Made by a program: the position numbers and the translations under genes. This document shows, in pieces, positions 1-64,000 of a stretch of DNA of 64,000 bases (positions within the stretch are counted from its first letter, which is position 1; every line of letters starts with the position of its first letter). Where the stretch lies: assembly GCA_973895155.1 (NCBI GenBank), contig OZ316899.1, positions 829,573-893,572 of the forward strand. The letters are read 5' to 3'. Source of the DNA: Marsupella aquatica. Lineage: Eukaryota > Plantae > Marchantiophyta. The notes beneath the pieces were generated by a model. It saw only the letters and a program-made list of their open reading frames with translations, was not told where the DNA came from and ran no database searches.

Positions 1-2275
1 AAATAATAATGATAACTTGTGTTTGCCATGCATGTGCAGAAAGCCCAATTGGGGCAAAGCCCTTCAAAAGAAGAGTTGAGGGCTGAAATTGTGAACAATA
101 GGTCTCAAGAGGGTGCATCTGAATCCTCCAAGCACGTAAGTTATATGAGTTCTAATTGGTAATTGAATGACCTACGTTGAATTTCAGGTGTACACATATC
201 ATTGATTGTGCATATATTGCCCAACATTTCATATGGAGTGATTGACTATATTCCTGTGTCATGTAGGGAGGAGGATCTTCACTTACAGAGATAAGTGGTT
301 GTTTGAAGGCTGTGGAAACATGTCTTCCAAAGATCAATGAACGTTTGAATTCATTGATAGACTTGTTCCATGTGAACTTCAAGACATTAATGGAAGCCGT
401 TGTGTCGGTGAGAGATAAAATTGATTCCAATTTTGCAGGAGTTCCACCATCACCACTTGAGGTGGCAAAGTTGATGCACTCTTCTGGCATGCCAACGACA
501 TCTAGGCTTGAAAGTAAGGCCTTTATAACTTTGTGAGATATGATTATTAAATGTATAGTTTGAATTGACATTGTTTGTTGAATGTGTTATTTTCAGTAAC
601 ATATATTATGGTTGTTGTGCCCATAGAGAATAAGACAGGTGTTGCAGAGAAGAAGTGTGAGAACCTGGCAGAGTCGCTACAATTTAGAGGCAACAAAGTT
701 GTAGTCTGTACATGCAACTAATTTGACAAAGGGCAGTGAACCATGTTTGGTTGAGGATGAGATTGGCAAGGGATTGGATGATATCAATGTTGGGGCAAAT
801 GAGGATATCAGCAAGCATGACAATGATACCATTGAGCCAGATTCATGCTATGTAGATCTTGACTCCATTGCAGAGATAAATGATTTGCAGAATGTGTCAT
901 TGTCAATGACAGGTGTGCCTCTGGTTGCGATAAATCCAACCAAAGAGTTAGTTGATATGACACTCCCAAGTGAGGAACCTGCTCCTGTGACAGTCCCAAC
1001 AGAGGAACCTACTAAGCCTAGCTTCACTACTGTGAAGAGAGGAAGCATGCACACACAAAGCAAGTCTACTGCTAGGAGTAGAGCCATGTCAAAGGTTTCA
1101 TACAAACCTCCAAGAACGATGCTGGCAGAAAGATCTAAGGTGGAAGTGGGGAAGGCACCTAATGCTGAGGGACAAAGTGGCTTGTTAGCTGTTGATGAAA
1201 GTGGAACACGAGTAGGATTTGGCAGAGTGCAGGTTGGTTCTACAACGTTCCATGGCAAGAGGATTCCCCCAGGTTATTCAGTAGTGTTAATCACGTTACT
1301 AGTGAAACCTAAAGCTGTCCTTCCCATTCCAAACACAAATGATGATCCTCCTCAGACGACATTTGGAGATGCTGTAGGTTCTTTGGTATTATGGCCAAGC
1401 AAGTTCATAGGGGATGCATAACAATGTCATGTCATTATTTGTTTGTACTGTGAGTCCTGTTCTGTAGATTTTAGATCTCAAGAAGCAGTACAAGAATCAT
1501 GTTTGATAATTGATAGTATCATGCATGTGTGGTCAATTATCTCAAACAATTATCAGTTTACAAGTTCCTGTTTTCTCTTAATTACATTGATGACATTGTA
1601 AACTATTCCATTGTAATTCAAATGATCATCATCTTTTAGTAAGATTGTGATTTGGTTGAATTCTTATGAATGTTTTATGTAGGATCTGCTTATATGATGT
1701 TTTGTTTCATGTGAATGTCATTCATGCTCTATTCATTTCTTGTATTCAATGTGTTATATTTGTAAAGTGTGAACATGAGTGTTTCTATGTATTGCAATGT
1801 GGAGTGCTCATGACTTGACTCTCTCTCCTTATGAACTATCCCTCTGTGTTCATTAGTCATGGTTACAACTTCTATCTCAACCTCATTAGTTATGAACATG
1901 ACTATATAGAGGCCCAAATGGGTCTGGTGTGTGACCCGGACCAGGGTCTCCATTGGTCTATTATGTGACACTAAAATGTCACAAGGTAGGCATTGTTAAG
2001 GGCCAGTAAGTCATGGATATGACTTGCCTTGAGACTAATTAAAGTCACATTGTAGTCACGTATCAACAAGGCTAGACTCCACAATGCAACCACAGATCAG
2101 TCACAAAAATGGGTATCAAGTAAGTCGCAATGTCCAGTATCAATAGTGACTTCCATTTTTTGGTCTCAACTTTTGCAACTCCAAGGGTCACATCTTGGGT
2201 TGCATCACGTTGAGTCACAATGAAGTCAAATGAGTCACATATTGCGGTCTGAGATGAGCTCGGATTCTTCTAGTG
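1..2275 (+). mobile_element. 3' part of a CACTA (En/Spm) transposon, copy 1, extending out of the window on the left
   Basis: Ends ...CGGATTCTTCTAGTG at 2271-2275 (reverse complement CACTAGAAGAATCCG). Dense GTCAC/GTGAC/ATGAC subterminal motifs at ~1950-2270. Homologous in inverted orientation to 55966-58250. Confidence 0.88.
40..1421 (+). pseudogene. Last three exons (40-135, 267-513, 627-1421) of a CACTA TnpA-like gene, with a 2-bp deletion frameshift near 672
   Basis: GT-AG splice sites conserved with the inverted copy. The C-terminus FHGKRIPPGYSVVLI...LPIP...TTFGDAVGSLVLWP resembles the C-terminal domain of plant CACTA TnpA/Tnp1 proteins. The minus copy reads through where this copy shifts frame. 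Confidence 0.7.
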
Positions 2276-3374
2276 ACTGATTGCTGGCAGCTAGAGTTCC
2301 CTTCCACAATGACCGGAGTGTGCGTGTGCTTGAGGTGATCAGCGATGGTGGACGGTACATAAGGGCAGCAGTAGGGAGTTCCCCCAAGAGTTACGAGCCT
2401 TTCAGAAATCACGATGGCGGCAGCAAGTAGGAACGTAGGAGCTCGGTCCTAGGGCAGCTTCCCACTGCCCACAATAACAAAGTGCGACCCTCCTCCTCCA
2501 CCCTAAACCGTAGTCCCAAGTTGCAGCTGAACTCCACAGCATCCGATTAGAAGGCCAGACTAAACTCCCGAGTTGATGAGTGAGTAAGTGCACTCTGCGT
2601 CGCGACGATAAACCCTTCGACAAACTGCGCAAAGGAGCAGGAAAACCTCAACATTCGATAAGCTCTTCGCAAAGTTCTTTGTGAAACAGGGTGCTTCCGG
2701 CAGTTCCCGCCAGTGACAAAGGCAAGGGCCGGGGGATTGAGGGGATGACATGTGGACGATGGAGATTGCATCCAAATGTGACTATGAACGGGAAACTTCA
2801 ACGGTCCAGGTGAAGGGGTTACTAGGGCCTTATTCCCCCATAAAGGACTTAATTATGTATGTGATGTCATTAGGGAGTGGAAAAGGACTTTGCACCACCC
2901 ATAACTATTTTTCTCCCCCAAAAGTGCAAAAATTACTAACACACCCTCTAGAGAAAAAACAATTCCAAGAAGCCCCTTTGGGCAATCCATCAGCCATAAA
3001 GCATCTCAAATAATTGAAATGTGTGGCTATGTTAACAGAAGGAGTTAATTGGCAGCCTAAATGATATTTGGCGGTACCTTAACGGAGTTGTGGGCATAAT
3101 TTAGCAAAAGACATAATCTGCAATTTGGGCCCCTTTTTTCTTAAATGAAATGATGGAAACTTGGTACGGAGCAGTACAATAAATCATCGAAATAAGAACT
3201 TACTCCAGAATATCTAACATAGATAGTGGAGTGTGTTTGGTATACTAAGGGACCAAAAGCTATCATGACTCTTTTGCCCTCATGACATATATGCAATGGT
3301 ATGACCCCCATTAAGTGAAGTCTGCCCATATAATGACAACAACATGGAAACAAAGTAACATAGACCAGATTAGG

Positions 3375-5600
3375 GTCCAGGGTTGAAGTGTACCCTATCC
3401 TGCACCATGTGGAGTGGGTAGCATCCCTAATGGCGGGCTACAATCATAAATATTGCCAATCACCCCCAGGAGGCCCCAAAGAGTCATATTGTCCATGGCA
3501 TGCATGACTGCAATAGTGACATCATGAATGACTTATTTTTGTGTCATTTGAATGAATGACATTTCCCGGCACTCCCTAAATGACAAAAACCTTTAGTCAC
3601 GCGTAGTAATGACTCAAGATCCCTTACAAATGACCAAATGGGAGTGGTTTGCACTCCTTTGGACAAATGACTCCAAAGTCATACAACTTGGGAGTGTTTT
3701 GCCCAAAGTTGGGTGATTCCCTTCCAAGGTGCAAAAAGTTGGCTACAAAAAACCTTTAGGAGGAAAAGTGACATAACTAGTGGCGCAAGGTTCGAGAGTA
3801 CCCTATCCCGCACCATGTGGAGTGGATAGCATCCCTAATGGCCGGCTACGATCACAAATATTGCCAATCAGCCCCCGAAGGCCCAAACAAGTCATATTAC
3901 CCATGGCATGCATGACTGCAACATTGACATCATGAATGACTGAGTTTTGTGTCATTTGCACAAATGACATCTCTCAACACTCCCAAAATGACAAAAACCC
4001 TTAGTCATGGGCACAAATGACTCTAAATCCTTTCCAAATGACCAAGCAATAGTGGTTTGCACCCCTTCAAGCAAATGACTCCAAAGTCATACAACTTGGG
4101 AGTGTTTTTCCCAAAGTTGGGTGATGCTCTTCCAAGGTGCAAAATGTGTGTTTTAAAAATCTTTGTGGAGGCCAAGTGGTATAACTAGTGGCCCAGGGTT
4201 GTCGAGTACCTTATCCCACACCATGTGGAGTGGGTAGCATCCCTAATGGCCAGCTGCGATCACAGATATTGCAAATAAGCCCCAAAGGCCCCAAGGAGTC
4301 ATATTGTCCATGGCATGCTTGACTGCCGCATTGACATCGTCAATGACTCATATTTGTGTCATTTGCTTAAATGACACCCCTTGGCACTCCACAAATGACA
4401 AAAACCATTAGTCACATGCACAAATGACTCAAGATCCCTTGCAAATGACCAAATTAGAATGATTTGCACCCCTTTGGCCAAATGACTCCAAAGTCATACA
4501 ACTTGGGAGTGTTTTGCCCAAAGTTGGGTGATGCCCTTCCATGATGCAAAATGTGTGTTTTAAAAAGTGTTGTGGAGGCCAAATGGCATAACTAGTGGCT
4601 CAGGGTGTACAAGTACCCCATCCCACACCGTGTGGAGTGGGTAGCATCCCTAATGGCCGGCTACGATCATGTATATTGCGAATAAGCCCCCAAAGGCCCC
4701 AAGGAGTCATATTGTCCATGGCATGCTTGATTGCCGCCTTGACATCATCAATGACTCATATTTGTGTCATTTGCTTAAATGACACCCCTCGGCACTCCAC
4801 AAATGACAAAAACCTTTAGTCAAGTGCACAAATGACTCTATATCCCTTGCAAATGACAAAATACGAGTGGTTTGCACCCCTTTGGGCAAATGACTCCAAA
4901 GTCATACAACTTGGGAGTGTTTTGCCCAAAGTTGGGCCATGCCCTTCCAAGGTGAAAAAGCTGGGTCATAAAAACTATTGCGAGGCCAAATTGAGATAAC
5001 TAGTGGCCCAGAGTTTAGGTGTACCCTACCCCGCACCATGTGGAGTGGGTAGCATCCCTAATGCTGGGCTACAATCATGGATATAGCCAATCGACCCCCG
5101 GAGGCCCCAAAGAGTCATATTGTCCATGGCATGCATGACTGCAACAATGACATCATGAATGACCTATTTTTGTGTCATTTACATGAATGACGTCTCCCAG
5201 CACTTCCTAAATGACACAAACCCTTAGTCACGTGCACAAATGACTCTAGATCCCTTGCCAATGACTCACAATAGTGGTTTGCACCCCTTTGGGCAAATGA
5301 CTCCAAAGTCATACAACTTGGGAGTGTTTTGCCCAAAGTTGGGTGATGCCCTTCCATGATGCAAAATGTGTGTTTTAAAAAGTGTTGTGGAGGCCAAATG
5401 GCATAACCAGTGGCCCAGGGTTGTCAAGTACCCTATCCCGCACCATATGAAGTGGGTATCATCCTTAATGGCCGGCCCCTATCACCAATGGGGTCAATCA
5501 GCCACCAAAGGCTCTTAAGAGTCATATTCTGCATGGCATACATGACCACAATATTGACATCCCAAATGACATTTGCATAAATGACATCTAGCGGCACTTG
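3375..5600. repeat. Tandem array of ~408-bp units (5 full plus a partial 6th), rich in AAATGAC/GTCAT motifs
   Basis: Anchor CC(A/G)T(G/A)TG(G/A)AGTGG recurs at 3405, 3813, 4221, 4628, 5036, 5443 (spacing 408, 408, 407, 408, 407). Confidence 0.95.
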
Positions 5601-6099
5601 TCAAATGACTAGAAAGTTGAGTGAGAGCAAAAATGATTGGGAATCCTTTGCAAATAACATGAATAATATATTGAAAAAAATGACATGAGCAAATATAGGC
5701 ATGTAGTATCTAAATTCTAAACCTTAAACCCTAGACCTATGCCCGAGAGTGTTATTTGGCAACCTTGCATGCCCCGATATATACTCCAACATGTGAAATG
5801 TGAATACAGCTTAAGGAATGTAAACACTTCAGGAGTCCTTGGCATATATAGGAAAGATGTAATAAATGGGTGCAAGTATATATAAATGTACATACTTATT
5901 AGAGATTATCAAGCCTTTAAGTTGTACATCAATTTAATGATGAGACTCACAACAAAAGAAGGCTTGTTAGGTCTCTAAATGTATTTCAAATCTAATATGT
6001 GAGTACCACTAGTCTTTATATATACTACCATGCGTTTTGGATGACTAATCATACCCTAAACCCTAAAACATATACTAAACCATAAACCTCAAAATAGTC

Positions 6100-6499
6100 A
6101 TATGTTGTTTATCATGTCATTTATCACTTTTGGTTTAAATGACTACTAACATTTTTAAACACTGATATTTGCATATTTGATTTATTAGTCATTAGTCACC
6201 GTCGTCTGAAATGACTTCCCATATGTGAAACACTGATATGACAGAGTTTTTGTTAATTGTGTCATTCACAAAGACTGTCCAAAATGACTACAACTCATGA
6301 TTGTTGTCATTATAGCAGTCAAAATTATTTGGCTCATTGGTTTAAATGACACTATTGCAAGTATTAGTCATTTTTTGCACCTCGTCATTTTGGACAGTCA
6401 TTTCAATGTCATTTATGTCATGTCATTTACATATTTTGTCATTTGAGCACATAAGTCATATGTGTCATAGTCATAAAAGGTCCCATTTTCTACTATATG
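6100..6499 (+). mobile_element. Probable degenerate CACTA terminus with ATGAC/GTCAT subterminal repeats
   Basis: The reverse complement of 6480-6499 reads CATATAGTAGAAAATGGGAC, close to the common CACTAGTAGAAAA TIR but not exact. It is preceded by both-orientation ATGAC/GTCAT motifs. Confidence 0.4.
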
Positions 6500-7767
6500 G
6501 AGTAAAACTGGTACAATTTAAAACTTTTTGTCACCACTTGAGAGTTTTTGGAAGCATCTGATCACCCCTTAACATATTTGAGCCTCAAAAGGAAGTTTTG
6601 GAAAGAAGTGAAGAAGTTGGGATTTCAGACTGAAGAATCGCTTTTAGCTAAATCCGGAGAAAATCGCTTTTAGTGGGATTTTGGTTTGAGGATTCCGCAC
6701 CAACTTTGCCGGATGATTGTGGATCGGCCCCATGTCGGTTGGAGGAGCTTTTGGTCTCGTTGGAAAGATTTTTGCAAGGCTACATGAAGAATTTCTTAAA
6801 TCACAAAAATCAGAAACTTCAAAATATCCTAAACCAATTCTCCAAGGTTTTTTGGCATATGTTACTTAAATCATTTCCTATCTCTTTTCTCACCTCTTGA
6901 GCTTTCCCATGAGTTAGATAGAGTAGGATATAGAGGGACATAGTTTAGTTTACCTTTAGGAATTAGATTTAGAGAGTCTTAGACTTATTTTACCTTTTAG
7001 GACCTTAAGTTTAGATGAGAAAAAGTTTTTAGGCTTCAAAACCTTTTGGCATCTCAAACCTTTTGAGGGAGCCTTACAAGTGGACTCCCAAGACCGTGAT
7101 TCATTGGTTTTTCTTCAACATTGATTTTTGACCAAGTGTGGGTCTTTTTCTCATGCCAAATTGGACTTAGGAGAAAGAATTTAATGGAGAAGACTTGTAC
7201 CACTCACATCAATTGAATTTCAAACATTTCATAGATCAAACTTAAGTATTCAAGTTTTTATGTTTGAATTAGTTGTAGGAAATAGAATTGAATGGATAAC
7301 TAAGGTGTGCCTTTGAAATCTAATTGAAATGGAAATTGTACCAACCTTCATGACGTAAAACCTGTGAGTAGTGGGTAATACCGAAAACCTGAAATTATTG
7401 AAAAATTTGAACTTTTTACGGTGTTTAAACCTGCTGTTGCTGTTAAAGTGCCAAGTGTAAACCTTATTCCGACTTAGTTACGAGTACTCTATTATGCGTT
7501 TACACGTATACGAGTTTACGGGTTTACAGGGTATTTAAGTTACGCCAATACGGGTTACAGCTTACGCCTTACGCGTTTAAGGAAAGTGCACGTTACGGCG
7601 CTACGGCTAACTTCGCAACGGGACTTAGCAATGGAACGGGGACTTCATGCCTTGATAGGAATCAAGCACAGAGTTCAGGCGCTCACTCCTGTTTTTTCAC
7701 CACCCCTATTCACTTGCTCTTTCCCTTCGAAAGCAACCTTCGCAGCACACAAATCATCGTCGCAGCT

Positions 7768-8915
7768 ATGGCGAACTTGAGTGCTGAGGAACAGTATCAA
7801 ATTGAAGCTCTAGCAGTCTCAAAAGTAGTGGCAGCTCGTATACCACGAGCACCTGGTAGTCTTTCTAATTTACAAGACTCTTTACAACACTTCGGATTGG
7901 AGCGCTTGCTCAAGATTCCCTGGAATGTCAAGCTCGACTCCTACTTGCAGGATTTTGTGAAGGGGACTATCATTCCGATTGAATTCAGGCGAACGATTCA
8001 AGCTTGCCCCAGCCTGTGGACTGTTGAGAAAATTGCTTACGCCTTTGGATGCCCGTCAGAAGGAGAGGCGTTGTATTCCAAGAAACATGACTTATCTACT
8101 CCATACTTCTCAGGAACTCAAAATTCCAAGAATGGTTGGAACTTGTCCCAGTGTACTTATCCTGAATTGAGAGTGCTCATGGAATTTCTGGTACCCATTC
8201 TTCATCTGAAAAAGCCAACTCTCTGTCTTGTGGCCTTGGCTAACACTATTGTAGCTGCTCACAGTGGAGCTATAAAAGTAAATTGGACCCTACTTCTGTT
8301 TAATATAATGAAGGATCAAGTAAGGAGCTTGGAAGCAGGGAGGACCACTTGCTTATAGAATTAGCTCTCTCAGCTCTATTATGCCCATGACTGTTTACAT
8401 CTTGAGGAAGAGACAGAGAGGGGGTTACTCCTAATTGACCTGGGTATTGAAGAAGAAATTCCCATGGAAGACATTGTACATGTCACCCCACTGGATTCAA
8501 ATGATCAGAACGTTGAGGAGAATGTTGATGTTCCCATGGAGGATACTTCATTAGAAGTCCCTGGCCTACACATTCTCCTATGCATAGCAGGGAAGTCGTT
8601 TACCATCCAATGAGTGATGAGCATTCTCCCAATCAGACCATAGGTGCAGATCCACTAGAAGTTGAAGGAGTAAGGAGCATTCATCAACAAGACAATGTTG
8701 CTACACCAACTGATGCTACTCCTCATGTGACCACCAGGTCCACTCCTTCAAAAGCAGAGTTGAATCAGCAGCTCATTGATAAGTTGACATCTCTCCTCAG
8801 TTGCAGTGATGATGGACTATATGATGCTGTTAGTAATTTGAGAATGGAGGCTGTTAGTTTGAGATCACCATTTCATGATCAGCTAAGTCCTGTCAGAATG
8901 ACCTCTCCCCCATGA
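7768..8915 (+). pseudogene. Retrotransposon accessory ORF (putative plant-transposon-protein / PMD-like N-terminal domain plus acidic linker), disrupted
   Basis: ORF 7714-8358 GLERLLKIPW...AFGCPSEG...KNGWNLSQCTYPELRVLMEFLVPILH reads on past a stop at 8358 (NYLSQLYYAHDCL). Shares motifs with ORFs at 37924-39210 and 50330-50765. Confidence 0.6.
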
Positions 8916-8927
8916 GAACCAGCACCA

Positions 8928-10040
8928 ATGGAGTTTGTAATCTATACTCCTGCCCCTGTACAGCCCCCTTCCCTAGAAACAAGTGAACTTGTTCCTGTAG
9001 CAGGTAGTACCAGCTGTGTAGCCATTGTGGATGACTTGCTAGAAATGCTTCAGTGTGAACCTCGACAGATAGCATCCGTGGTCAGCAACTTGATCCAACA
9101 ATGTCCAACTCCTAGTCCCACTCTTAGCCCAGATTCACGACCTTATAGTCCTGATTCCAACTACGAACCCACAGAAGGACCCACCTACACTCGGTCACAG
9201 TATGAGCACCCTTACGTCAGAGAGGATCTACCTGAAGACTCTGATCCACCCTTAGATGGTGAAACTTATAGATCTTATGATAATTCTCTTGAGTCATCCC
9301 CCAGACAGGGATTTGAAGATGTTGATACTGCCTTAAGATCCAATCCAAACTTAGTAGCAGTTGTCACCTCATCTACTCAAACGCCCTGGAATGCCACCAT
9401 TGAGAGTAGATACCCAAGACACCCAGAGTCCCAAGTGCACAGGTATGTGGAGACCTGTAAGATTATGCAGGCCAATAGACCACCGGTTGGAGAGTTCTGG
9501 AGATACTACTATCTCAAGAAGATAGAGGCCAGTTATATCTTTGACCTCAGGTGTTTTGGAACTTCCAGAGTGGAGATGGCACAATTTGATGAGTTCTGGA
9601 CTGACTCTCTCTACTTCCGGCCTATTCTTGCTGTGATGCTACTTCAGGGTGATGTAGAGGTGGAGGATCCAGATTTAGTTCTGGCATATTTTGGGAATTT
9701 TGTAGCTTATGCCCTAGATTTTGTGGTTTCTTTTCTCATGCAGAGTAAGAAATCTACTTCTCCCCAGAATGCTTACCTCCCTCGAGAACTCAAGGTTACC
9801 CTTGTTTCAACCAGCTCAATTGCTGAGAAACAGAGGATCTGGAACAATGTCACCTCTCAAACTCTGGCCAGCTTCAACCGGTATTTCAGAGATGTCAAAT
9901 GGAGGCTTCAACCTTTCTTTTCCAGGATGCTAAACTCTGATGAATTCCTATACCATTATCCCCAAGTATATGCTGCTACTTGTAATAACTATGATGTGAT
10001 TGGGATATATAGAGAAGCTCTTCGAATAGACATATTCTAA
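8928..10040 (+). CDS. Hypothetical 370-aa protein: Pro/Ser/acidic N-terminal half and aromatic-rich globular C-terminal half; probably the continuation of the disrupted 7768 gene
   Basis: Long open frame with protein-like composition; no recognisable family. Confidence 0.45.
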   Translation: MEFVIYTPAPVQPPSLETSELVPVAGSTSCVAIVDDLLEMLQCEPRQIASVVSNLIQQCPTPSPTLSPDSRPYSPDSNYEPTEGPTYTRSQYEHPYVREDLPEDSDPPLDGETYRSYDNSLESSPRQGFEDVDTALRSNPNLVAVVTSSTQTPWNATIESRYPRHPESQVHRYVETCKIMQANRPPVGEFWRYYYLKKIEASYIFDLRCFGTSRVEMAQFDEFWTDSLYFRPILAVMLLQGDVEVEDPDLVLAYFGNFVAYALDFVVSFLMQSKKSTSPQNAYLPRELKVTLVSTSSIAEKQRIWNNVTSQTLASFNRYFRDVKWRLQPFFSRMLNSDEFLYHYPQVYAATCNNYDVIGIYREALRIDIF

Positions 10041-11642
10041 GGAAGAGAATGCCCCTGATGTATCCTGAAAGGCAACTGAGATGCCTACCCTACTCTCGAG
10101 GATCCCCATGCCAGGCTGAACTAATGGAAGTTACACAGAATCAAACTGTCACAGCAGTGGAGCTACTCGAACCAGATGATATCCAACAACAAGCTTGAGG
10201 AGTAGTCTAAGTGTTTTTAGTTAGTTTTAAGAATAGTGCATCTTTTCCTATTTTTCAAAATGTGTTATAGAGCTTTAAAAGCTATGAAACTTCTTTAGTA
10301 TATAGTCTGTACCTAGGAAAGTCTGCTGGCAAAATCTCAGAGTTTTCTGACTTATAGTTAAGAAGTTAAAAATAGTTGAATTTGATAAGGTTTTAGTTGT
10401 ACCGCAATTACGGATTACGGCTTACGTTTTTATGCTTTTATGGCTTCTTACTTAGCCATTTTCCGGCTTTTCACTTACTGAATTGTTGTTTTGACTTTTT
10501 GAGGAGGATGAAGAGGCATGTATCTTCGACCCTATCACCTCTTACTCTGTAGATTTTTACTATAAGACCCCTCTACCACTAGTGTAGTTTATGGTCAAGT
10601 TATGCATTTTTGCCTCTTCTTTGTGTTAAACTAGTTGATCATGAATCTATGAGTTCGAGATCAGGTTTAATATTTGGAGAGACTTACCTCCCTCTTGTGT
10701 TTCTATCTCTGATTAATAACACAGGAAGTAAAATTCCTTTCGTGCAAATTTTTGGAGTTGTGATGATAGATTCCTTATTGGTGACTCATTGCAATCTCTT
10801 GAGTTCTTAGAGTTAACTCATTGAGTTTAAGCCTTATTGAAATTGATGGATTTTCTTTCATGTTGCTTAGTACCATCTAAATGTTGAAGTAGTCACTCTT
10901 TTAGATCTTGTCTGAGTACCACTTAGAAAGAATAGACAAGACGTGTTGACGGCACTTTAAAAGAGTACTCTAGTAAGCATTTTAGACCTGAAAAGCAATA
11001 TGGATTTGAATCCTTAAGTCTTTTTCATTTTGACTTATGTTTAAGGAGTGACCTTGGTCTATTCCAGACTCCCTTAGCATACTCTAAGATATTTTCCCTT
11101 GTGTTTTGTTAATCATTCCCTTTTCATTAATTTATGGTTATACAATGCTGAGTTACCATTAAAAACTACTCACCGTTGTGGAGCGATCTTCAAAATATCT
11201 TAGTAAAGTAATCAAACTTGATTATTATGTGTGGAAAACATTTTAAGTCTATTATTGTTGTTTAAATCTATCAAACCAACCCCATCTTGTTCTTTACGGG
11301 AATGAATACCGAGTTTAAAAACCAATAAGTGTGTTTTTGGTTCTTCATAACAAACTACAAAACCGATCACTACTAAGTGTATAAGGAAGTTAGAGGGAAG
11401 AGAAAACCTTTCAATCTATCGAGAAGAAGCCAAACCTAAGGAAATTCATTTCAGCATTTGTGACATAATAATCGTTTCTGGATTATATAAGGAAAAACAG
11501 CAAAGAAATTGCTTGAAGATTTCAAACACCACAAAACCTTAGTAAATCGCTTTGTTTATTCTTTACGGGACCGAATCTTGGTATTTAAGGATAGAATTAC
11601 ATACATATTTATTATTCCACTTACCACATTCCCGATGCAACA

Positions 11643-13600
11643 AGTTTTGCATATTGGAAGTCATTAGCTGATAGGGTGGCAGACCCAAATGATTCCTTCA
11701 CCTTTGATAGGACAGGTTTGACCAGGTGGAGTATACTAGCCACTTTGCCCTATTGGTCTGAGTTGAAGATCCGTCATCTCTTAGAGATAGAGGGAAATGT
11801 GGGGAAGGCTTTGATAAAGCATTTTTATGGGGAGAAGGACACTAATTTTAGGGAGGCATGCGAGGAGATGGAAATGCATCCAGATGTTTGGGTGACAATT
11901 GATTCTATCACAGGTGTGGAGAATCGTCCTTCTGCTCCTTGGGTGTTGAGTGTTGGCCAAAGACGTGAATTTTGGAACCGTATAGGAGAGATGTGGTTTC
12001 CTACAGGCTATGGTGCCAACCTTCATAAAGTTTTTGGGATGGAGGACAATCACAAGTGGTCACAATATCTGAAGACACATGACTATCATCGCCTATTGCA
12101 ACATATATTGCCAGTGGCAATTATAGGTATAGGGAGTGAAGAAGTGCAAGATGCTATCTGGTCATTGGGTTGTTTGTTGAGATGGATATGCTCAAAGGAG
12201 ATATATGTAGAAGAGATCCCTGGGATGGAGGTATTGACAGCTGAGGTGGTATGCAAGTTGGAGAAAGCCCTCCCTCCTTCCTTCTTTGATTGTCAAGCTC
12301 ATTCACTTGTGCATCTTGTGCGGGAGGTTGCCATTGCTGGTCCAGTGCATTGTAGATGGATGTATTGGCTTGAGCATTACATGGCAGTGTTGAAGGCTTA
12401 TGTACGTAACCGTGCATGGGTGGAAGGAAGCATAGCTACAGGATACTTGGCAGCAGAGAGTATGTTTTATTGTAGTAACATCTTGGCCACCATTGATCCT
12501 ATTTGTCCACATACTTGGATGGAGGAGAGAGAAGAGGAGGAGGACCGTTTAACAGGTGCCACAAAAACACGCATGTTGACATCAAAAGAGTGGTCATAGT
12601 TGACAACATTTATGTTGAGTAATAGTAATATCATGGATAAATGGAGAGAGTTTTATGATAATGCCAAGAGAACAAGTCAAAGGGCAAGAATTTTTCCTAA
12701 GATGCATGAGTATATGAAGCAAAAGCTGCTTGAGTTGGATGACATGGTGACACAAGGAGAAGATGTGTCCCACTTTCCTACTATCACAGATGACGTCCGG
12801 ACCATTGTTCATGGCCCTTTGAGAGTGGTGACATCCAAGACGGCTATGTGGACACAAGGGAGACACTTCAGGTCCACTAGTACCTAACCTTTCTTCCTCT
12901 ATTCATGTAGACCATATTTTGATTAGTTATTTCTATTGTTTAAAAAATTTCTATTATCATTAATGACATCCATAACTGTAATGTTGGCTTCTATATTTAT
13001 GCCATGGGTCATGCGGGTTTTGGCTAGTTAGGGATGGGTGTCATATTTTGAGGATTATTACATTAATGATGTCTTTTGTGTAATAAAAATTTGTGGGTTT
13101 TGTTAATTTCAGGGTTTCTTCCCTTGATGAGAAGAGGGGTCGTACTTTTGATTGTGGAGTTCAAGGGGAATTTTCTCAGACTCCCAAAGCAGCCACCATG
13201 ATAGGAACATTGTTAGAGATGTTGTGCCACAATATGGGAAGATAGAGGAGATCTTGGTGGTATCATATGACAACCATTCAAAGTTTGAGGAATATGTCTT
13301 CAAGTGCAAGTGGTTCAAAGTGAACCTTGTTGGTCAAAATTGCACTGTACTTCAAGATGAGAGTGGGTTTACACGGTTGAAGACAAGTGCCACTAGTGTT
13401 CAAGCATCTCATTGACAAACATTAGAACCATTTGCTTTCCCATCACACTTGGAGCAATGTTTCTACATTCCATACCCCTTAGATCCAGAGTGGTCAATTG
13501 TCATCACCTATGTGCCACGTTCTTGTTCCATTGTTTCTGAGAAGCCAAATGTTATTGTATCAGACCTAGATGACCTTGAGGCCGATGAGGACCAAGTGTG
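11643..13600 (+). pseudogene. tnpD: CACTA TnpD transposase C-terminal part (DUF4218 and DUF4216 regions), 5'-truncated, disrupted
   Basis: VCKLEKALPPSFFDCQAHSLVHLVREVAIAGPVHCRWMYWLEHYMAVLKAYVRNRAWVEGSIATGY is the DUF4218 signature; YGKIEEILVVSY...VFKCKWF is DUF4216-like. Stop at 12599; probable intron 12880-13112. Confidence 0.9.
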
Positions 13601-13999
13601 AGGGACATATTTATATGCACTTGGGTCCAGCCTAGACATTTGTTCATGTTATATTTGATTTGTTCATGTTTGGTAATAAAAAAAGAAGTATTGTCTATAT
13701 TTATATTTGCTGTTCACTTTTAAATGAGTCATACTCATGACATATGTATTGTATTGTTTTATTGTGATCGCTTGTGAATTTTACATGCAACTTTTGATCT
13801 AACCTCTGTTGCTCAATTGTCACCCTAGTGTTTCCCTCCTCCATGGTACGTCTGTCCCTCCTCCTCTTCCCTTCCTCTTCCATTGTACTCCCTCCCTTTT
13901 CCATCCTTCATTGTACCTCCCTCCATCCTCCCTTCCTCTTCCCTCTTGCCCCCTCCATATATTGTACCATCCACCCTCTTCATTCTCTCACCTCATAAT

Positions 14000-14510
14000 A
14001 ATCTTAATTTTTAGTTTGCAAACAATTTGCAAAGCTCATAACATCTCACCAGACTTGCAATATCTATGAACCTGCTCATTTCTCAATTTTCCCATACGAT
14101 ATGCTTTGCAATGTTGTGATGGAAAATGTATCACAACTTTCATATTTTCAACGTTTCGCAAACCTCCCATCCTCCAACCTTCTTAAACTTGTCAAACAAC
14201 TACTCTCGCAAACAATTTTCAATCCAAACTTCTTTGCAAATATTTATATCAATTGGTTTTGGAGTTGGCGAGCAATTTCGGCGTCTTCAAAAGTCGCCTT
14301 TCCATTTGGCGTGTTTTGGTACAACTTGCAAACTCACGTACTTTGCAACTTATTAGCAATATAACGCGCTTCAAATATTATATTTGCAATAGGGATAGAA
14401 TCGCAAAATGCGATTTGGGTTGATTTGAAAAGTATGCCAAGAGCCGCCCATAAAAAATGCAAGAGCGTCAACAAAAAGACCTTCGCAAAAGTGTCAAATA
14501 TGTTGTAGTG
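14000..14510 (+). mobile_element. 3' subterminal region and TIR of the TnpD-bearing CACTA element
   Basis: Ends ...AAATATGTTGTAGTG at 14510 (reverse complement CACTACAACATATTT). Many (T/C)TTGCAA/TCGCAAA subterminal motifs. The adjacent LTR is truncated exactly here. Confidence 0.8.
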
Positions 14511-15139
14511 GTTCAGTCTCTCAAGGGAGCTTGCGTTGGGGAGGCAAGGCCAAGTAGGCATGGAGGTTGAGTTCCAAGGGCACTTGGCCCCTAGACCATC
14601 AGCAGAGCGAGAACCATGAGTTGGTTGCTAAAGGCGGGGTCATTCTGGTCCCGGCATATTGAGACAGTCTTGGGACAAGCTTTAGAACAAGCTACGCTAA
14701 ATTGGGCCATGAGCATGTCTTGGGGGCAGGGCGGTCAGTTGGTGATGGATAGGTACAAGAGGGAACCCAGGCTGCGCCCAAGGAAGGAGCTATTTTGGAC
14801 GAACAATGGGCGTCGGTTCTGGTTCCGGCTTATGGCATCGGGAGGACCTATTGTTGATCTACTTACCAATGTCTGTTGAGCTTGAGTTAGGATGCTAGAC
14901 TTGGGAGATCTAGATCCTGAAGGGTTATTTACCAAGATGCTTGGTTTCTTGTGCAGATAGTGAGGACCATTGAGTTGCGGTCGTGTTGGAGAGCAAGTGC
15001 GGGTTCGTATAGGAGGGGCCGCTGGTGGTGCAAGGGGCACAAGGTTGTTTGCTCAAGGTATTTTGTGGAGGCTTTCAGGCACCAGGGGCACTTAGGCATG
15101 GGTGTTGGTATTGGTGAGGGCGCTGGGTGGCAAGGTCCA
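14511..15139 (+). mobile_element. 5'-truncated LTR of the chromovirus family
   Basis: Co-linear with the reverse complement of 20814-21450 and ends ...GGCAAGGTCCA. The 5' part is replaced by the CACTA end. Confidence 0.9.
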
Positions 15140-15142
15140 CCA

Positions 15143-15479
15143 CTAAATTGAAACTGACTTCGAGTTACAATCTGGAAGGCAATGGGAAATCTGAAAGAGG
15201 GCACATTCAGATTGTGAGCGCTTTGGCAAAGGCTTGCAATGGAGATTTGGGCAGGTGGTCAAGCCTTCTTCCACTTGCTCTGTTTGCTGATGGGATGACT
15301 TGTAGCTTAGTGATTGGATACGTTCCGACTGAGCTACTTACTAGGCACTTACCAATGATGTCACATGAAGAAGATGTTTGTGGCTGGCGACTGGTTGGTT
15401 GGGAAGACAAAGTTTTGAGAGAGGAGTTGTTGGCCCAAAGGATTGAACACTTCAATTTGTTACCTGCTAAGATTGAGGT
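15143..15479 (+). pseudogene. pol: Gypsy (Tat/Athila-like) integrase C-terminal fragment, left half
   Basis: TSSYNLEGNGKSERGH...LLPLALFAD...REELLAQRIE...KIEV; resumes at 20608. Confidence 0.8.
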
Positions 15480-16634
15480 TGTCGTCGGGGTGGACCACAG
15501 GGAAGCAACAAACCCAACCCAGGATTATGTATCAAGACCAGTCTTCTCCCTTGATGAGTGTTGTGCTTGACTTAAGATGAGCAAACTAACTTGGTACACT
15601 AGCTAACAATCCTCTTTCGAGTGAACCCCTCTATAGTCCTGGGTTACTAGGCTTCACACCAACATAGACTTATTACCACTAATATTTCCTACGACCCTTG
15701 CACTACTACTATTGCATGGAAAGCCCCTCGAAGATTCAAAGGACTTACCCACCATTGATCAAAAAGTGGTACCAAGGCACAGATTAGAAGGCATGGCTAT
15801 GCACAGTTCTTGTGGTCCTAACCTTTGATTTCAGAACCCTTTTTACAGGCTTCCGCACCCGATGTCCTATCATGATGGTATCCGGACCAAGTATAGGGCG
15901 GTGAGTTTGGCCTGGGTTTCTCCTGGGCGTCCACTCAGAGCACTCTACATCATCCAAACCTCCACCGGGTACCTCTCCACTTTGACCACGGGGTCACGAG
16001 ACAACACTCAATAGCAGAGGTGAGCTTTCCGGCAGTATCCAAACCACTCGGGGGATAGGGAAAAAGGGGAGGCTACCTCTTTTCCCCTTAGCTACCCTCG
16101 GACAGCGCGTACTCTACCCGATGCAATCTATAAAAGGCCTTCATCCGATGGGTGATTCCATAGGACATAGACAAGAGACAAAGCATAGGGTTTAATTTCC
16201 AGCTAGACCCCTAAGCTCACTTTGACATTACAGCTCTTCATCCTTACTCTTGTTATAGGCGAGACACATAGCCATAAAATGGTCTAGCTCATCCGACCTT
16301 GACACTGGTTTGGACAGTCTGCAATATAGGGGGAAATAGCCTCCTATTGTCACTATCATTAGTATCCAAACCTTACTTCCTCAACGACAATCTCCATTGG
16401 GAATTCAACAAGAACTGACTTATCAGAATGAGAAAAGAACATTGCACATTAACGCGGTTCTACTTGCAAGAATGCATGCCATGTAATTGAATAATGTTCC
16501 CCCCTCTCCACTTCAGTCTAGGGGTTTAAATACTTTACAATTGGTCCTAAGAATGGGGCAATGGCCACCTTGATCCTCACGGGCTATTTCCTCTTCCTAA
16601 CCTAGTTCTATTTGCCGATCCTTCAACCTTCTTC

Positions 16635-17060
16635 TCAAGCGGGCGACAACCCTAATTCTCTTTCATGCGCGGCCTCCCACTCGGCTGCCACTGCATCAAT
16701 TTGACGGCATGCCCAGCATTGGCAATGCAACTCATTCCGCTGCCTTAGGCGTCGTTCTTCCCTTTCCCCCAGCGTCTCGCCTGTGATCGCCCACCAGTTG
16801 TGGTATTCTTTGTAAACGTTAGTCTCCCACTCCTCCTCCAACTTGATATCTTCATCCACAGTGTCAGAATTGGGTTGGTATACCATGATGTACGCCCAAG
16901 TATGCGCTGGTGGTCCTCTGCATCTAATTATGGGGTCCTCCCCCTTCAAGAACTTCACGTCTATTAACAGATTGTACATCCGCACGGCTGCTGGCCCCGC
17001 CCGACTAAACAACTTCCACATAATCATACCTTTAAATTGCATCTCCCCATTAAGACCCAC
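16635..17060 (-). CDS. Hypothetical protein with C-terminal HCQCWAC motif (possible metal binding)
   Basis: 141-aa ORF inside unit B; no recognisable family. Confidence 0.4.
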   Translation of the reverse strand: MGLNGEMQFKGMIMWKLFSRAGPAAVRMYNLLIDVKFLKGEDPIIRCRGPPAHTWAYIMVYQPNSDTVDEDIKLEEEWETNVYKEYHNWWAITGETLGEREERRLRQRNELHCQCWACRQIDAVAAEWEAAHERELGLSPA

Positions 17061-17084
17061 ATCAACCTAGCTTGCTCGTCCGGA

Positions 17085-17777
17085 TCAATCCACTACCTCA
17101 ATTAAGGAACGCGCAAAACAGTACCACTGGAAGTAACGGGGATCCGCAAGTGAATGTCCGAAAGGATATTGACGTGTAAGGGCATTTATCCATTGCCTAA
17201 GTTGAGCCATAAGGCTTAATGGTGGGTTGTCCTCATGCTGGGGCAGCCGCATCCAAACCCGGGGATCATGCTGCCATATCAAATGATATACAGCTATAGG
17301 GTTGGTCCCCAAGTATATACCAAACCCGTCCTCATCCACAAGTTCCCAGAAAAACTGGTGTGGCGTCCAGAAGGTCGCAGATCCAAAGTAATTTCCTAAT
17401 CTATGATTATGTACACTCGCTTCTAACCATCTAATTACATTCTCCGTAGGGGTTACCCTTTCCCAAAATGATGTCTTCTCCCAAATACCCACACGTAAAT
17501 CAGTCGGATTGAAGGGAAACTTGTTAGTTTGGATAGTATCCCCCGCACAGGCCACTACGGCTGGATCCCTACCTAGCGAATAAAAATGAGTCATGGCAAT
17601 GTGATTGAATTGGGGTAAGATAGGAAGATCTATGAAGCTCACCCACTCATTGGATACTATAAGGTGGAAGGTAAAGTAGGGATTGAAGATCATGCACATG
17701 CATCTCGTTCCTCTCTGTATTGTGCCATCTTGCCGTCTGGAGAAAGGTAACCAGACGAGGGAGTGTATACTTCCCAC
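17085..17777 (-). CDS. Hypothetical Trp/Phe-rich protein
   Basis: 230-aa ORF inside unit B, in tandem with its neighbours on the same strand. Confidence 0.4.
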   Translation of the reverse strand: MGSIHSLVWLPFSRRQDGTIQRGTRCMCMIFNPYFTFHLIVSNEWVSFIDLPILPQFNHIAMTHFYSLGRDPAVVACAGDTIQTNKFPFNPTDLRVGIWEKTSFWERVTPTENVIRWLEASVHNHRLGNYFGSATFWTPHQFFWELVDEDGFGIYLGTNPIAVYHLIWQHDPRVWMRLPQHEDNPPLSLMAQLRQWINALTRQYPFGHSLADPRYFQWYCFARSLIEVVD

Positions 17778-17974
17778 AGTTGGTTTGGATCTCCCTTGCC
17801 GCCCAAGACTTCATAACTACTTCTACTAAATGAAAGACCTTTCTATGTAATGCTAAGCTATAAAACCAATGAACTTTCCGTGCTAGAGAGTCAGGATGCG
17901 TGGTGTTTGCATTTGCCATTAGCGCTATGTAATGAGGGTGGCCAGCGTGATCTCTCTCTCTAGTTTGGATAGCA

Positions 17975-20267
17975 AGATTTATGTGACTCTGTTGTTGGCC
18001 CTTCCTCCTAATCTAAAGTATAAGTCTTTGGGTTGGGTGAACCTTATAGCTCCTGACCACTCAAAGAACGACAACATAAACCTAATTTGGACCGATATGT
18101 CATACCATATCCGCTCACAATCGTCCCGACAAATGGCCCACTTGTTAATCCCTGCTGCAGCTAAAATAATACAAAGGGTTTCTAAACCCATAGCTTCATC
18201 AATTTCAATAGCATTTCAGGATGCTATCTTCTATCCCGTGAATACTCTCCACAAATTCACGCTCACCTTCTTAAGCTATTCCAACTTCTTCTTGTGCACC
18301 AGATCGGCTAGTGCCTCCTTCAATAATTTAGAAGTCGTGGCCGCCTCATCTCTAAAGCTCTGTACTTCTAGATCCCAGGCCTTGTAGGTGTCCTTCCGGA
18401 TCCAAACCACCATACTGCATTGCTGGATGAGCTCTTTACTAGCTACATCTTGCAGCCATTTTGTCCTCTCTCTCTTCTTTCTTCTTTTTCTAATGCAACA
18501 ACATATGCCTGCTTCTCCTCTAATTGCCCTTATAGCTCACGATTTGTTTTCTTTGCTTCTTGGAGCTTCTTCTCACACTCCAAAGCCCCGAGTCTAGCTG
18601 ACGCCTCCTTGGCGAGCACTTCCGCAGTTTTCCCTTGCGCAGCCAGCTGTTCGGACAGCTAGATTGCCAACTGCTCTCCTTCTCCTACTCTCTACTCCAA
18701 TCGTTCAATTTCCCTCTGCAGCTCGTTGGCCTTCTGTTGGGATACAGAGCCACACAACGCATGTTGGGTGGTCACCTCCTTATTATTGTCTCTCCTTATC
18801 TAGTAATTCTTCCATTTCCGTCAGTTGCTTCATCATGATCTTGTTAGATGCAGACTTCTTCTATACTTTCATGAGGAGTTGCTCAACCTTCTCTTCTGCT
18901 ACTCTCAACTTTTCTTCATCATGGGTCTTGCCCTCGGACTCCATGACTATTATCCTAGCCATCGCCCTGGCCTCCTTCTAATCCCTCAACCAACAGCGTA
19001 GGTCCTTGGTGTTGGGGATTGACTTCCCTATAAAAGCCAGGCACTGGGCAAAAGTCTTTAACTCCACAAGATTGGTAGTGTTCGGGAGTTTGGACAACGT
19101 GGGTTGTTGGAAGGTGGATTCCCTCCTTTCTTCTTCCTCTTCTTCTTCTTCTTCATCTTCTTCATTTGGGAGGTTCACCGCCCTCCTCTTCCTCTTGAGA
19201 CTCTTACAACATTGCTCGGCTTGCTTGCTCAGGTACCGTAGGGCCTTTGCTCCTCCCTTGCTTTCTGCATCCAAATTTAGGGGTGCTTCCCCTTTGTCTT
19301 CCTCTCCATCGTCCTCAAAGTCCTCCTTGTTGTACTCCAGGGGATCCACATTGACGTTGGCTTTGGATCCCAATGCCGTTCCCATTTGCGTTATCCACTG
19401 GGCCTCTACTTGATCTTTTGGCTCCGATTCATCTGAGTCCAAATTGTCCAGTGGGGCCCTACTGATTGCCTCCTTAACACCAAACACATTGTGCACTATA
19501 ACCCCCAACTGATATGCTAATAGCGACGGGAACTTTGGACAGCCCTTTGAATTGATCATAGCGGATATACTTGTCTTCCATAATTGAAGTGGATGGAGTC
19601 ATCCCACAAAACAAAGCTATCGCGACAACAATTCTTGGTAATGTGGCGTGATGGTATCCGCTCTTAACCATCACCCACTTGGTGCAAAATTCTGTGAAGT
19701 TCCGATACTCCTTCTGCTAGATGGCTCCATATTGCATGTTTCCTTGGTTTATCCGGACCTCTATCTGCTGCAAGAAGGCTGCCACACCCTCCTTCTTGAT
19801 TGGGTCTACTTGGTAAGTGAGCGGCAATCCCCCGCCCTGGGTAGTCCGAACATGTCACATAGCTTCGGATCAGAGAAGGTATAAGTCTTCCCCTTGTATG
19901 TAATAAACATCCCCTTGGGTGACATTATCACCTTTGTAATCCACGAGCAGATTTCTCCTGCTTGAGAGGTCAATAGATAGCGGTCCATCCAAACCAAGCC
20001 ATAAATTTTGGCTCTGTTGAGTATTGCTCGGCTCTTCTCAATACGTTGTACCTCCGTGATGGAATTGCATATCTTCTCCTCTGCAGACAGAGCTCCCTTC
20101 TTGTTTTTAGCCGGGGAACGTCTGCTCTCCGTGCTCCTGATCCCTCCATCTTTGGTTGATGAAATTAGTAATGTAAGTGAGGAGTGAGTGGGCAGTTGCA
20201 CCACACTCCAGTGTATGCTTTCGTTGAGAAGGAGGGCCGATGAGTGCGCAAATTCTTTGTGAGGCAA
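17975..20267 (-). pseudogene. Disrupted accessory gene: plant-transposon-protein-like N-terminus, acidic linker, coiled-coil region
   Basis: Fragments 19806-20267 (..TFSDPKLCDMFGLP..), 18978-19559 (poly-Glu), Lys/Glu-rich coiled-coil frame ~18000-18970, and 17979-18191. Multiple stops and frameshifts. Confidence 0.5.
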
Positions 20268-20607
20268 ATCAAGCTTGTCTCTCTACCTTAAGCTCAAAGG
20301 ATTTCCTGCTTCAATTGGTCTATGAATGTCTGGAAGGGCGGAATGGTCCTTGTCTTGTAAGCGTCCGGTGTCTCGGTCAAGCGCCCCATTGATGATGGCC
20401 CTAATTGTGGTATTATTCTGGGGGCTACTTATGATTGCCTTCTACTCATGCCTTAATGAAGGCACGGGACCTGATGTGGTTGTGTACGCAGCTCCCTCTT
20501 GTTACGACTGGGGGCAGTACCTTAATTACTATTTATGGCTATCCCAATTGTATTAGGGTAATAATTGTGCTTTACTAAAACAACAAAAAAGGATTGGGAT
20601 CCGCATA

Positions 20608-20813
20608 GAGGTGGCTCGAAAGCAATTGAAGATGGCAAGGCTAAGGAACAAGGCCAGGTTTGACAGGATTCATTGGTTGAGGCTAGTCCTGTCTTGGTTA
20701 AGGAAGGGGATTGGGTTCTGATTTACAAGCTAGAGCAAGTTTGCCGAGCAACACTTGAGCCAAAACAAGTTTGCTTGAAGGTGGCAAGGTCTGTATGTGG
20801 TGGTCGTTAGCAG
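20608..20813 (+). pseudogene. pol: Gypsy integrase C-terminal fragment, right half
   Basis: EVARKQLKMARLRNKARFDR...KEGDWVLIY..RWQGLYVVV-like sequence, interrupted at 20814 by an LTR. Confidence 0.75.
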
Positions 20814-21644
20814 TGGACCTTGCCATCCAGCACCCTCACCAATCCAACACCCGCGCCTAAGTGCCTCTGATGCCTAAATGCCTCCACGGAATACCTCAGG
20901 CAAGCAACCTAGTGCCCCTTGCACCACCAGCGGCCCCTATCATATGAAGTCGCATTTTCTCTCCAACACGACCGCTACTCAACGGTCCTCACTGTCTGCA
21001 CAAGAAACCAAGCGTCTCGGTAAGTAACCCTTCAGGATCTAGAACTTGCCAAGTCTAGCATCCTAACTCAAGCTCAACATACATTGGTAAATAGGTCAGC
21101 GATAGGTCCTCCCGATTGATGCCATAAGCCAAAACCAGAACCCACGCCCGCTGTTTGTCCAGAACAACTCTTTCCTTGGGCACGGCTCAGGTTCCCCCTC
21201 GTACCTATCCATCACCAACTGACCGTCCTGACCCCAGGACATGCTCATGGCCCAAATAACGTAGTTTGTCCTAAAGCTTCTCCCAAGCTTGTCCCAACAC
21301 GCCAGGACCATAATGGCCTCGACTCTAGCAACCAACTCCCGGTTTGCCCCATTGATGGTGTAGGGGCCGAGCACCCTTGGAACTCAACCTCCATGCATAC
21401 TTGGCCTTGCCTCCCCAATGCAAGCTCCCTTGGGAGACTGAACGCCGCTTGGCTGCTATTTGGAAGGATTTGGCAAGCAGGCAAGCTAACACCCGCAAAC
21501 CTCAAGAACCCATGGCGCCCACAAGTCTCCCCATGCTAAGTGCTCCCCGGATGGCCTATCCGGGCCTGGACCATAAGGGAGCTTGGCATCGGAGTCAGCG
21601 ACGCCGGAGCTAAGTGTTAAGGTAGTTAAGGTCCAAGACTTGCA
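20814..21644 (-). mobile_element. 3' LTR (831 bp, TG..CA) of the minus-strand chromovirus
   Basis: Minus strand starts TGCAAG at 21644 right after a G7 polypurine tract (21645-21651) and ends GGTCCA at 20814. Confidence 0.9.
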
Positions 21645-22080
21645 CCCCCCCTTAAAAATGGTCATGTCTGCGTGACCTCAGTAAACGTTTCAGCACGCCT
21701 AGACCACTTTGGGTCTTAAAACATTTATGAGGTAACAAATGGTTTGCCCATAAGACCAATGTAAACCAGGTTGGTGTGCGCAATCCAAACTTAGGAAATT
21801 CCAACCTATCCCACTTATCCAAGTAGGATGCCAGTCCAAGCGGGTAAGCTAACTCCAAACTTGTCGGACCCATTGTCCTCCCCTTGGGGTACTCCCCTTT
21901 GGTTCAAACCAGCCCGCCCACAGATGTACGGCGGGCACCGTCAACTTCCACTCGCAAAAAGCAAATCGGCCACCCAAAAACCTCTAGCACCAACGCAATC
22001 CAACTTTATTCTTAAGAGGCCGAGAGGAGTGAAACCAGGATACAACTCACAAAGGTAGCTGTAGCTGCCTGTACCAGTTC

Positions 22081-23795
22081 TCAACGGCAGTAGGCCACTT
22101 TGCTTACGATAGCTCCAAGGATCTCTAAGGCATTACCCAAATTTTCTTCCGGTTCCCAAGTACTCTCGGCCTGATCATAGCTAGCCCACTTCACCAAATA
22201 CTCTAAGATTTGCCTTCCCAACTTGCGTTTGTAACGGTGGTCCAGAATTGCCTCCACCTCAAACTCCTTTGTGTCCTCCACCAGCATGGCGTCCGGACGC
22301 AAGACCTGATCCCCATTGGGATCATTGTCTTTGACAAATTTCTTGAGTTGGTTAACACGGTAGCTTTTGCCCACGCCCATTTCCTTGGGTATCTCCAACA
22401 CCACCAAAACCGGATTATCCTTGTGGGCCCATCGTATGATGCGATAGGGCCCCACGTATCTAGGAGCCAGCTTCCTACTTATGTTCTCGTGGTATTGTTC
22501 AGGTCTCAACTACAACCAGACGCTCTCCCCAATTGCAAAGCTTACCTGGCGTCAATGTTTATCCCCTTGCTCCTTGTACAAACTTTGGGCAAGGGTCATA
22601 CCCTTGGTAGCCGCTTCCACAACTAGGCGCCGCTCTCGAATAAAATTTTCCATAGAAGGAACCTTGCTTTTTGTCCGCCAAGCTTCCGGATTTATGAACC
22701 AAGAGGGCGCCCTTGGCGTCCTCCCTGTGGCCAACACAAACGACGCAAACCCCGTCGCCAAATGCTTGGAAAAGATATGCTTGGAAAATCCTTTTGATTG
22801 GCCATCGCAAAGTGACGCAAGTAGTCCTCCATGATGCCATTCACCCATTCCGTTTGGCCATTAGTCTCATGATGATACGCTGATCCCCGAGTAAGGTCCA
22901 TTTTGGATAACCGGAAGAACGCCTTCCAAAAATGGCCCGTGAACTTGGTATTGCGGTTGGACAGGATATGATCCCTGATATGATATGGCAATCCCCACTA
23001 TCGGAAGACATTGTCAAACACTAGACCGGCAACCTCTTGGGCCAAAACCATTTTTGTAGTCGGCAAGAAATACACCATCTTGGAAAAACGATCCACGATT
23101 GTTAAGATGGAGTTATTGTCGTAGGACTCAAGTAACCCAACAATGAAGTCCATGGAGATGGACTCCCATGGAGCCACAACTACCGGTAAGGGTTGAAGAA
23201 GTCCTCCTTTTTCCCTATAGACCATTTGGTTCTTTTGGCACAAGTAACAACTTTGCACGTGGCAAAGGACCGATTGCTTCATGTCCGGCCAATACACATC
23301 TCGCGACATATTGGGATACGTAGCAACTTGTCCGCCATGCCCTCCCCAAGGCGAGTTCTGTAGTTTTGCAGAACCTCTAACCTTAGGGACTCTGGGATGT
23401 ACACACACCTCTGCTTGTATTGCCATAACTAGACATTATGCGCGGTATCCAACCCCAACAAAATGTGCCTTACCTTGCCTTGGCTACCCCCATTGCTTTG
23501 CCATTCCTTAGCTAACGTATCATCCCCATACGCCTCGGCCAGAACCTTTGGCCACTTGGATTTGAGGATCGTGATCCCATTGACACGATGATGGTCCTTA
23601 CTCAATAACGCATCAGCTGCCGTGTTTGTCTTTCCCGGAACGTGATGGACTTCAAAATCAAAATCCGCCAAGAACATCTGCTAGCGCATTTCCTTGGGGT
23701 TCAAGCTTGGCTTAGAACTGAAGTACCCGACCGACGAGCTGTTTGTGTGTATTACCACTTTGGGATCGTTCTTAAGGTAAATCTCCTACTTCTTC
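22081..23795 (-). pseudogene. pol: Chromovirus pol: end of RNase H, integrase (zinc-binding, rve) and chromodomain; disrupted
   Basis: PWESISMDFIVGL...IVDRFSKMVYF; GQTEWVNG; FEVEAILDHR...EYLVKWASYDQAESTWEPEENL (chromodomain). Stops and frameshifts. Confidence 0.95.
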
Positions 23796-24066
23796 CTTGG
23801 AATAGGGATTTTTTTATAAAAGTTTTCACCCGCGAAAAACCCCATGGGCGGGGCAAACAAGCCACACGGCGAACAGACCCCCCCAAAGGCCCAGAAAGAG
23901 AGCTAACCGGAACAAAACAGATCACATTTGTCAAAGAAAAGAGCCCAAAGGAAAATGAGACACGCCTACGAGCAGCAGCCCCTAGAAGCCATCACAAGGG
24001 AATAGAGCTGCTCCCACACCCTATCAGGTCCCTGCCTTCCCAACCGGCCTCAGTGAGGAGTCCCTG

Positions 24067-27000
24067 TTAACCCCCAGAGACCAAACATCCCCTACCACTA
24101 TCGAGCCAAAGCCTGCGCAGGCTGTCAATCCGGCCCTTTGCCCATCGTAAGAAAGAGTTTTTCCTACCCGGGGGTGAGCCACAGCTCACAGCATTCAGGC
24201 ACTCCGCCGTCTCAGACAGCACCAGGTCAAGATCAAAAGAACGCCTGCATTCAACTTGGAACATATGGGCATTTCTGCCTAACCAAAGCATCCATAATAA
24301 TTGATACAAAACAAAAAGCCTGGCAATCTGAATCGGGTCTCTTCCAAGGGCAGAGTCCAGCAGAGTCAACAATCCTTGTCCTATTGGCAGGCCCAACTCA
24401 TGTAAGAAGCGGTGACTTAGACCCCAACAGCGAGCCGCATGAACACATCCAAAGAAAACAGGATGAATGGTCTCCAACACACCGCTGCATAGTTTGCATT
24501 CTCCATTGCTCACCGCAATTCTACGAGCTCTAGCCCCCGTGAAGAGGCCCCCAACAATGGTACGCCATATGAAAGTCTTTCCCCTGGTCGGCAAGTCCGA
24601 GCGCCAGAGCTTTGCCCATCCAATGTTCCATTCTTCTTCCATCCTAGAAATAGACCAAATCCGGTTTAGGCGGCCATGGTTTGATCTTTTAGGCCTCAAG
24701 AACTCATACACTCGACAGTTCTCAATCCTAAAGTCTTTCTGCCTCTCCGCCTTGTCCAACCAAACCCACTGTTTGGCATAGAGGAAGTAGTCCGCCCTGC
24801 ATTCATTGGTGTTCCAGAGGCATTCCAGGAAGGACCGAGCTAATTCTCTATGCTCATCAGAGAATCCGCGCAGGTTGTGCCATCTCAGTGGGAGGTCTTT
24901 CCATCCTCCATCCTCAGTTGACTATCCATCTCCTATAGAGCGAATACCCAATCTTCCACAGATGGCAGCAATCCCTGCAATGGCTTCATTGGAGAGGGAG
25001 TGAAATCCTGCCATGGAGCGCAGGGTGTCGTGGATGCTCCATCTCGCCGGTGTCCCAGTCCTGCCCGGCTCAAATGAAAGGTGTGCTCTGACCATCGCCC
25101 AGCTCCTCCACAGTCCACTTGTGTATGGCAAACCAGCAAATGACCTAGGTGTGCACAACAATAACTGGTCTTGAAAGGAGTATCGGTTCCTTCTGATTAC
25201 TTTGTAGTTCCTCCATCCCATCAATGCCAGATTTGCAGCTAACAGTTTAGACCATTCCAAGTTAGGAGAGTTAAGAGCTTTTGTGAACCATTGAGAGAGA
25301 AGAGCGTCAGAGTGGCTTCTGAAATCTTCAAATCCTAGGCCCCCCTCCACTCGTGGTTGAGCCATCTTGTCCCAGGCCACCAAGGGGATCTTCCTACCCC
25401 CAGTGGCGTTGTATCCCCATAAGAAGTCCCTACTAAGAGCAATCAGTTTCTTAGCCAACTCTACTGAAGCTTTACAGTACATCACATGATAGATCGGAAT
25501 AGCTTGTAGGATATGCTTAATCAGAAGGGTTCTTCCTGTGAATGACAGCAACTTGTTTACCTAGGGTCAATAGTCAAGTACTTATCTTGTCCAGGCAAAA
25601 TTTATGTAGCTGCTCTGTGTGCAGCTCTACTCCTAAGGGTGCTCCAAGGTACTTTTGTATCTCCCCCTTTTGGCTAATAATACATCCAGTATTGGTGAGC
25701 CAGAGTGGAATTTCCTCCATGGCCAGGGGAATCACCACCGACTTTTCTAAATTCAATTTGGCACCATTGGCTTTCTCATAACAGTCCAGTGCCATTCTTG
25801 TATCCTTGTCTGTTGCCGGGATGAACATTCCTACGTCATCTGCAAAGAGCGTGTAGCAGATCATGAGATCCCCAGTTAGTACTTCGTAGTCCTCTCAGCC
25901 TACCTTCCACTATCTCTGCATCCAAAAAATCCATGAGTGGCTGTGTGGAAATCACGAATAAGAGAGGTGATAGTGGGCAGCCCTGCCTCACACCACGTTC
26001 CAAGTGCACCTGGTTTGAAAGAAATCCATTTACCAAAACCCTAGAGGTTGCTTGCACTAGCAGTGCTTTAACCAACATTATAAAACGCCCACTGATCCCA
26101 AGTAGGTGCATGCACTCCCATATGTACTCATGGCAAACCCTGTCAAATGCCTTTTCAAAATCCAGCTTCAGGAATAATGCTTGGCTCTTCTTCTGTTGCA
26201 CCCAATCACATGTTAGCATTGCTAGCAAAATATTTTCTAAGATGTGCCGCCCAGGAATGAATCCCGTCTGTTGCGGGCTGATAATCTTGTGGAGGAGGGG
26301 TTTCAGACGCAATGATCTTGTACACTGTATTTAACATTGTCAGTGGTCTCCAGTTTTTTAAGTAGCGTTTATCTGGTTTCTTTGGTATGAATTTGATGAT
26401 GCCCTCACAGATCCCACCATCAAGAACCCCTGAAAGCCAGAATTCCTGGATCATGTCTACAAGATCACTGCCTATGAAATCCCAACACACTCTGTACACC
26501 TCCGCTGTCAATCCATCTGGTCCCGGGGATTTGTCCCGAGGCGTAGCCACAATACTTCTTTCACCTCCTTAAGGGATGGAAGCTCCTCCATCTTTGAGAT
26601 CTCCCCAGCCGATAAAGCAAATCTGGTATTCCTTAACAGGCGTATGCGGGCTCTCCTCTGCTCTGCCTTCTCTTCTTGTGATAGAGCCGGAGCTGATTAC
26701 AAATTCTTACAGAAAGTCTCCACCTCCCCCAGAATTTGATTAGAATCCACAATCACACTTCCATCTTCACGTGTAAGGGAGTTCATAGCTTCTCTTGCTC
26801 TCTTTGCTCGCACTGTAGCAAAGAAGAATTTAGTAGATTCTTCCCCTTCTCCTAGCCACTTAACCCTGGCCAATCTCCGGCCCTTGTGAGCTTCCTCAAT
26901 CTCTGTCATATGCAACGAGTCCTCTGTCTCCATGTACTCCATAATGTCAAAATCCAAATGTGCTTCTAAAATTGACAGTTTAAGGGCACGCATTTGTGCT

Positions 27001-27975
27001 CTTAGAAAGCTCATCGCTGCCTCCGCTGGTTGCGGCTTAGCCTGTAGCAGCTTGTATGTGCTCCTCACTTGCACACTACCCTTGGCGAATCTGAGGTGTG
27101 GATCATTGAAGTTTTCCCTACCCTTTCTCCAAGCCACTTCCAGCCCTTGCATATCCTCATTACTCCGCAGTAAGGCTGGATTGGCCATAAAGATCCTAGC
27201 ATTCCCCCTCATTCCAGTCACCCGGGGTACAGCTAGCCGCACCTCCAGCAGCACCGGGTCATGATCTGATAGAGAGGAGCCTCCTAAATCTGTGAATAAG
27301 CCCTACAAATTCTCCCAACCACCATCCTTTCTTGCTTAGATAAAATCTGTCAAGCCTTGATTGCACCAGTTCACCGTTCCAAAATCGTCTCCATGTGTAA
27401 CGGGGACCAGTAACAGCGCCTCTGACATCCTAGGCATCTGTCATGTCAAAACGCATTTTGAGAAATCTCCAAAATTCAGCCTCCCTCCCTCGAATCAGAG
27501 GCAAATTACCCGTAGAGTCCGACCTGCGCTCTGTCATGTTGAAGTCCCCGCACATAATCCAGTCCACTTGTGGAAGTAAGGTCTTTAGATCGTTCCATAG
27601 CAGGGCTCGCAGGCAAGAAGAGTTGGGGGCATAAACACACGCAATTCCAATCTTCCCCGCTTCCGTGTCCCCTATCACCCACACCGCCCGTCCCAGGTCC
27701 AGCTTGCCTGCTCTAACCACCTTAATCTCTGGGTGGACCATCAACGCCGTTCCCCCTCTGCCCTCATCCGGTGCAAAAGAGAAGTGTTGGTAATCCGGCA
27801 GGATAGCTCTCAACGCCATGTCTAAGCGGAACTGGTCTATTTTCACTTCCTGTAATGCCATCACGCTCAAGGGTATCTTCAAGGATTTAACCCAATTCTT
27901 CACCACATGCTTGCGGTTTGGTTTGCACAGTCCACACATGTTCCACGAGGCCAACCTGAATATCTCCTCCAGTCT
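24067..27975 (-). pseudogene. LINE ORF2: APE endonuclease, reverse transcriptase, zf-RVT; disrupted
   Basis: LASWNMCGL..LQEVK..GDFNM (endonuclease); KSPGPDG..WRPLTML..KLDFEKAFDRV..GVRQGCPLSPLLF..LFADD (RT); C-x2-C..ETIHPVFFGC (zf-RVT). Confidence 0.95.
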
Positions 27976-28031
27976 CCTGCTAGATCGGTGCAGTCCTCTA
28001 GCAGGGTCCCTGATCCCACAAAATGAAGGTT

Positions 28032-30760
28032 TCAGAGCCTGTTGCGTCCCCCTGGGGACCAGCCAGAAAAGGCCCATCCACTTGTTGGTCCACTTATGTA
28101 GCCTTTGGGTGAGTCCCGCCTTGGGGATCCAATCACAGGGGTACCTAAGCGAACCGGTGCCAGTACAGGGTCAGTAGCCACCCTCATGTCCAGCCGCAGT
28201 GGTTCCCCTTGCTCTCCTGGGTCCCTTGAGGTACACCCACCTACATCAGACAAGAAGCCCCGTGAGAAATTGAGTGATCTTTGATTCTTAGCCTCACCTT
28301 TAAGTTTCTCCAATCTTGCTGTTGGCGGAGTGCGCAGCTCCTGTTTACTTGCCCTAGCCTTGAACTTACTATGCTGGATATATTCTTTGTATTCTGACAT
28401 CTCCGCATCCGAGCCCTCATGAAAAGAGAAGTTCTCCTCCTCCCCCAACCCTCTGGTTGAGAGCGGATGGTGAGCCACTATCAAGCTAGAAAGAGAGTCC
28501 AAAGGGAGGACAACAATCTCAGAACCGGGTACCAGCCGTTCAAGTGGTGGTCCCGGCCAGAGGGGTTCTCAATCACCGTAACAGGAGGAATAATCTGTGA
28601 ATCCGGGATCGCACAGGGGCCCTCATGTGTGACAAGCGCCCACCTCGATCCCAGCTCCTCACCCACCAAAGGATCCAACATAGGATCTCGAAGTTCACGT
28701 TGTGTTTGCATAGGGGAAGGCCAATACTCTCCCTGGGTGGTAGGGCTCCGGGAATTTTGCTCTATCCGAGCAACGTCCGCCGCCACTGCCAAAGGGACCA
28801 GCAGGGGTGGAGCAGCCATTGTAGCCCGAAAGAGAGCCCTTGCTTCCGCATTGGCTACAGCTTTGTGAATTTTCTCAGGGTCCGCTTCCGAATGGCGCTC
28901 ATCATCCTTCTCGTCTGGTGGGAACCCTCCTTCCCCCTCCTCTAGTGGTTTGCAAGCTGGCTCTGGCTCCATATTACACTTGCGGGCCAGGTGCCCTTTA
29001 AATGTCACCGGTTGCCAAATCACAATGTCTTCCCAGATATGAATTCTCATACTAGAGGGCACTTCCCTGTCAGTGTCCCATAGAATACAGGCACGATCGT
29101 GTGGGTACGAGCTAAATTGGTCTCCCTGGATGTAGTAGAGCAAAGTACCCAATGTGCTTGCGATCTTCCTCCTACATCCTTCCAATGCAAGAGCACGGAA
29201 AGGGATTTCTATCCATACCGGTAGTTTAGTGAAGCTATCACTTTTAACATCAAAAGAAGGGTCCCAGGGGATAGTATAAACAAATTGACGCTCATAAAAC
29301 CAAGGAGCATAGTTGAGTGCCAGGTCCCAATGGTCAGGATGTTCAAAGACCACCATGTAGAAGTTTTTCCCTACATATTTGATCTGTAGGACCGACCAGC
29401 TCTCCCTTATCGTCATCACCTCTTCCACCCATTCTCTGAAGCTGCAAGAAGCGGGGTACGCCCTGTGAAGTAGCACAACAACGCACAGTTGTACAGTTGT
29501 CTCACATTCCTCGCTGCTTCTTGCAGATTCCATTCTAGGCCCACATATAGCTTCTTATCTAGATCTCCCTTAGATCTGAGCGCAATTCCTCTCAGGATTC
29601 TAATGCACTCCTCTGATTCCTCCGCCTCTGTTTCAGGGTCCTGCTCTTCTCCGCTTGCCCGCCTTGTACCCTCTGCATCCTCTGTGCCCAGCATATCTCC
29701 TCGAAACGCGTTCTCAGTAGGTGGAGAAGCACGCAGTATTTGAGGTGCTTCCATCTCAACCTCCATCGCCGTTTCAGTTGACTCGGGGGGGAGTGGTCGT
29801 TCACCGGTTCCCCCACTTAAAGCACCCAAGGGGGGAGAAGCTTTGTTGGGTACCATTCTCGCAGATTCTGTTCTGCCTGAACGAGCGTCTTGTGCCGAGT
29901 AGGCACACTCCAGTCCTCTTCCCTCCCTCACAACCAGATTAGAATGCGCGTCTGGTCTCAGTTGTGTCTCTTCTTGCTCCTGTCCAACACTCTTTTTCCC
30001 AAGCAACCTCCCTGTCAACCCCAAATTTTGTCCTTCTTGGCGCCTACTCCGGGTAAGCCGCCAACCCAAAGAGCCATAGTAGTCAATCGCAGGTTCTCCC
30101 ATATTAATTCAGTCTCTTACAGCGTAATTAGCATGAGCTGGATCCAGGTATACAAGGAAGGGCAGCCAGAGAAGCTCCAATCTTACCTGATGGCTTGCAC
30201 TCTCAGTCATGCACCCTCCCACCAATCTTTCAATGTGGATCCGCCACCGTTCATACTCCACTCCTACAGGTATGATGGCTCACTTTCCCTCCCCCCCCTC
30301 CTCGTTGCAGCGCAGTATCTTCCCAAAAGATATCCTCAAAGTGCCGGAATTCTTCTCCATGACCACAATGCCTCCCCCCTTTGTGTGCTCTCAGTAGGCC
30401 AAGTGAATCCTCTATCGCCCTTCCTCAGTTCAATCGTTGGCCTTCACAGTTTCACCTCCAAAAGTGTGAAGATCATTCTTGCAGACAAGACCCCAAGTAT
30501 CCGCGCTGGTAGCTTCCCAGTCCCATCGTAGGCCTCCCCTCAATCCTTTGTATTTGATGTCTCTCCTGTGTTCTTCTGCCACCGCCCTCCTCAGCCAAGC
30601 GGTAGATCACAGGGGATTAGTGGCTATCACCCTCTCCCCGCAAGTTCCCCTCAATCTTTGTTCGTCCATTACGTTCACCTTGCCTTTAGCAGATCATCCC
30701 CCTCTTCTCATCCCCCTCCCTGCAAATTGCCAGGAAGCAAGTTGTCACCTGGCATAGGCT
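28032..30760 (-). pseudogene. LINE ORF1 (DUF4283/RRM-like region followed by low-complexity tail); disrupted
   Basis: QIKYVGKNFYMVVF...PWFYERQFVYTIPWDPSFD...LPVWIEIP...IASTLG is typical of plant L1 ORF1. Confidence 0.8.
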
Positions 30761-30766
30761 GCAATG

Positions 30767-33375
30767 TGTCACGCGATTGACATGGGTCTTAACACCAAAA
30801 ACGTCACTATGGGTGCCAAAACCATCTCCTTGTACCTGAGGATCACGAAGGGACGTTGTGAAGGCCGTTAAACACCAATTTATGCCCTTAACACCAGACT
30901 ATCATAGCAAGACTCTATCACACATCACCCAAGCTCAATCCCAAGGAACCAAGGTTGGGGATCAGATCTGCGCTCATGATAATTCTGGTGAGAAGGGGTC
31001 TTCATATCGGGCCCGTACACACAGGGCCTATCGCTATGGTGCGCATATGTCTATACGCTTACTGTCATAGGTATATTTCTATTCTGCCACCGGAATGTAC
31101 CCATAAACCAGTGACTCTTGACTGATTCCCGGCTTAGGGACTTCTAAGCCATTGCCCCACCACTCTGCCATTCCACTCTCAGCAATTAGAGCTGTGACAT
31201 CCCTCACCCAACCCACTTCAATGCACCCGATACACCTCTCAGTGGCGCTGCTAGTCCCATCATACACTCAGATTGCCTCACACACACACACATCCATGAG
31301 AGAAATGAGGCCTGAGAGGAAAACTCAATTAGATTCAAAGATGTGCACAATAGTTCACTGAGAACACTTGATCAAAAAATAGGCCCGAAGGCTGTCTCCT
31401 CCAGATTGCGACGTGCTTGCCCTGCAAGCCCCGTGCTTGCCATGCAAGCTCAATCCTGAACCTGAGCCCGACTCACTCCAGATTCCGACGGCAGATTGGA
31501 CTCAAACCAATCCCATACTTGCCTTGCAAACTCAATCCTGAACTCAACCTCCTTCACTGTACTTCATTCTTGGGGGCACATACAGATCTCACACCTCCAT
31601 TCAGAATGTCAAGTTACGCATGCATAGTTGACTCGACTTCAAAGCTGGTACCAGGCCTAACGACGATCTATCCCAGACTGCAATGAGGCCCGGCCTCACG
31701 CTTGCCCTGCAAGTTCAGCTCTGGCCATAAATCCCTTAGTGCTCTCTACCAGACAAAGGCCGGGACTCCCCATGGATCACGTAGCCTTGCCAGACCAAAC
31801 TGTAAATGCTCCTTCTGCTGTCCCTCAATCAGTATCTCAGCCTCCCTAATGTGCTCACCACAAATCAAATTGACATCCTCCCCACAGTTTACAATCACCA
31901 ATACATCACCTATCACCAAGGCTCTGTATCGGGGGAAAAGAACCCAGTTGTGCTGCCCACTAGAAAGAGCCACAATCCAGCTTGCAAACCTAGCAACCCG
32001 TTGCAGCTGTGAAGCTTGGCTGATTACTCCCTGAGTAATAGCACAACCAAGATCTCCCCAACACGCAGCGTCCAAGTCCAGCCTTGCTTGCACAGAGCTC
32101 CTCCCTGTTGCTCAGTCTAAGTGAGATCACACAACTGAAGTCCCCCCCCGCTGCCTCTACCGGGGGGCTGCTCTATATACTCTCATACTGAGCCCAAATG
32201 GTGGATACTACGCTGCTGGAGCCCCATCCCAGCCCTAATAGAGCCGCCACTATCTCTAACTACTGAACCCTAACTCGCAACTTTATTTTTCTCTTGAATT
32301 GGCTATGTACTTCGGATTTGGCCCTCCTCCATGGTTTTTGCGAGCTTGCGCCTCCTCTCCCGATTTCTCTATTCAACCATTTGTTGCGTGGATAGCAGCG
32401 TTGGAAGCGGCTTGAGCTCCACTTTCCAACGAGGTCAATTATAGCCGATTTGGCCAAATACACAGAAAGTTATGCCCCCACAACCGAGAGGGGGTACTCA
32501 TTGCTACGCTAACCCGAGTTACCTAGCTAACCTGAGTTCGGCTAGCCTAGCTATCCTATCTAACCTTAGAAGAGTTAACCCGTGGCCTCGGGCTAAGCCG
32601 CTATCCGTGTCTGTTGTCCGCTATCTGTGTCCGTTGTCCGTGTCCGCTATCCGTGTCCGTTGTCCGTGTCAGTTGTCCGTGTCCGTTGTCCGTGTCAGTT
32701 ATCCGTGTCCGTTATCCGTGTCCGCTATTTGTGCCTGCTGTCTACTATCCGTGTCCATTGTCCGTGTCCGTTGTCCGCTCTCCAGTGTCCGTGTCCATTG
32801 TCCGTTGTCGGTGTCCGTTGTCCGCTATCCGTTGTCCCGGGTTTAGTCTAAATCTAAATCTGCTAGCCACTAGCCACTATCCGGTATCTGTATCCGCTAA
32901 CCTCTATTTGCTATCCGCTATCCGTGTCCGCTAACCTCTATCCGTATCCGCTATCCGTGTCCGCTAACCTCTATCCGTATCCGCTATCCGTGTCCGCTAA
33001 CCTCTATCCGTATCCATTATCCGTGTCCGCTAACCTCTATCCGTATCCGCTATCCCGAGTTACACACTAACCTGTCACACTAATAAGATCATATCTTTCC
33101 TAATACACCTCCGTTTTGAGAGTGTTTTATATCAATTTTACTCGCCTTGACCAGATCTTTCCAATGCTCTTTACAGATCCGGATTTGGTGACATATTGAA
33201 AGAGATATGGTTGCCGACCACCCGCGACATAGCTTTTATTTCCCTACTATTAATGATATGATTGCCCTTATTCTTGCCATCTTGCTAATTGTTATGCAAT
33301 ATCAATAGCTACTCCTTGCATACAGCAGCCTAGTTAATCAGATTAAAGAATAAGGACCATGTCATCGGCGTCACA
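30767..33375. mobile_element. Solo LTR (2609 bp) inserted in the LINE 5' region
   Basis: CAATG TSD at 30762-30766 and 33376-33380. Termini TGTCACGCGATTGACATGG / CCATGTCATCGGCGTCACA form an imperfect ~19-bp inverted repeat. Confidence 0.85.
32600..33055. repeat. CCG-rich mini-satellites: degenerate GTCCGT(T/A)-type repeats, then ~4 copies of a 33-bp unit CTATCCGTGTCCGCTAACCTCTATCCGTATCCG
   Basis: Direct reading; unit starts at 32951 and 32984 are 33 bp apart. Confidence 0.9.
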
Positions 33376-34068
33376 CAATGTAGAAGAATGGTTCCAATCT
33401 TATCCATCTTCCATCCCCTGTCTTCTTATTGATCTCCAAGCTCCAGTCAACTCCTTTGTATCCGGGCTCTCACACTCCCGCGGCCTGCTAAACTCCGAGG
33501 AGCCGCAAGCCCATAGCACCTCCTGTCGCCCCAGCCCAAATGGTCCAAATGGAATGCACCATCGCAATCCCAAGGGAGCACTATGTACTCCGCAAAGATC
33601 CTAGTGAGGTACCCCACAGAGCAGACGTCTGACCAAGGTGAACATTCACCCCTCCCTTTGTGTAATGGCAGCACCCTAACGCGTTCTGCAGCATGAGTCT
33701 TGGATACAAGCAAAAATCATGCTCCTCCCCAGCACAGCCCCTTATGCTGTCCCCCGTCGTTATTACTCCATACAGAGCTCCTTAGCAATCGATTGAAACC
33801 TCTGCCTTCTCACACTATCCCACATCAGCCTAACCTAACAGAGGGCTCGCGCCCTGAATCTCCCCTCCCTTATTCCTTACTCATCTTTTTGGCTGAAACT
33901 CATATTCTGGACTCACTCTCAGCATCCCGCGCTACTTCTGTCCAACATCCACACCTTCCTTGAGACGCAAGATCTTCAACTCCCCCAAGCACCCCGAGAG
34001 GGTGTGCACAGCTAGCAGCGCTTTTGCGCCCGCTTCAGTTCCGCTTCAGTTCCTCCTCCAGTACTCCC

Positions 34069-36203
34069 AAATCTCCTACTTCTTCAACGCATAGATCACA
34101 ACATACATTTCCCTTTCCGTTGTGATCCAATGATTTTCCAACTTACATGACTCAAAGGCCACAGGACGCCCATCTTGGTGAAGACAGGCGCCAATAGCAT
34201 AATCACTTACGTCTGTCCAAATCTCAAACGGCTTCCCCATCTGAGGTAACTTTAGAACCGGCGGCATTTATCATTAGCCGCTTAAGTTCTAGGAATGCTA
34301 ACTTGCAATCTTGTGTCCACACAAAAACTTTGTTTTTCAACGTTAGCGCGTTTAGGGGTCTCACGATCCTTGCATAGTCTTTCATGTATCTCCGATAGAA
34401 CCCCGTTAATCCTAAGAAGGCTCTAACCTGCCTTACATTGGACGGGCACTCCCATTCTTTGATCTCCTTAAACTTGTCCTGACTAGGCATAATCCCCTCT
34501 AGGGTAAAGGTATGGCCGAGGAACTGAATCTCATTCATCGCAAACTTGCACTTGCTAGGTTTAGCATAGAGACGAGCCTTACAAAGGTGAGAGAACACTA
34601 CTCTGAGCAACTAACTGCTCATGTTCCTCCAATGTTTTTGAGTAGATTAGGATGTCGTCAATAAAGACGACCACTCCTTGGTCCAACAAGTCATGAAAGA
34701 TGGTATTTATCATCTTCATGAACGTTGCGGTTGCATTACACAACCCGAAAGGCATAACCAAAAATTTGTAGGATCCGAACCTTATGCGCATAACGGTCTT
34801 ATCCTCGTCTCCCTTAGCCATGCGGATCTTGTAATACCCAGACCGCAAGTCCACCTTAGAAAACTTCTTAGCCCTAGAGAGGCAATCAAAGAGGTCATCC
34901 ATATGAGATAAAGGGTACTTGTTCTTTACTATTTGCTTATTGAGGGCCCGATAATCTGCGCACAATCTCAAAGTACCATCCTTTTTGGACACAAATAGCG
35001 CGGGCGCCCCATAAGGACTCTTACTAGGACAAATGAACCCTTGGTCAATCAACTCTTCCAAGGCATTCTTCAACATCATTTGTTCATTCAGGTTCAGATG
35101 ATAAGGAGCTTTAGCCTGAGGAGCCAAACCTGGCTCCAACTCAACTTGGTGATCCACTTCTCTCCGCAGGGGTAAACCTTTAGGTAGCTTCTGCGAGAGC
35201 ATGTCATTGAATTCCTCTAAAATTCAGGAATTCAACCGCAGTCGGGCTCGACCTTAGCTGATTTAACCTTTGGCTACGAAGCAGCCTCCTTAAGTGGGTG
35301 GAGATGAAAGAAGAAAATTCATGTCCACCCTTGAAGTCTTTCCACCATTGCTTTGCCAATACACACGGAGACAACCATGACACTTTACTTACTTTGAGAA
35401 ATCTTCTTTATTTTTGGTAATTTTGTGTACAACGATGGGCTCACTGCCCTTATTGGGAAAATGGAGCACCTCATCCCCTAGTTTCAAGGTAACATTGTGC
35501 TTTCTGAGATAACCTACTAACAAAATGAAGTCTACGGCTAGACCATCTAGAACATAGAACATCTCCTGACTAAAAAAAAATTGTTGTTCGCCTATGACCT
35601 CTACTCAAAGTCTATGTACCACTCTCGACACTATCCCTTTCGTGTCGTTGGCGAACTTGCACACTAACGGTTGTAGAAACTCTTGCACGTTCACCCCAAG
35701 ATGTGCCACCGCCTGCCCGCTTATGAAGTAGGCGGTCGCGCTTGTATCCACCAAAGCAACATCCAGATTACCGTTAGAACTGATATTCACAACAATCAGC
35801 TTTTCAGGATCCCTTGTCTTAACTTTAGGTATCTTCTCTCCGGCAGGAACATCCCCTATAGGGACCTCATCAACTACTAAGGGTTTGGTTAGAGGAATAC
35901 TTACCTTAATGCCCTTCTGCCCTCCATCTCCGCTCAGCTTGCTTCCCTTGAAAGGGAAATCCTTACTTTGATGGCCCATGGCACCACACGTGTAGCACAA
36001 ACCTTCAGCCCGTCTTTGCTCTGTGAGCCCCTGCTTCTTTGCTTTCTGCGCCGATGAGGTTCCTTTCTGAAGTTGTCGGTTTTGCTTAGCTTCTCCATTC
36101 TAGGGCTGGGGATCCAAACCACCACCCCGCGCCCCCTCTGGTTGCTTATGCTTATTCCCGGGACCTTTTGCTTTCCCAGCTTCCCCCTCGGTTCCCTTGC
36201 CAC
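34069..36203 (-). pseudogene. pol: Chromovirus gag end (zinc knuckle), protease, RT and RNase H start; disrupted
   Basis: CYTCGAMGHQSKDF; ALVDTSAT; [45 protein letters not shown]; FLGLTGFYRRY; WTDVSDYAIGACL. Confidence 0.95.
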
Positions 36204-37099
36204 CCACCTTTGCCAAGTCCGGCCGGTTATTCACCAACGTAGTGGTGTCACGTCGTCAGCCTAGGCCTTAACTCGGGCTTTGGCTTAGACAGGCACATCC
36301 TTCGTAAATATGAGGGTTCGGGCAGGGAGGGAAGCACGGAATGCACCTAACTCACGTAAACTAGCGCTAAGTGCATTTGTTATTTACGGACACCTCCTAG
36401 GTATGGTTTGTGTTCCGCCGCCAAAACATATCTTAGTCGATAGCGGGATCGACCCCAGCTTACGGGCTTCTAAGCCTTTGTGTTGTCTGCTTTCGATCCA
36501 AATTTGATGATACAGTTACTCAACCCGTGCTCATAACCACTTACCCGCAAGCTGCACCCCGTGCACGGTTTGGGTAGTGCGTTCGGCCAAGCGCTGGCAT
36601 CCATACACGAGATTCACACGTATGCACACGCACAAGCATACAATCTTGAATTACACAAAGGAAATAATGGGAAAGGATTTTACTTACATAGCGAACATAC
36701 ACGTACGCTTAGTTGACGCGGAAGCTCTCAAATGAAGAGGTCCAAGGTCGAGGATGTACACTATAGAGCCCAGCTCCGCACTTGCCCCACAAGCTTAGTC
36801 TTACCCCCTCCCCTTGGTACTCTTTCACTCACAGAGGTTGGGACTCCCTGCACATACCGTGGATGTCCGACTCTGAGACTAAAAACCCCCTGCCTCTACC
36901 GAGGGGTGCACTAAATACTAAGGGCTGAGGACCGGAGCGGCCTCACGCCCGTAGATTTGCTAACTAAGCTAGCTATCAAGCTGGAAAATGGCTTGTCTTA
37001 TTAGAAGATCCTAATCTACGCAGGCTGGACATTATGGCAGCGCTTGTTCCTATAGCCCAATTTAGCTACTCCTAACTTTATTTTCATCCTACTCCGGCG

Positions 37100-37927
37100 C
37101 TAATGCCTGGCACGCTTGCCAGAGCCACCCGAGTGGGAGCAGCTATCCCGCTACCTCCTGAGCCTGTTGGTATCCTGCTTGAGTAGCTGGACCTGGTCCA
37201 GCAAAGATTCATTCTCACGCTTCGCCACGTCCGTCTCTTCCGCGGCCTCCTGACATGCCTCCTCCAGTTGCTGGACGTCGCTCGTCAGCTTATCCACCAA
37301 CTGGGCCTGCTTCGTGGCCTCTCCCTAAAGCAGTGCTACCTCTGTCTTTAGGGTGTCAATCTTGGCTGCGTCCCGCTGAGATCGAGAGTCAGCTTCCTCT
37401 AGATCCTGCTGCCAACTGACAACTTGTCCCTTCAAACCGTCAATCTTGGTCCGGAGCCGTGCGATCTTGGAGTCCTTTTTGAGCCTGGCCTGCTCTGCTA
37501 AGGCTGCCCGGGCCTTGGCCTCGGCAACCTGATCCTCCATGGCCGTTACCTGAGGTCGCAATTGCTAGAGTTCAGTCTCCAAGACTGCCACTTTGTCCTT
37601 TAGGTAGGCAGACTCAACCCGGTATCACTCTATTCTCTGCGCTGTCTCCGCCTACGCATGTCCTGCCTTTACGGCCGCAACCAACTCCTGGTTGAAGAAG
37701 TAGGCCACCTTCCGTGCCATCTATTCCCCGATATCCCATGAGATTTGTTGCAAGAAATCTCCCAACAACCCGTTCAGAAACGTGCTCGGCACAAAGAGTT
37801 CCGGATGGTCCAGACTATGTCCATCTGGTTCGGGCACGGGTGGACCCCAGCCCGCGAGGGAGTAGGAGTGGTGTGGAAAGCCTTTTTTTTGAAGTATTCT
37901 AAGGAGTATTAAATCTACACTTTTCAA
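37100..37927 (-). pseudogene. Coiled-coil protein, disrupted
   Basis: EDQVAEAKARAALAEQARLKKDSKIARLRTKIDGLK heptad-like pattern; several stops; the 3' end (GSGKRARH*) is shared with the copy at ~60760. Confidence 0.5.
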
Positions 37928-39210
37928 AACTTTTGAAGCATTTTAAGTAACAAAATGAAGTCACTTAGAGAAGATGACTCGTAATCATCCACATTAACCT
38001 GACTACCTAGCATGCTGGCCTCTCCTCCAAAGCCCCCGATCTCTTCCTCCAAATATTGTTGGGCTGCTGCTGGTTGACTTTCCTCCACAGGTCCCTCCAC
38101 TTGGGCTCTGTTAGAAGCTCTTAATACCGTCCTCTCCTGGCTTCGGCTTACCTCCTCATCTGTCTCCGAATCCATTTGCTCGTCATATTTCTTTCTCTCT
38201 TCGGCAGTCATCTTCCTTTCGACCAATTGGATGCCTGCATATGGATTATTACGAGTAGGCCAGCGCAACGGATTTCTCACTACTTCATATGTTACTACCT
38301 CTGGCTCCTTGATAGGGGAATGCTCCCATTCTCGTGTTGCCGGTGTTGCCGACCTCCTCCTGTGGCGTCGTTTGCTTAGAGGCTCCTCGACCTCCTCCAC
38401 CTCCTCAAGTGGTGTAGTGATCGGCATCCGCTCCTGTATAGGCAACACCGGTGCAAAAGACTGGCTTCTTGCATATCGGCAAAGTAATTGCAGATGGTAC
38501 CCTAGTCTGGATACCGCTCCCTCCCCAATGCTTTGCTTCTCTTCATTTAATGCCTTCTTCAACTGCATTAAGAGATAGCCGTTGTAGTCTCGGCTTGCAT
38601 CGATATTCTCCACCAAAAATACCTGGACTTTGCCGATTTCTGCTCTCGACAAGGTACAATGCAATATGACTCTTAGGAAATCAATCAGCTGCCCTATATG
38701 CGGGTTGGTACATTGATTCCTGAAAAACCCATTCTTAGTGGAAGGCCCTGGAAATGACCTGAACTGGTCATCCGACAACGTCTTCCTCTGCTCCACCTTA
38801 GTCTTCCTTCCTGTTGGTAAAGCGAAGACGGCTTCGATAAGCGCAGGTGTTAGTTCGAACACCTTTCCATACAGCAGCGTCGTGTTGGAAGAAGCCTCCC
38901 AGCATCCCACGAAGTCCAACAGATCCTCATCTGGTATGTCTACCATCCTCCAGGCCAACCTGACAAAGCCCTCCAACCCAGTGTCATTCATATATCCTGC
39001 ATATTTATTATCCTGAACGACACTGAAGACCTCATCCTCATCTCTTGCAAACTGTAATTGTAAATCGGCAGGTAACCTGTTCGCCCACCTTGTCATGGTT
39101 TTATCCTCTACAGCCCGATCTCTAACTGGCCCGGATTCCATCTTGATTGGTCTCTCCGACCTAGTTCGCTTTGTTGGAGTGGCGGATGCCGAACCTCCCT
39201 TGCGCTTCAT
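37924..39210 (-). CDS. Retrotransposon accessory protein (putative plant-transposon-protein / PMD-like), 428 aa, possibly C-terminally truncated
   Basis: GLEGFVRLAW..LLDFVG..LTPALIEAVFALPTG..KNGFFRNQCTNPHIGQLIDFLRVILH; motifs shared with the 7768 and 50330 ORFs. Confidence 0.6.
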   Translation of the reverse strand: MKRKGGSASATPTKRTRSERPIKMESGPVRDRAVEDKTMTRWANRLPADLQLQFARDEDEVFSVVQDNKYAGYMNDTGLEGFVRLAWRMVDIPDEDLLDFVGCWEASSNTTLLYGKVFELTPALIEAVFALPTGRKTKVEQRKTLSDDQFRSFPGPSTKNGFFRNQCTNPHIGQLIDFLRVILHCTLSRAEIGKVQVFLVENIDASRDYNGYLLMQLKKALNEEKQSIGEGAVSRLGYHLQLLCRYARSQSFAPVLPIQERMPITTPLEEVEEVEEPLSKRRHRRRSATPATREWEHSPIKEPEVVTYEVVRNPLRWPTRNNPYAGIQLVERKMTAEERKKYDEQMDSETDEEVSRSQERTVLRASNRAQVEGPVEESQPAAAQQYLEEEIGGFGGEASMLGSQVNVDDYESSSLSDFILLLKMLQKF

Positions 39211-39899
39211 CTCTTTAGCGCCTTAATACTCCCCAAGAATGGCTTCCTTCGTCCACTTCGTAGTGTGAACCTTCAATTCCCAAAGTGGTTGCCCTACGTT
39301 CTTGATTGCCTCCCTAATCCCCATGACCTTATTCTCCCAGATCAGCAATTTGTCAAGCTCCACACTGGTGGGTGTCCACAAGAACTTTTCCAACACCTCC
39401 TCCGTATCTACGAATGCCATTTTGTGAATTCCCCACAATCGCGCAAGCTCCGCTCATTCTCTGGCTGCGCGCTCCGGCTCAATGTCTTCATACGTAGGTA
39501 TCAACTGCCTTGCTTCTTCAAGCAAACAGCCCCAAAACTTCCCTGCCTGATTCACCGTGTTCATTCCACCGAATGCCAAGAACTTGCACAATCTCCCAAT
39601 CCACCTTAGCACTCGACTGACAGTCGCTCCTCAATGTCAAAACCGTGTACACGAGAATGTGAAATGGCACAGTATTGGTCACCTTACTCCAAAGCCACCA
39701 CTTAGGGGTCCTTGTGATCAAGCATGGATTAGGTCATAACTCCAATCCGCTGGATCTCAACCATTGGATCCTTTCCTTTATTATCTACACGTAGAAATCG
39801 GCATCGATCTTTATTGTTACCTTATACTCTCTATCTACCCTTATTTAGCCATTTTTTTTAGGCTTAGTTATTACTTTGTGATCCTAGCAAGGCATCACA

Positions 39900-41010
39900 A
39901 GTCCCTTGAAGAGGAGCTCATGAACTTGGATGATGAGTTCTTCAAATGCGGAAGAGGAGCTCATGGGAACCGGAAGCGAAGCTGAGTCTGTGGCAAACAG
40001 GGACCCGACTGAAGGGGAAGAACGAGAAAGTGTTACCGCGCAGTCGAGGACCATTCATGTCATGGGCTCAATGAAAGGAAATGGTTATGCTTACCGAGAT
40101 GGATACTGGGCTCGAGCAAGTCCGGAGAGAGAGTGCCAGTTGGAAGGAATGGAAGGCAAGGTGCGGGCGCTCATTGATACTGGCTCGGAGATCAACTTGA
40201 TGGATCCAAAGGTGTTTCAAAAGGGGAATTGGCCGGTGGATAATGAGTTTCTTTGGAGTGTGAACTCGGTGAATTCAATGAAGGACTATCTTTGGGGCGG
40301 ATGTTTGAATGTGATGGTGAAGTTTGGGAATGTCAAGCAGGCTTGTAACATTTTTGTTCATGAGCACTTGTCATTTCCGGTGATACTGGGCATGCCGTTC
40401 ATCACTGAATGGAGGATGGAGACAAAGGTTCTGGACGATACTACCTTCATGGTGAAGGTTCAAGGCAAAGATGATAAGGAGGTGGTTCAGTTTCCGGCGG
40501 TTCTACCTGGAAATGAGAGGAACCAAAAGCAGCTGCGAGATCCGACAGCGGCAGAAGTTGGCATTGCTATGGGGGAGAACCGAGATGCTAAGATGGATCT
40601 AAATGCAGAGTTCAAAGGGGAGCCAATTTTGGACTGAAAGATGGGGAGTCTAGTGTTCAAGGAAGAGTGTTACTTAGGAGAGCTATTGGACATTGGGAAG
40701 TATTTGAGTGACTTTGGGAAGCGGCTGAAACGGGATGGTGAAGAGTTCGAAGACATTTGAGTGAATTCTGATAAGTTCATTCTTAGAGAGGGCTACCTTT
40801 GGCGGAACCTAACGGCCCCATGCTAGTACCGATGAGAGTTGTTGATTCTAAGGATGAGCAAAAGCGGATTTTGGAGGAAGTCTATGATGTTGAGGTCAAA
40901 GGTGGTTTGAAAGGAATAAGGGCGAAGGTCTGTGAGCAGATCCAAATGGAGTATTGGTGGCCAGATTTGTATTGGGATGTTTAGGAGTATGCTGACAATC
41001 GAGGGATCCA
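39900..41010 (+). pseudogene. pol: Tat/Athila-like Gypsy remnant: gag end, aspartic protease, then integrase zinc-binding-like region; RT/RNase H absent
   Basis: KVRALIDTGSEINLM..FPVILGMPF (protease); EQKRILEEVYD...QMEYWWPDLYWDV*EY (resembles the integrase H2C2 region). Confidence 0.75.
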
Positions 41011-41395
41011 TCACAACTTGAAGAGGCAGATTCAAGAGCTTGATCTGATTGACTATCGAGTCGTTGACATACGGGAGAGAGTGAAGGTTTGCAAGGTGCA
41101 AACTAGAGATGAAATGGACTCAAGTTCCGACTTGAGTGAATTTGAAGACGAGGCACTGGTCCAGGCGCATCCGTTGGACTTGAGTTTCAAAAGTGGCCTG
41201 ACTGGTTCTGATTCACATGAGTTGGACTTTGAGTTTTTGGAAAGTGGAGTGCCTAAGGCCGAGTCTGAAGGCTTTGGGTTTGAGTTTCTTGAGGAGGAAG
41301 TGGTCCAGGCGCATGGCTCAATTTTGGACTCAGACTTAGAGGATATCTGATGGATTGAAGCAGACCGGAGGCTGCTCAGGTTTACTGGGGGAGGA

Positions 41396-42207
41396 TGTCG
41401 TGCCGAAAGATTTTGGCTCAGGAATGGCTTTTATAGGGGAGGATGGGCGAGGCCTCCCAGTTGGGTTGCGTGCATGCTGACTTGGAGGGGTTGCTCGGTT
41501 GGATGGATTGAGGTTTGGTGATTGGGTGACTCGTCGTCACCAGGTTTGGTGTTTGGGTGAGTCACCAGGCTTGGAGTTTGGATGAGCCTCGCTGATGGCA
41601 GCTGGTTCAGGCTAGATGGTTGGGTTTCCAATGCTACTTAAGACTTGAGCCTTGGCTCATTGAGGTTGGCAGTTGTCTATTGAGATCTGTTGAGTTGCGT
41701 TCTGTGAGTTTCGCTCTGTTCTGCAGAACTTGACTGTTGTGCGGGGGATTTTAGAGTTCTTGGCAAGTGTTGGATCCAGGTGTGGAGTTTTTGATCCAGA
41801 CGGGGATTTCTCAAGTTTGGAGTCCGGTCGATCCAAGCGGGGATTTCTCGAGTTTGGAGCCTTGTTGGTCCAGGCCCGAGTTCCGTGTGAGCTGTTTTAG
41901 ACTAGTGGAGTAGCTAGTCGAGTTTTGGTTTTGTGAGCTAAGGAGGATAGTTTTTCCGTCAGATTTTGAGTAGTTAGTCACTCGAGGAGTTGTACTCGAC
42001 AAGTTAGAGGTAGCGGCCCATCGTAGGGTCAGCTACCAGACTCTTGCGGGCAAGCTTACTCAAGGGCACCTATTGTAACCTTTGTGAGAAAAGTAAAAAA
42101 TATAAAGGAGTGAGAGTTCGCTCCGAAAAGTGCTTGTTGCCAGTCCCAATTGCAGCCAGAAATGCACAGTTTGCCCAAGGAGCCCCTAACTTTAAGTCCT
42201 CGCGACA
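41396..42207 (+). mobile_element. 3' LTR (812 bp) of the Tat-like element
   Basis: GGGGGAGGA polypurine tract at 41387-41395; TGTCGTG...CGCGACA termini; right end abuts truncated RT sequence. Confidence 0.8.
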
Positions 42208-43200
42208 ACGTCAAAGGTTTTGCAGTTGAACTGAATCCTTTCACATACCTTTGATAGAAGTTTGCAAGCCCCAAAAATGCTCGGACTCTACTCACATCTG
42301 TAGGCTGAGGGATGCCAGCAATTGCCTCCACCTTTGTTTGTTGCACACCCAATCCACCTGGATAAATAGTATGCCCTAAATATGCAATCTGGTCATGGAA
42401 GAACTTACATTTGCCAGGATGCAGCTTCAATCCATGCTCTCTCAACCGCTCAAACACCTGCTGCAAATGTACAACATGCTCCTCCACAGTGTCACTGTAC
42501 ACAATAATGTCATCGATATAACATTTGGCAAAATCCAGGTCTACCAAAATCCAATCCATGACCCTCTGAAACTCAGCTGGCGCATTCTTCAATCCAAACG
42601 GTAAGAATAGCCACTGATACAACACATCCTTCCCATGAGCATCAATCCCCTAGAATGTTGTCTTCTGTCTGTCACCAATTCTAATAGGCAGTTGGTGATA
42701 TCCAGCCCTGAGATCCAATGCGCTAAACACTCTCACATGCCCAATGGCATCAAATATCTCCTCTGGTGTGGGCATGGCATACCTGTCAGACTTAGTCTGC
42801 TGATTAATTGGATGATAGTCTCCACACATCCTCATGTCAGTCCAATTGCCATGCATATCCTTCTTTGCTGGCATCACAGTGGCAGAAGCATACTCACCAA
42901 ATGACTTCTCCACAAATCCTGTTGCCAACAAATCTTGGCACCTTGCCTGAATCAGTGCCCTCTCCATATCGGAATACTGATATGGTCTCCGAAAGATGGG
43001 CGCATCAACTGCCAAATCTATCCGGATGCCTGGTCCCTTTAACATGCCCAAATCCTGCATGCTGAAAGCAAAACAACTTCCATAACTCCATAGAAACTGT
43101 TGTACACGGCGTCTCTCACCTCCAGTGATCTTGGGGCCAATAGTTGGCTCCCAATTGTTAATGGTAACCTCAGCAAAAGGTGCAGAGAACGCCAACCGTG
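42208..43200 (-). pseudogene. pol: Ty3/Gypsy reverse transcriptase (truncated before RNase H by the LTR at 42207)
   Basis: PIFRRPYQYS..YASATVMPAKKD..RMCGDYHPIN..LDLRAGYHQ..LPFGLKNAPAEFQRVM..CYIDDIIVYS..AFLGLANFYQRY. Confidence 0.96.
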
Positions 43201-43379
43201 GTTGCTATGTTGCAACCTCAAGAGCAGCAATACCATGCTGCTGCAAAAAAGAAAGCCCACTGGCCTCTCCACCCCATGAAGTCCAAGGATGACGATCTGT
43301 GGCACTATCGCCTCCTGCTATGATCTATAAGGACCCAATAGAGGAAGAGCATCCATGTTGAGGTGTCACAGATTGTAAT

Positions 43380-44355
43380 CGGCGCTGCTCTGCCAAGGCT
43401 AAGCTCACAATCCAAGTCAAACAATTAAGATCCATAGCCTAACCCAGAATGTGATGGCGTGTTGCTTCAGTCACTGAGGGTACTGCTGTGGGGCGAGTCT
43501 GAAATCCCATAGCACGCTCATGCTCATCGGCAGTAGGTTCCGTCAACTCTCTGTGCTGGGAATCCCAAATTAACCCCGGTCCACCATTACGGTAAGCATA
43601 TGATGAGGGGAAACTCACCAAAGTGGGAAGTGCTGCATGGGGCTGACCAACCCGGTTCACCATTGCCAATGGGGAGCGATCATCGTGACGCACCAACTGT
43701 GCATGCCATCCAGCATCCAAAATGCGGTCCACAGTGAGCCCAATAGGCCGTATAATGTGCTGATATGCCCTCCGCAAAACCTCAGGCGGCATCAAGTTGG
43801 TCCACCATAATCGTGGACGATGTGCTGTTGATCCGACACTAGGAGCATCTAAAAAACAGCAGGTCCTAACCAGGACCTCACTTGGTGCATACTAGCCACC
43901 ATCTGTGACCGAGTATCACCCAACAAGGGAACATTCTCCAGAATGTAGGCAGGAGAGACATGCTGCTGCTCCTGCAAAAACCTCATGACATGCAGCATCT
44001 CCCAAAACATGTGAGAACGATGGTCTTTGAGACCAGATCATGTCCTAGCAGAGGAATGGCCCTGGCATGGCCAACCAGCAATGACAAGGTGAATCTCACC
44101 AATGCGTACTAAATCCGGCGCCCCCAAAAGTGAGATGTCTGTTGGCAAAGCGTGCAGATAACCTCTGATAGCTGATAGAGGCAACAAATCAGGGAACTGC
44201 TAATGCAATTGAGCAACATGATGCAATGAGACACGTCGGGCTGTGTCATCGCGCTCCACATAGAAATACTGCTACACTCTAATGCTAGCATGTAAGACAA
44301 CAGCTAAACCAGTGCTCATGCCACCAAACAATTCCAACAAGCGAATACCCTCAGT
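43380..44355 (-). pseudogene. C5 DNA cytosine methyltransferase domain (DNMT3-like motif order) within the Gypsy polyprotein; disrupted
   Basis: Hand translation: I LLELFGGMSTG; II YVERD; IV IAGWPCQGHS (Cys codon 44065-44067); VI YILENV (43930-43938); VIII HRPRLWWTN; IX EHERAMGF; X RHHILG*AMD. Stops at 44272, 44200, 44038, 43439 and a frameshift at ~43851. Confidence 0.92.
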
Positions 44356-45189
44356 AGGGTAGGTCCACAAAATGGGAGTGGTATCCAAAGGGGACACAAT
44401 GATCAACCTAGGAATGCCATCCACCACAGATGGCTCCGCTAAAGGGGCAAATGGTTGATGCCATGTTGCCTGTGTATATGAATCAGCATGCCATTGTAGC
44501 TCAGGAGTGGAACCCCATACCTGTGGGACAACGGGAATGCTGCAATTACCTGAGGAGTCGTGCAACTGCTCTACTACGGGGATGTCTGCAGCATGGGCAT
44601 TACCCTCCAAGAGATCACCTGGCCAGGTGATAGCTCCAGCACAAGCTGACAAACTAATCACCTTCTCTGGTGATGGCTCAGTCTGACGCAGGAAGTAGTG
44701 GACTGGTAGCTCACACTTCCTACCATCTCCAGACTGCCATCCTGGTCGATAGTGAACAGTCTCTTGCCAGTAATCCAACACAAAGCCCATGGGGTAGAGT
44801 ACGGCTCCCCCTACCAAAACATCATAAGACTCTGCAAGTGTGACAACGGCTCGCACCTTCAAGGTAGAGTCATCTCCAGTGCGGTGGGGATTTAACCTCA
44901 TAGTGAGGTTGTCTCGCATCATGTGCTGTGCCTTCTCTTGGACACCAAGAGATGTATGAATCTGAAATGGGCAAGGCTCCACCTTAGCCTTCTTTAAGCC
45001 CAAGCCCTAGACAGCTGCTTTCCCCAGCATGAGAGGTTGTGCACCTGAATCCAACAATACACGGGGTGGCACATACACTGTGCCACTAGGGCCAACCAAT
45101 GTAAAAACACCAGCATGATTGTCCACCACAACCACACCGGGAGTCACAGCACTTCGATCAATGGCTGGTTTGGCAGGGAGCTCACTCAA
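44356..45189 (-). pseudogene. pol: Retropepsin aspartic protease plus linker of the methyltransferase-bearing Gypsy element
   Basis: RVLLDSGAQPLMLG...YDVLVGGAVLYPMG. One stop at ~45007. In frame with methyltransferase motif I (ORF 44272-45003). Confidence 0.85.
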
Positions 45190-47165
45190 TCAAGCAGCAG
45201 AAGCCTGCCAAGAAGTCTCAACGTCTCTCAACAAAGAATGGCTCGACCTTGTGTCATCTGGGCCAACCGATGGACCAGCTGTGTCATAGCTAGATGGCAA
45301 AACTGCTCCAATATCATACAATGCAGCTACCTGGCGGAACATATCTGCAACAGGAACTCCAAGGGAAGATAATTGAGCACAAGAAAACAATGGAACCTGA
45401 CACAAGGCTCTAGCGGCCCCCAACATTGGGCTAATTACCATGTCAGAATCAATGTTGGGTGGCCCCATGTGATCACAAGAGTGGACAGAAGGCACACTGC
45501 TATCAGCAATGGGTGCCATAGTAGAAGTTTGTGCAGTATCCATCAATGTAAAACTCTGTGGTAATCTCTGTTGTCGGCTGGCCTCCCCTTGTTGTGGATC
45601 CAGCTCCATGGCAGCACCTCGTGGCTCAGCAACCATAGCCACTATTCTGATGACATCTGCACCACTGTCTAATTGTGCAACACCGCACATGTAATCCAAG
45701 TCACTGAATCCAGGAGCAATCTGGGAACTATCCATGGTGTTGGAACTAGAGGCCTCTCCTTTGCTAGGGGCCCGCAACGCCAAATTGGCTGCTGCCAACT
45801 ATTTCTCCAACTCCTGGATCTGGGTGGCTGCTGCAAGATCAGTGCTCTATGCACCGGCTCCGGGGACTACCCTGTCACCTCCACGACCAGGGCGGGGGCC
45901 TCCACGACCTTTAGGAGCAACTCCCCTGCGGGCAGCACCAAAACGCATCTCTGGATGCAGCTCAAAACACCTGTCAATAGTATGCCCATCTCGGTGACAA
46001 TGGTCACAACGCCTAAGATCAGGCTGTCTAGGGGCAGCTCCACCCAGCTCTGCACGTGGTGGACCCTTCCTATCAGGGCAATCACGTTGGTTATGAGGTC
46101 CCTTTCAGCTCTAGCACTCCACCTGAGTGGCATAAGAGGGCTGAAAGGGACGTTGGGGTGCTGTTGCTCTCCTGCCACCAGCAACAGCACCACTAGGAGC
46201 ATTGGATAGTGCCCTCCCTGGCACATTCCCCAATCGATGTGGCTGCTGCCCACCAGATGGACTAGCAGCACTGCCTCCAGGGGACTCCTTGCCAAATCCA
46301 GGGTGATAACCTTCTTCTCTGACCGGTTCATGTCAATGGTATCAGAAAGCAGGAAAACTTTCTCCAGTGTCAGTTTCTCATCAGTGGCCAACGCCAAAAA
46401 CCAAACCCGGTTCCTCAAATCCTTATCCAGGGCCTGGTACCAAATTTGGATAGCCTGAGCATCAGTAATGCCCTCCGTGGTATTGATCAACCGCCTCATG
46501 CGCGTGTATGCCTTGCGCAAACTCTCACCCTCCATCCGGCTGAATGTCTGGAGACTCAACAACTTGTCCACGCAGACACCCTGGTAATTCTTCTTCAACA
46601 CCTTGAAGAACTCCACCATCGGGTTGAACCTGGGGATTGACAACAATGTGCTAGCACCCTCTTCCTCCTTTGAGGACACGTCTTCACCTGTGAGTGAGAC
46701 GTAATCTGGAGACCACTTGCGTCTCCAAGACTCAATGTGCTCAGCATACATCGTCTAGAACTCCTCATAGTCATGCATGGGTGGCCCCTCCAAGTGCTGG
46801 AACAATGCCCGCCATGCCATGAAAGGGGAGAATGTCGTGCTGTGTAACTTTTGTTGATCACACCACCGCTCAAACTCCATAATGAAATGTGGCAACTCCA
46901 TGGTGCCAACATCTCCCGAAAACCTCTGAATCCGACTATCCGTGGAATGCTCCATGTCCCAATTATAGGGACTAATGCGTGAATACAGTGACAACTGGGA
47001 CAGTAATCGAGTCGCCTCCTCCACGGCAGGGTCAGTGCTAGTGCTACGCCTAGGTGACACAATGCCTTCTTCTACCTCCAATGGTCGAAATCGGGCACCA
47101 CTGCGAGTCACTCCTATCTCCAGTTTGGCTATGCAGCAAACTGTGGCACTCCTGCTGCACAACAA
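45190..47165 (-). pseudogene. gag: gag of the methyltransferase-bearing Gypsy element, with an intact CCHC zinc knuckle (45967-46008) and a second degraded one
   Basis: VTRSGARF..FSGD..FIMEFERWC; LQTFSRMEGESLRKAYTRM; CDHCHRDGHTIDRC in an alternative frame to the ORF track. Confidence 0.85.
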
Positions 47166-48289
47166 TCACTTGGCAGCAACTACCGCCAACGACTACAACA
47201 AGATCACCTTAAAAATGGCCAAAAAATGAAATGTGTCAAAATCGTGTTCAAACAACTGATTCTGAGCCAACGAGCCGCATCCAGCCCTGTAATCAATGAG
47301 AAAAATGGGCGTTGAACGGCCAAGCTATGGTCTCTCAACCACAGGGGGGTCAAAATGGATCCAAGAAGTCCCCAAAAATCAGCTCTCGGATTTTCTGCTG
47401 GAAAAATCACAAAGGAAGCTTCCTGGAAGCTTTCTACCCCACACTTGCCCAGAAATTGTTGGAAATACGTTCAAAATGGGAAAAATACGGCCAAAAGATG
47501 GAACATAGACCCCTTTTCAAATTTAAACACACGAATAAAATAATGATGGGAACTAAAAGGCTGAAACCCACATGGGTCCTTCTTTATGGACACCTCCATA
47601 CGTGGGATCCCCTATTGTGTTTTTTTATGTTTGGTTGTAATCCAAAAGAGAGACACAAAGGAAGAGAAAAAGAGAAAAAAACAAAAAAAACAAAACAAGA
47701 GGTACACAAATGATTCTCCCCCCTTCACAGTCTCGTACTTTGGCCCTAGTGGACAGCCCTTGTCATAGGTGACTCTTGACCTTCCTCTGAACCTTGTACC
47801 TTCCTTGGGCAGGGCACCTGCCAAGCAGGAGTACTATGTCCACCTTTGACTCTCCTTTTAATATTGAAAAGATTCTCTACCCAATCCCTCTTTCTTTCGC
47901 TTCAAAGTAAAAACAAGGGAAGCGAGGGTCAGAAGGGACTAAAAAGGTATAAAAGACACTAAGGGTAATAAATGTGGCAAAAGATTTTTAAAAATGGGCT
48001 AAAGGTAACATAAGGTGTTGTGGTTGTTTTTGGATTTAACAACCACGAGAGGTGGGTGGTCAGGTCTTGAGCCCCTCACACAAAAATCCAATTTCTCTTG
48101 GATCCCCCCAAAGTGGTTTTCTTCCCAAAATAAGTATGCCACCAACTAACCAGGCTTTTGGCCTTGGGATGCCCTTGTCTCCTAGGCTAGGGTAGGGTCC
48201 AAACCTACCCTTGCCTCCAAACTAGACACAAAATGTATGAACAATGTAACTCCATAAAATAGTCAATTACACCACAATTTGAGTTGACA

Positions 48290-50765
48290 TCCTGTCACAA
48301 ATTCCGTCACCAAATCCCGTCAGAAAACCGTCAACGACGAACCAGAATTCCAACAAACATTAACAGCGCATAACGTCCACCTCTTAAGCTATTTTTCACT
48401 CAAACTTCACCAATGCAACCGCATTGGCATGCTCCATCCAAAATTGCAATAAAATTTCTAGTGGTCATCCATCCAACAGAGTTTCTACCCAAATTTGGGC
48501 ATAGCTTCCGCACGACCTTTGCTCATCACAAAAAATCTGCAGCAAGCCTTCCTCTCTAACCAGCAATGAACAGAGGTTTTTGCACAACCATTCAATCGGC
48601 GCATACAATGAGTATAGCTTCTCCGCATCAACGATTTGCGATGAAAGTGCAACCAGATTTCAAGAAATTCAGAGTTGAAATCAGAATACTCTCACTGATT
48701 TTTGACAGCGCTTCCGCGTCCAGATACGTGTTGCCAACCAGCAGCATCAACCAGCGATCAGCAAATGCCCACCAACGATCGACACCAACAAACAAACGGA
48801 TGAATCACCGAGCTCCACCAAGCACCTTTACTGGTCCGCATAGTTCAGAAAAACTGAGAGCATCCGCTCTCCTCCCCTCATTCTTCCAAGTAATCTCTTG
48901 CGAAACGGGACCCCGCTGCAAGGTATCACTAAGTCGACCCAAACTCACCCGCTAGCCATGCGGGACTCCAAGTCTATACACATAGCAGAACTCTGCCAAT
49001 GTTGCTCTACATGCCAACCGGCATATACTCTCTCTCTCTCACCATAGCCACACTCACATGAGCTCTACTAGTGCCGAGAGGCTCAACTTGGAAGAATGAG
49101 GAGCTAATCCCTCATTCTCCAAGGTATACCCCCATGGCACAAGGCATGGTAACCTGGGTGAAGAGGTCACCCCTACCAGGTGACCTGCTATGCCGGGTCA
49201 CCCTCCCAAACTCACAACACATGTGCAACCAACAAAGTTGCAACTCAAATGCAACATGGGGTGACACGGACCCTTTGGGTCCGTATAACAAATTCTTGAA
49301 GGCGGCTGCTGACACGCTCTGAACCGGACCCGCGGGTGGCCAGTACACTATGAGCGTGAAAAGCTCGGCCTATAGGAAGGGAGGAGGGGCCAGTCGAACA
49401 ATGAGCTCTTAGAGTATAAAAGGAGGGCCATTCTCTCGCATTACACCCACACTCCATTCCATGCGCCAGCTTCAATCTCAGCCACTTTGTCCCTCCTTAA
49501 TTGCCCACCGTCACTCCTGGATGTCTGTCACAATATTGTCCAGTTCAGCCCTTCAATTTTGGCTGCAATTCCTATCCGTGGGAAATCACTTAGCCAAAGT
49601 CAACCCGCGCCGATACGAGACCAAACGAGCTTACGAGAGAGCCATTCGCTTAGCCGGCCGTAATCACTATAACGGCAATTTCAACCTCCCATTCCAGAGT
49701 GAGCTTTGCCGAGTCAACAAAATCAGCAAGTACTTCTTTGTCGACGAGAAGTACGTTGGTTTTTGGAAGCGCTCCTTTGGCTTCCGGACAGGGTTTACCA
49801 TCTCTCGGGCATGATAGACTTGCAGCCGCACCACTACAAATAACATATCCCCACCCCAGTTCAAGCATCCATAGATTGTCAGTTTGGCCCTACCCAAACA
49901 AGCGAGACTCCTATCTTAACAACACTCAACTTCCCCAGGGACTTCCTGAATCTAATGGCGCCTCCTCTAGCTGCAACTGGTGCCAATTTGTCGGTACCTG
50001 CGCCAACACCGCCTCGGCCTCAGCCAGACCGATCTCCACCACCGGTCGCACCACCTCTCCAAGTGAATCCATGGTAAATGCAGTAAATATTAGCTCCAAA
50101 GACGAGGAGGCTCACCCTCCCCTGAACCGACGGCCGCGGGGGGATAACACGGTGACTGTAAGCAACCCCAACATCGATACTCACGGCGGTAGCGCTAACG
50201 CCATCCAACCGGAAGGATGTTGAGATGTCCCCCTCTTCTACTCACCCCGGGAATCAGTCCCGGGGTAGGAAGAGAAAGTAACCCGCAGTTGTATCTGAGC
50301 TACCTTTGGCCACGGTTGCGGTGCCCAAGCTGACCATGCATCGCATGGGGGAGAATGTTCACAAGAACATCCTCCATCCCAAGCATGCATGCTACTTGAA
50401 GACCCAAGGGTTTGAGCACCTTGCCTCTCTCCCTTGGAATGGAAGCAGGTACTACAGGCAGGATATAACGGAGTTCATTAAGAACTTTGACGAGGCCCGC
50501 CAACAAACCCGAGTGCACGGGAGAGTGATGTGTCTCAATGAGGCACGTCTAAAGATGATTTTTGGCCTACCCAAAGGAATAAACCGGGTAGAGTAACGGG
50601 ACCCTGGGGGCAAGGGAGCTAAATACCAGTCCTCTAGCTTTCCAACCGAGGGAGAAGTGGACAACGGATTCTTGATGAGGGCGTGCCTCATCCCGGAGGT
50701 AGCAGAACGCCTAGAGTTCCAGCGGTATGCCCTCCACATGATGGAACCACGGGGCGAAATATCTG
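48290..50765 (+). mobile_element. Unit D: LTR-like region (TATAAAAGG at 49415) followed by accessory ORFs, truncated by junction to chromovirus gag; left boundary uncertain
   Basis: TATA box, small ORF 49461-49814, and accessory ORF 50330-50765 that breaks off into gag-like sequence. Confidence 0.4.
50330..50765 (+). pseudogene. Retrotransposon accessory ORF of the same family as 7768 and 37924; truncated
   Basis: GFEHLASLPW..ITEFIKNF..LKMIFGLPKG..*..DNGFLMRACLIPEVAERLEFQRYALH. Confidence 0.6.
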
Positions 50766-50779
50766 GGTTGGGCCGGTTG

Positions 50780-53700
50780 GGGGCCCCGAGCGGCATTCAG
50801 ACCCGAGGGCCTAGGCATGAGCACTGGGTCGGCCCGGTCACAACAGCTAAGGCACTCCGCTTGCGGATGCCTATCAAGAAAGTTATGGGCGTTGCCAGTT
50901 GGTGGCGCGCCATTATGCGCGATGGGATCCGGGTTGGGGGCCAAATGTTTAGGGACCAAAGTTGGTCCGGGGGTGGCAGGTCTCCAGAAGCATATATGAG
51001 GGGAGTGGTGTCACCCTGGGGGCTAAGGCCGAGCCGAAGTCGTGAGCCGTGGCGGTCGCGACACTAAGGGAAACTGTCAAACGGAAATGGCGATATCTTC
51101 CCAACGGGAAGTCCGTTGGAGGACTTCTTGGGTGCGTTGGAAAGCTCTTGAGGAGGGCTATGCCCTACTGAGCTCAGATGGGTCAACTTTAATAAAGGAG
51201 CCTCATCGGCACAGAAAGCAAAGAAGCAGGCCACCATGGAGCAGAGGCGGGCTGAAGGTTTGTGCTTCACATGTGGTGCCATGGACCATCAAAGTAAGGA
51301 TTGTTCCACAAAAGGTGGCAAACCAAACAGAGATGGTGGAGGGCAGAAGAGCATTAAGGTAAGTATTGCTCTAACCGAACCCTTAGTAGCTGACAAGGTC
51401 CCTGTAGGGGATGTCCCTGACGGAGAGAGGGTGTTGTTGCGAGAGAAGATACCTAAAGTTAAGACAATGGATCCTGAAAAACTGATTTTTGTGAATGTCA
51501 CTTCTAACGGTAATCCGGGTGTTTCTTTGGTGGATACAAGCGCGACTGCCTGCTTCATAAGTGGGCAGGCGGCAGCTCGTCTTGGGGTGGACGTGCAAGA
51601 GTTGCTACAACCGTTAGTGTGCAAGTTTGCCAACGACACGAAGGGGATAGTGTCGAGAGTAGTGCATAGACTTCGAGTAGAGGTCATAGGAAAACAACAA
51701 AATTTTGTTAGTCAGGAGATGTTCTACGTTCTAGACGGTCTAGCCGTAGACTTCATTTGTTGGTAGGTTATCTCAGAAAGCACAATGTTACCTTGAAACC
51801 GGGGGGTGAGGTGCTCCATTCCCAATAAGGGCGGTGAGCCCATCGTTGTACACGAAATTACCAAAAATAAAGAAAGATTTCTTAAAGTAAGTAAAGTGTC
51901 GTGGATGTCTCTGTGTGTATTGGCGAAGCAATGGTGGAAAGACTTCAAGGGTGGACATGAATGTTTCTTCTTTCATCTCCACCCAACAAAGGAGGCTGCG
52001 ACCCTAAAGGTCAAGTCAGCTAAGGTCGGGCCCGACTGCGGTCGAATTCCTGAAATTTTAGAGAAATTCAATGACGTGCTCTCGCAAAAGCTAGCTACCT
52101 AAAGGTTTACCCCCGCGGAGAGAAGTGGATCACCAAGTTGAGTTGGAGCCGGGATCGGCTCCTCAGGCTAAAGCTCCTTATCGTCTGAACCTGAACGAGC
52201 GAATGATGTTGAAGAATGCCTTGGAAGAGCTGATCAACCAAGGGTTCATTCGCCCTAGTAAGAGTCCTTACGGGGCGCCCGCGCTGTTTGTGTCCAAAAA
52301 GGATGGTACTTTGAGATAGTGTGCAGATTACCGGGCCCTCAATAAGCAGACGGTAAAGAACAAGTACCCGTTACCTCATATGGATGACCTCTTTGATTGC
52401 CTCTCCGGGGCTAAGAAGTTTTCAAAGGTGGACTTGCGATCTGGGTATTACCAGATCCGCATGGCTAAGGGAGACGAGTATAAGACCGCGATGCGCACAA
52501 GGTTTGGATCCTATGAGTTTTTGGTTATGCCGTTCGGGTTGTGTAATGCAACCGCAACATTCATGAAGATGATGAATACCATCTTTCATGACTTGTTGGT
52601 CGTCTTTATTGACAACATCCTAATCTACTTGAAAATGTTGGAGGAGCATGAGCAGTTGCTCAGAGAAGTGTTCTCTCTCCTTTGTAAGGCTCGTCTCTAT
52701 GCTAAACCTAGCAAGTGCAAGTTTGCAATGAACGAGATTCAGTTCCTTGGCCATACCTTTACCCCGGAAGGGATTACGCCTAGTCAGGACAAGCTTAAGG
52801 AGATCAAAGAATGGGAATGCCCGTCCAATGTAAGGCAAGTTAGAGCCTTCTTAGGATTTACGGGGTTCTATCGGAGATACATGAAAGACTATGCGAGGAA
52901 CTTTCCCAAAGTGGTAATCCACACAGATAGCTCGCCGGCCGGGTACTTCAATTCTAAGCCAAGGCTGAACCCCAAGGAAATGCGCTGGAAAATGTTCTTG
53001 GCGAATTTTGATTTCGAAGTCTGCCACGTTCCAGGGAAGACAAATAGGGCAGCGGACGCGTTATCGCGTAAGGACCAACATCTTGTCAATGGGATCACGA
53101 TGCTCGAATCCGAGTGGCCAAAGGTTCTGGCCGCAGCGTGTGGGGATGACAGGTTAGCTAAGGAATGGCAAAGCAATGGGGGTAGCCAAGGCAAGGTAAG
53201 GCACGTATCGTTGGGGTTGGATAAGACGCATAATGTCCAGTTATGGCGATACAAATAGAGGCGTGTGTACATACCGGAGTCTCTAAGGTTAGAGGTTCTG
53301 CAAAAGTACCACGACTCGCCCTAGGGAGGGCATGGAGGACAAGCCGCTACGTATCGTAGCATGTTGCGAGATGTGTATTGGCCGGACATGAAGCAATCGG
53401 TCCTTCAACACGTGCAAAGTTGTTACTCGTGCCAAAAGAACCAAACGGTCTATAGGGCAAAAGGAGGACTACTACAACCTTACCAGTAGCTGCGGCTCCA
53501 TGGGAGTCTATCTCCATGGACTTCATTGTTGGGTTACCTGAGTCCCACGACAATAACTCCATCTTAACAATCGTGGATCGTTTTTCCAAGATGGTGTATT
53601 TCTTGCCTACTACGAAGATGGTTTCGGCCCGAGAGGTTGCCGGTCTAGTATTTGACAATGTCTTCCGACAATGGGGATTGCCGTTGAATATCCTGTCCGA

Positions 53701-54600
53701 CTGCGATACCAAGTTCACGGGCCATTTTTGGAAGGCGTTGTTCCGGTTATCCGGAACAGACCTGACTAGGGGATCAGCGTATCATCACAAGACAGATGGC
53801 CAAACAGAACGGGTTAATGGTATTGTGGAGGACTACTTGCGTCACTTTGTGACGGCCAATCAGAAGGATTGGGCAAAGCATTTAACAATGGCCGAGTTTA
53901 GGTATAACTTGACCAAGCATTCGGCGATGGGGTTTGCGCCATTTGTGTTGGCCACAGGGAGGACGCCAAGGGCGCCCCCTTGGTTTATAAATCCGGAAGC
54001 TTGGCGGACGGAAAGCAAGGTTCCTTCTGCGGACAATTTTATTCGAGAGCGGCTCCTAGTTGCGGAAGCGGCTACCAAGTGTATGACCCTTGCCCAAAGT
54101 TGGTACAAGGAGCAAGGGGATAAACATCAACGCCAGGTAAGCTTTGAAATTGGGGAGAGCGTCTGGTTGCAGTTGAGACCTGAGCAATACCACGGGAACA
54201 TAAGTAGGAAGCTGGCTCCCAGATATGCGGGGCCCTATCGCATTATACGATGGGCCCACAAGGATAATCGGGTTCTGGTGGTGTTGGAGACACCCAAGGA
54301 AATGGGCGTGGGTAAAAGCTACCATGTTAGCCGGCTCAAGAAGTTTGTCAAAGACGATGATCCCAACCGGGATCAGGTCTTGCGTCCGGACGCCATGCTG
54401 GTGGAGGACACTGAGGAGTTTGAGGTGGAGGCAATTCTGGACCACCATTACAAACGCAAGTTGGGAAGGCAAATCTTAGAGTATTTGGTGAAGTGGGCTG
54501 GCTATGACACGCCGAGAGTACTTGGGAACCGGAGGAAAATTTGGGTAATGCCTCAGAGATCCTTGGAAGCTATCGTAAGCAAAGCGGCCTACCGCCGTTG
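50780..54600 (+). pseudogene. pol: Chromovirus gag end-protease-RT-(RNase H deleted)-integrase-chromodomain, second copy; disrupted
   Basis: CFTCGAMDHQSKDC; SLVDTSAT; [18 protein letters not shown]; MDFIVGLP..GQTERVNG; FEVEAILDH..YLVKWAGYD. Homologous to 22081-23795 plus 34069-36100 in inverted orientation. Confidence 0.95.
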
Positions 54601-55037
54601 TGAACTGGTACAGGCAACTATAGCTACCTTTGTGAGTTGTATCCTAGTTTCACTCCTCTTGGCCTCTTAAGGATAAAGTCGGATTGCGTTGGTGCTAGAG
54701 GTTGTTGGGCGGCCGATTTGCTTTTTGCGAGTGGAAGTTGATGGTGCCCGCCCTACATCTGTGGGCGGGCTAGTTCAAACCAAAGGGGAGCGCCCCAAGG
54801 GGAGGACAATGGGTCCGACGAGTTTGGAGTGAGCTTGCCCGTTTGGACTGGCATCCTACTTGGATAAGTGGGATAGGTTGGAATTTCCTAAGTTTGGAAT
54901 GCACATATCAACCTAGTTTGCATCAGCCTTATGGGCAAACCATTTGTTACCTCATAAAAATTTTAAGGCCCAAAGTGGTCTAGGCGTGTTGGAACGTTTA
55001 TTGAGGTCATGCGGACGTGACCATTTTTAAGGGGGGG

Positions 55038-55166
55038 TGCAAGTCCCGGAACTCGACTACCTTAACACTTAGCTCCAGCGTTGCTGACTCCGACGCCGAG
55101 CTCCCTTATGGTCGAGACCCGGATAGGCCATCCGGGGAGGACTTAGCACGCGGAGACTTGTGGGCA
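55038..55166 (+). mobile_element. Start of the chromovirus 3' LTR after the polypurine tract (G7 at 55031-55037); homology to the 20814-21644 LTR lost after ~130 bp
   Basis: TTTTAAGGGGGGG|TGCAAG identical in arrangement to 21644. Confidence 0.85.
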
Positions 55167-55965
55167 ATGAGACGTGGCACTAGCAAGGCAAGGGGCCAAG
55201 CTGGGGGCACACACTAAGGACTTGGACTAGCCTATGGCTGGTCGGGTCAAGGGCAAATGGGCCGGGCTCAAGGATGGTCGTCTGGACCGTCGGATGGGCT
55301 TTGAGTTCTGAGGGCTTGGGAGTGAGCTCCTCTTGGGCCCAAGGCCAATGGAGTGTTCAATTGGTTCACTCCTTGTAGTGGGAGAACAAAATTTTGATAT
55401 GATATGTGTGATCCTCAATGGATCAATTTGGACTGTGTTATATCCACAGTGAGCCTAATGTGTTTGTCTTGCATGATCATGATGCAAGTTTACTTGATGA
55501 TTTTGTAAAGAACAAGATCATATGAAGCTTATTTGCCAATGTATTGGTGAGTCACTTTCTTTTGATTGAATTTGCAGTCATTTGATGTCAGTGTGACATG
55601 ATTTCAGGTGTAAACATGTAGCATTACATTGCTGCAGACTCATGGTGTGCTATCTCAATAGATATATTACAACAACCAGGAAACTCGAATGGTGTATTGT
55701 AAGTAGTGGGTATTTCCAAAATCATGAAGAAACGGAAAATTTTTAAATTTTTTATGGGGTTTAACCTCTAATTGTTGATAACAGAACGGAGATAGCATTC
55801 TGTCTACAAGTTACGGTTCCCAAGTTTAAAGTAAGTTTACGAGTAAACTCCAATTACTAGTTACGAGTTACTAGTTACGAGTTACGAGTTACGGGGTTGC
55901 AACAGTATACTAGTTACGACTTACTAGTTAGGCCTTTACGAGTTGGCGACCGATGATCGCGACGT

Positions 55966-58900
55966 CACTAGAAGAATCCGAGGTGAACTGAGACCGCAAT
56001 ATATGACTCATTTTGGCTCATGTGACTTCATTGTGACTCAACGTGACTTGACCCACGCTGTGACCCTTGGAGTTGCAAAAGTTGAGACCAAAAAATGGAA
56101 GTCACTATTGATACTGGGCTTTGCAACTTGCTTGATACCCATTTGTGACTGATCTGTGACTTTATTGTGGAGTCTAGCCTTGTTTCGACGTGACTGCAAT
56201 ATGACTTCAGCGAGTCACATCGTAAGTCACATACATGACTTGCCCGCATTCAACAACGACTAGCGTGTGACTATTTAGTGTCACAGGAGAGACCAATGGA
56301 GACCCTGGCCCGCGTCACACAACAGAACCATTTGGGACTCTATATACTCATGTTTATAACTAATAAGGTTCACATGCAAGTTATAACCATGACTAATGAA
56401 CACAGAGGGACAGTTCATAAGGAGAGAGAGCACTCGACATTACAATACATAGAAACCTGATGTTCTAACTTTAGAAATATAACACATTCAATACAAGAAA
56501 TGAACATAGCATGAATGACATCCACATGAAACAAAGCATCACATAAGCAGATCCTACATAAAACATTCATAAGAATTAAACACAATCACAATCTTGCTAA
56601 AAAATGAAGATCATTTGAATTCCAATGGAATAGTTTACAATGTGATCAATGTAATTTAGACAAAACAGGAACTCATAATTGATGACTGTAGGATGAGATA
56701 ACTGAAAGCACATGCATGATACTATGAATCTCCAAGAGGACATGATTCTTGTACTGCTTCTTGACATCTAAAATCTACATAACATGACTCACACTACAAA
56801 CAAATAATGGCATGACATTGTTATGGATCCTCTATGAACTTGCTTGGCCATAATACCAAAGAACCTGCAGCATCTCCAAGTGTCTTTTGAGGAGGATCAT
56901 CATTTGTGTTTGGAATGGGAAGGACAGCTTTAGGTTTCACTAGTAATGTGACTAACACTACTGAATAACCTGGGGGAATCCTCTTGCCATGGAACGTTGT
57001 GGAACCAACCTGCACTCTGGCAAATCCTACTCGTGTTCCACTCTCATCAACAGCTAACAAGCCACTTTGTCCCTCAGCATTAGGTGCTTTCCCCACTTCC
57101 ACCTTAGATCTTTCTGCCAGCACTGTTCTTGGAGGTTTGTATGAAACCTTTGACGTGGCTCTGCTCCCACCAACAGACTTGCTTCGTGTGCGCATGCTTC
57201 CTCTCTTCACAGTAGTGAAGCTAGGCTCAGTAGGTTCCTCTGTTAGGACTGTCACAGTAGCAGGTTCATCACCTGGGAGTGTCATACCAACTAACTCTTT
57301 GGTTGGATTTATCTCAACAAGAGGCACACCTGTCATTGAGAATGATACATTCTGCAAATCATTTATCTCTGCAATGGAGTCAAGATCTACATAGCATGAA
57401 TCTGGCTCAATGGTATCATTGTCATGCTTGCTGATATCCTCATTTGCCCCAACATTGATATCATCCACTCCCTTGCCAATGTCATCCTCATCCAAACATG
57501 GTTGACTGCCCTCTGTCAAACAAGTTGCTTGTATAGACTGCAACTTTGTTGCCTCTAAATTACAGCGAGTATTTGCCAGGTTCTCATACTTCTTCTCTGT
57601 AGCACCTGTCTTATTCTCTATGGACACAACAACCACAATATATGTTACTGAAAATAACACATTCAACAAACAATGTCAATTCAAACTATACATTTAATAA
57701 TCATATCCCACACAGTTGTAAAGGCGTTACCTTCAAGCCTACATGTCGTTGGCATGCCAGAAGAGTGCATCGACTTTGCCACCTCAAGTGGTGATGGTGG
57801 AACTCCTGCAGAATTGGAATCAATTTTATCTCTCACCGACACAACAGCTTCCATTAATGTCTTGAAGTTCACATGGAACAAGTCAGTCAATGAATTCAAA
57901 CGTTCATTGATCTCTGGAAGACATGTTTCGACAGCCTTCAAACGACCACTTATCTCTGTAAGTGAAGATCCACCTCCCTACATGACACAGGGGTATAGGT
58001 TCAATCACTCCATATGAAATGTTGGGCAATATATGCACAATCAATGTTATATACAGTGTACACCTGAAATTCAACGCAGGTCATTCAATTACCAATCAGA
58101 ACTCATATAACTTACATGCTTGGAGGATTCAGATGCACCCTCTTGAGCCCGGGTGTTCACAATTTCAGCCCTCAACTCTTCTTTTGAAGGGCTTTGCCCC
58201 AATTGGGCTTTCTGCACATGCATGGCAAACACAAGTTATCGATCAATATTCAGGGAACGTACACTAAAAAACAAAGTTTACATGTATGGGTTTACACTAA
58301 AAACAGTACATAGTGTAGCATAAATTACATAGCTAGGCCATTCATTCTTACCAAACGTTTAGCTGTCGGTGCAGTGCCGGTCCTTCCTGTCAGATTAGGG
58401 TTCTGAACACTCAACCTGGCCTCGGTCATCTGCGAACTCTTCTTTTTTGAAGCATCTGTTACAAAATAAGCTACTAACCTTGCCCACACTTTATCATCAC
58501 AACTGGCTGGTGGAGGCATATCTGGCTTCTCCCCACCTTCCTTCCAAGCCTTATGCATTCTCCACCTCTCTTGCTTGATAATTTTACCTGCTGTACTCTC
58601 TAGGCAACCTATGTCCACACCATCATCACTGCCCACATAATTCCATTTGGCAGCAACATTTTCACATACAGTCTTCCAATCTTTTGGATGTTGTTTTTTA
58701 AAATTAATAACACTCACATCTAACCAACGCAATACTTCAGCTTTCAAATCAGCATGCCATCGGTTCTTGCGAGGACACTCAGCATCCACCCATTGTCTCT
58801 CATTCAACTTTATGTTCCCTTTCTTTGTCACCTCCCCTCGTGCACTGCTCTCGGTAGTATTGGGCGTTGTATTGGCCACCCCTTCATTCACCCTACCTGG

Positions 58901-59863
58901 GGTTCTGAAGCCACCTGGGAAAATACAATGCCATTCATGCTTGAGAACTACATATAGCAGAATGGATGACGACAACATTCAATGCTTCACTTCAAGAAAA
59001 ATTCTTCAAACATACATACCTGTAGCTCTGCCTGTAGATGCCTGTGCAGGGACTGCACTCTGAAATTGTTGCGACCCTGGACCACCTGTCTAGCCTAGTA
59101 CAGGGGCCGGATGATGTCACTTTCTAGGTATGTGTGTGCAAACATATGTACTGAAAACTAAGTACAAACTGTAGGAAAACAACTGAACATTCACCGACAT
59201 ATCTGTCCCCCTTCCGTGCTGCATCTGCATAGGGGCATTAGTGAATACTTGAGTCGATGGTTCGACTGTCCAACCTGCACACATACATTTTCTATCATTA
59301 TACATGTGCAGAGTCCCCCCCACGTGAATGGACTCCACATATAATGAGTTCTTCCATTGCTGACAAGATCAGACATTACCTGCTCCTCTTCCAGCGTTTG
59401 TAGGTACTGAATTTTGATATCCCTGCCAATTACCTTCACCACCTTCCCAACCTTGTTCATTCCACGACCCACCACCATCCTCCCAACCTGGTTCAACCCA
59501 TGTCTGTCCTTGTGGACATTGGAACTGATCATTACTAGCATTTGCCCAATCAGGTTGGGCAGAATCTGCATGCAATGGCAGGTGGACAGAATTTCATGTT
59601 GTCTGAATCCAATACATCCCAAACAATGTCAAAAATTGATATGCAGTCTGAAATTCAGGAGTGCCATGCCTTCACAAAGAACTGGCATATAGATATATAC
59701 TCACATCCCCATGGTTGAGGTGGACGTCCATACCCACGAGATTGTGGGTTTGGACCTGCTCTGCCTCTACCACGGGCATAACCTAGAGCTTGCCCCCTGC
59801 CATAGTATTGGGCACCAGCCTGGGATCTACCACTACTACCACCTCGCCAACCTTGATCAGAGG
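55966..59863 (-). mobile_element. CACTA transposon copy 2 (3' TIR at 55966), interrupted at 59864 by an LTR-type insertion
   Basis: CACTAGAAGAATCCG at 55966; subterminal GTGAC/GTCAC motifs; inverted homolog of 1-2275. Confidence 0.88.
56821..58914 (-). CDS. CACTA TnpA-like protein, four in-phase exons (58914-58352, 58211-58116, 57977-57731, 57617-56821); further upstream exons likely to ~59863
   Basis: GT-AG junctions give a continuous frame. KQERWRMHKAW..VWARLVAYF..KKKSSQMTEARLSVQNPNLTGRTG resembles the Ptta/En/Spm (Transposase_24) domain. C-terminal domain as in copy 1. Confidence 0.7.
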
Positions 59864-60860
59864 TGTCACGTCGTAGGCTTCGGCCTTAACTCAGACTTCA
59901 GCTTAGACGGGCACATCCCTCGTAAATCTGAGGGTTCAGGCAGGAAGGGAAGCACGTAATGCACCTTATTCTCGTAAACTAGTGCTAAGTGCGCATACTG
60001 CTAAATACGGACACCTCCTAGGTATGGTTTGTGTTCCGCCGCCGGAACGTACCTTAGTCGATAGCAGGATCGACCCCGGCTTAAGGGCTTCTAAGCCTTC
60101 GTGCTGTCCGCCTTCGATCCGGATTCGATGATACAGGTCCTCAACCCGTGCTCGCAACCACTTACCCGCAGGCTGCACCCTGTGCACGTCTCGGGTAGTG
60201 CGTTCGGCCTGGCGCTGCCACCCATATACGAGAAACCCACACACATATGCGCACACATGCATACAATCTCGATTTACACGAAGGAAAATGATGGGAAAGG
60301 ATTTTACTACAAAGGGAACATATGCGTACACTTAGTTGACACGACAGCCCTGGAATGCACAGGTTCAAGGCCGAGGGTGCACACTACAACGGAGCCCAGC
60401 TCCGCACTCGCCCGGCGAGCTTAGTCCTACCCCCTCCCCTTGGTACTCTGTCATTCCCAGAGGTCGCGACTCCCCGCATGTCCCGCGGATGTCCGACTCT
60501 GAAACTAAAAACCCCCCTGCCTCTACCGAGGGGTGCACTAAATACTAAGAGCCGAGGGACGGGGTGTCCTCTCGCCGAAGATTCGCTAACTAAGGTCCTA
60601 ACTAAGCTGACAGTCAGGCCAAAAAATGGCTGTGTCTTATTAGAAGATCCTAATCTACGCAGGCTGGACAGCAGGGCAGCGCTGCTGTACCTAAGGCAGG
60701 TGCCTGTCCCAAGAGCCTGACTAAGCCAATCCTAATCCTAATCTATTCCTACTCCGCCGCTAATGCCTGGCACGCTTGCCAGAGCCGCCCGAATGGGAAC
60801 GGCCATCCCGCTGCCTTCGAAGCCTATCATTGTCTGCTTTGAGGAGCTGGACCTGGTCTG
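59864..60860. mobile_element. Second, truncated copy of the left end of unit C
   Basis: Co-linear with 36246-37200 from TGTCACGTCG to GAG(T/G)AGCTGGACCTGGTC. Confidence 0.88.
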
Positions 60861-61149
60861 TCAAACACTTGCCAAGGAGCTTAAGCGGCTTTTCTCCCCA
60901 AAAGACTACCTAATACCTGCTCCATGTCATACCAGGGTCACAAAGGATTGACAAAACTTCTGAAGTGTGCTTACAATGTCCAATCACTCCATACATAAGT
61001 AGTTTCAACTCTCCACTTCTAGAGAGGTAGTCCCCTTGACTACTTTTGTACTCACCCCTTCCCCTCTCCTCTACTCCAAGGATCAGCAAGGGGGATCTCC
61101 GCTCCAAGCTGTCACCTTAGAGTAGATTCTCACACAAACACCCAAGAAC

Positions 61150-61490
61150 CCAAAGTACTTTCCTCTTCAAGCTTAAGTCTCCTCAAGACCCTCAAAGTAG
61201 TGTTACCCCTCAACCTTGCCCCCCTGGCCTTGGTTTGGGTCCACACATCCCCTTTGAGCCCTAGAGAAGGCTCCTCTATCTAAGGACTCTTCCTCTTGTT
61301 CTTACTTCTTGTTAACACCACACACCAAGCAAAGTACTTTCCACCCTCAAGCTATAATCCTCTCTAAGTCTCAAAGTAATGCTATACCTTAACCTTGCCT
61401 CCTTGGCCTTGGTTTTGTACTAGCACATCCCCTTCAAGCTTAGACCAAGATTATACCATAGCATGGACTCTTCTCTTGCTCTCATATACT
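61150..61490. repeat. Two diverged ~180-bp tandem units in LTR-like sequence
   Basis: CAAAGTACTTTCC...CTCAAAGTA...AACCTTGCC..TGGCCTTGGTTT...CACATCCCCTT...GGACTCTT occurs at ~61158 and ~61330. Confidence 0.75.
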
Positions 61491-62599
61491 TCAAATGCAC
61501 TCACACTTAATGGTCACAATGAAGATTGGTAAGTCTCCTTTTATTGCATCACCTTTACAACAAAAGTTCACTACACATTCTCCACACTAAGCATGGACCA
61601 CCTCTCCTTTCTCAAGCTTAGCCCTACCTTGGCAAGGTAGAGATTTCACTTAAGAGATGAGACTCCCGGTCCCTAACAAATGAAAACTTCCTCCTTATAT
61701 ACTATCTCCTTCCACATCACACCAAGCTTGACCTGGGGTCCAACTATACCTCCCCCAAGTCCTCCTAACACACAAAGTCCAACTCTATAGTTCATAGCCC
61801 ACCCTACTACTTGCTATTTTGCCTCCTTCCAAGCCCTGGAATATGCCACACATGAGTGGTATGCTTTGACTTCCAAACCTACTCCCACTTATGGTCCTCC
61901 TCACCAGCTTACCAACCCACTTGAAAGCTCGCAAAAAGAGTGAGTGAGTCTCAAGTTGTGCCTAGTCAAAGTTGGCCTTATTTTACTTGTAACCCCTTTA
62001 CTACCCTAAGTAAACTACCCCCTATATTTACTTTTCTTAACTTGATGGCCTTACACCTTTGGCCAAAGGTAAGTACCCTTCTCTAGAGCCTAACTCAAGT
62101 GGTATGGGTGCAAGAAAGGTCAGCCCCTAAATCTGGTATTCATTCCCCTATGCCGACTTTGGTTTGCAAGTTGTCGGGACTCCCTCGTGGCCTCGGTTAA
62201 AAATATATTTGAGTGATTACTTTTCTGGGGTTCCACCTTCACCAGGGGGTGCCTTATCTTCCCCTAACTCAGCACAAAAAAATTTGGGCCCCAACGGATA
62301 CCTCTAGCCAAAGTTATGCCCATTCTCCCAAGGCCTGTTTTTGGTGTAAAGCGGGTGTAAGCGGCGGCCCGATTACACTTACCTTACATGCCCCTTATGG
62401 GGATTCCACGTGTCATGAGGGGAGAGCACTCTCATTATACTCATGTTTCTTATGAAGAAATTGTAAGGACAGCAATGTTTGCAGCCATTTCTCTCTCGTG
62501 AATTCAATCTAAAACCACAGCATTCTCTATTGGATTCTTTCTTGTGCAGCAGTCCAGCTGATCAGCCGCCAGCCCCTCAATTTCACAGCCACCATAGCT

Positions 62600-63250
62600 C
62601 ACAGCCAGCCTAGTCAATTTCGCAGCTAGCTCACCTCTTCAATTTTGCCGCTAGCAACACAGTCAATTTCGCAGCTAGCAGCACAGTCAATTTCGCAGCT
62701 AGCAGCACAGTCACATCAGCGCATTTACAGCACAACAACAGCAGATTTGAAGCACAGCAGCAGCAACCATAGCTTGATTCCTTCTCAGTCAAGCAGGTCT
62801 CTCTTCTCAATTTCGTAGCTGCCCACCTTTGCAATTTCGCAGCTAGCAGCAGCATCATTCAATTCAGCAGCATCAAGGCAGCAGCCAGCCAATTCTCATG
62901 AGCATCTCGTGCCTGATTAGTAGGAGCACCTCTAATCTAGTGTGCAGCTGTCATAGCAGCAAGCAGCCTTCCCAATTCAAAGCCAGCAGCGATCCTAATT
63001 TGCAGCCATAGCTCTTTTCCTTCTCAGCAGCCATAGCTTCTTCAATCAGCAACAGCCCTTGCTTCTTCAATCAGCAGCAGCCATTTCAATTCAGCCGCCC
63101 TTCCTTCAATTCAGCCGCCCTTGTGCTCAATTGATTCCTCAAGTAATCATGCAGCACCTTTGGACAGCCTCCCGGTGCTTGACGTCCTCACCAGCCTCGT
63201 GCTTGCTCCTCCTTGCCTCGTGCTCGCTCCTCCTTGCCTCGTGCTCGCCG
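62600..63250. repeat. CAGCAG-rich low-complexity region with 24-bp (CACAGTCAATTTCGCAGCTAGCAG) and 21-bp (CCTCGTGCTCGCTCCTCCTTG) short tandem repeats
   Basis: Direct reading at 62657-62712 and 63195-63248. Confidence 0.8.
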
Positions 63251-63950
63251 CGTGATCGTCGCCCACGCGGTTTACACTTAGAAAAAAATACATTTTTTTT
63301 TGGAAAAACAGCATTTTGGGGCGATTTTGGACCCCCCTCCAAAACTCACACATAAGTCCAAAAGGACTTCTGAGTAGCTCCACTGATTCTATGGACATAG
63401 GACTATGTCCGGGTTTACTAAGATATAAACAAAACCCTATAACAACTTTTCTAAAATTAGGCAAAGAGGGTCAAGTCTTTATGTCTTCCAAAATTCTTCT
63501 CAACTTTGAGATGCTCCCAAAAAGTAACCAAGTGTGACAAAGTTGTCCCACAAGTTTCTAGGGATAGAGGGGACCATACTTAACCCACTTCCAAACTTGG
63601 AACCCCTACATTTACCCATCAGCTATTTTTCCCGGGACCCGCTATTTGGTAACTTTGATTTTTGCCAAAATACTTATAACTCCTAGGTTAAGACCCCACT
63701 TGACTTCATACTTTTTCAGGGTTCCCTAGGGACCTCCCAGCACCCATGGGAGAAATATCAGCCAAAAATAAGATGTCCGGTGTCGGGTCATTTTTCGGTC
63801 CCGACTTAGTCGCCTATTATAACTAAGGACGGAACTAGTTTCCTGCCCCTCCTATAGTAACTTGCTTACCCCTAGATAACTTTGCATAACTAAAATTCCC
63901 TCTTACCTCTACTAAGCTTCCCTTCTTACTTAAGTGCCCTAAACCTAGCT

Positions 63951-63962
63951 ACTCTGATAGCA
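63951..63962 (-). promoter_or_regulatory. Possible degenerate tRNA-Met primer-binding site of a minus-strand LTR element whose LTR extends beyond the window
   Basis: ACTCTGATAGCA vs canonical GCTCTGATACCA (2 mismatches). Confidence 0.3.
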
Positions 63963-64000
63963 CTAAAACTTTTTCCCTAACTATTTCCTCTTCTAAACGA

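Follow-up and report, generated by a model that had tools for sequence, protein, structure and literature searches.

Can a land-plant retrotransposon carry a DNA methyltransferase as part of itself, and what would the enzyme do there? The question is raised by a locus of the liverwort Marsupella aquatica, contained in a window of 64,000 nucleotides (contig OZ316899.1, positions 829,573 to 893,572). The minus strand of this window carries a decayed Ty3/Gypsy copy, with gag, protease, an intronless DNMT3-type C5 cytosine methyltransferase (MTase) and reverse transcriptase (RT). Every motif quoted in the original prediction was found on this strand, in the order claimed. Unless stated otherwise, the features below lie on the minus strand.

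The decayed copy and its methyltransferase

A gag N-terminal/capsid-like region (46287..46928) was located by tblastn with residues 12-248 of the Marchantia protein P0008 (50% identity). It contains one stop and a frameshift near 46299, and the gag pieces of the window matched no Pfam family alone; two of the pieces scanned (45801-46103 and 45847-46298) were in a wrong or shifting frame and carry no information. Two zinc knuckles (45967..46116) were read from the translation, one broken (46116-46078) and one an intact CX2CX4HX4C (46008-45967); zf-CCHC scored above the cut-off in the relatives P0132 and P0052. The aspartic protease (44686..45162) has one stop, at 45009, and is indicated by LLDSGA at 45057-45040, a 62% match to P0008 and a weak Pfam match under the cut-off (E=0.006). 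An open reading frame at 44272-45006 connects the protease tail with MTase motif I. The RT (42209..43156) gave an RVT_1 match over 42200-43324 (E=1e-30, with stops translated as X) and a 64% match to ORF2 of an intact relative, L078. It has YIDD at 42520 and one stop at 42652, ends before RNase H, and in the RT tree is placed far from the chromovirus RTs of the same window.

The copy had been called dead, and the stops and frameshifts in its coding frames support this. The damage first counted, four stops and one frameshift, is correct if only the MTase is considered; over its full length the copy has 13 further in-frame stops and two frameshifts (near 46299 and at 43850-43856). A stop at 43207, first taken for damage, is instead a family feature common to relatives. 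The truncation at 42208 stood, while upstream the element extends further than was thought, to a 5' repeat at 49266. At 42208 the element is cut by an unrelated, high-copy repeat (41300..42207, plus strand; end …CGCGACA), as host-run contigs show by a step in depth and by loose ends at 42207; no partner copy of this repeat occurs within the window. As predicted, RNase H and integrase are missing: a search with relative proteins found none of the DNMT-Gypsy family's own in the entire window. Of the Ty3/Gypsy order, gag, protease and RT are thus present here, and RNase H and integrase were seen in relatives only.

The MTase domain (43373..44340) was delimited by motifs, PF00145, profile and tree. 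Motifs I to X follow in normal order: LLELFGG (44340-44320), YVERD (44262), GWPCQG (44076-44059), LENV (43941), RPRLWWTN (43819), ERAMGF (43519) and ILG*AMD (43450-43430), interrupted by stops at 44274, 44202, 44040 and 43441 and a frameshift near 43853. With stops translated as X, PF00145 matched at 43852-44370 with 35.4 bits, above its cut-off of 22 (E=1e-8), and the C-terminal half alone matched nothing in Pfam or PDB. The predicted lack of introns is borne out, because the distance from motif I to motif X (911 nt) is close to that of uninterrupted relatives (909 and 912 nt). Likewise, the motif order, profile and fold agree with a non-permuted, DNMT3-like enzyme. The best profile match was DNMT3A (5e-15), compared with 2e-7 for DRM and 4e-4 for M.HhaI, and the model of an intact relative (P0006, pLDDT 93.8) matched DNMT3A (E=6e-19), the matches listed being all DNMT3A, B or C. 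DRM identity was rejected, as the circular permutation is absent and the DRM score lies far below that of DNMT3. A host DNMT3 gene was rejected as well: plant DNMT3 carries a C-terminal DUF3444 (PMC6453930), which was absent from the Pfam scans, and the domain does not stand alone.

Could this still be a single chimaera, formed when a processed pseudogene of a host DNMT3 was inserted into a Gypsy copy? An intronless, DNMT3-like domain would fit such an origin. The missing DUF3444 speaks against it, and so does the family: the MTase keeps its position and frame across dozens of loci and in named proteins of bryophytes, and host-run copies are unlike the window copy at its MTase stop positions, among the differences listed. 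We consider the chimaera ruled out and the original prediction of an element family upheld. Relatives with up to 68% identity were found in Marchantia, Calypogeia and Sphagnum, together with 80 metagenome loci. The liverwort Marchantia has gene models (Mp_4g09160, Mp_8g17980) in which Gag-protease-DNMT looks complete. In trees built without host DNMT3/DRM and without named Ty3 lineage references, the window MTase belongs to a 15-row clade with Marchantia, Calypogeia and Sphagnum proteins (SH-aLRT 100), and the stop-bearing rows also cluster together by RT (92/84). Klebsormidium-named proteins were not among the relatives from protein searches and cluster look-ups, and a scan of viral contigs for the family pattern gave four matches, none of them confirmed. 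The intact L078 encodes an ORF1 of 1369 aa, the junction TAG CAG TTA and an ORF2 of 1047 aa, with an rve (DDE) integrase ending in a PHD finger. Its contig appears circularly permuted.

In live copies, the enzyme is very probably active, judging from sequence. The catalytic cysteine is kept in all 65 alignment rows that cover the site; the motif VIII arginines are altered in 22 and 17 of 66 rows. Between lineages the MTase dN/dS is 0.09-0.17, a rough ratio because dS is near saturation. Among close moss-type copies, pN/pS is 0.57 for the MTase and 0.58 for the protease, and 0.37-0.43 for gag, RT, RNase H and integrase. These values and the altered motif VIII arginines reflect either decay after insertion or weaker recent selection.

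The stop between methyltransferase and RT

The TAG at 43207-43205 is followed in the RT frame by CAA CCA (43199..43207), an exact match to the context of the tobacco mosaic virus (TMV) type. A stop followed by CAR-YY in the RT frame was present in 58/58 junction-spanning loci (51 distinct), as in the window. Therefore, this stop is not decay, and ORF1 is Gag-protease-DNMT. The proposal that the MTase was part of the polyprotein holds in that it ends ORF1, but a conserved stop parts it from the RT. Named Marchantia and Calypogeia proteins stop 96-98 aa past motif X, as does the moss-type ORF1. The stop is TAA instead of TAG in 22 of the 58 loci. It is not universal, since some deeper relatives (P0060, P0153) join MTase and RT in one frame. 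CARYYA in its exact form is present in the window and in the loci L041, L075, L078 and L035, with a varying amino acid at the second codon (P, S, L), and follows only 10 of 5906 background stop triplets. By chance, the private window stop at 44202 is also followed by CAR-YY.

CAR-YYA by itself drives TMV readthrough at about 10%, leaving the long product in the minority, according to PMC2194720, from which the consensus was taken, and PMC2754532. The retroelements SIRE1, Tca2 and MuLV share an in-frame stop in this context. There it lies at gag/pol or pol/env, while here it follows a captured DNA methyltransferase and precedes the RT. Downstream pairing does not stand out: a stem-loop after the stop reaches z=-2.6 in the window, but five relatives range from -0.5 to -2.2 and have no stop-adjacent helix in common.

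We regard it as very likely, from this conserved context, that RT-RNase H-integrase-PHD would be made by readthrough. Both frames keep register, YYA is retained despite amino-acid changes, and the first methionine of L078 ORF2 is residue 117, beyond the start of the conserved RT-proximal region (residue 22). Alternatively, Pol could be expressed through splicing, reinitiation or an internal promoter, with the stop as an ordinary terminator. In the most numerous (moss-type) lineage, 52/58 loci have CAA CCC rather than CAR-YYA, with an in-frame ATG two codons on, which would suit this alternative; yet this ATG is missing in the window, L041, L075 and L078. Four Marchantia gene models (P0014, P0023, P0027, P0033) link MTase to RT across the junction, although at differing points, as we would expect of automatic predictions near a stop. 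A junction promoter has a precedent in Candida Tca2, which has a gag/pol stop (PMC2194720). On balance, ordinary termination appears improbable.

With the DNMT upstream of a leaky stop, the MTase would be produced at Gag-like levels. A leaky UAG-CAA-CCA would yield Gag-protease-DNMT in bulk and RT-RNase H-integrase-PHD in the minority; the DNMT would likely be packaged in the particle with Gag and there likely methylate the element's new cDNA. We lean towards this model as a whole, and give an even chance to the element's own cDNA being the main substrate. Reverse transcription of retroelements takes place in the particle, where fusion to Gag and protease would also put the DNMT. Against this, Gag-level expression would supply far more enzyme than one cDNA requires, the PHD finger at the integrase end is a chromatin reader, and in Physcomitrium CHH methylation is mainly the work of DNMT3 (PMC6453930). 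Host chromatin or the insertion site could thus be the enzyme's chief target, or the enzyme could serve as a decoy that binds DNA; we consider this unlikely. SymbioDIRS-Dnmt3 methylated both episomal and genomic DNA in yeast (PMC5890265), a result which does not separate these targets.

Terminal repeats, priming and integration

The left end of the element is probably the 5' terminal repeat A1 (48892..49266), starting with TGTCAC. The family terminus TGTCA is found in moss-type loci, L075 and L078, and the TATA-like box and hairpin arm of A1 sit at offsets equal to those of relatives. The assignment is based on this shared layout, because plain alignment of A1 with the moss-type repeat was not significant (score 31; shuffles 25 +/- 3.8, maximum 42). 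The first hairpin arm (49086..49101), 28 nt past the TATA-like box, is the predicted 5' end of the transcript; the second (48876..48891), directly behind A1, is the predicted self-priming primer binding site. The arms form a 16-nt perfect inverted pair, a score reached by 0/200 shuffles and 0/71 window tiles, and arm 1 is followed by TGAGCC, as in moss-type loci. The RNA fold of 48860-49110 is similarly exceptional (z=-4.96; 0/200 shuffles). Only 14 of 23 moss-type A1 repeats have the arms in place. Reverse transcription would probably be self-primed by this 5' hairpin. The same arrangement, in which a stretch following the 5' repeat is complementary to the predicted transcript start and replaces a tRNA site, is known from the self-priming Ty3 elements Tcn1 and Tf1/sushi (PMC6317226). 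Unlike these, the present family has split repeats, a DNMT domain and a PHD finger instead of a chromodomain. An assignment to the chromoviruses (Tcn1 clade) was rejected on this last point, the integrase C-terminus having no chromodomain.

Because the window lacks the 3' half, the repeat layout and target duplications are known from relatives only; a search of the window turned up neither a B end nor a polypurine tract nor a B|A junction motif. In relatives that are complete, the repeats are split in a DIRS-like manner (A...B-A-B or A...B) and the ends are TG/CA. The layout A-coding-B-A-B is complete in L042 and L048, and its 3' part is present in L011 and L019; the window keeps A1 only. Target duplications of 4 bp flank the A-start (TG) and the B-end (CA) in 8/8 loci with both ends, and do not match the NCGN preference given for the plant Ty3 lineage Phygy. 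In relatives the polypurine tract adjoins the B-start and the priming arm the A-end.

These ends make it reasonably likely that a cDNA circle, with B+A as the true LTR, would be opened at the B|A junction by the DDE integrase. Opening at the palindrome-like ACGACA-NN-TGTCA would turn a two-LTR circle into A-internal-B-A-B and a one-LTR circle into A-internal-B. Ordinary linear cDNA integration, with A-B-A-B ends due to tandem insertion, later recombination or assembly collapse, seems unlikely to us. Repeats do collapse in short-read metagenome contigs, such as the seemingly permuted one of L078, and recombination between B1 and B2 could produce A...B copies. Yet in all eight loci the 4-bp duplication lies at A-start and B-end; the polypurine tract is at the B-start and the priming arm at the A-end. 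The termini of a linear cDNA would then be the B-start and the A-end, and within the element these two occur joined to each other at A2|B2 (L019, L042). The identical layout was also reported for Klebsormidium (PMC5890265).

Known systems and significance

The closest known element is KnitGypsy-Dnmt3 of the alga Klebsormidium nitens (de Mendoza et al. 2018, PMC5890265); the Gypsy precedent named in the original prediction is real. That paper describes Ty3/Gypsy domains, an intronless, non-permuted DNMT3-like domain under purifying selection (Ka/Ks < 0.2) and a DIRS-type split repeat layout. There, the DNMT shares an ORF with RT and RNase H, whereas here a conserved stop lies between them and the hosts are land plants. 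The same text contains no mention that we found of readthrough, self-priming, a PHD-tipped integrase, 4-bp target duplications or circle integration. SymbioDIRS-Dnmt3 has a DNMT3 domain as well, shown to methylate CG de novo (PMC5890265), and has A1-B1-A2-B2 split direct repeats in common with PAT/Ngaro-type elements and the present family (PMC5890265, PMC4157794). DIRS, PAT and Ngaro elements use a tyrosine recombinase, in contrast to the rve (DDE) integrase and 4-bp target duplications found here. EpiLTRs (bioRxiv 10.64898/2026.05.21.726589) are also LTR elements with a cytosine methyltransferase; they bear DAM, a chromodomain and a DNMT4-related enzyme, features not seen in the present family.

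What retrotransposon-borne DNMTs are for has been an open question since 2018. The sole Gypsy example known from print is algal, and its domain showed no methylation in yeast, a result its authors deem inconclusive (PMC5890265). With complete-looking models in Marchantia, this question can be put to a genetic model. If the conserved stop acts as predicted, the enzyme should be more abundant than RT and integrase, and this narrows the range of purposes it can have. Integration is predicted from the end structure to start from circles, products that retrovirology views as dead ends (PMC2884000); if true, this would be an integrase retroelement with circles as its normal precursor. Such ends would likely be overlooked by standard paired-LTR finders, and element-borne DNMT genes swell the DNMT counts of bryophyte annotations. 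Tentatively, and at less than even odds, we picture an old streptophyte Ty3 lineage with DNMT3-loaded particles, readthrough, self-priming, cDNA methylation and circle integration, which in the same reading would still be multiplying in this host as well as in liverworts and peat moss. If true, de novo cytosine methylation in land plants would have a mobile source.

The element family and its decayed copy

The Ty3/Gypsy element on the minus strand does carry a C5 DNA methyltransferase (MTase). Six-frame translation recovered all the motifs of the original prediction, in position and in order, and a translation with X at the stops exceeded the PF00145 cut-off of 22 bits over 43852-44370 (35.4 bits, E=1e-8) and matched RVT_1 over 42200-43324 (E=1e-30). 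The protease region matched Pfam below the cut-off only; neither gag nor the second half of the MTase had a match when searched alone. As predicted, the MTase lacks introns, because motifs I and X lie 911 nt apart, as in the related metagenome loci L011 and L078 (909 and 912 nt). The predicted four stops and one frameshift are correct for the MTase; over the entire copy there are 13 stops, that at 43207 not counted, and a further frameshift near 46299. The reverse transcriptase (RT) stops at 42208, abutting the end of a high-copy repeat; depth changes stepwise at 42207, and contigs have loose ends there. RNase H and integrase of the element's family are indeed missing from the window, and so is a 3' repeat.

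The truncating repeat (37924-42207) has an unpaired high-copy end (41300-42207), a plus-strand protease ORF with a weak Pfam match (39924-40637) and a minus-strand ORF of 432 aa without one (37924-39222). Other repeats in the window include a plus-strand Ty3 element with a chromodomain (51152-54670; rve, SH3_Tf2-1, Chromo), which recurs in part and inverted at 21517-23771 and 34367-36075 (about 88% identity between copies), a 2.3-kb inverted pair (2-2277 and 55964-58250, 90% identity), five 408-bp tandem units (3374-5660) and a 13/20-bp minisatellite (32595-33076). By their motifs, decayed minus-strand ORFs at 24067-29554 resemble an L1-type LINE (endonuclease, RT), and the ORF at 11595-12599 resembles a DNA-transposon transposase.

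The element belongs to a family, as had been proposed, and is not a one-off. With the N-half of the MTase as query, 42 proteins were found among 497 candidates (40-68% identity), the named ones coming from Marchantia polymorpha, Calypogeia fissa and two Sphagnum species. The Marchantia protein P0008 is alignable to the window copy over gag, protease, MTase and linker. Many of the best 80 of 124 confirmed metagenome loci (65 distinct at 98% identity) have the order gag-knuckle-protease-DNMT-RT-RNase H-integrase, followed by a PHD finger in 23 loci (24 tblastn rows; Pfam PHD in L078). Contigs from five public runs (two organisms) span the stretch and include many diverged copies, which differ from the window copy at the four MTase stops, 43327 and 45009. 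The feature is real; the window copy is dead and the family live-looking.

In 72 of the 94 proteins retrieved with both domains, duplicates within clusters counted, the order is RT-RNase H-DNMT-integrase-PHD, the DNMT3-like domain being a related one (P0061-P0075, P0151, P0163-P0207 and others). All proteins of this second architecture come from metagenome or assembly records, and its sampled rows form one clade in both the MTase and the RT tree.

Type and evolution of the methyltransferase

Sequence profile and structural model both identify the enzyme as DNMT3-type, in line with the predicted resemblance. A 16-sequence profile matched DNMT3A best (5e-15), ahead of DRM (2e-7), M.HhaI (4e-4) and DNMT2 (1.5e-3), and the structure that AlphaFold predicted for the intact relative P0006 from a 72-row alignment (pLDDT 93.8) matched DNMT3A (E=6e-19, TM 0.64/0.81), the matches listed being exclusively DNMT3A/B/C. 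Angiosperms are reported to be without DNMT3 (PMC6453930), and together with the MTase tree this points to a non-flowering land plant as the probable host. In a quick tree of 43 rows with no host DNMT3 or DRM included (after removal of 16 duplicates), the window MTase falls in a 15-row clade with bryophyte proteins (SH-aLRT 100). In the RT tree (46 rows, with 22 of 59 second-architecture proteins), the stop-bearing rows cluster (92/84), distant from the window's chromovirus RTs.

Pairwise MTase dN/dS is low between lineages (window-L041 0.15, window-L011 0.17, L041-L011 0.15, L075-L078 0.09), though only a rough estimate at a dS of 1.3-1.9, close to saturation. Against this counts the pooled pN/pS of close copies of the most numerous, moss-type lineage, in which MTase (0.57) and protease (0.58) exceed the other domains (0.37-0.43). 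The catalytic Cys is present in 65/65 rows; the motif VIII arginines, whose codons we read as CpG-prone, are changed in 22/66 and 17/66 rows. CpG is depleted and CHG is not in the window copy (42200-47000; observed/expected 0.37 and 1.17) and in L041 (0.27 and 1.22), whereas both are depleted in the moss-type L011 (0.58 and 0.68), a contrast which hints at different host methylation.

Split terminal repeats and proposed replication

Complete relatives read A1 (about 340 bp), coding region, polypurine tract, B1 (about 115 bp), two bases, A2 and B2 (entire in L042 and L048, 3' part in L011 and L019), and a shorter A...B form occurs in L030, L035, L043, L050 and L056. A 4-bp target duplication lies outside A-start (TG) and B-end (CA) in all eight two-ended loci (six exact, two with one mismatch). 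These outer ends are the two halves of a palindrome-like sequence, ACGACA-NN-TGTCA, intact at B1|A2 in L011, L019, L042, L048, L075 and L078. A-end and B-start are joined inside integrated copies, at A2|B2 in L019 and L042.

In 14 of 23 moss-type A1 repeats, and in L078, a stretch of A 20-34 nt past a TATA-like box is complementary to the bases directly behind A1. The window copy has the same layout on the minus strand, with a putative A1 starting at 49266 (TGTCAC) and arms at 49101-49086 and 48891-48876 (16/16 complementary, then TGAGCC as in relatives), a score reached by 0/200 shuffles and 0/71 tiles. The arrangement matches that described for self-priming in Tf1/sushi and Tcn1 elements (PMC6317226). 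The A1 assignment rests on layout, because direct alignment of the window repeat with a moss-type repeat gave no significant similarity.

Going by the relatives, the cDNA would run from a left end at B-start, set by the polypurine tract, to a right end at A-end, set by the priming site, and the true LTR would therefore be B+A. The ends would be joined into a circle, which integrase would cut at the B|A junction, a two-LTR circle giving A-internal-B-A-B and a one-LTR circle A-internal-B. Both forms are observed among the relatives; the A...B form could also stem from post-insertion recombination or assembly collapse. Palindromic junction sequences are reported substrates of the foamy virus and HIV-1 integrases, although the same source terms the two-LTR circles dead ends (PMC2884000). 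Circle joining with B|A cleavage is, judging from these end structures, the likely route.

The junction stop and relation to known elements

The MTase lies between protease and RT as predicted, yet not in a single ORF with RT: a conserved stop splits the two in the window (TAG, 43207-43205) and in all 58 of the best 80 loci that span the junction. In a frame-anchored search of 58 rows (57 loci and the window), TAG/TAA followed by CAR-YY in the RT frame came up in 56; the two missed rows have an insertion directly after the motif, and L051, left out of the search, has it too. All 58 loci (51 distinct; 36 TAG, 22 TAA) thus carry it, with CAA CCC in 52 and CAA CTC or CAA CCT in two. Exact CAR-YYA, the TMV signal, sufficient alone (PMC2194720), occurs in L035, L041, L075, L078 and the window. 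Among the 5906 stop triplets of the window, only 10 precede CARYYA. The TMV stop is read through at about 10%, and with UAA the same context is still leaky (PMC2754532).

The stop at 43207 is likely a programmed readthrough site and not decay. The second codon after the stop varies between CCA, TCA and TTA in lineages that share 48-70% protein identity, which means that the nucleotide pattern is kept while the amino acid changes. L078 is uninterrupted (1369 aa, TAG CAG TTA, 1047 aa), the first Met of ORF2 being residue 117, and in the protein sequences of Marchantia P0008, P0011 and P0015 and of Calypogeia P0005 the C-terminus lies 96-98 aa past motif X, as in moss-type ORF1. Against readthrough counts that the commonest lineage is missing the final A and has an ATG in frame behind its stop, and that the deeper relatives P0060 and P0153 are fused without a stop. 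The Marchantia gene models P0014, P0023, P0027 and P0033 join MTase and RT at differing points, probably by predicted introns skipping the conserved stop.

The anticipated precedent exists in Klebsormidium. As described, KnitGypsy-Dnmt3 combines Gypsy domains with DIRS-type repeats and a DNMT3 that lacks introns; in yeast, SymbioDIRS-Dnmt3 methylated CG, but the KnitGypsy domain produced no methylation (PMC5890265). Relatives of the window element share the DIRS-type split layout, and common descent is therefore likely. In contrast, the authors' reviewer reply places the KnitGypsy DNMT in one ORF with RT and RNase H (PMC5890265), while the conserved stop separates them here. Because of this difference, and because the comparison was with the published description, we file the family as a variant that works like KnitGypsy-Dnmt3, not as an established member. 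Later papers on Gypsy-DNMT elements, in the parts seen, say "streptophytes" only (PMC12344493; bioRxiv 10.64898/2026.05.21.726589), and the literature searched, largely outside subscription journals, described no land-plant copies, readthrough site or circle integration in titles, abstract starts or passages; the term "Gypsy-Dnmt3" occurs in two papers. The DNMT-in-Gypsy idea is already in print; the present analysis adds, from sequence comparison, the land-plant range, the conserved putative readthrough site and an end structure pointing to circle integration. If readthrough occurs at about the TMV rate, the family would make its MTase in roughly tenfold excess over RT and integrase.
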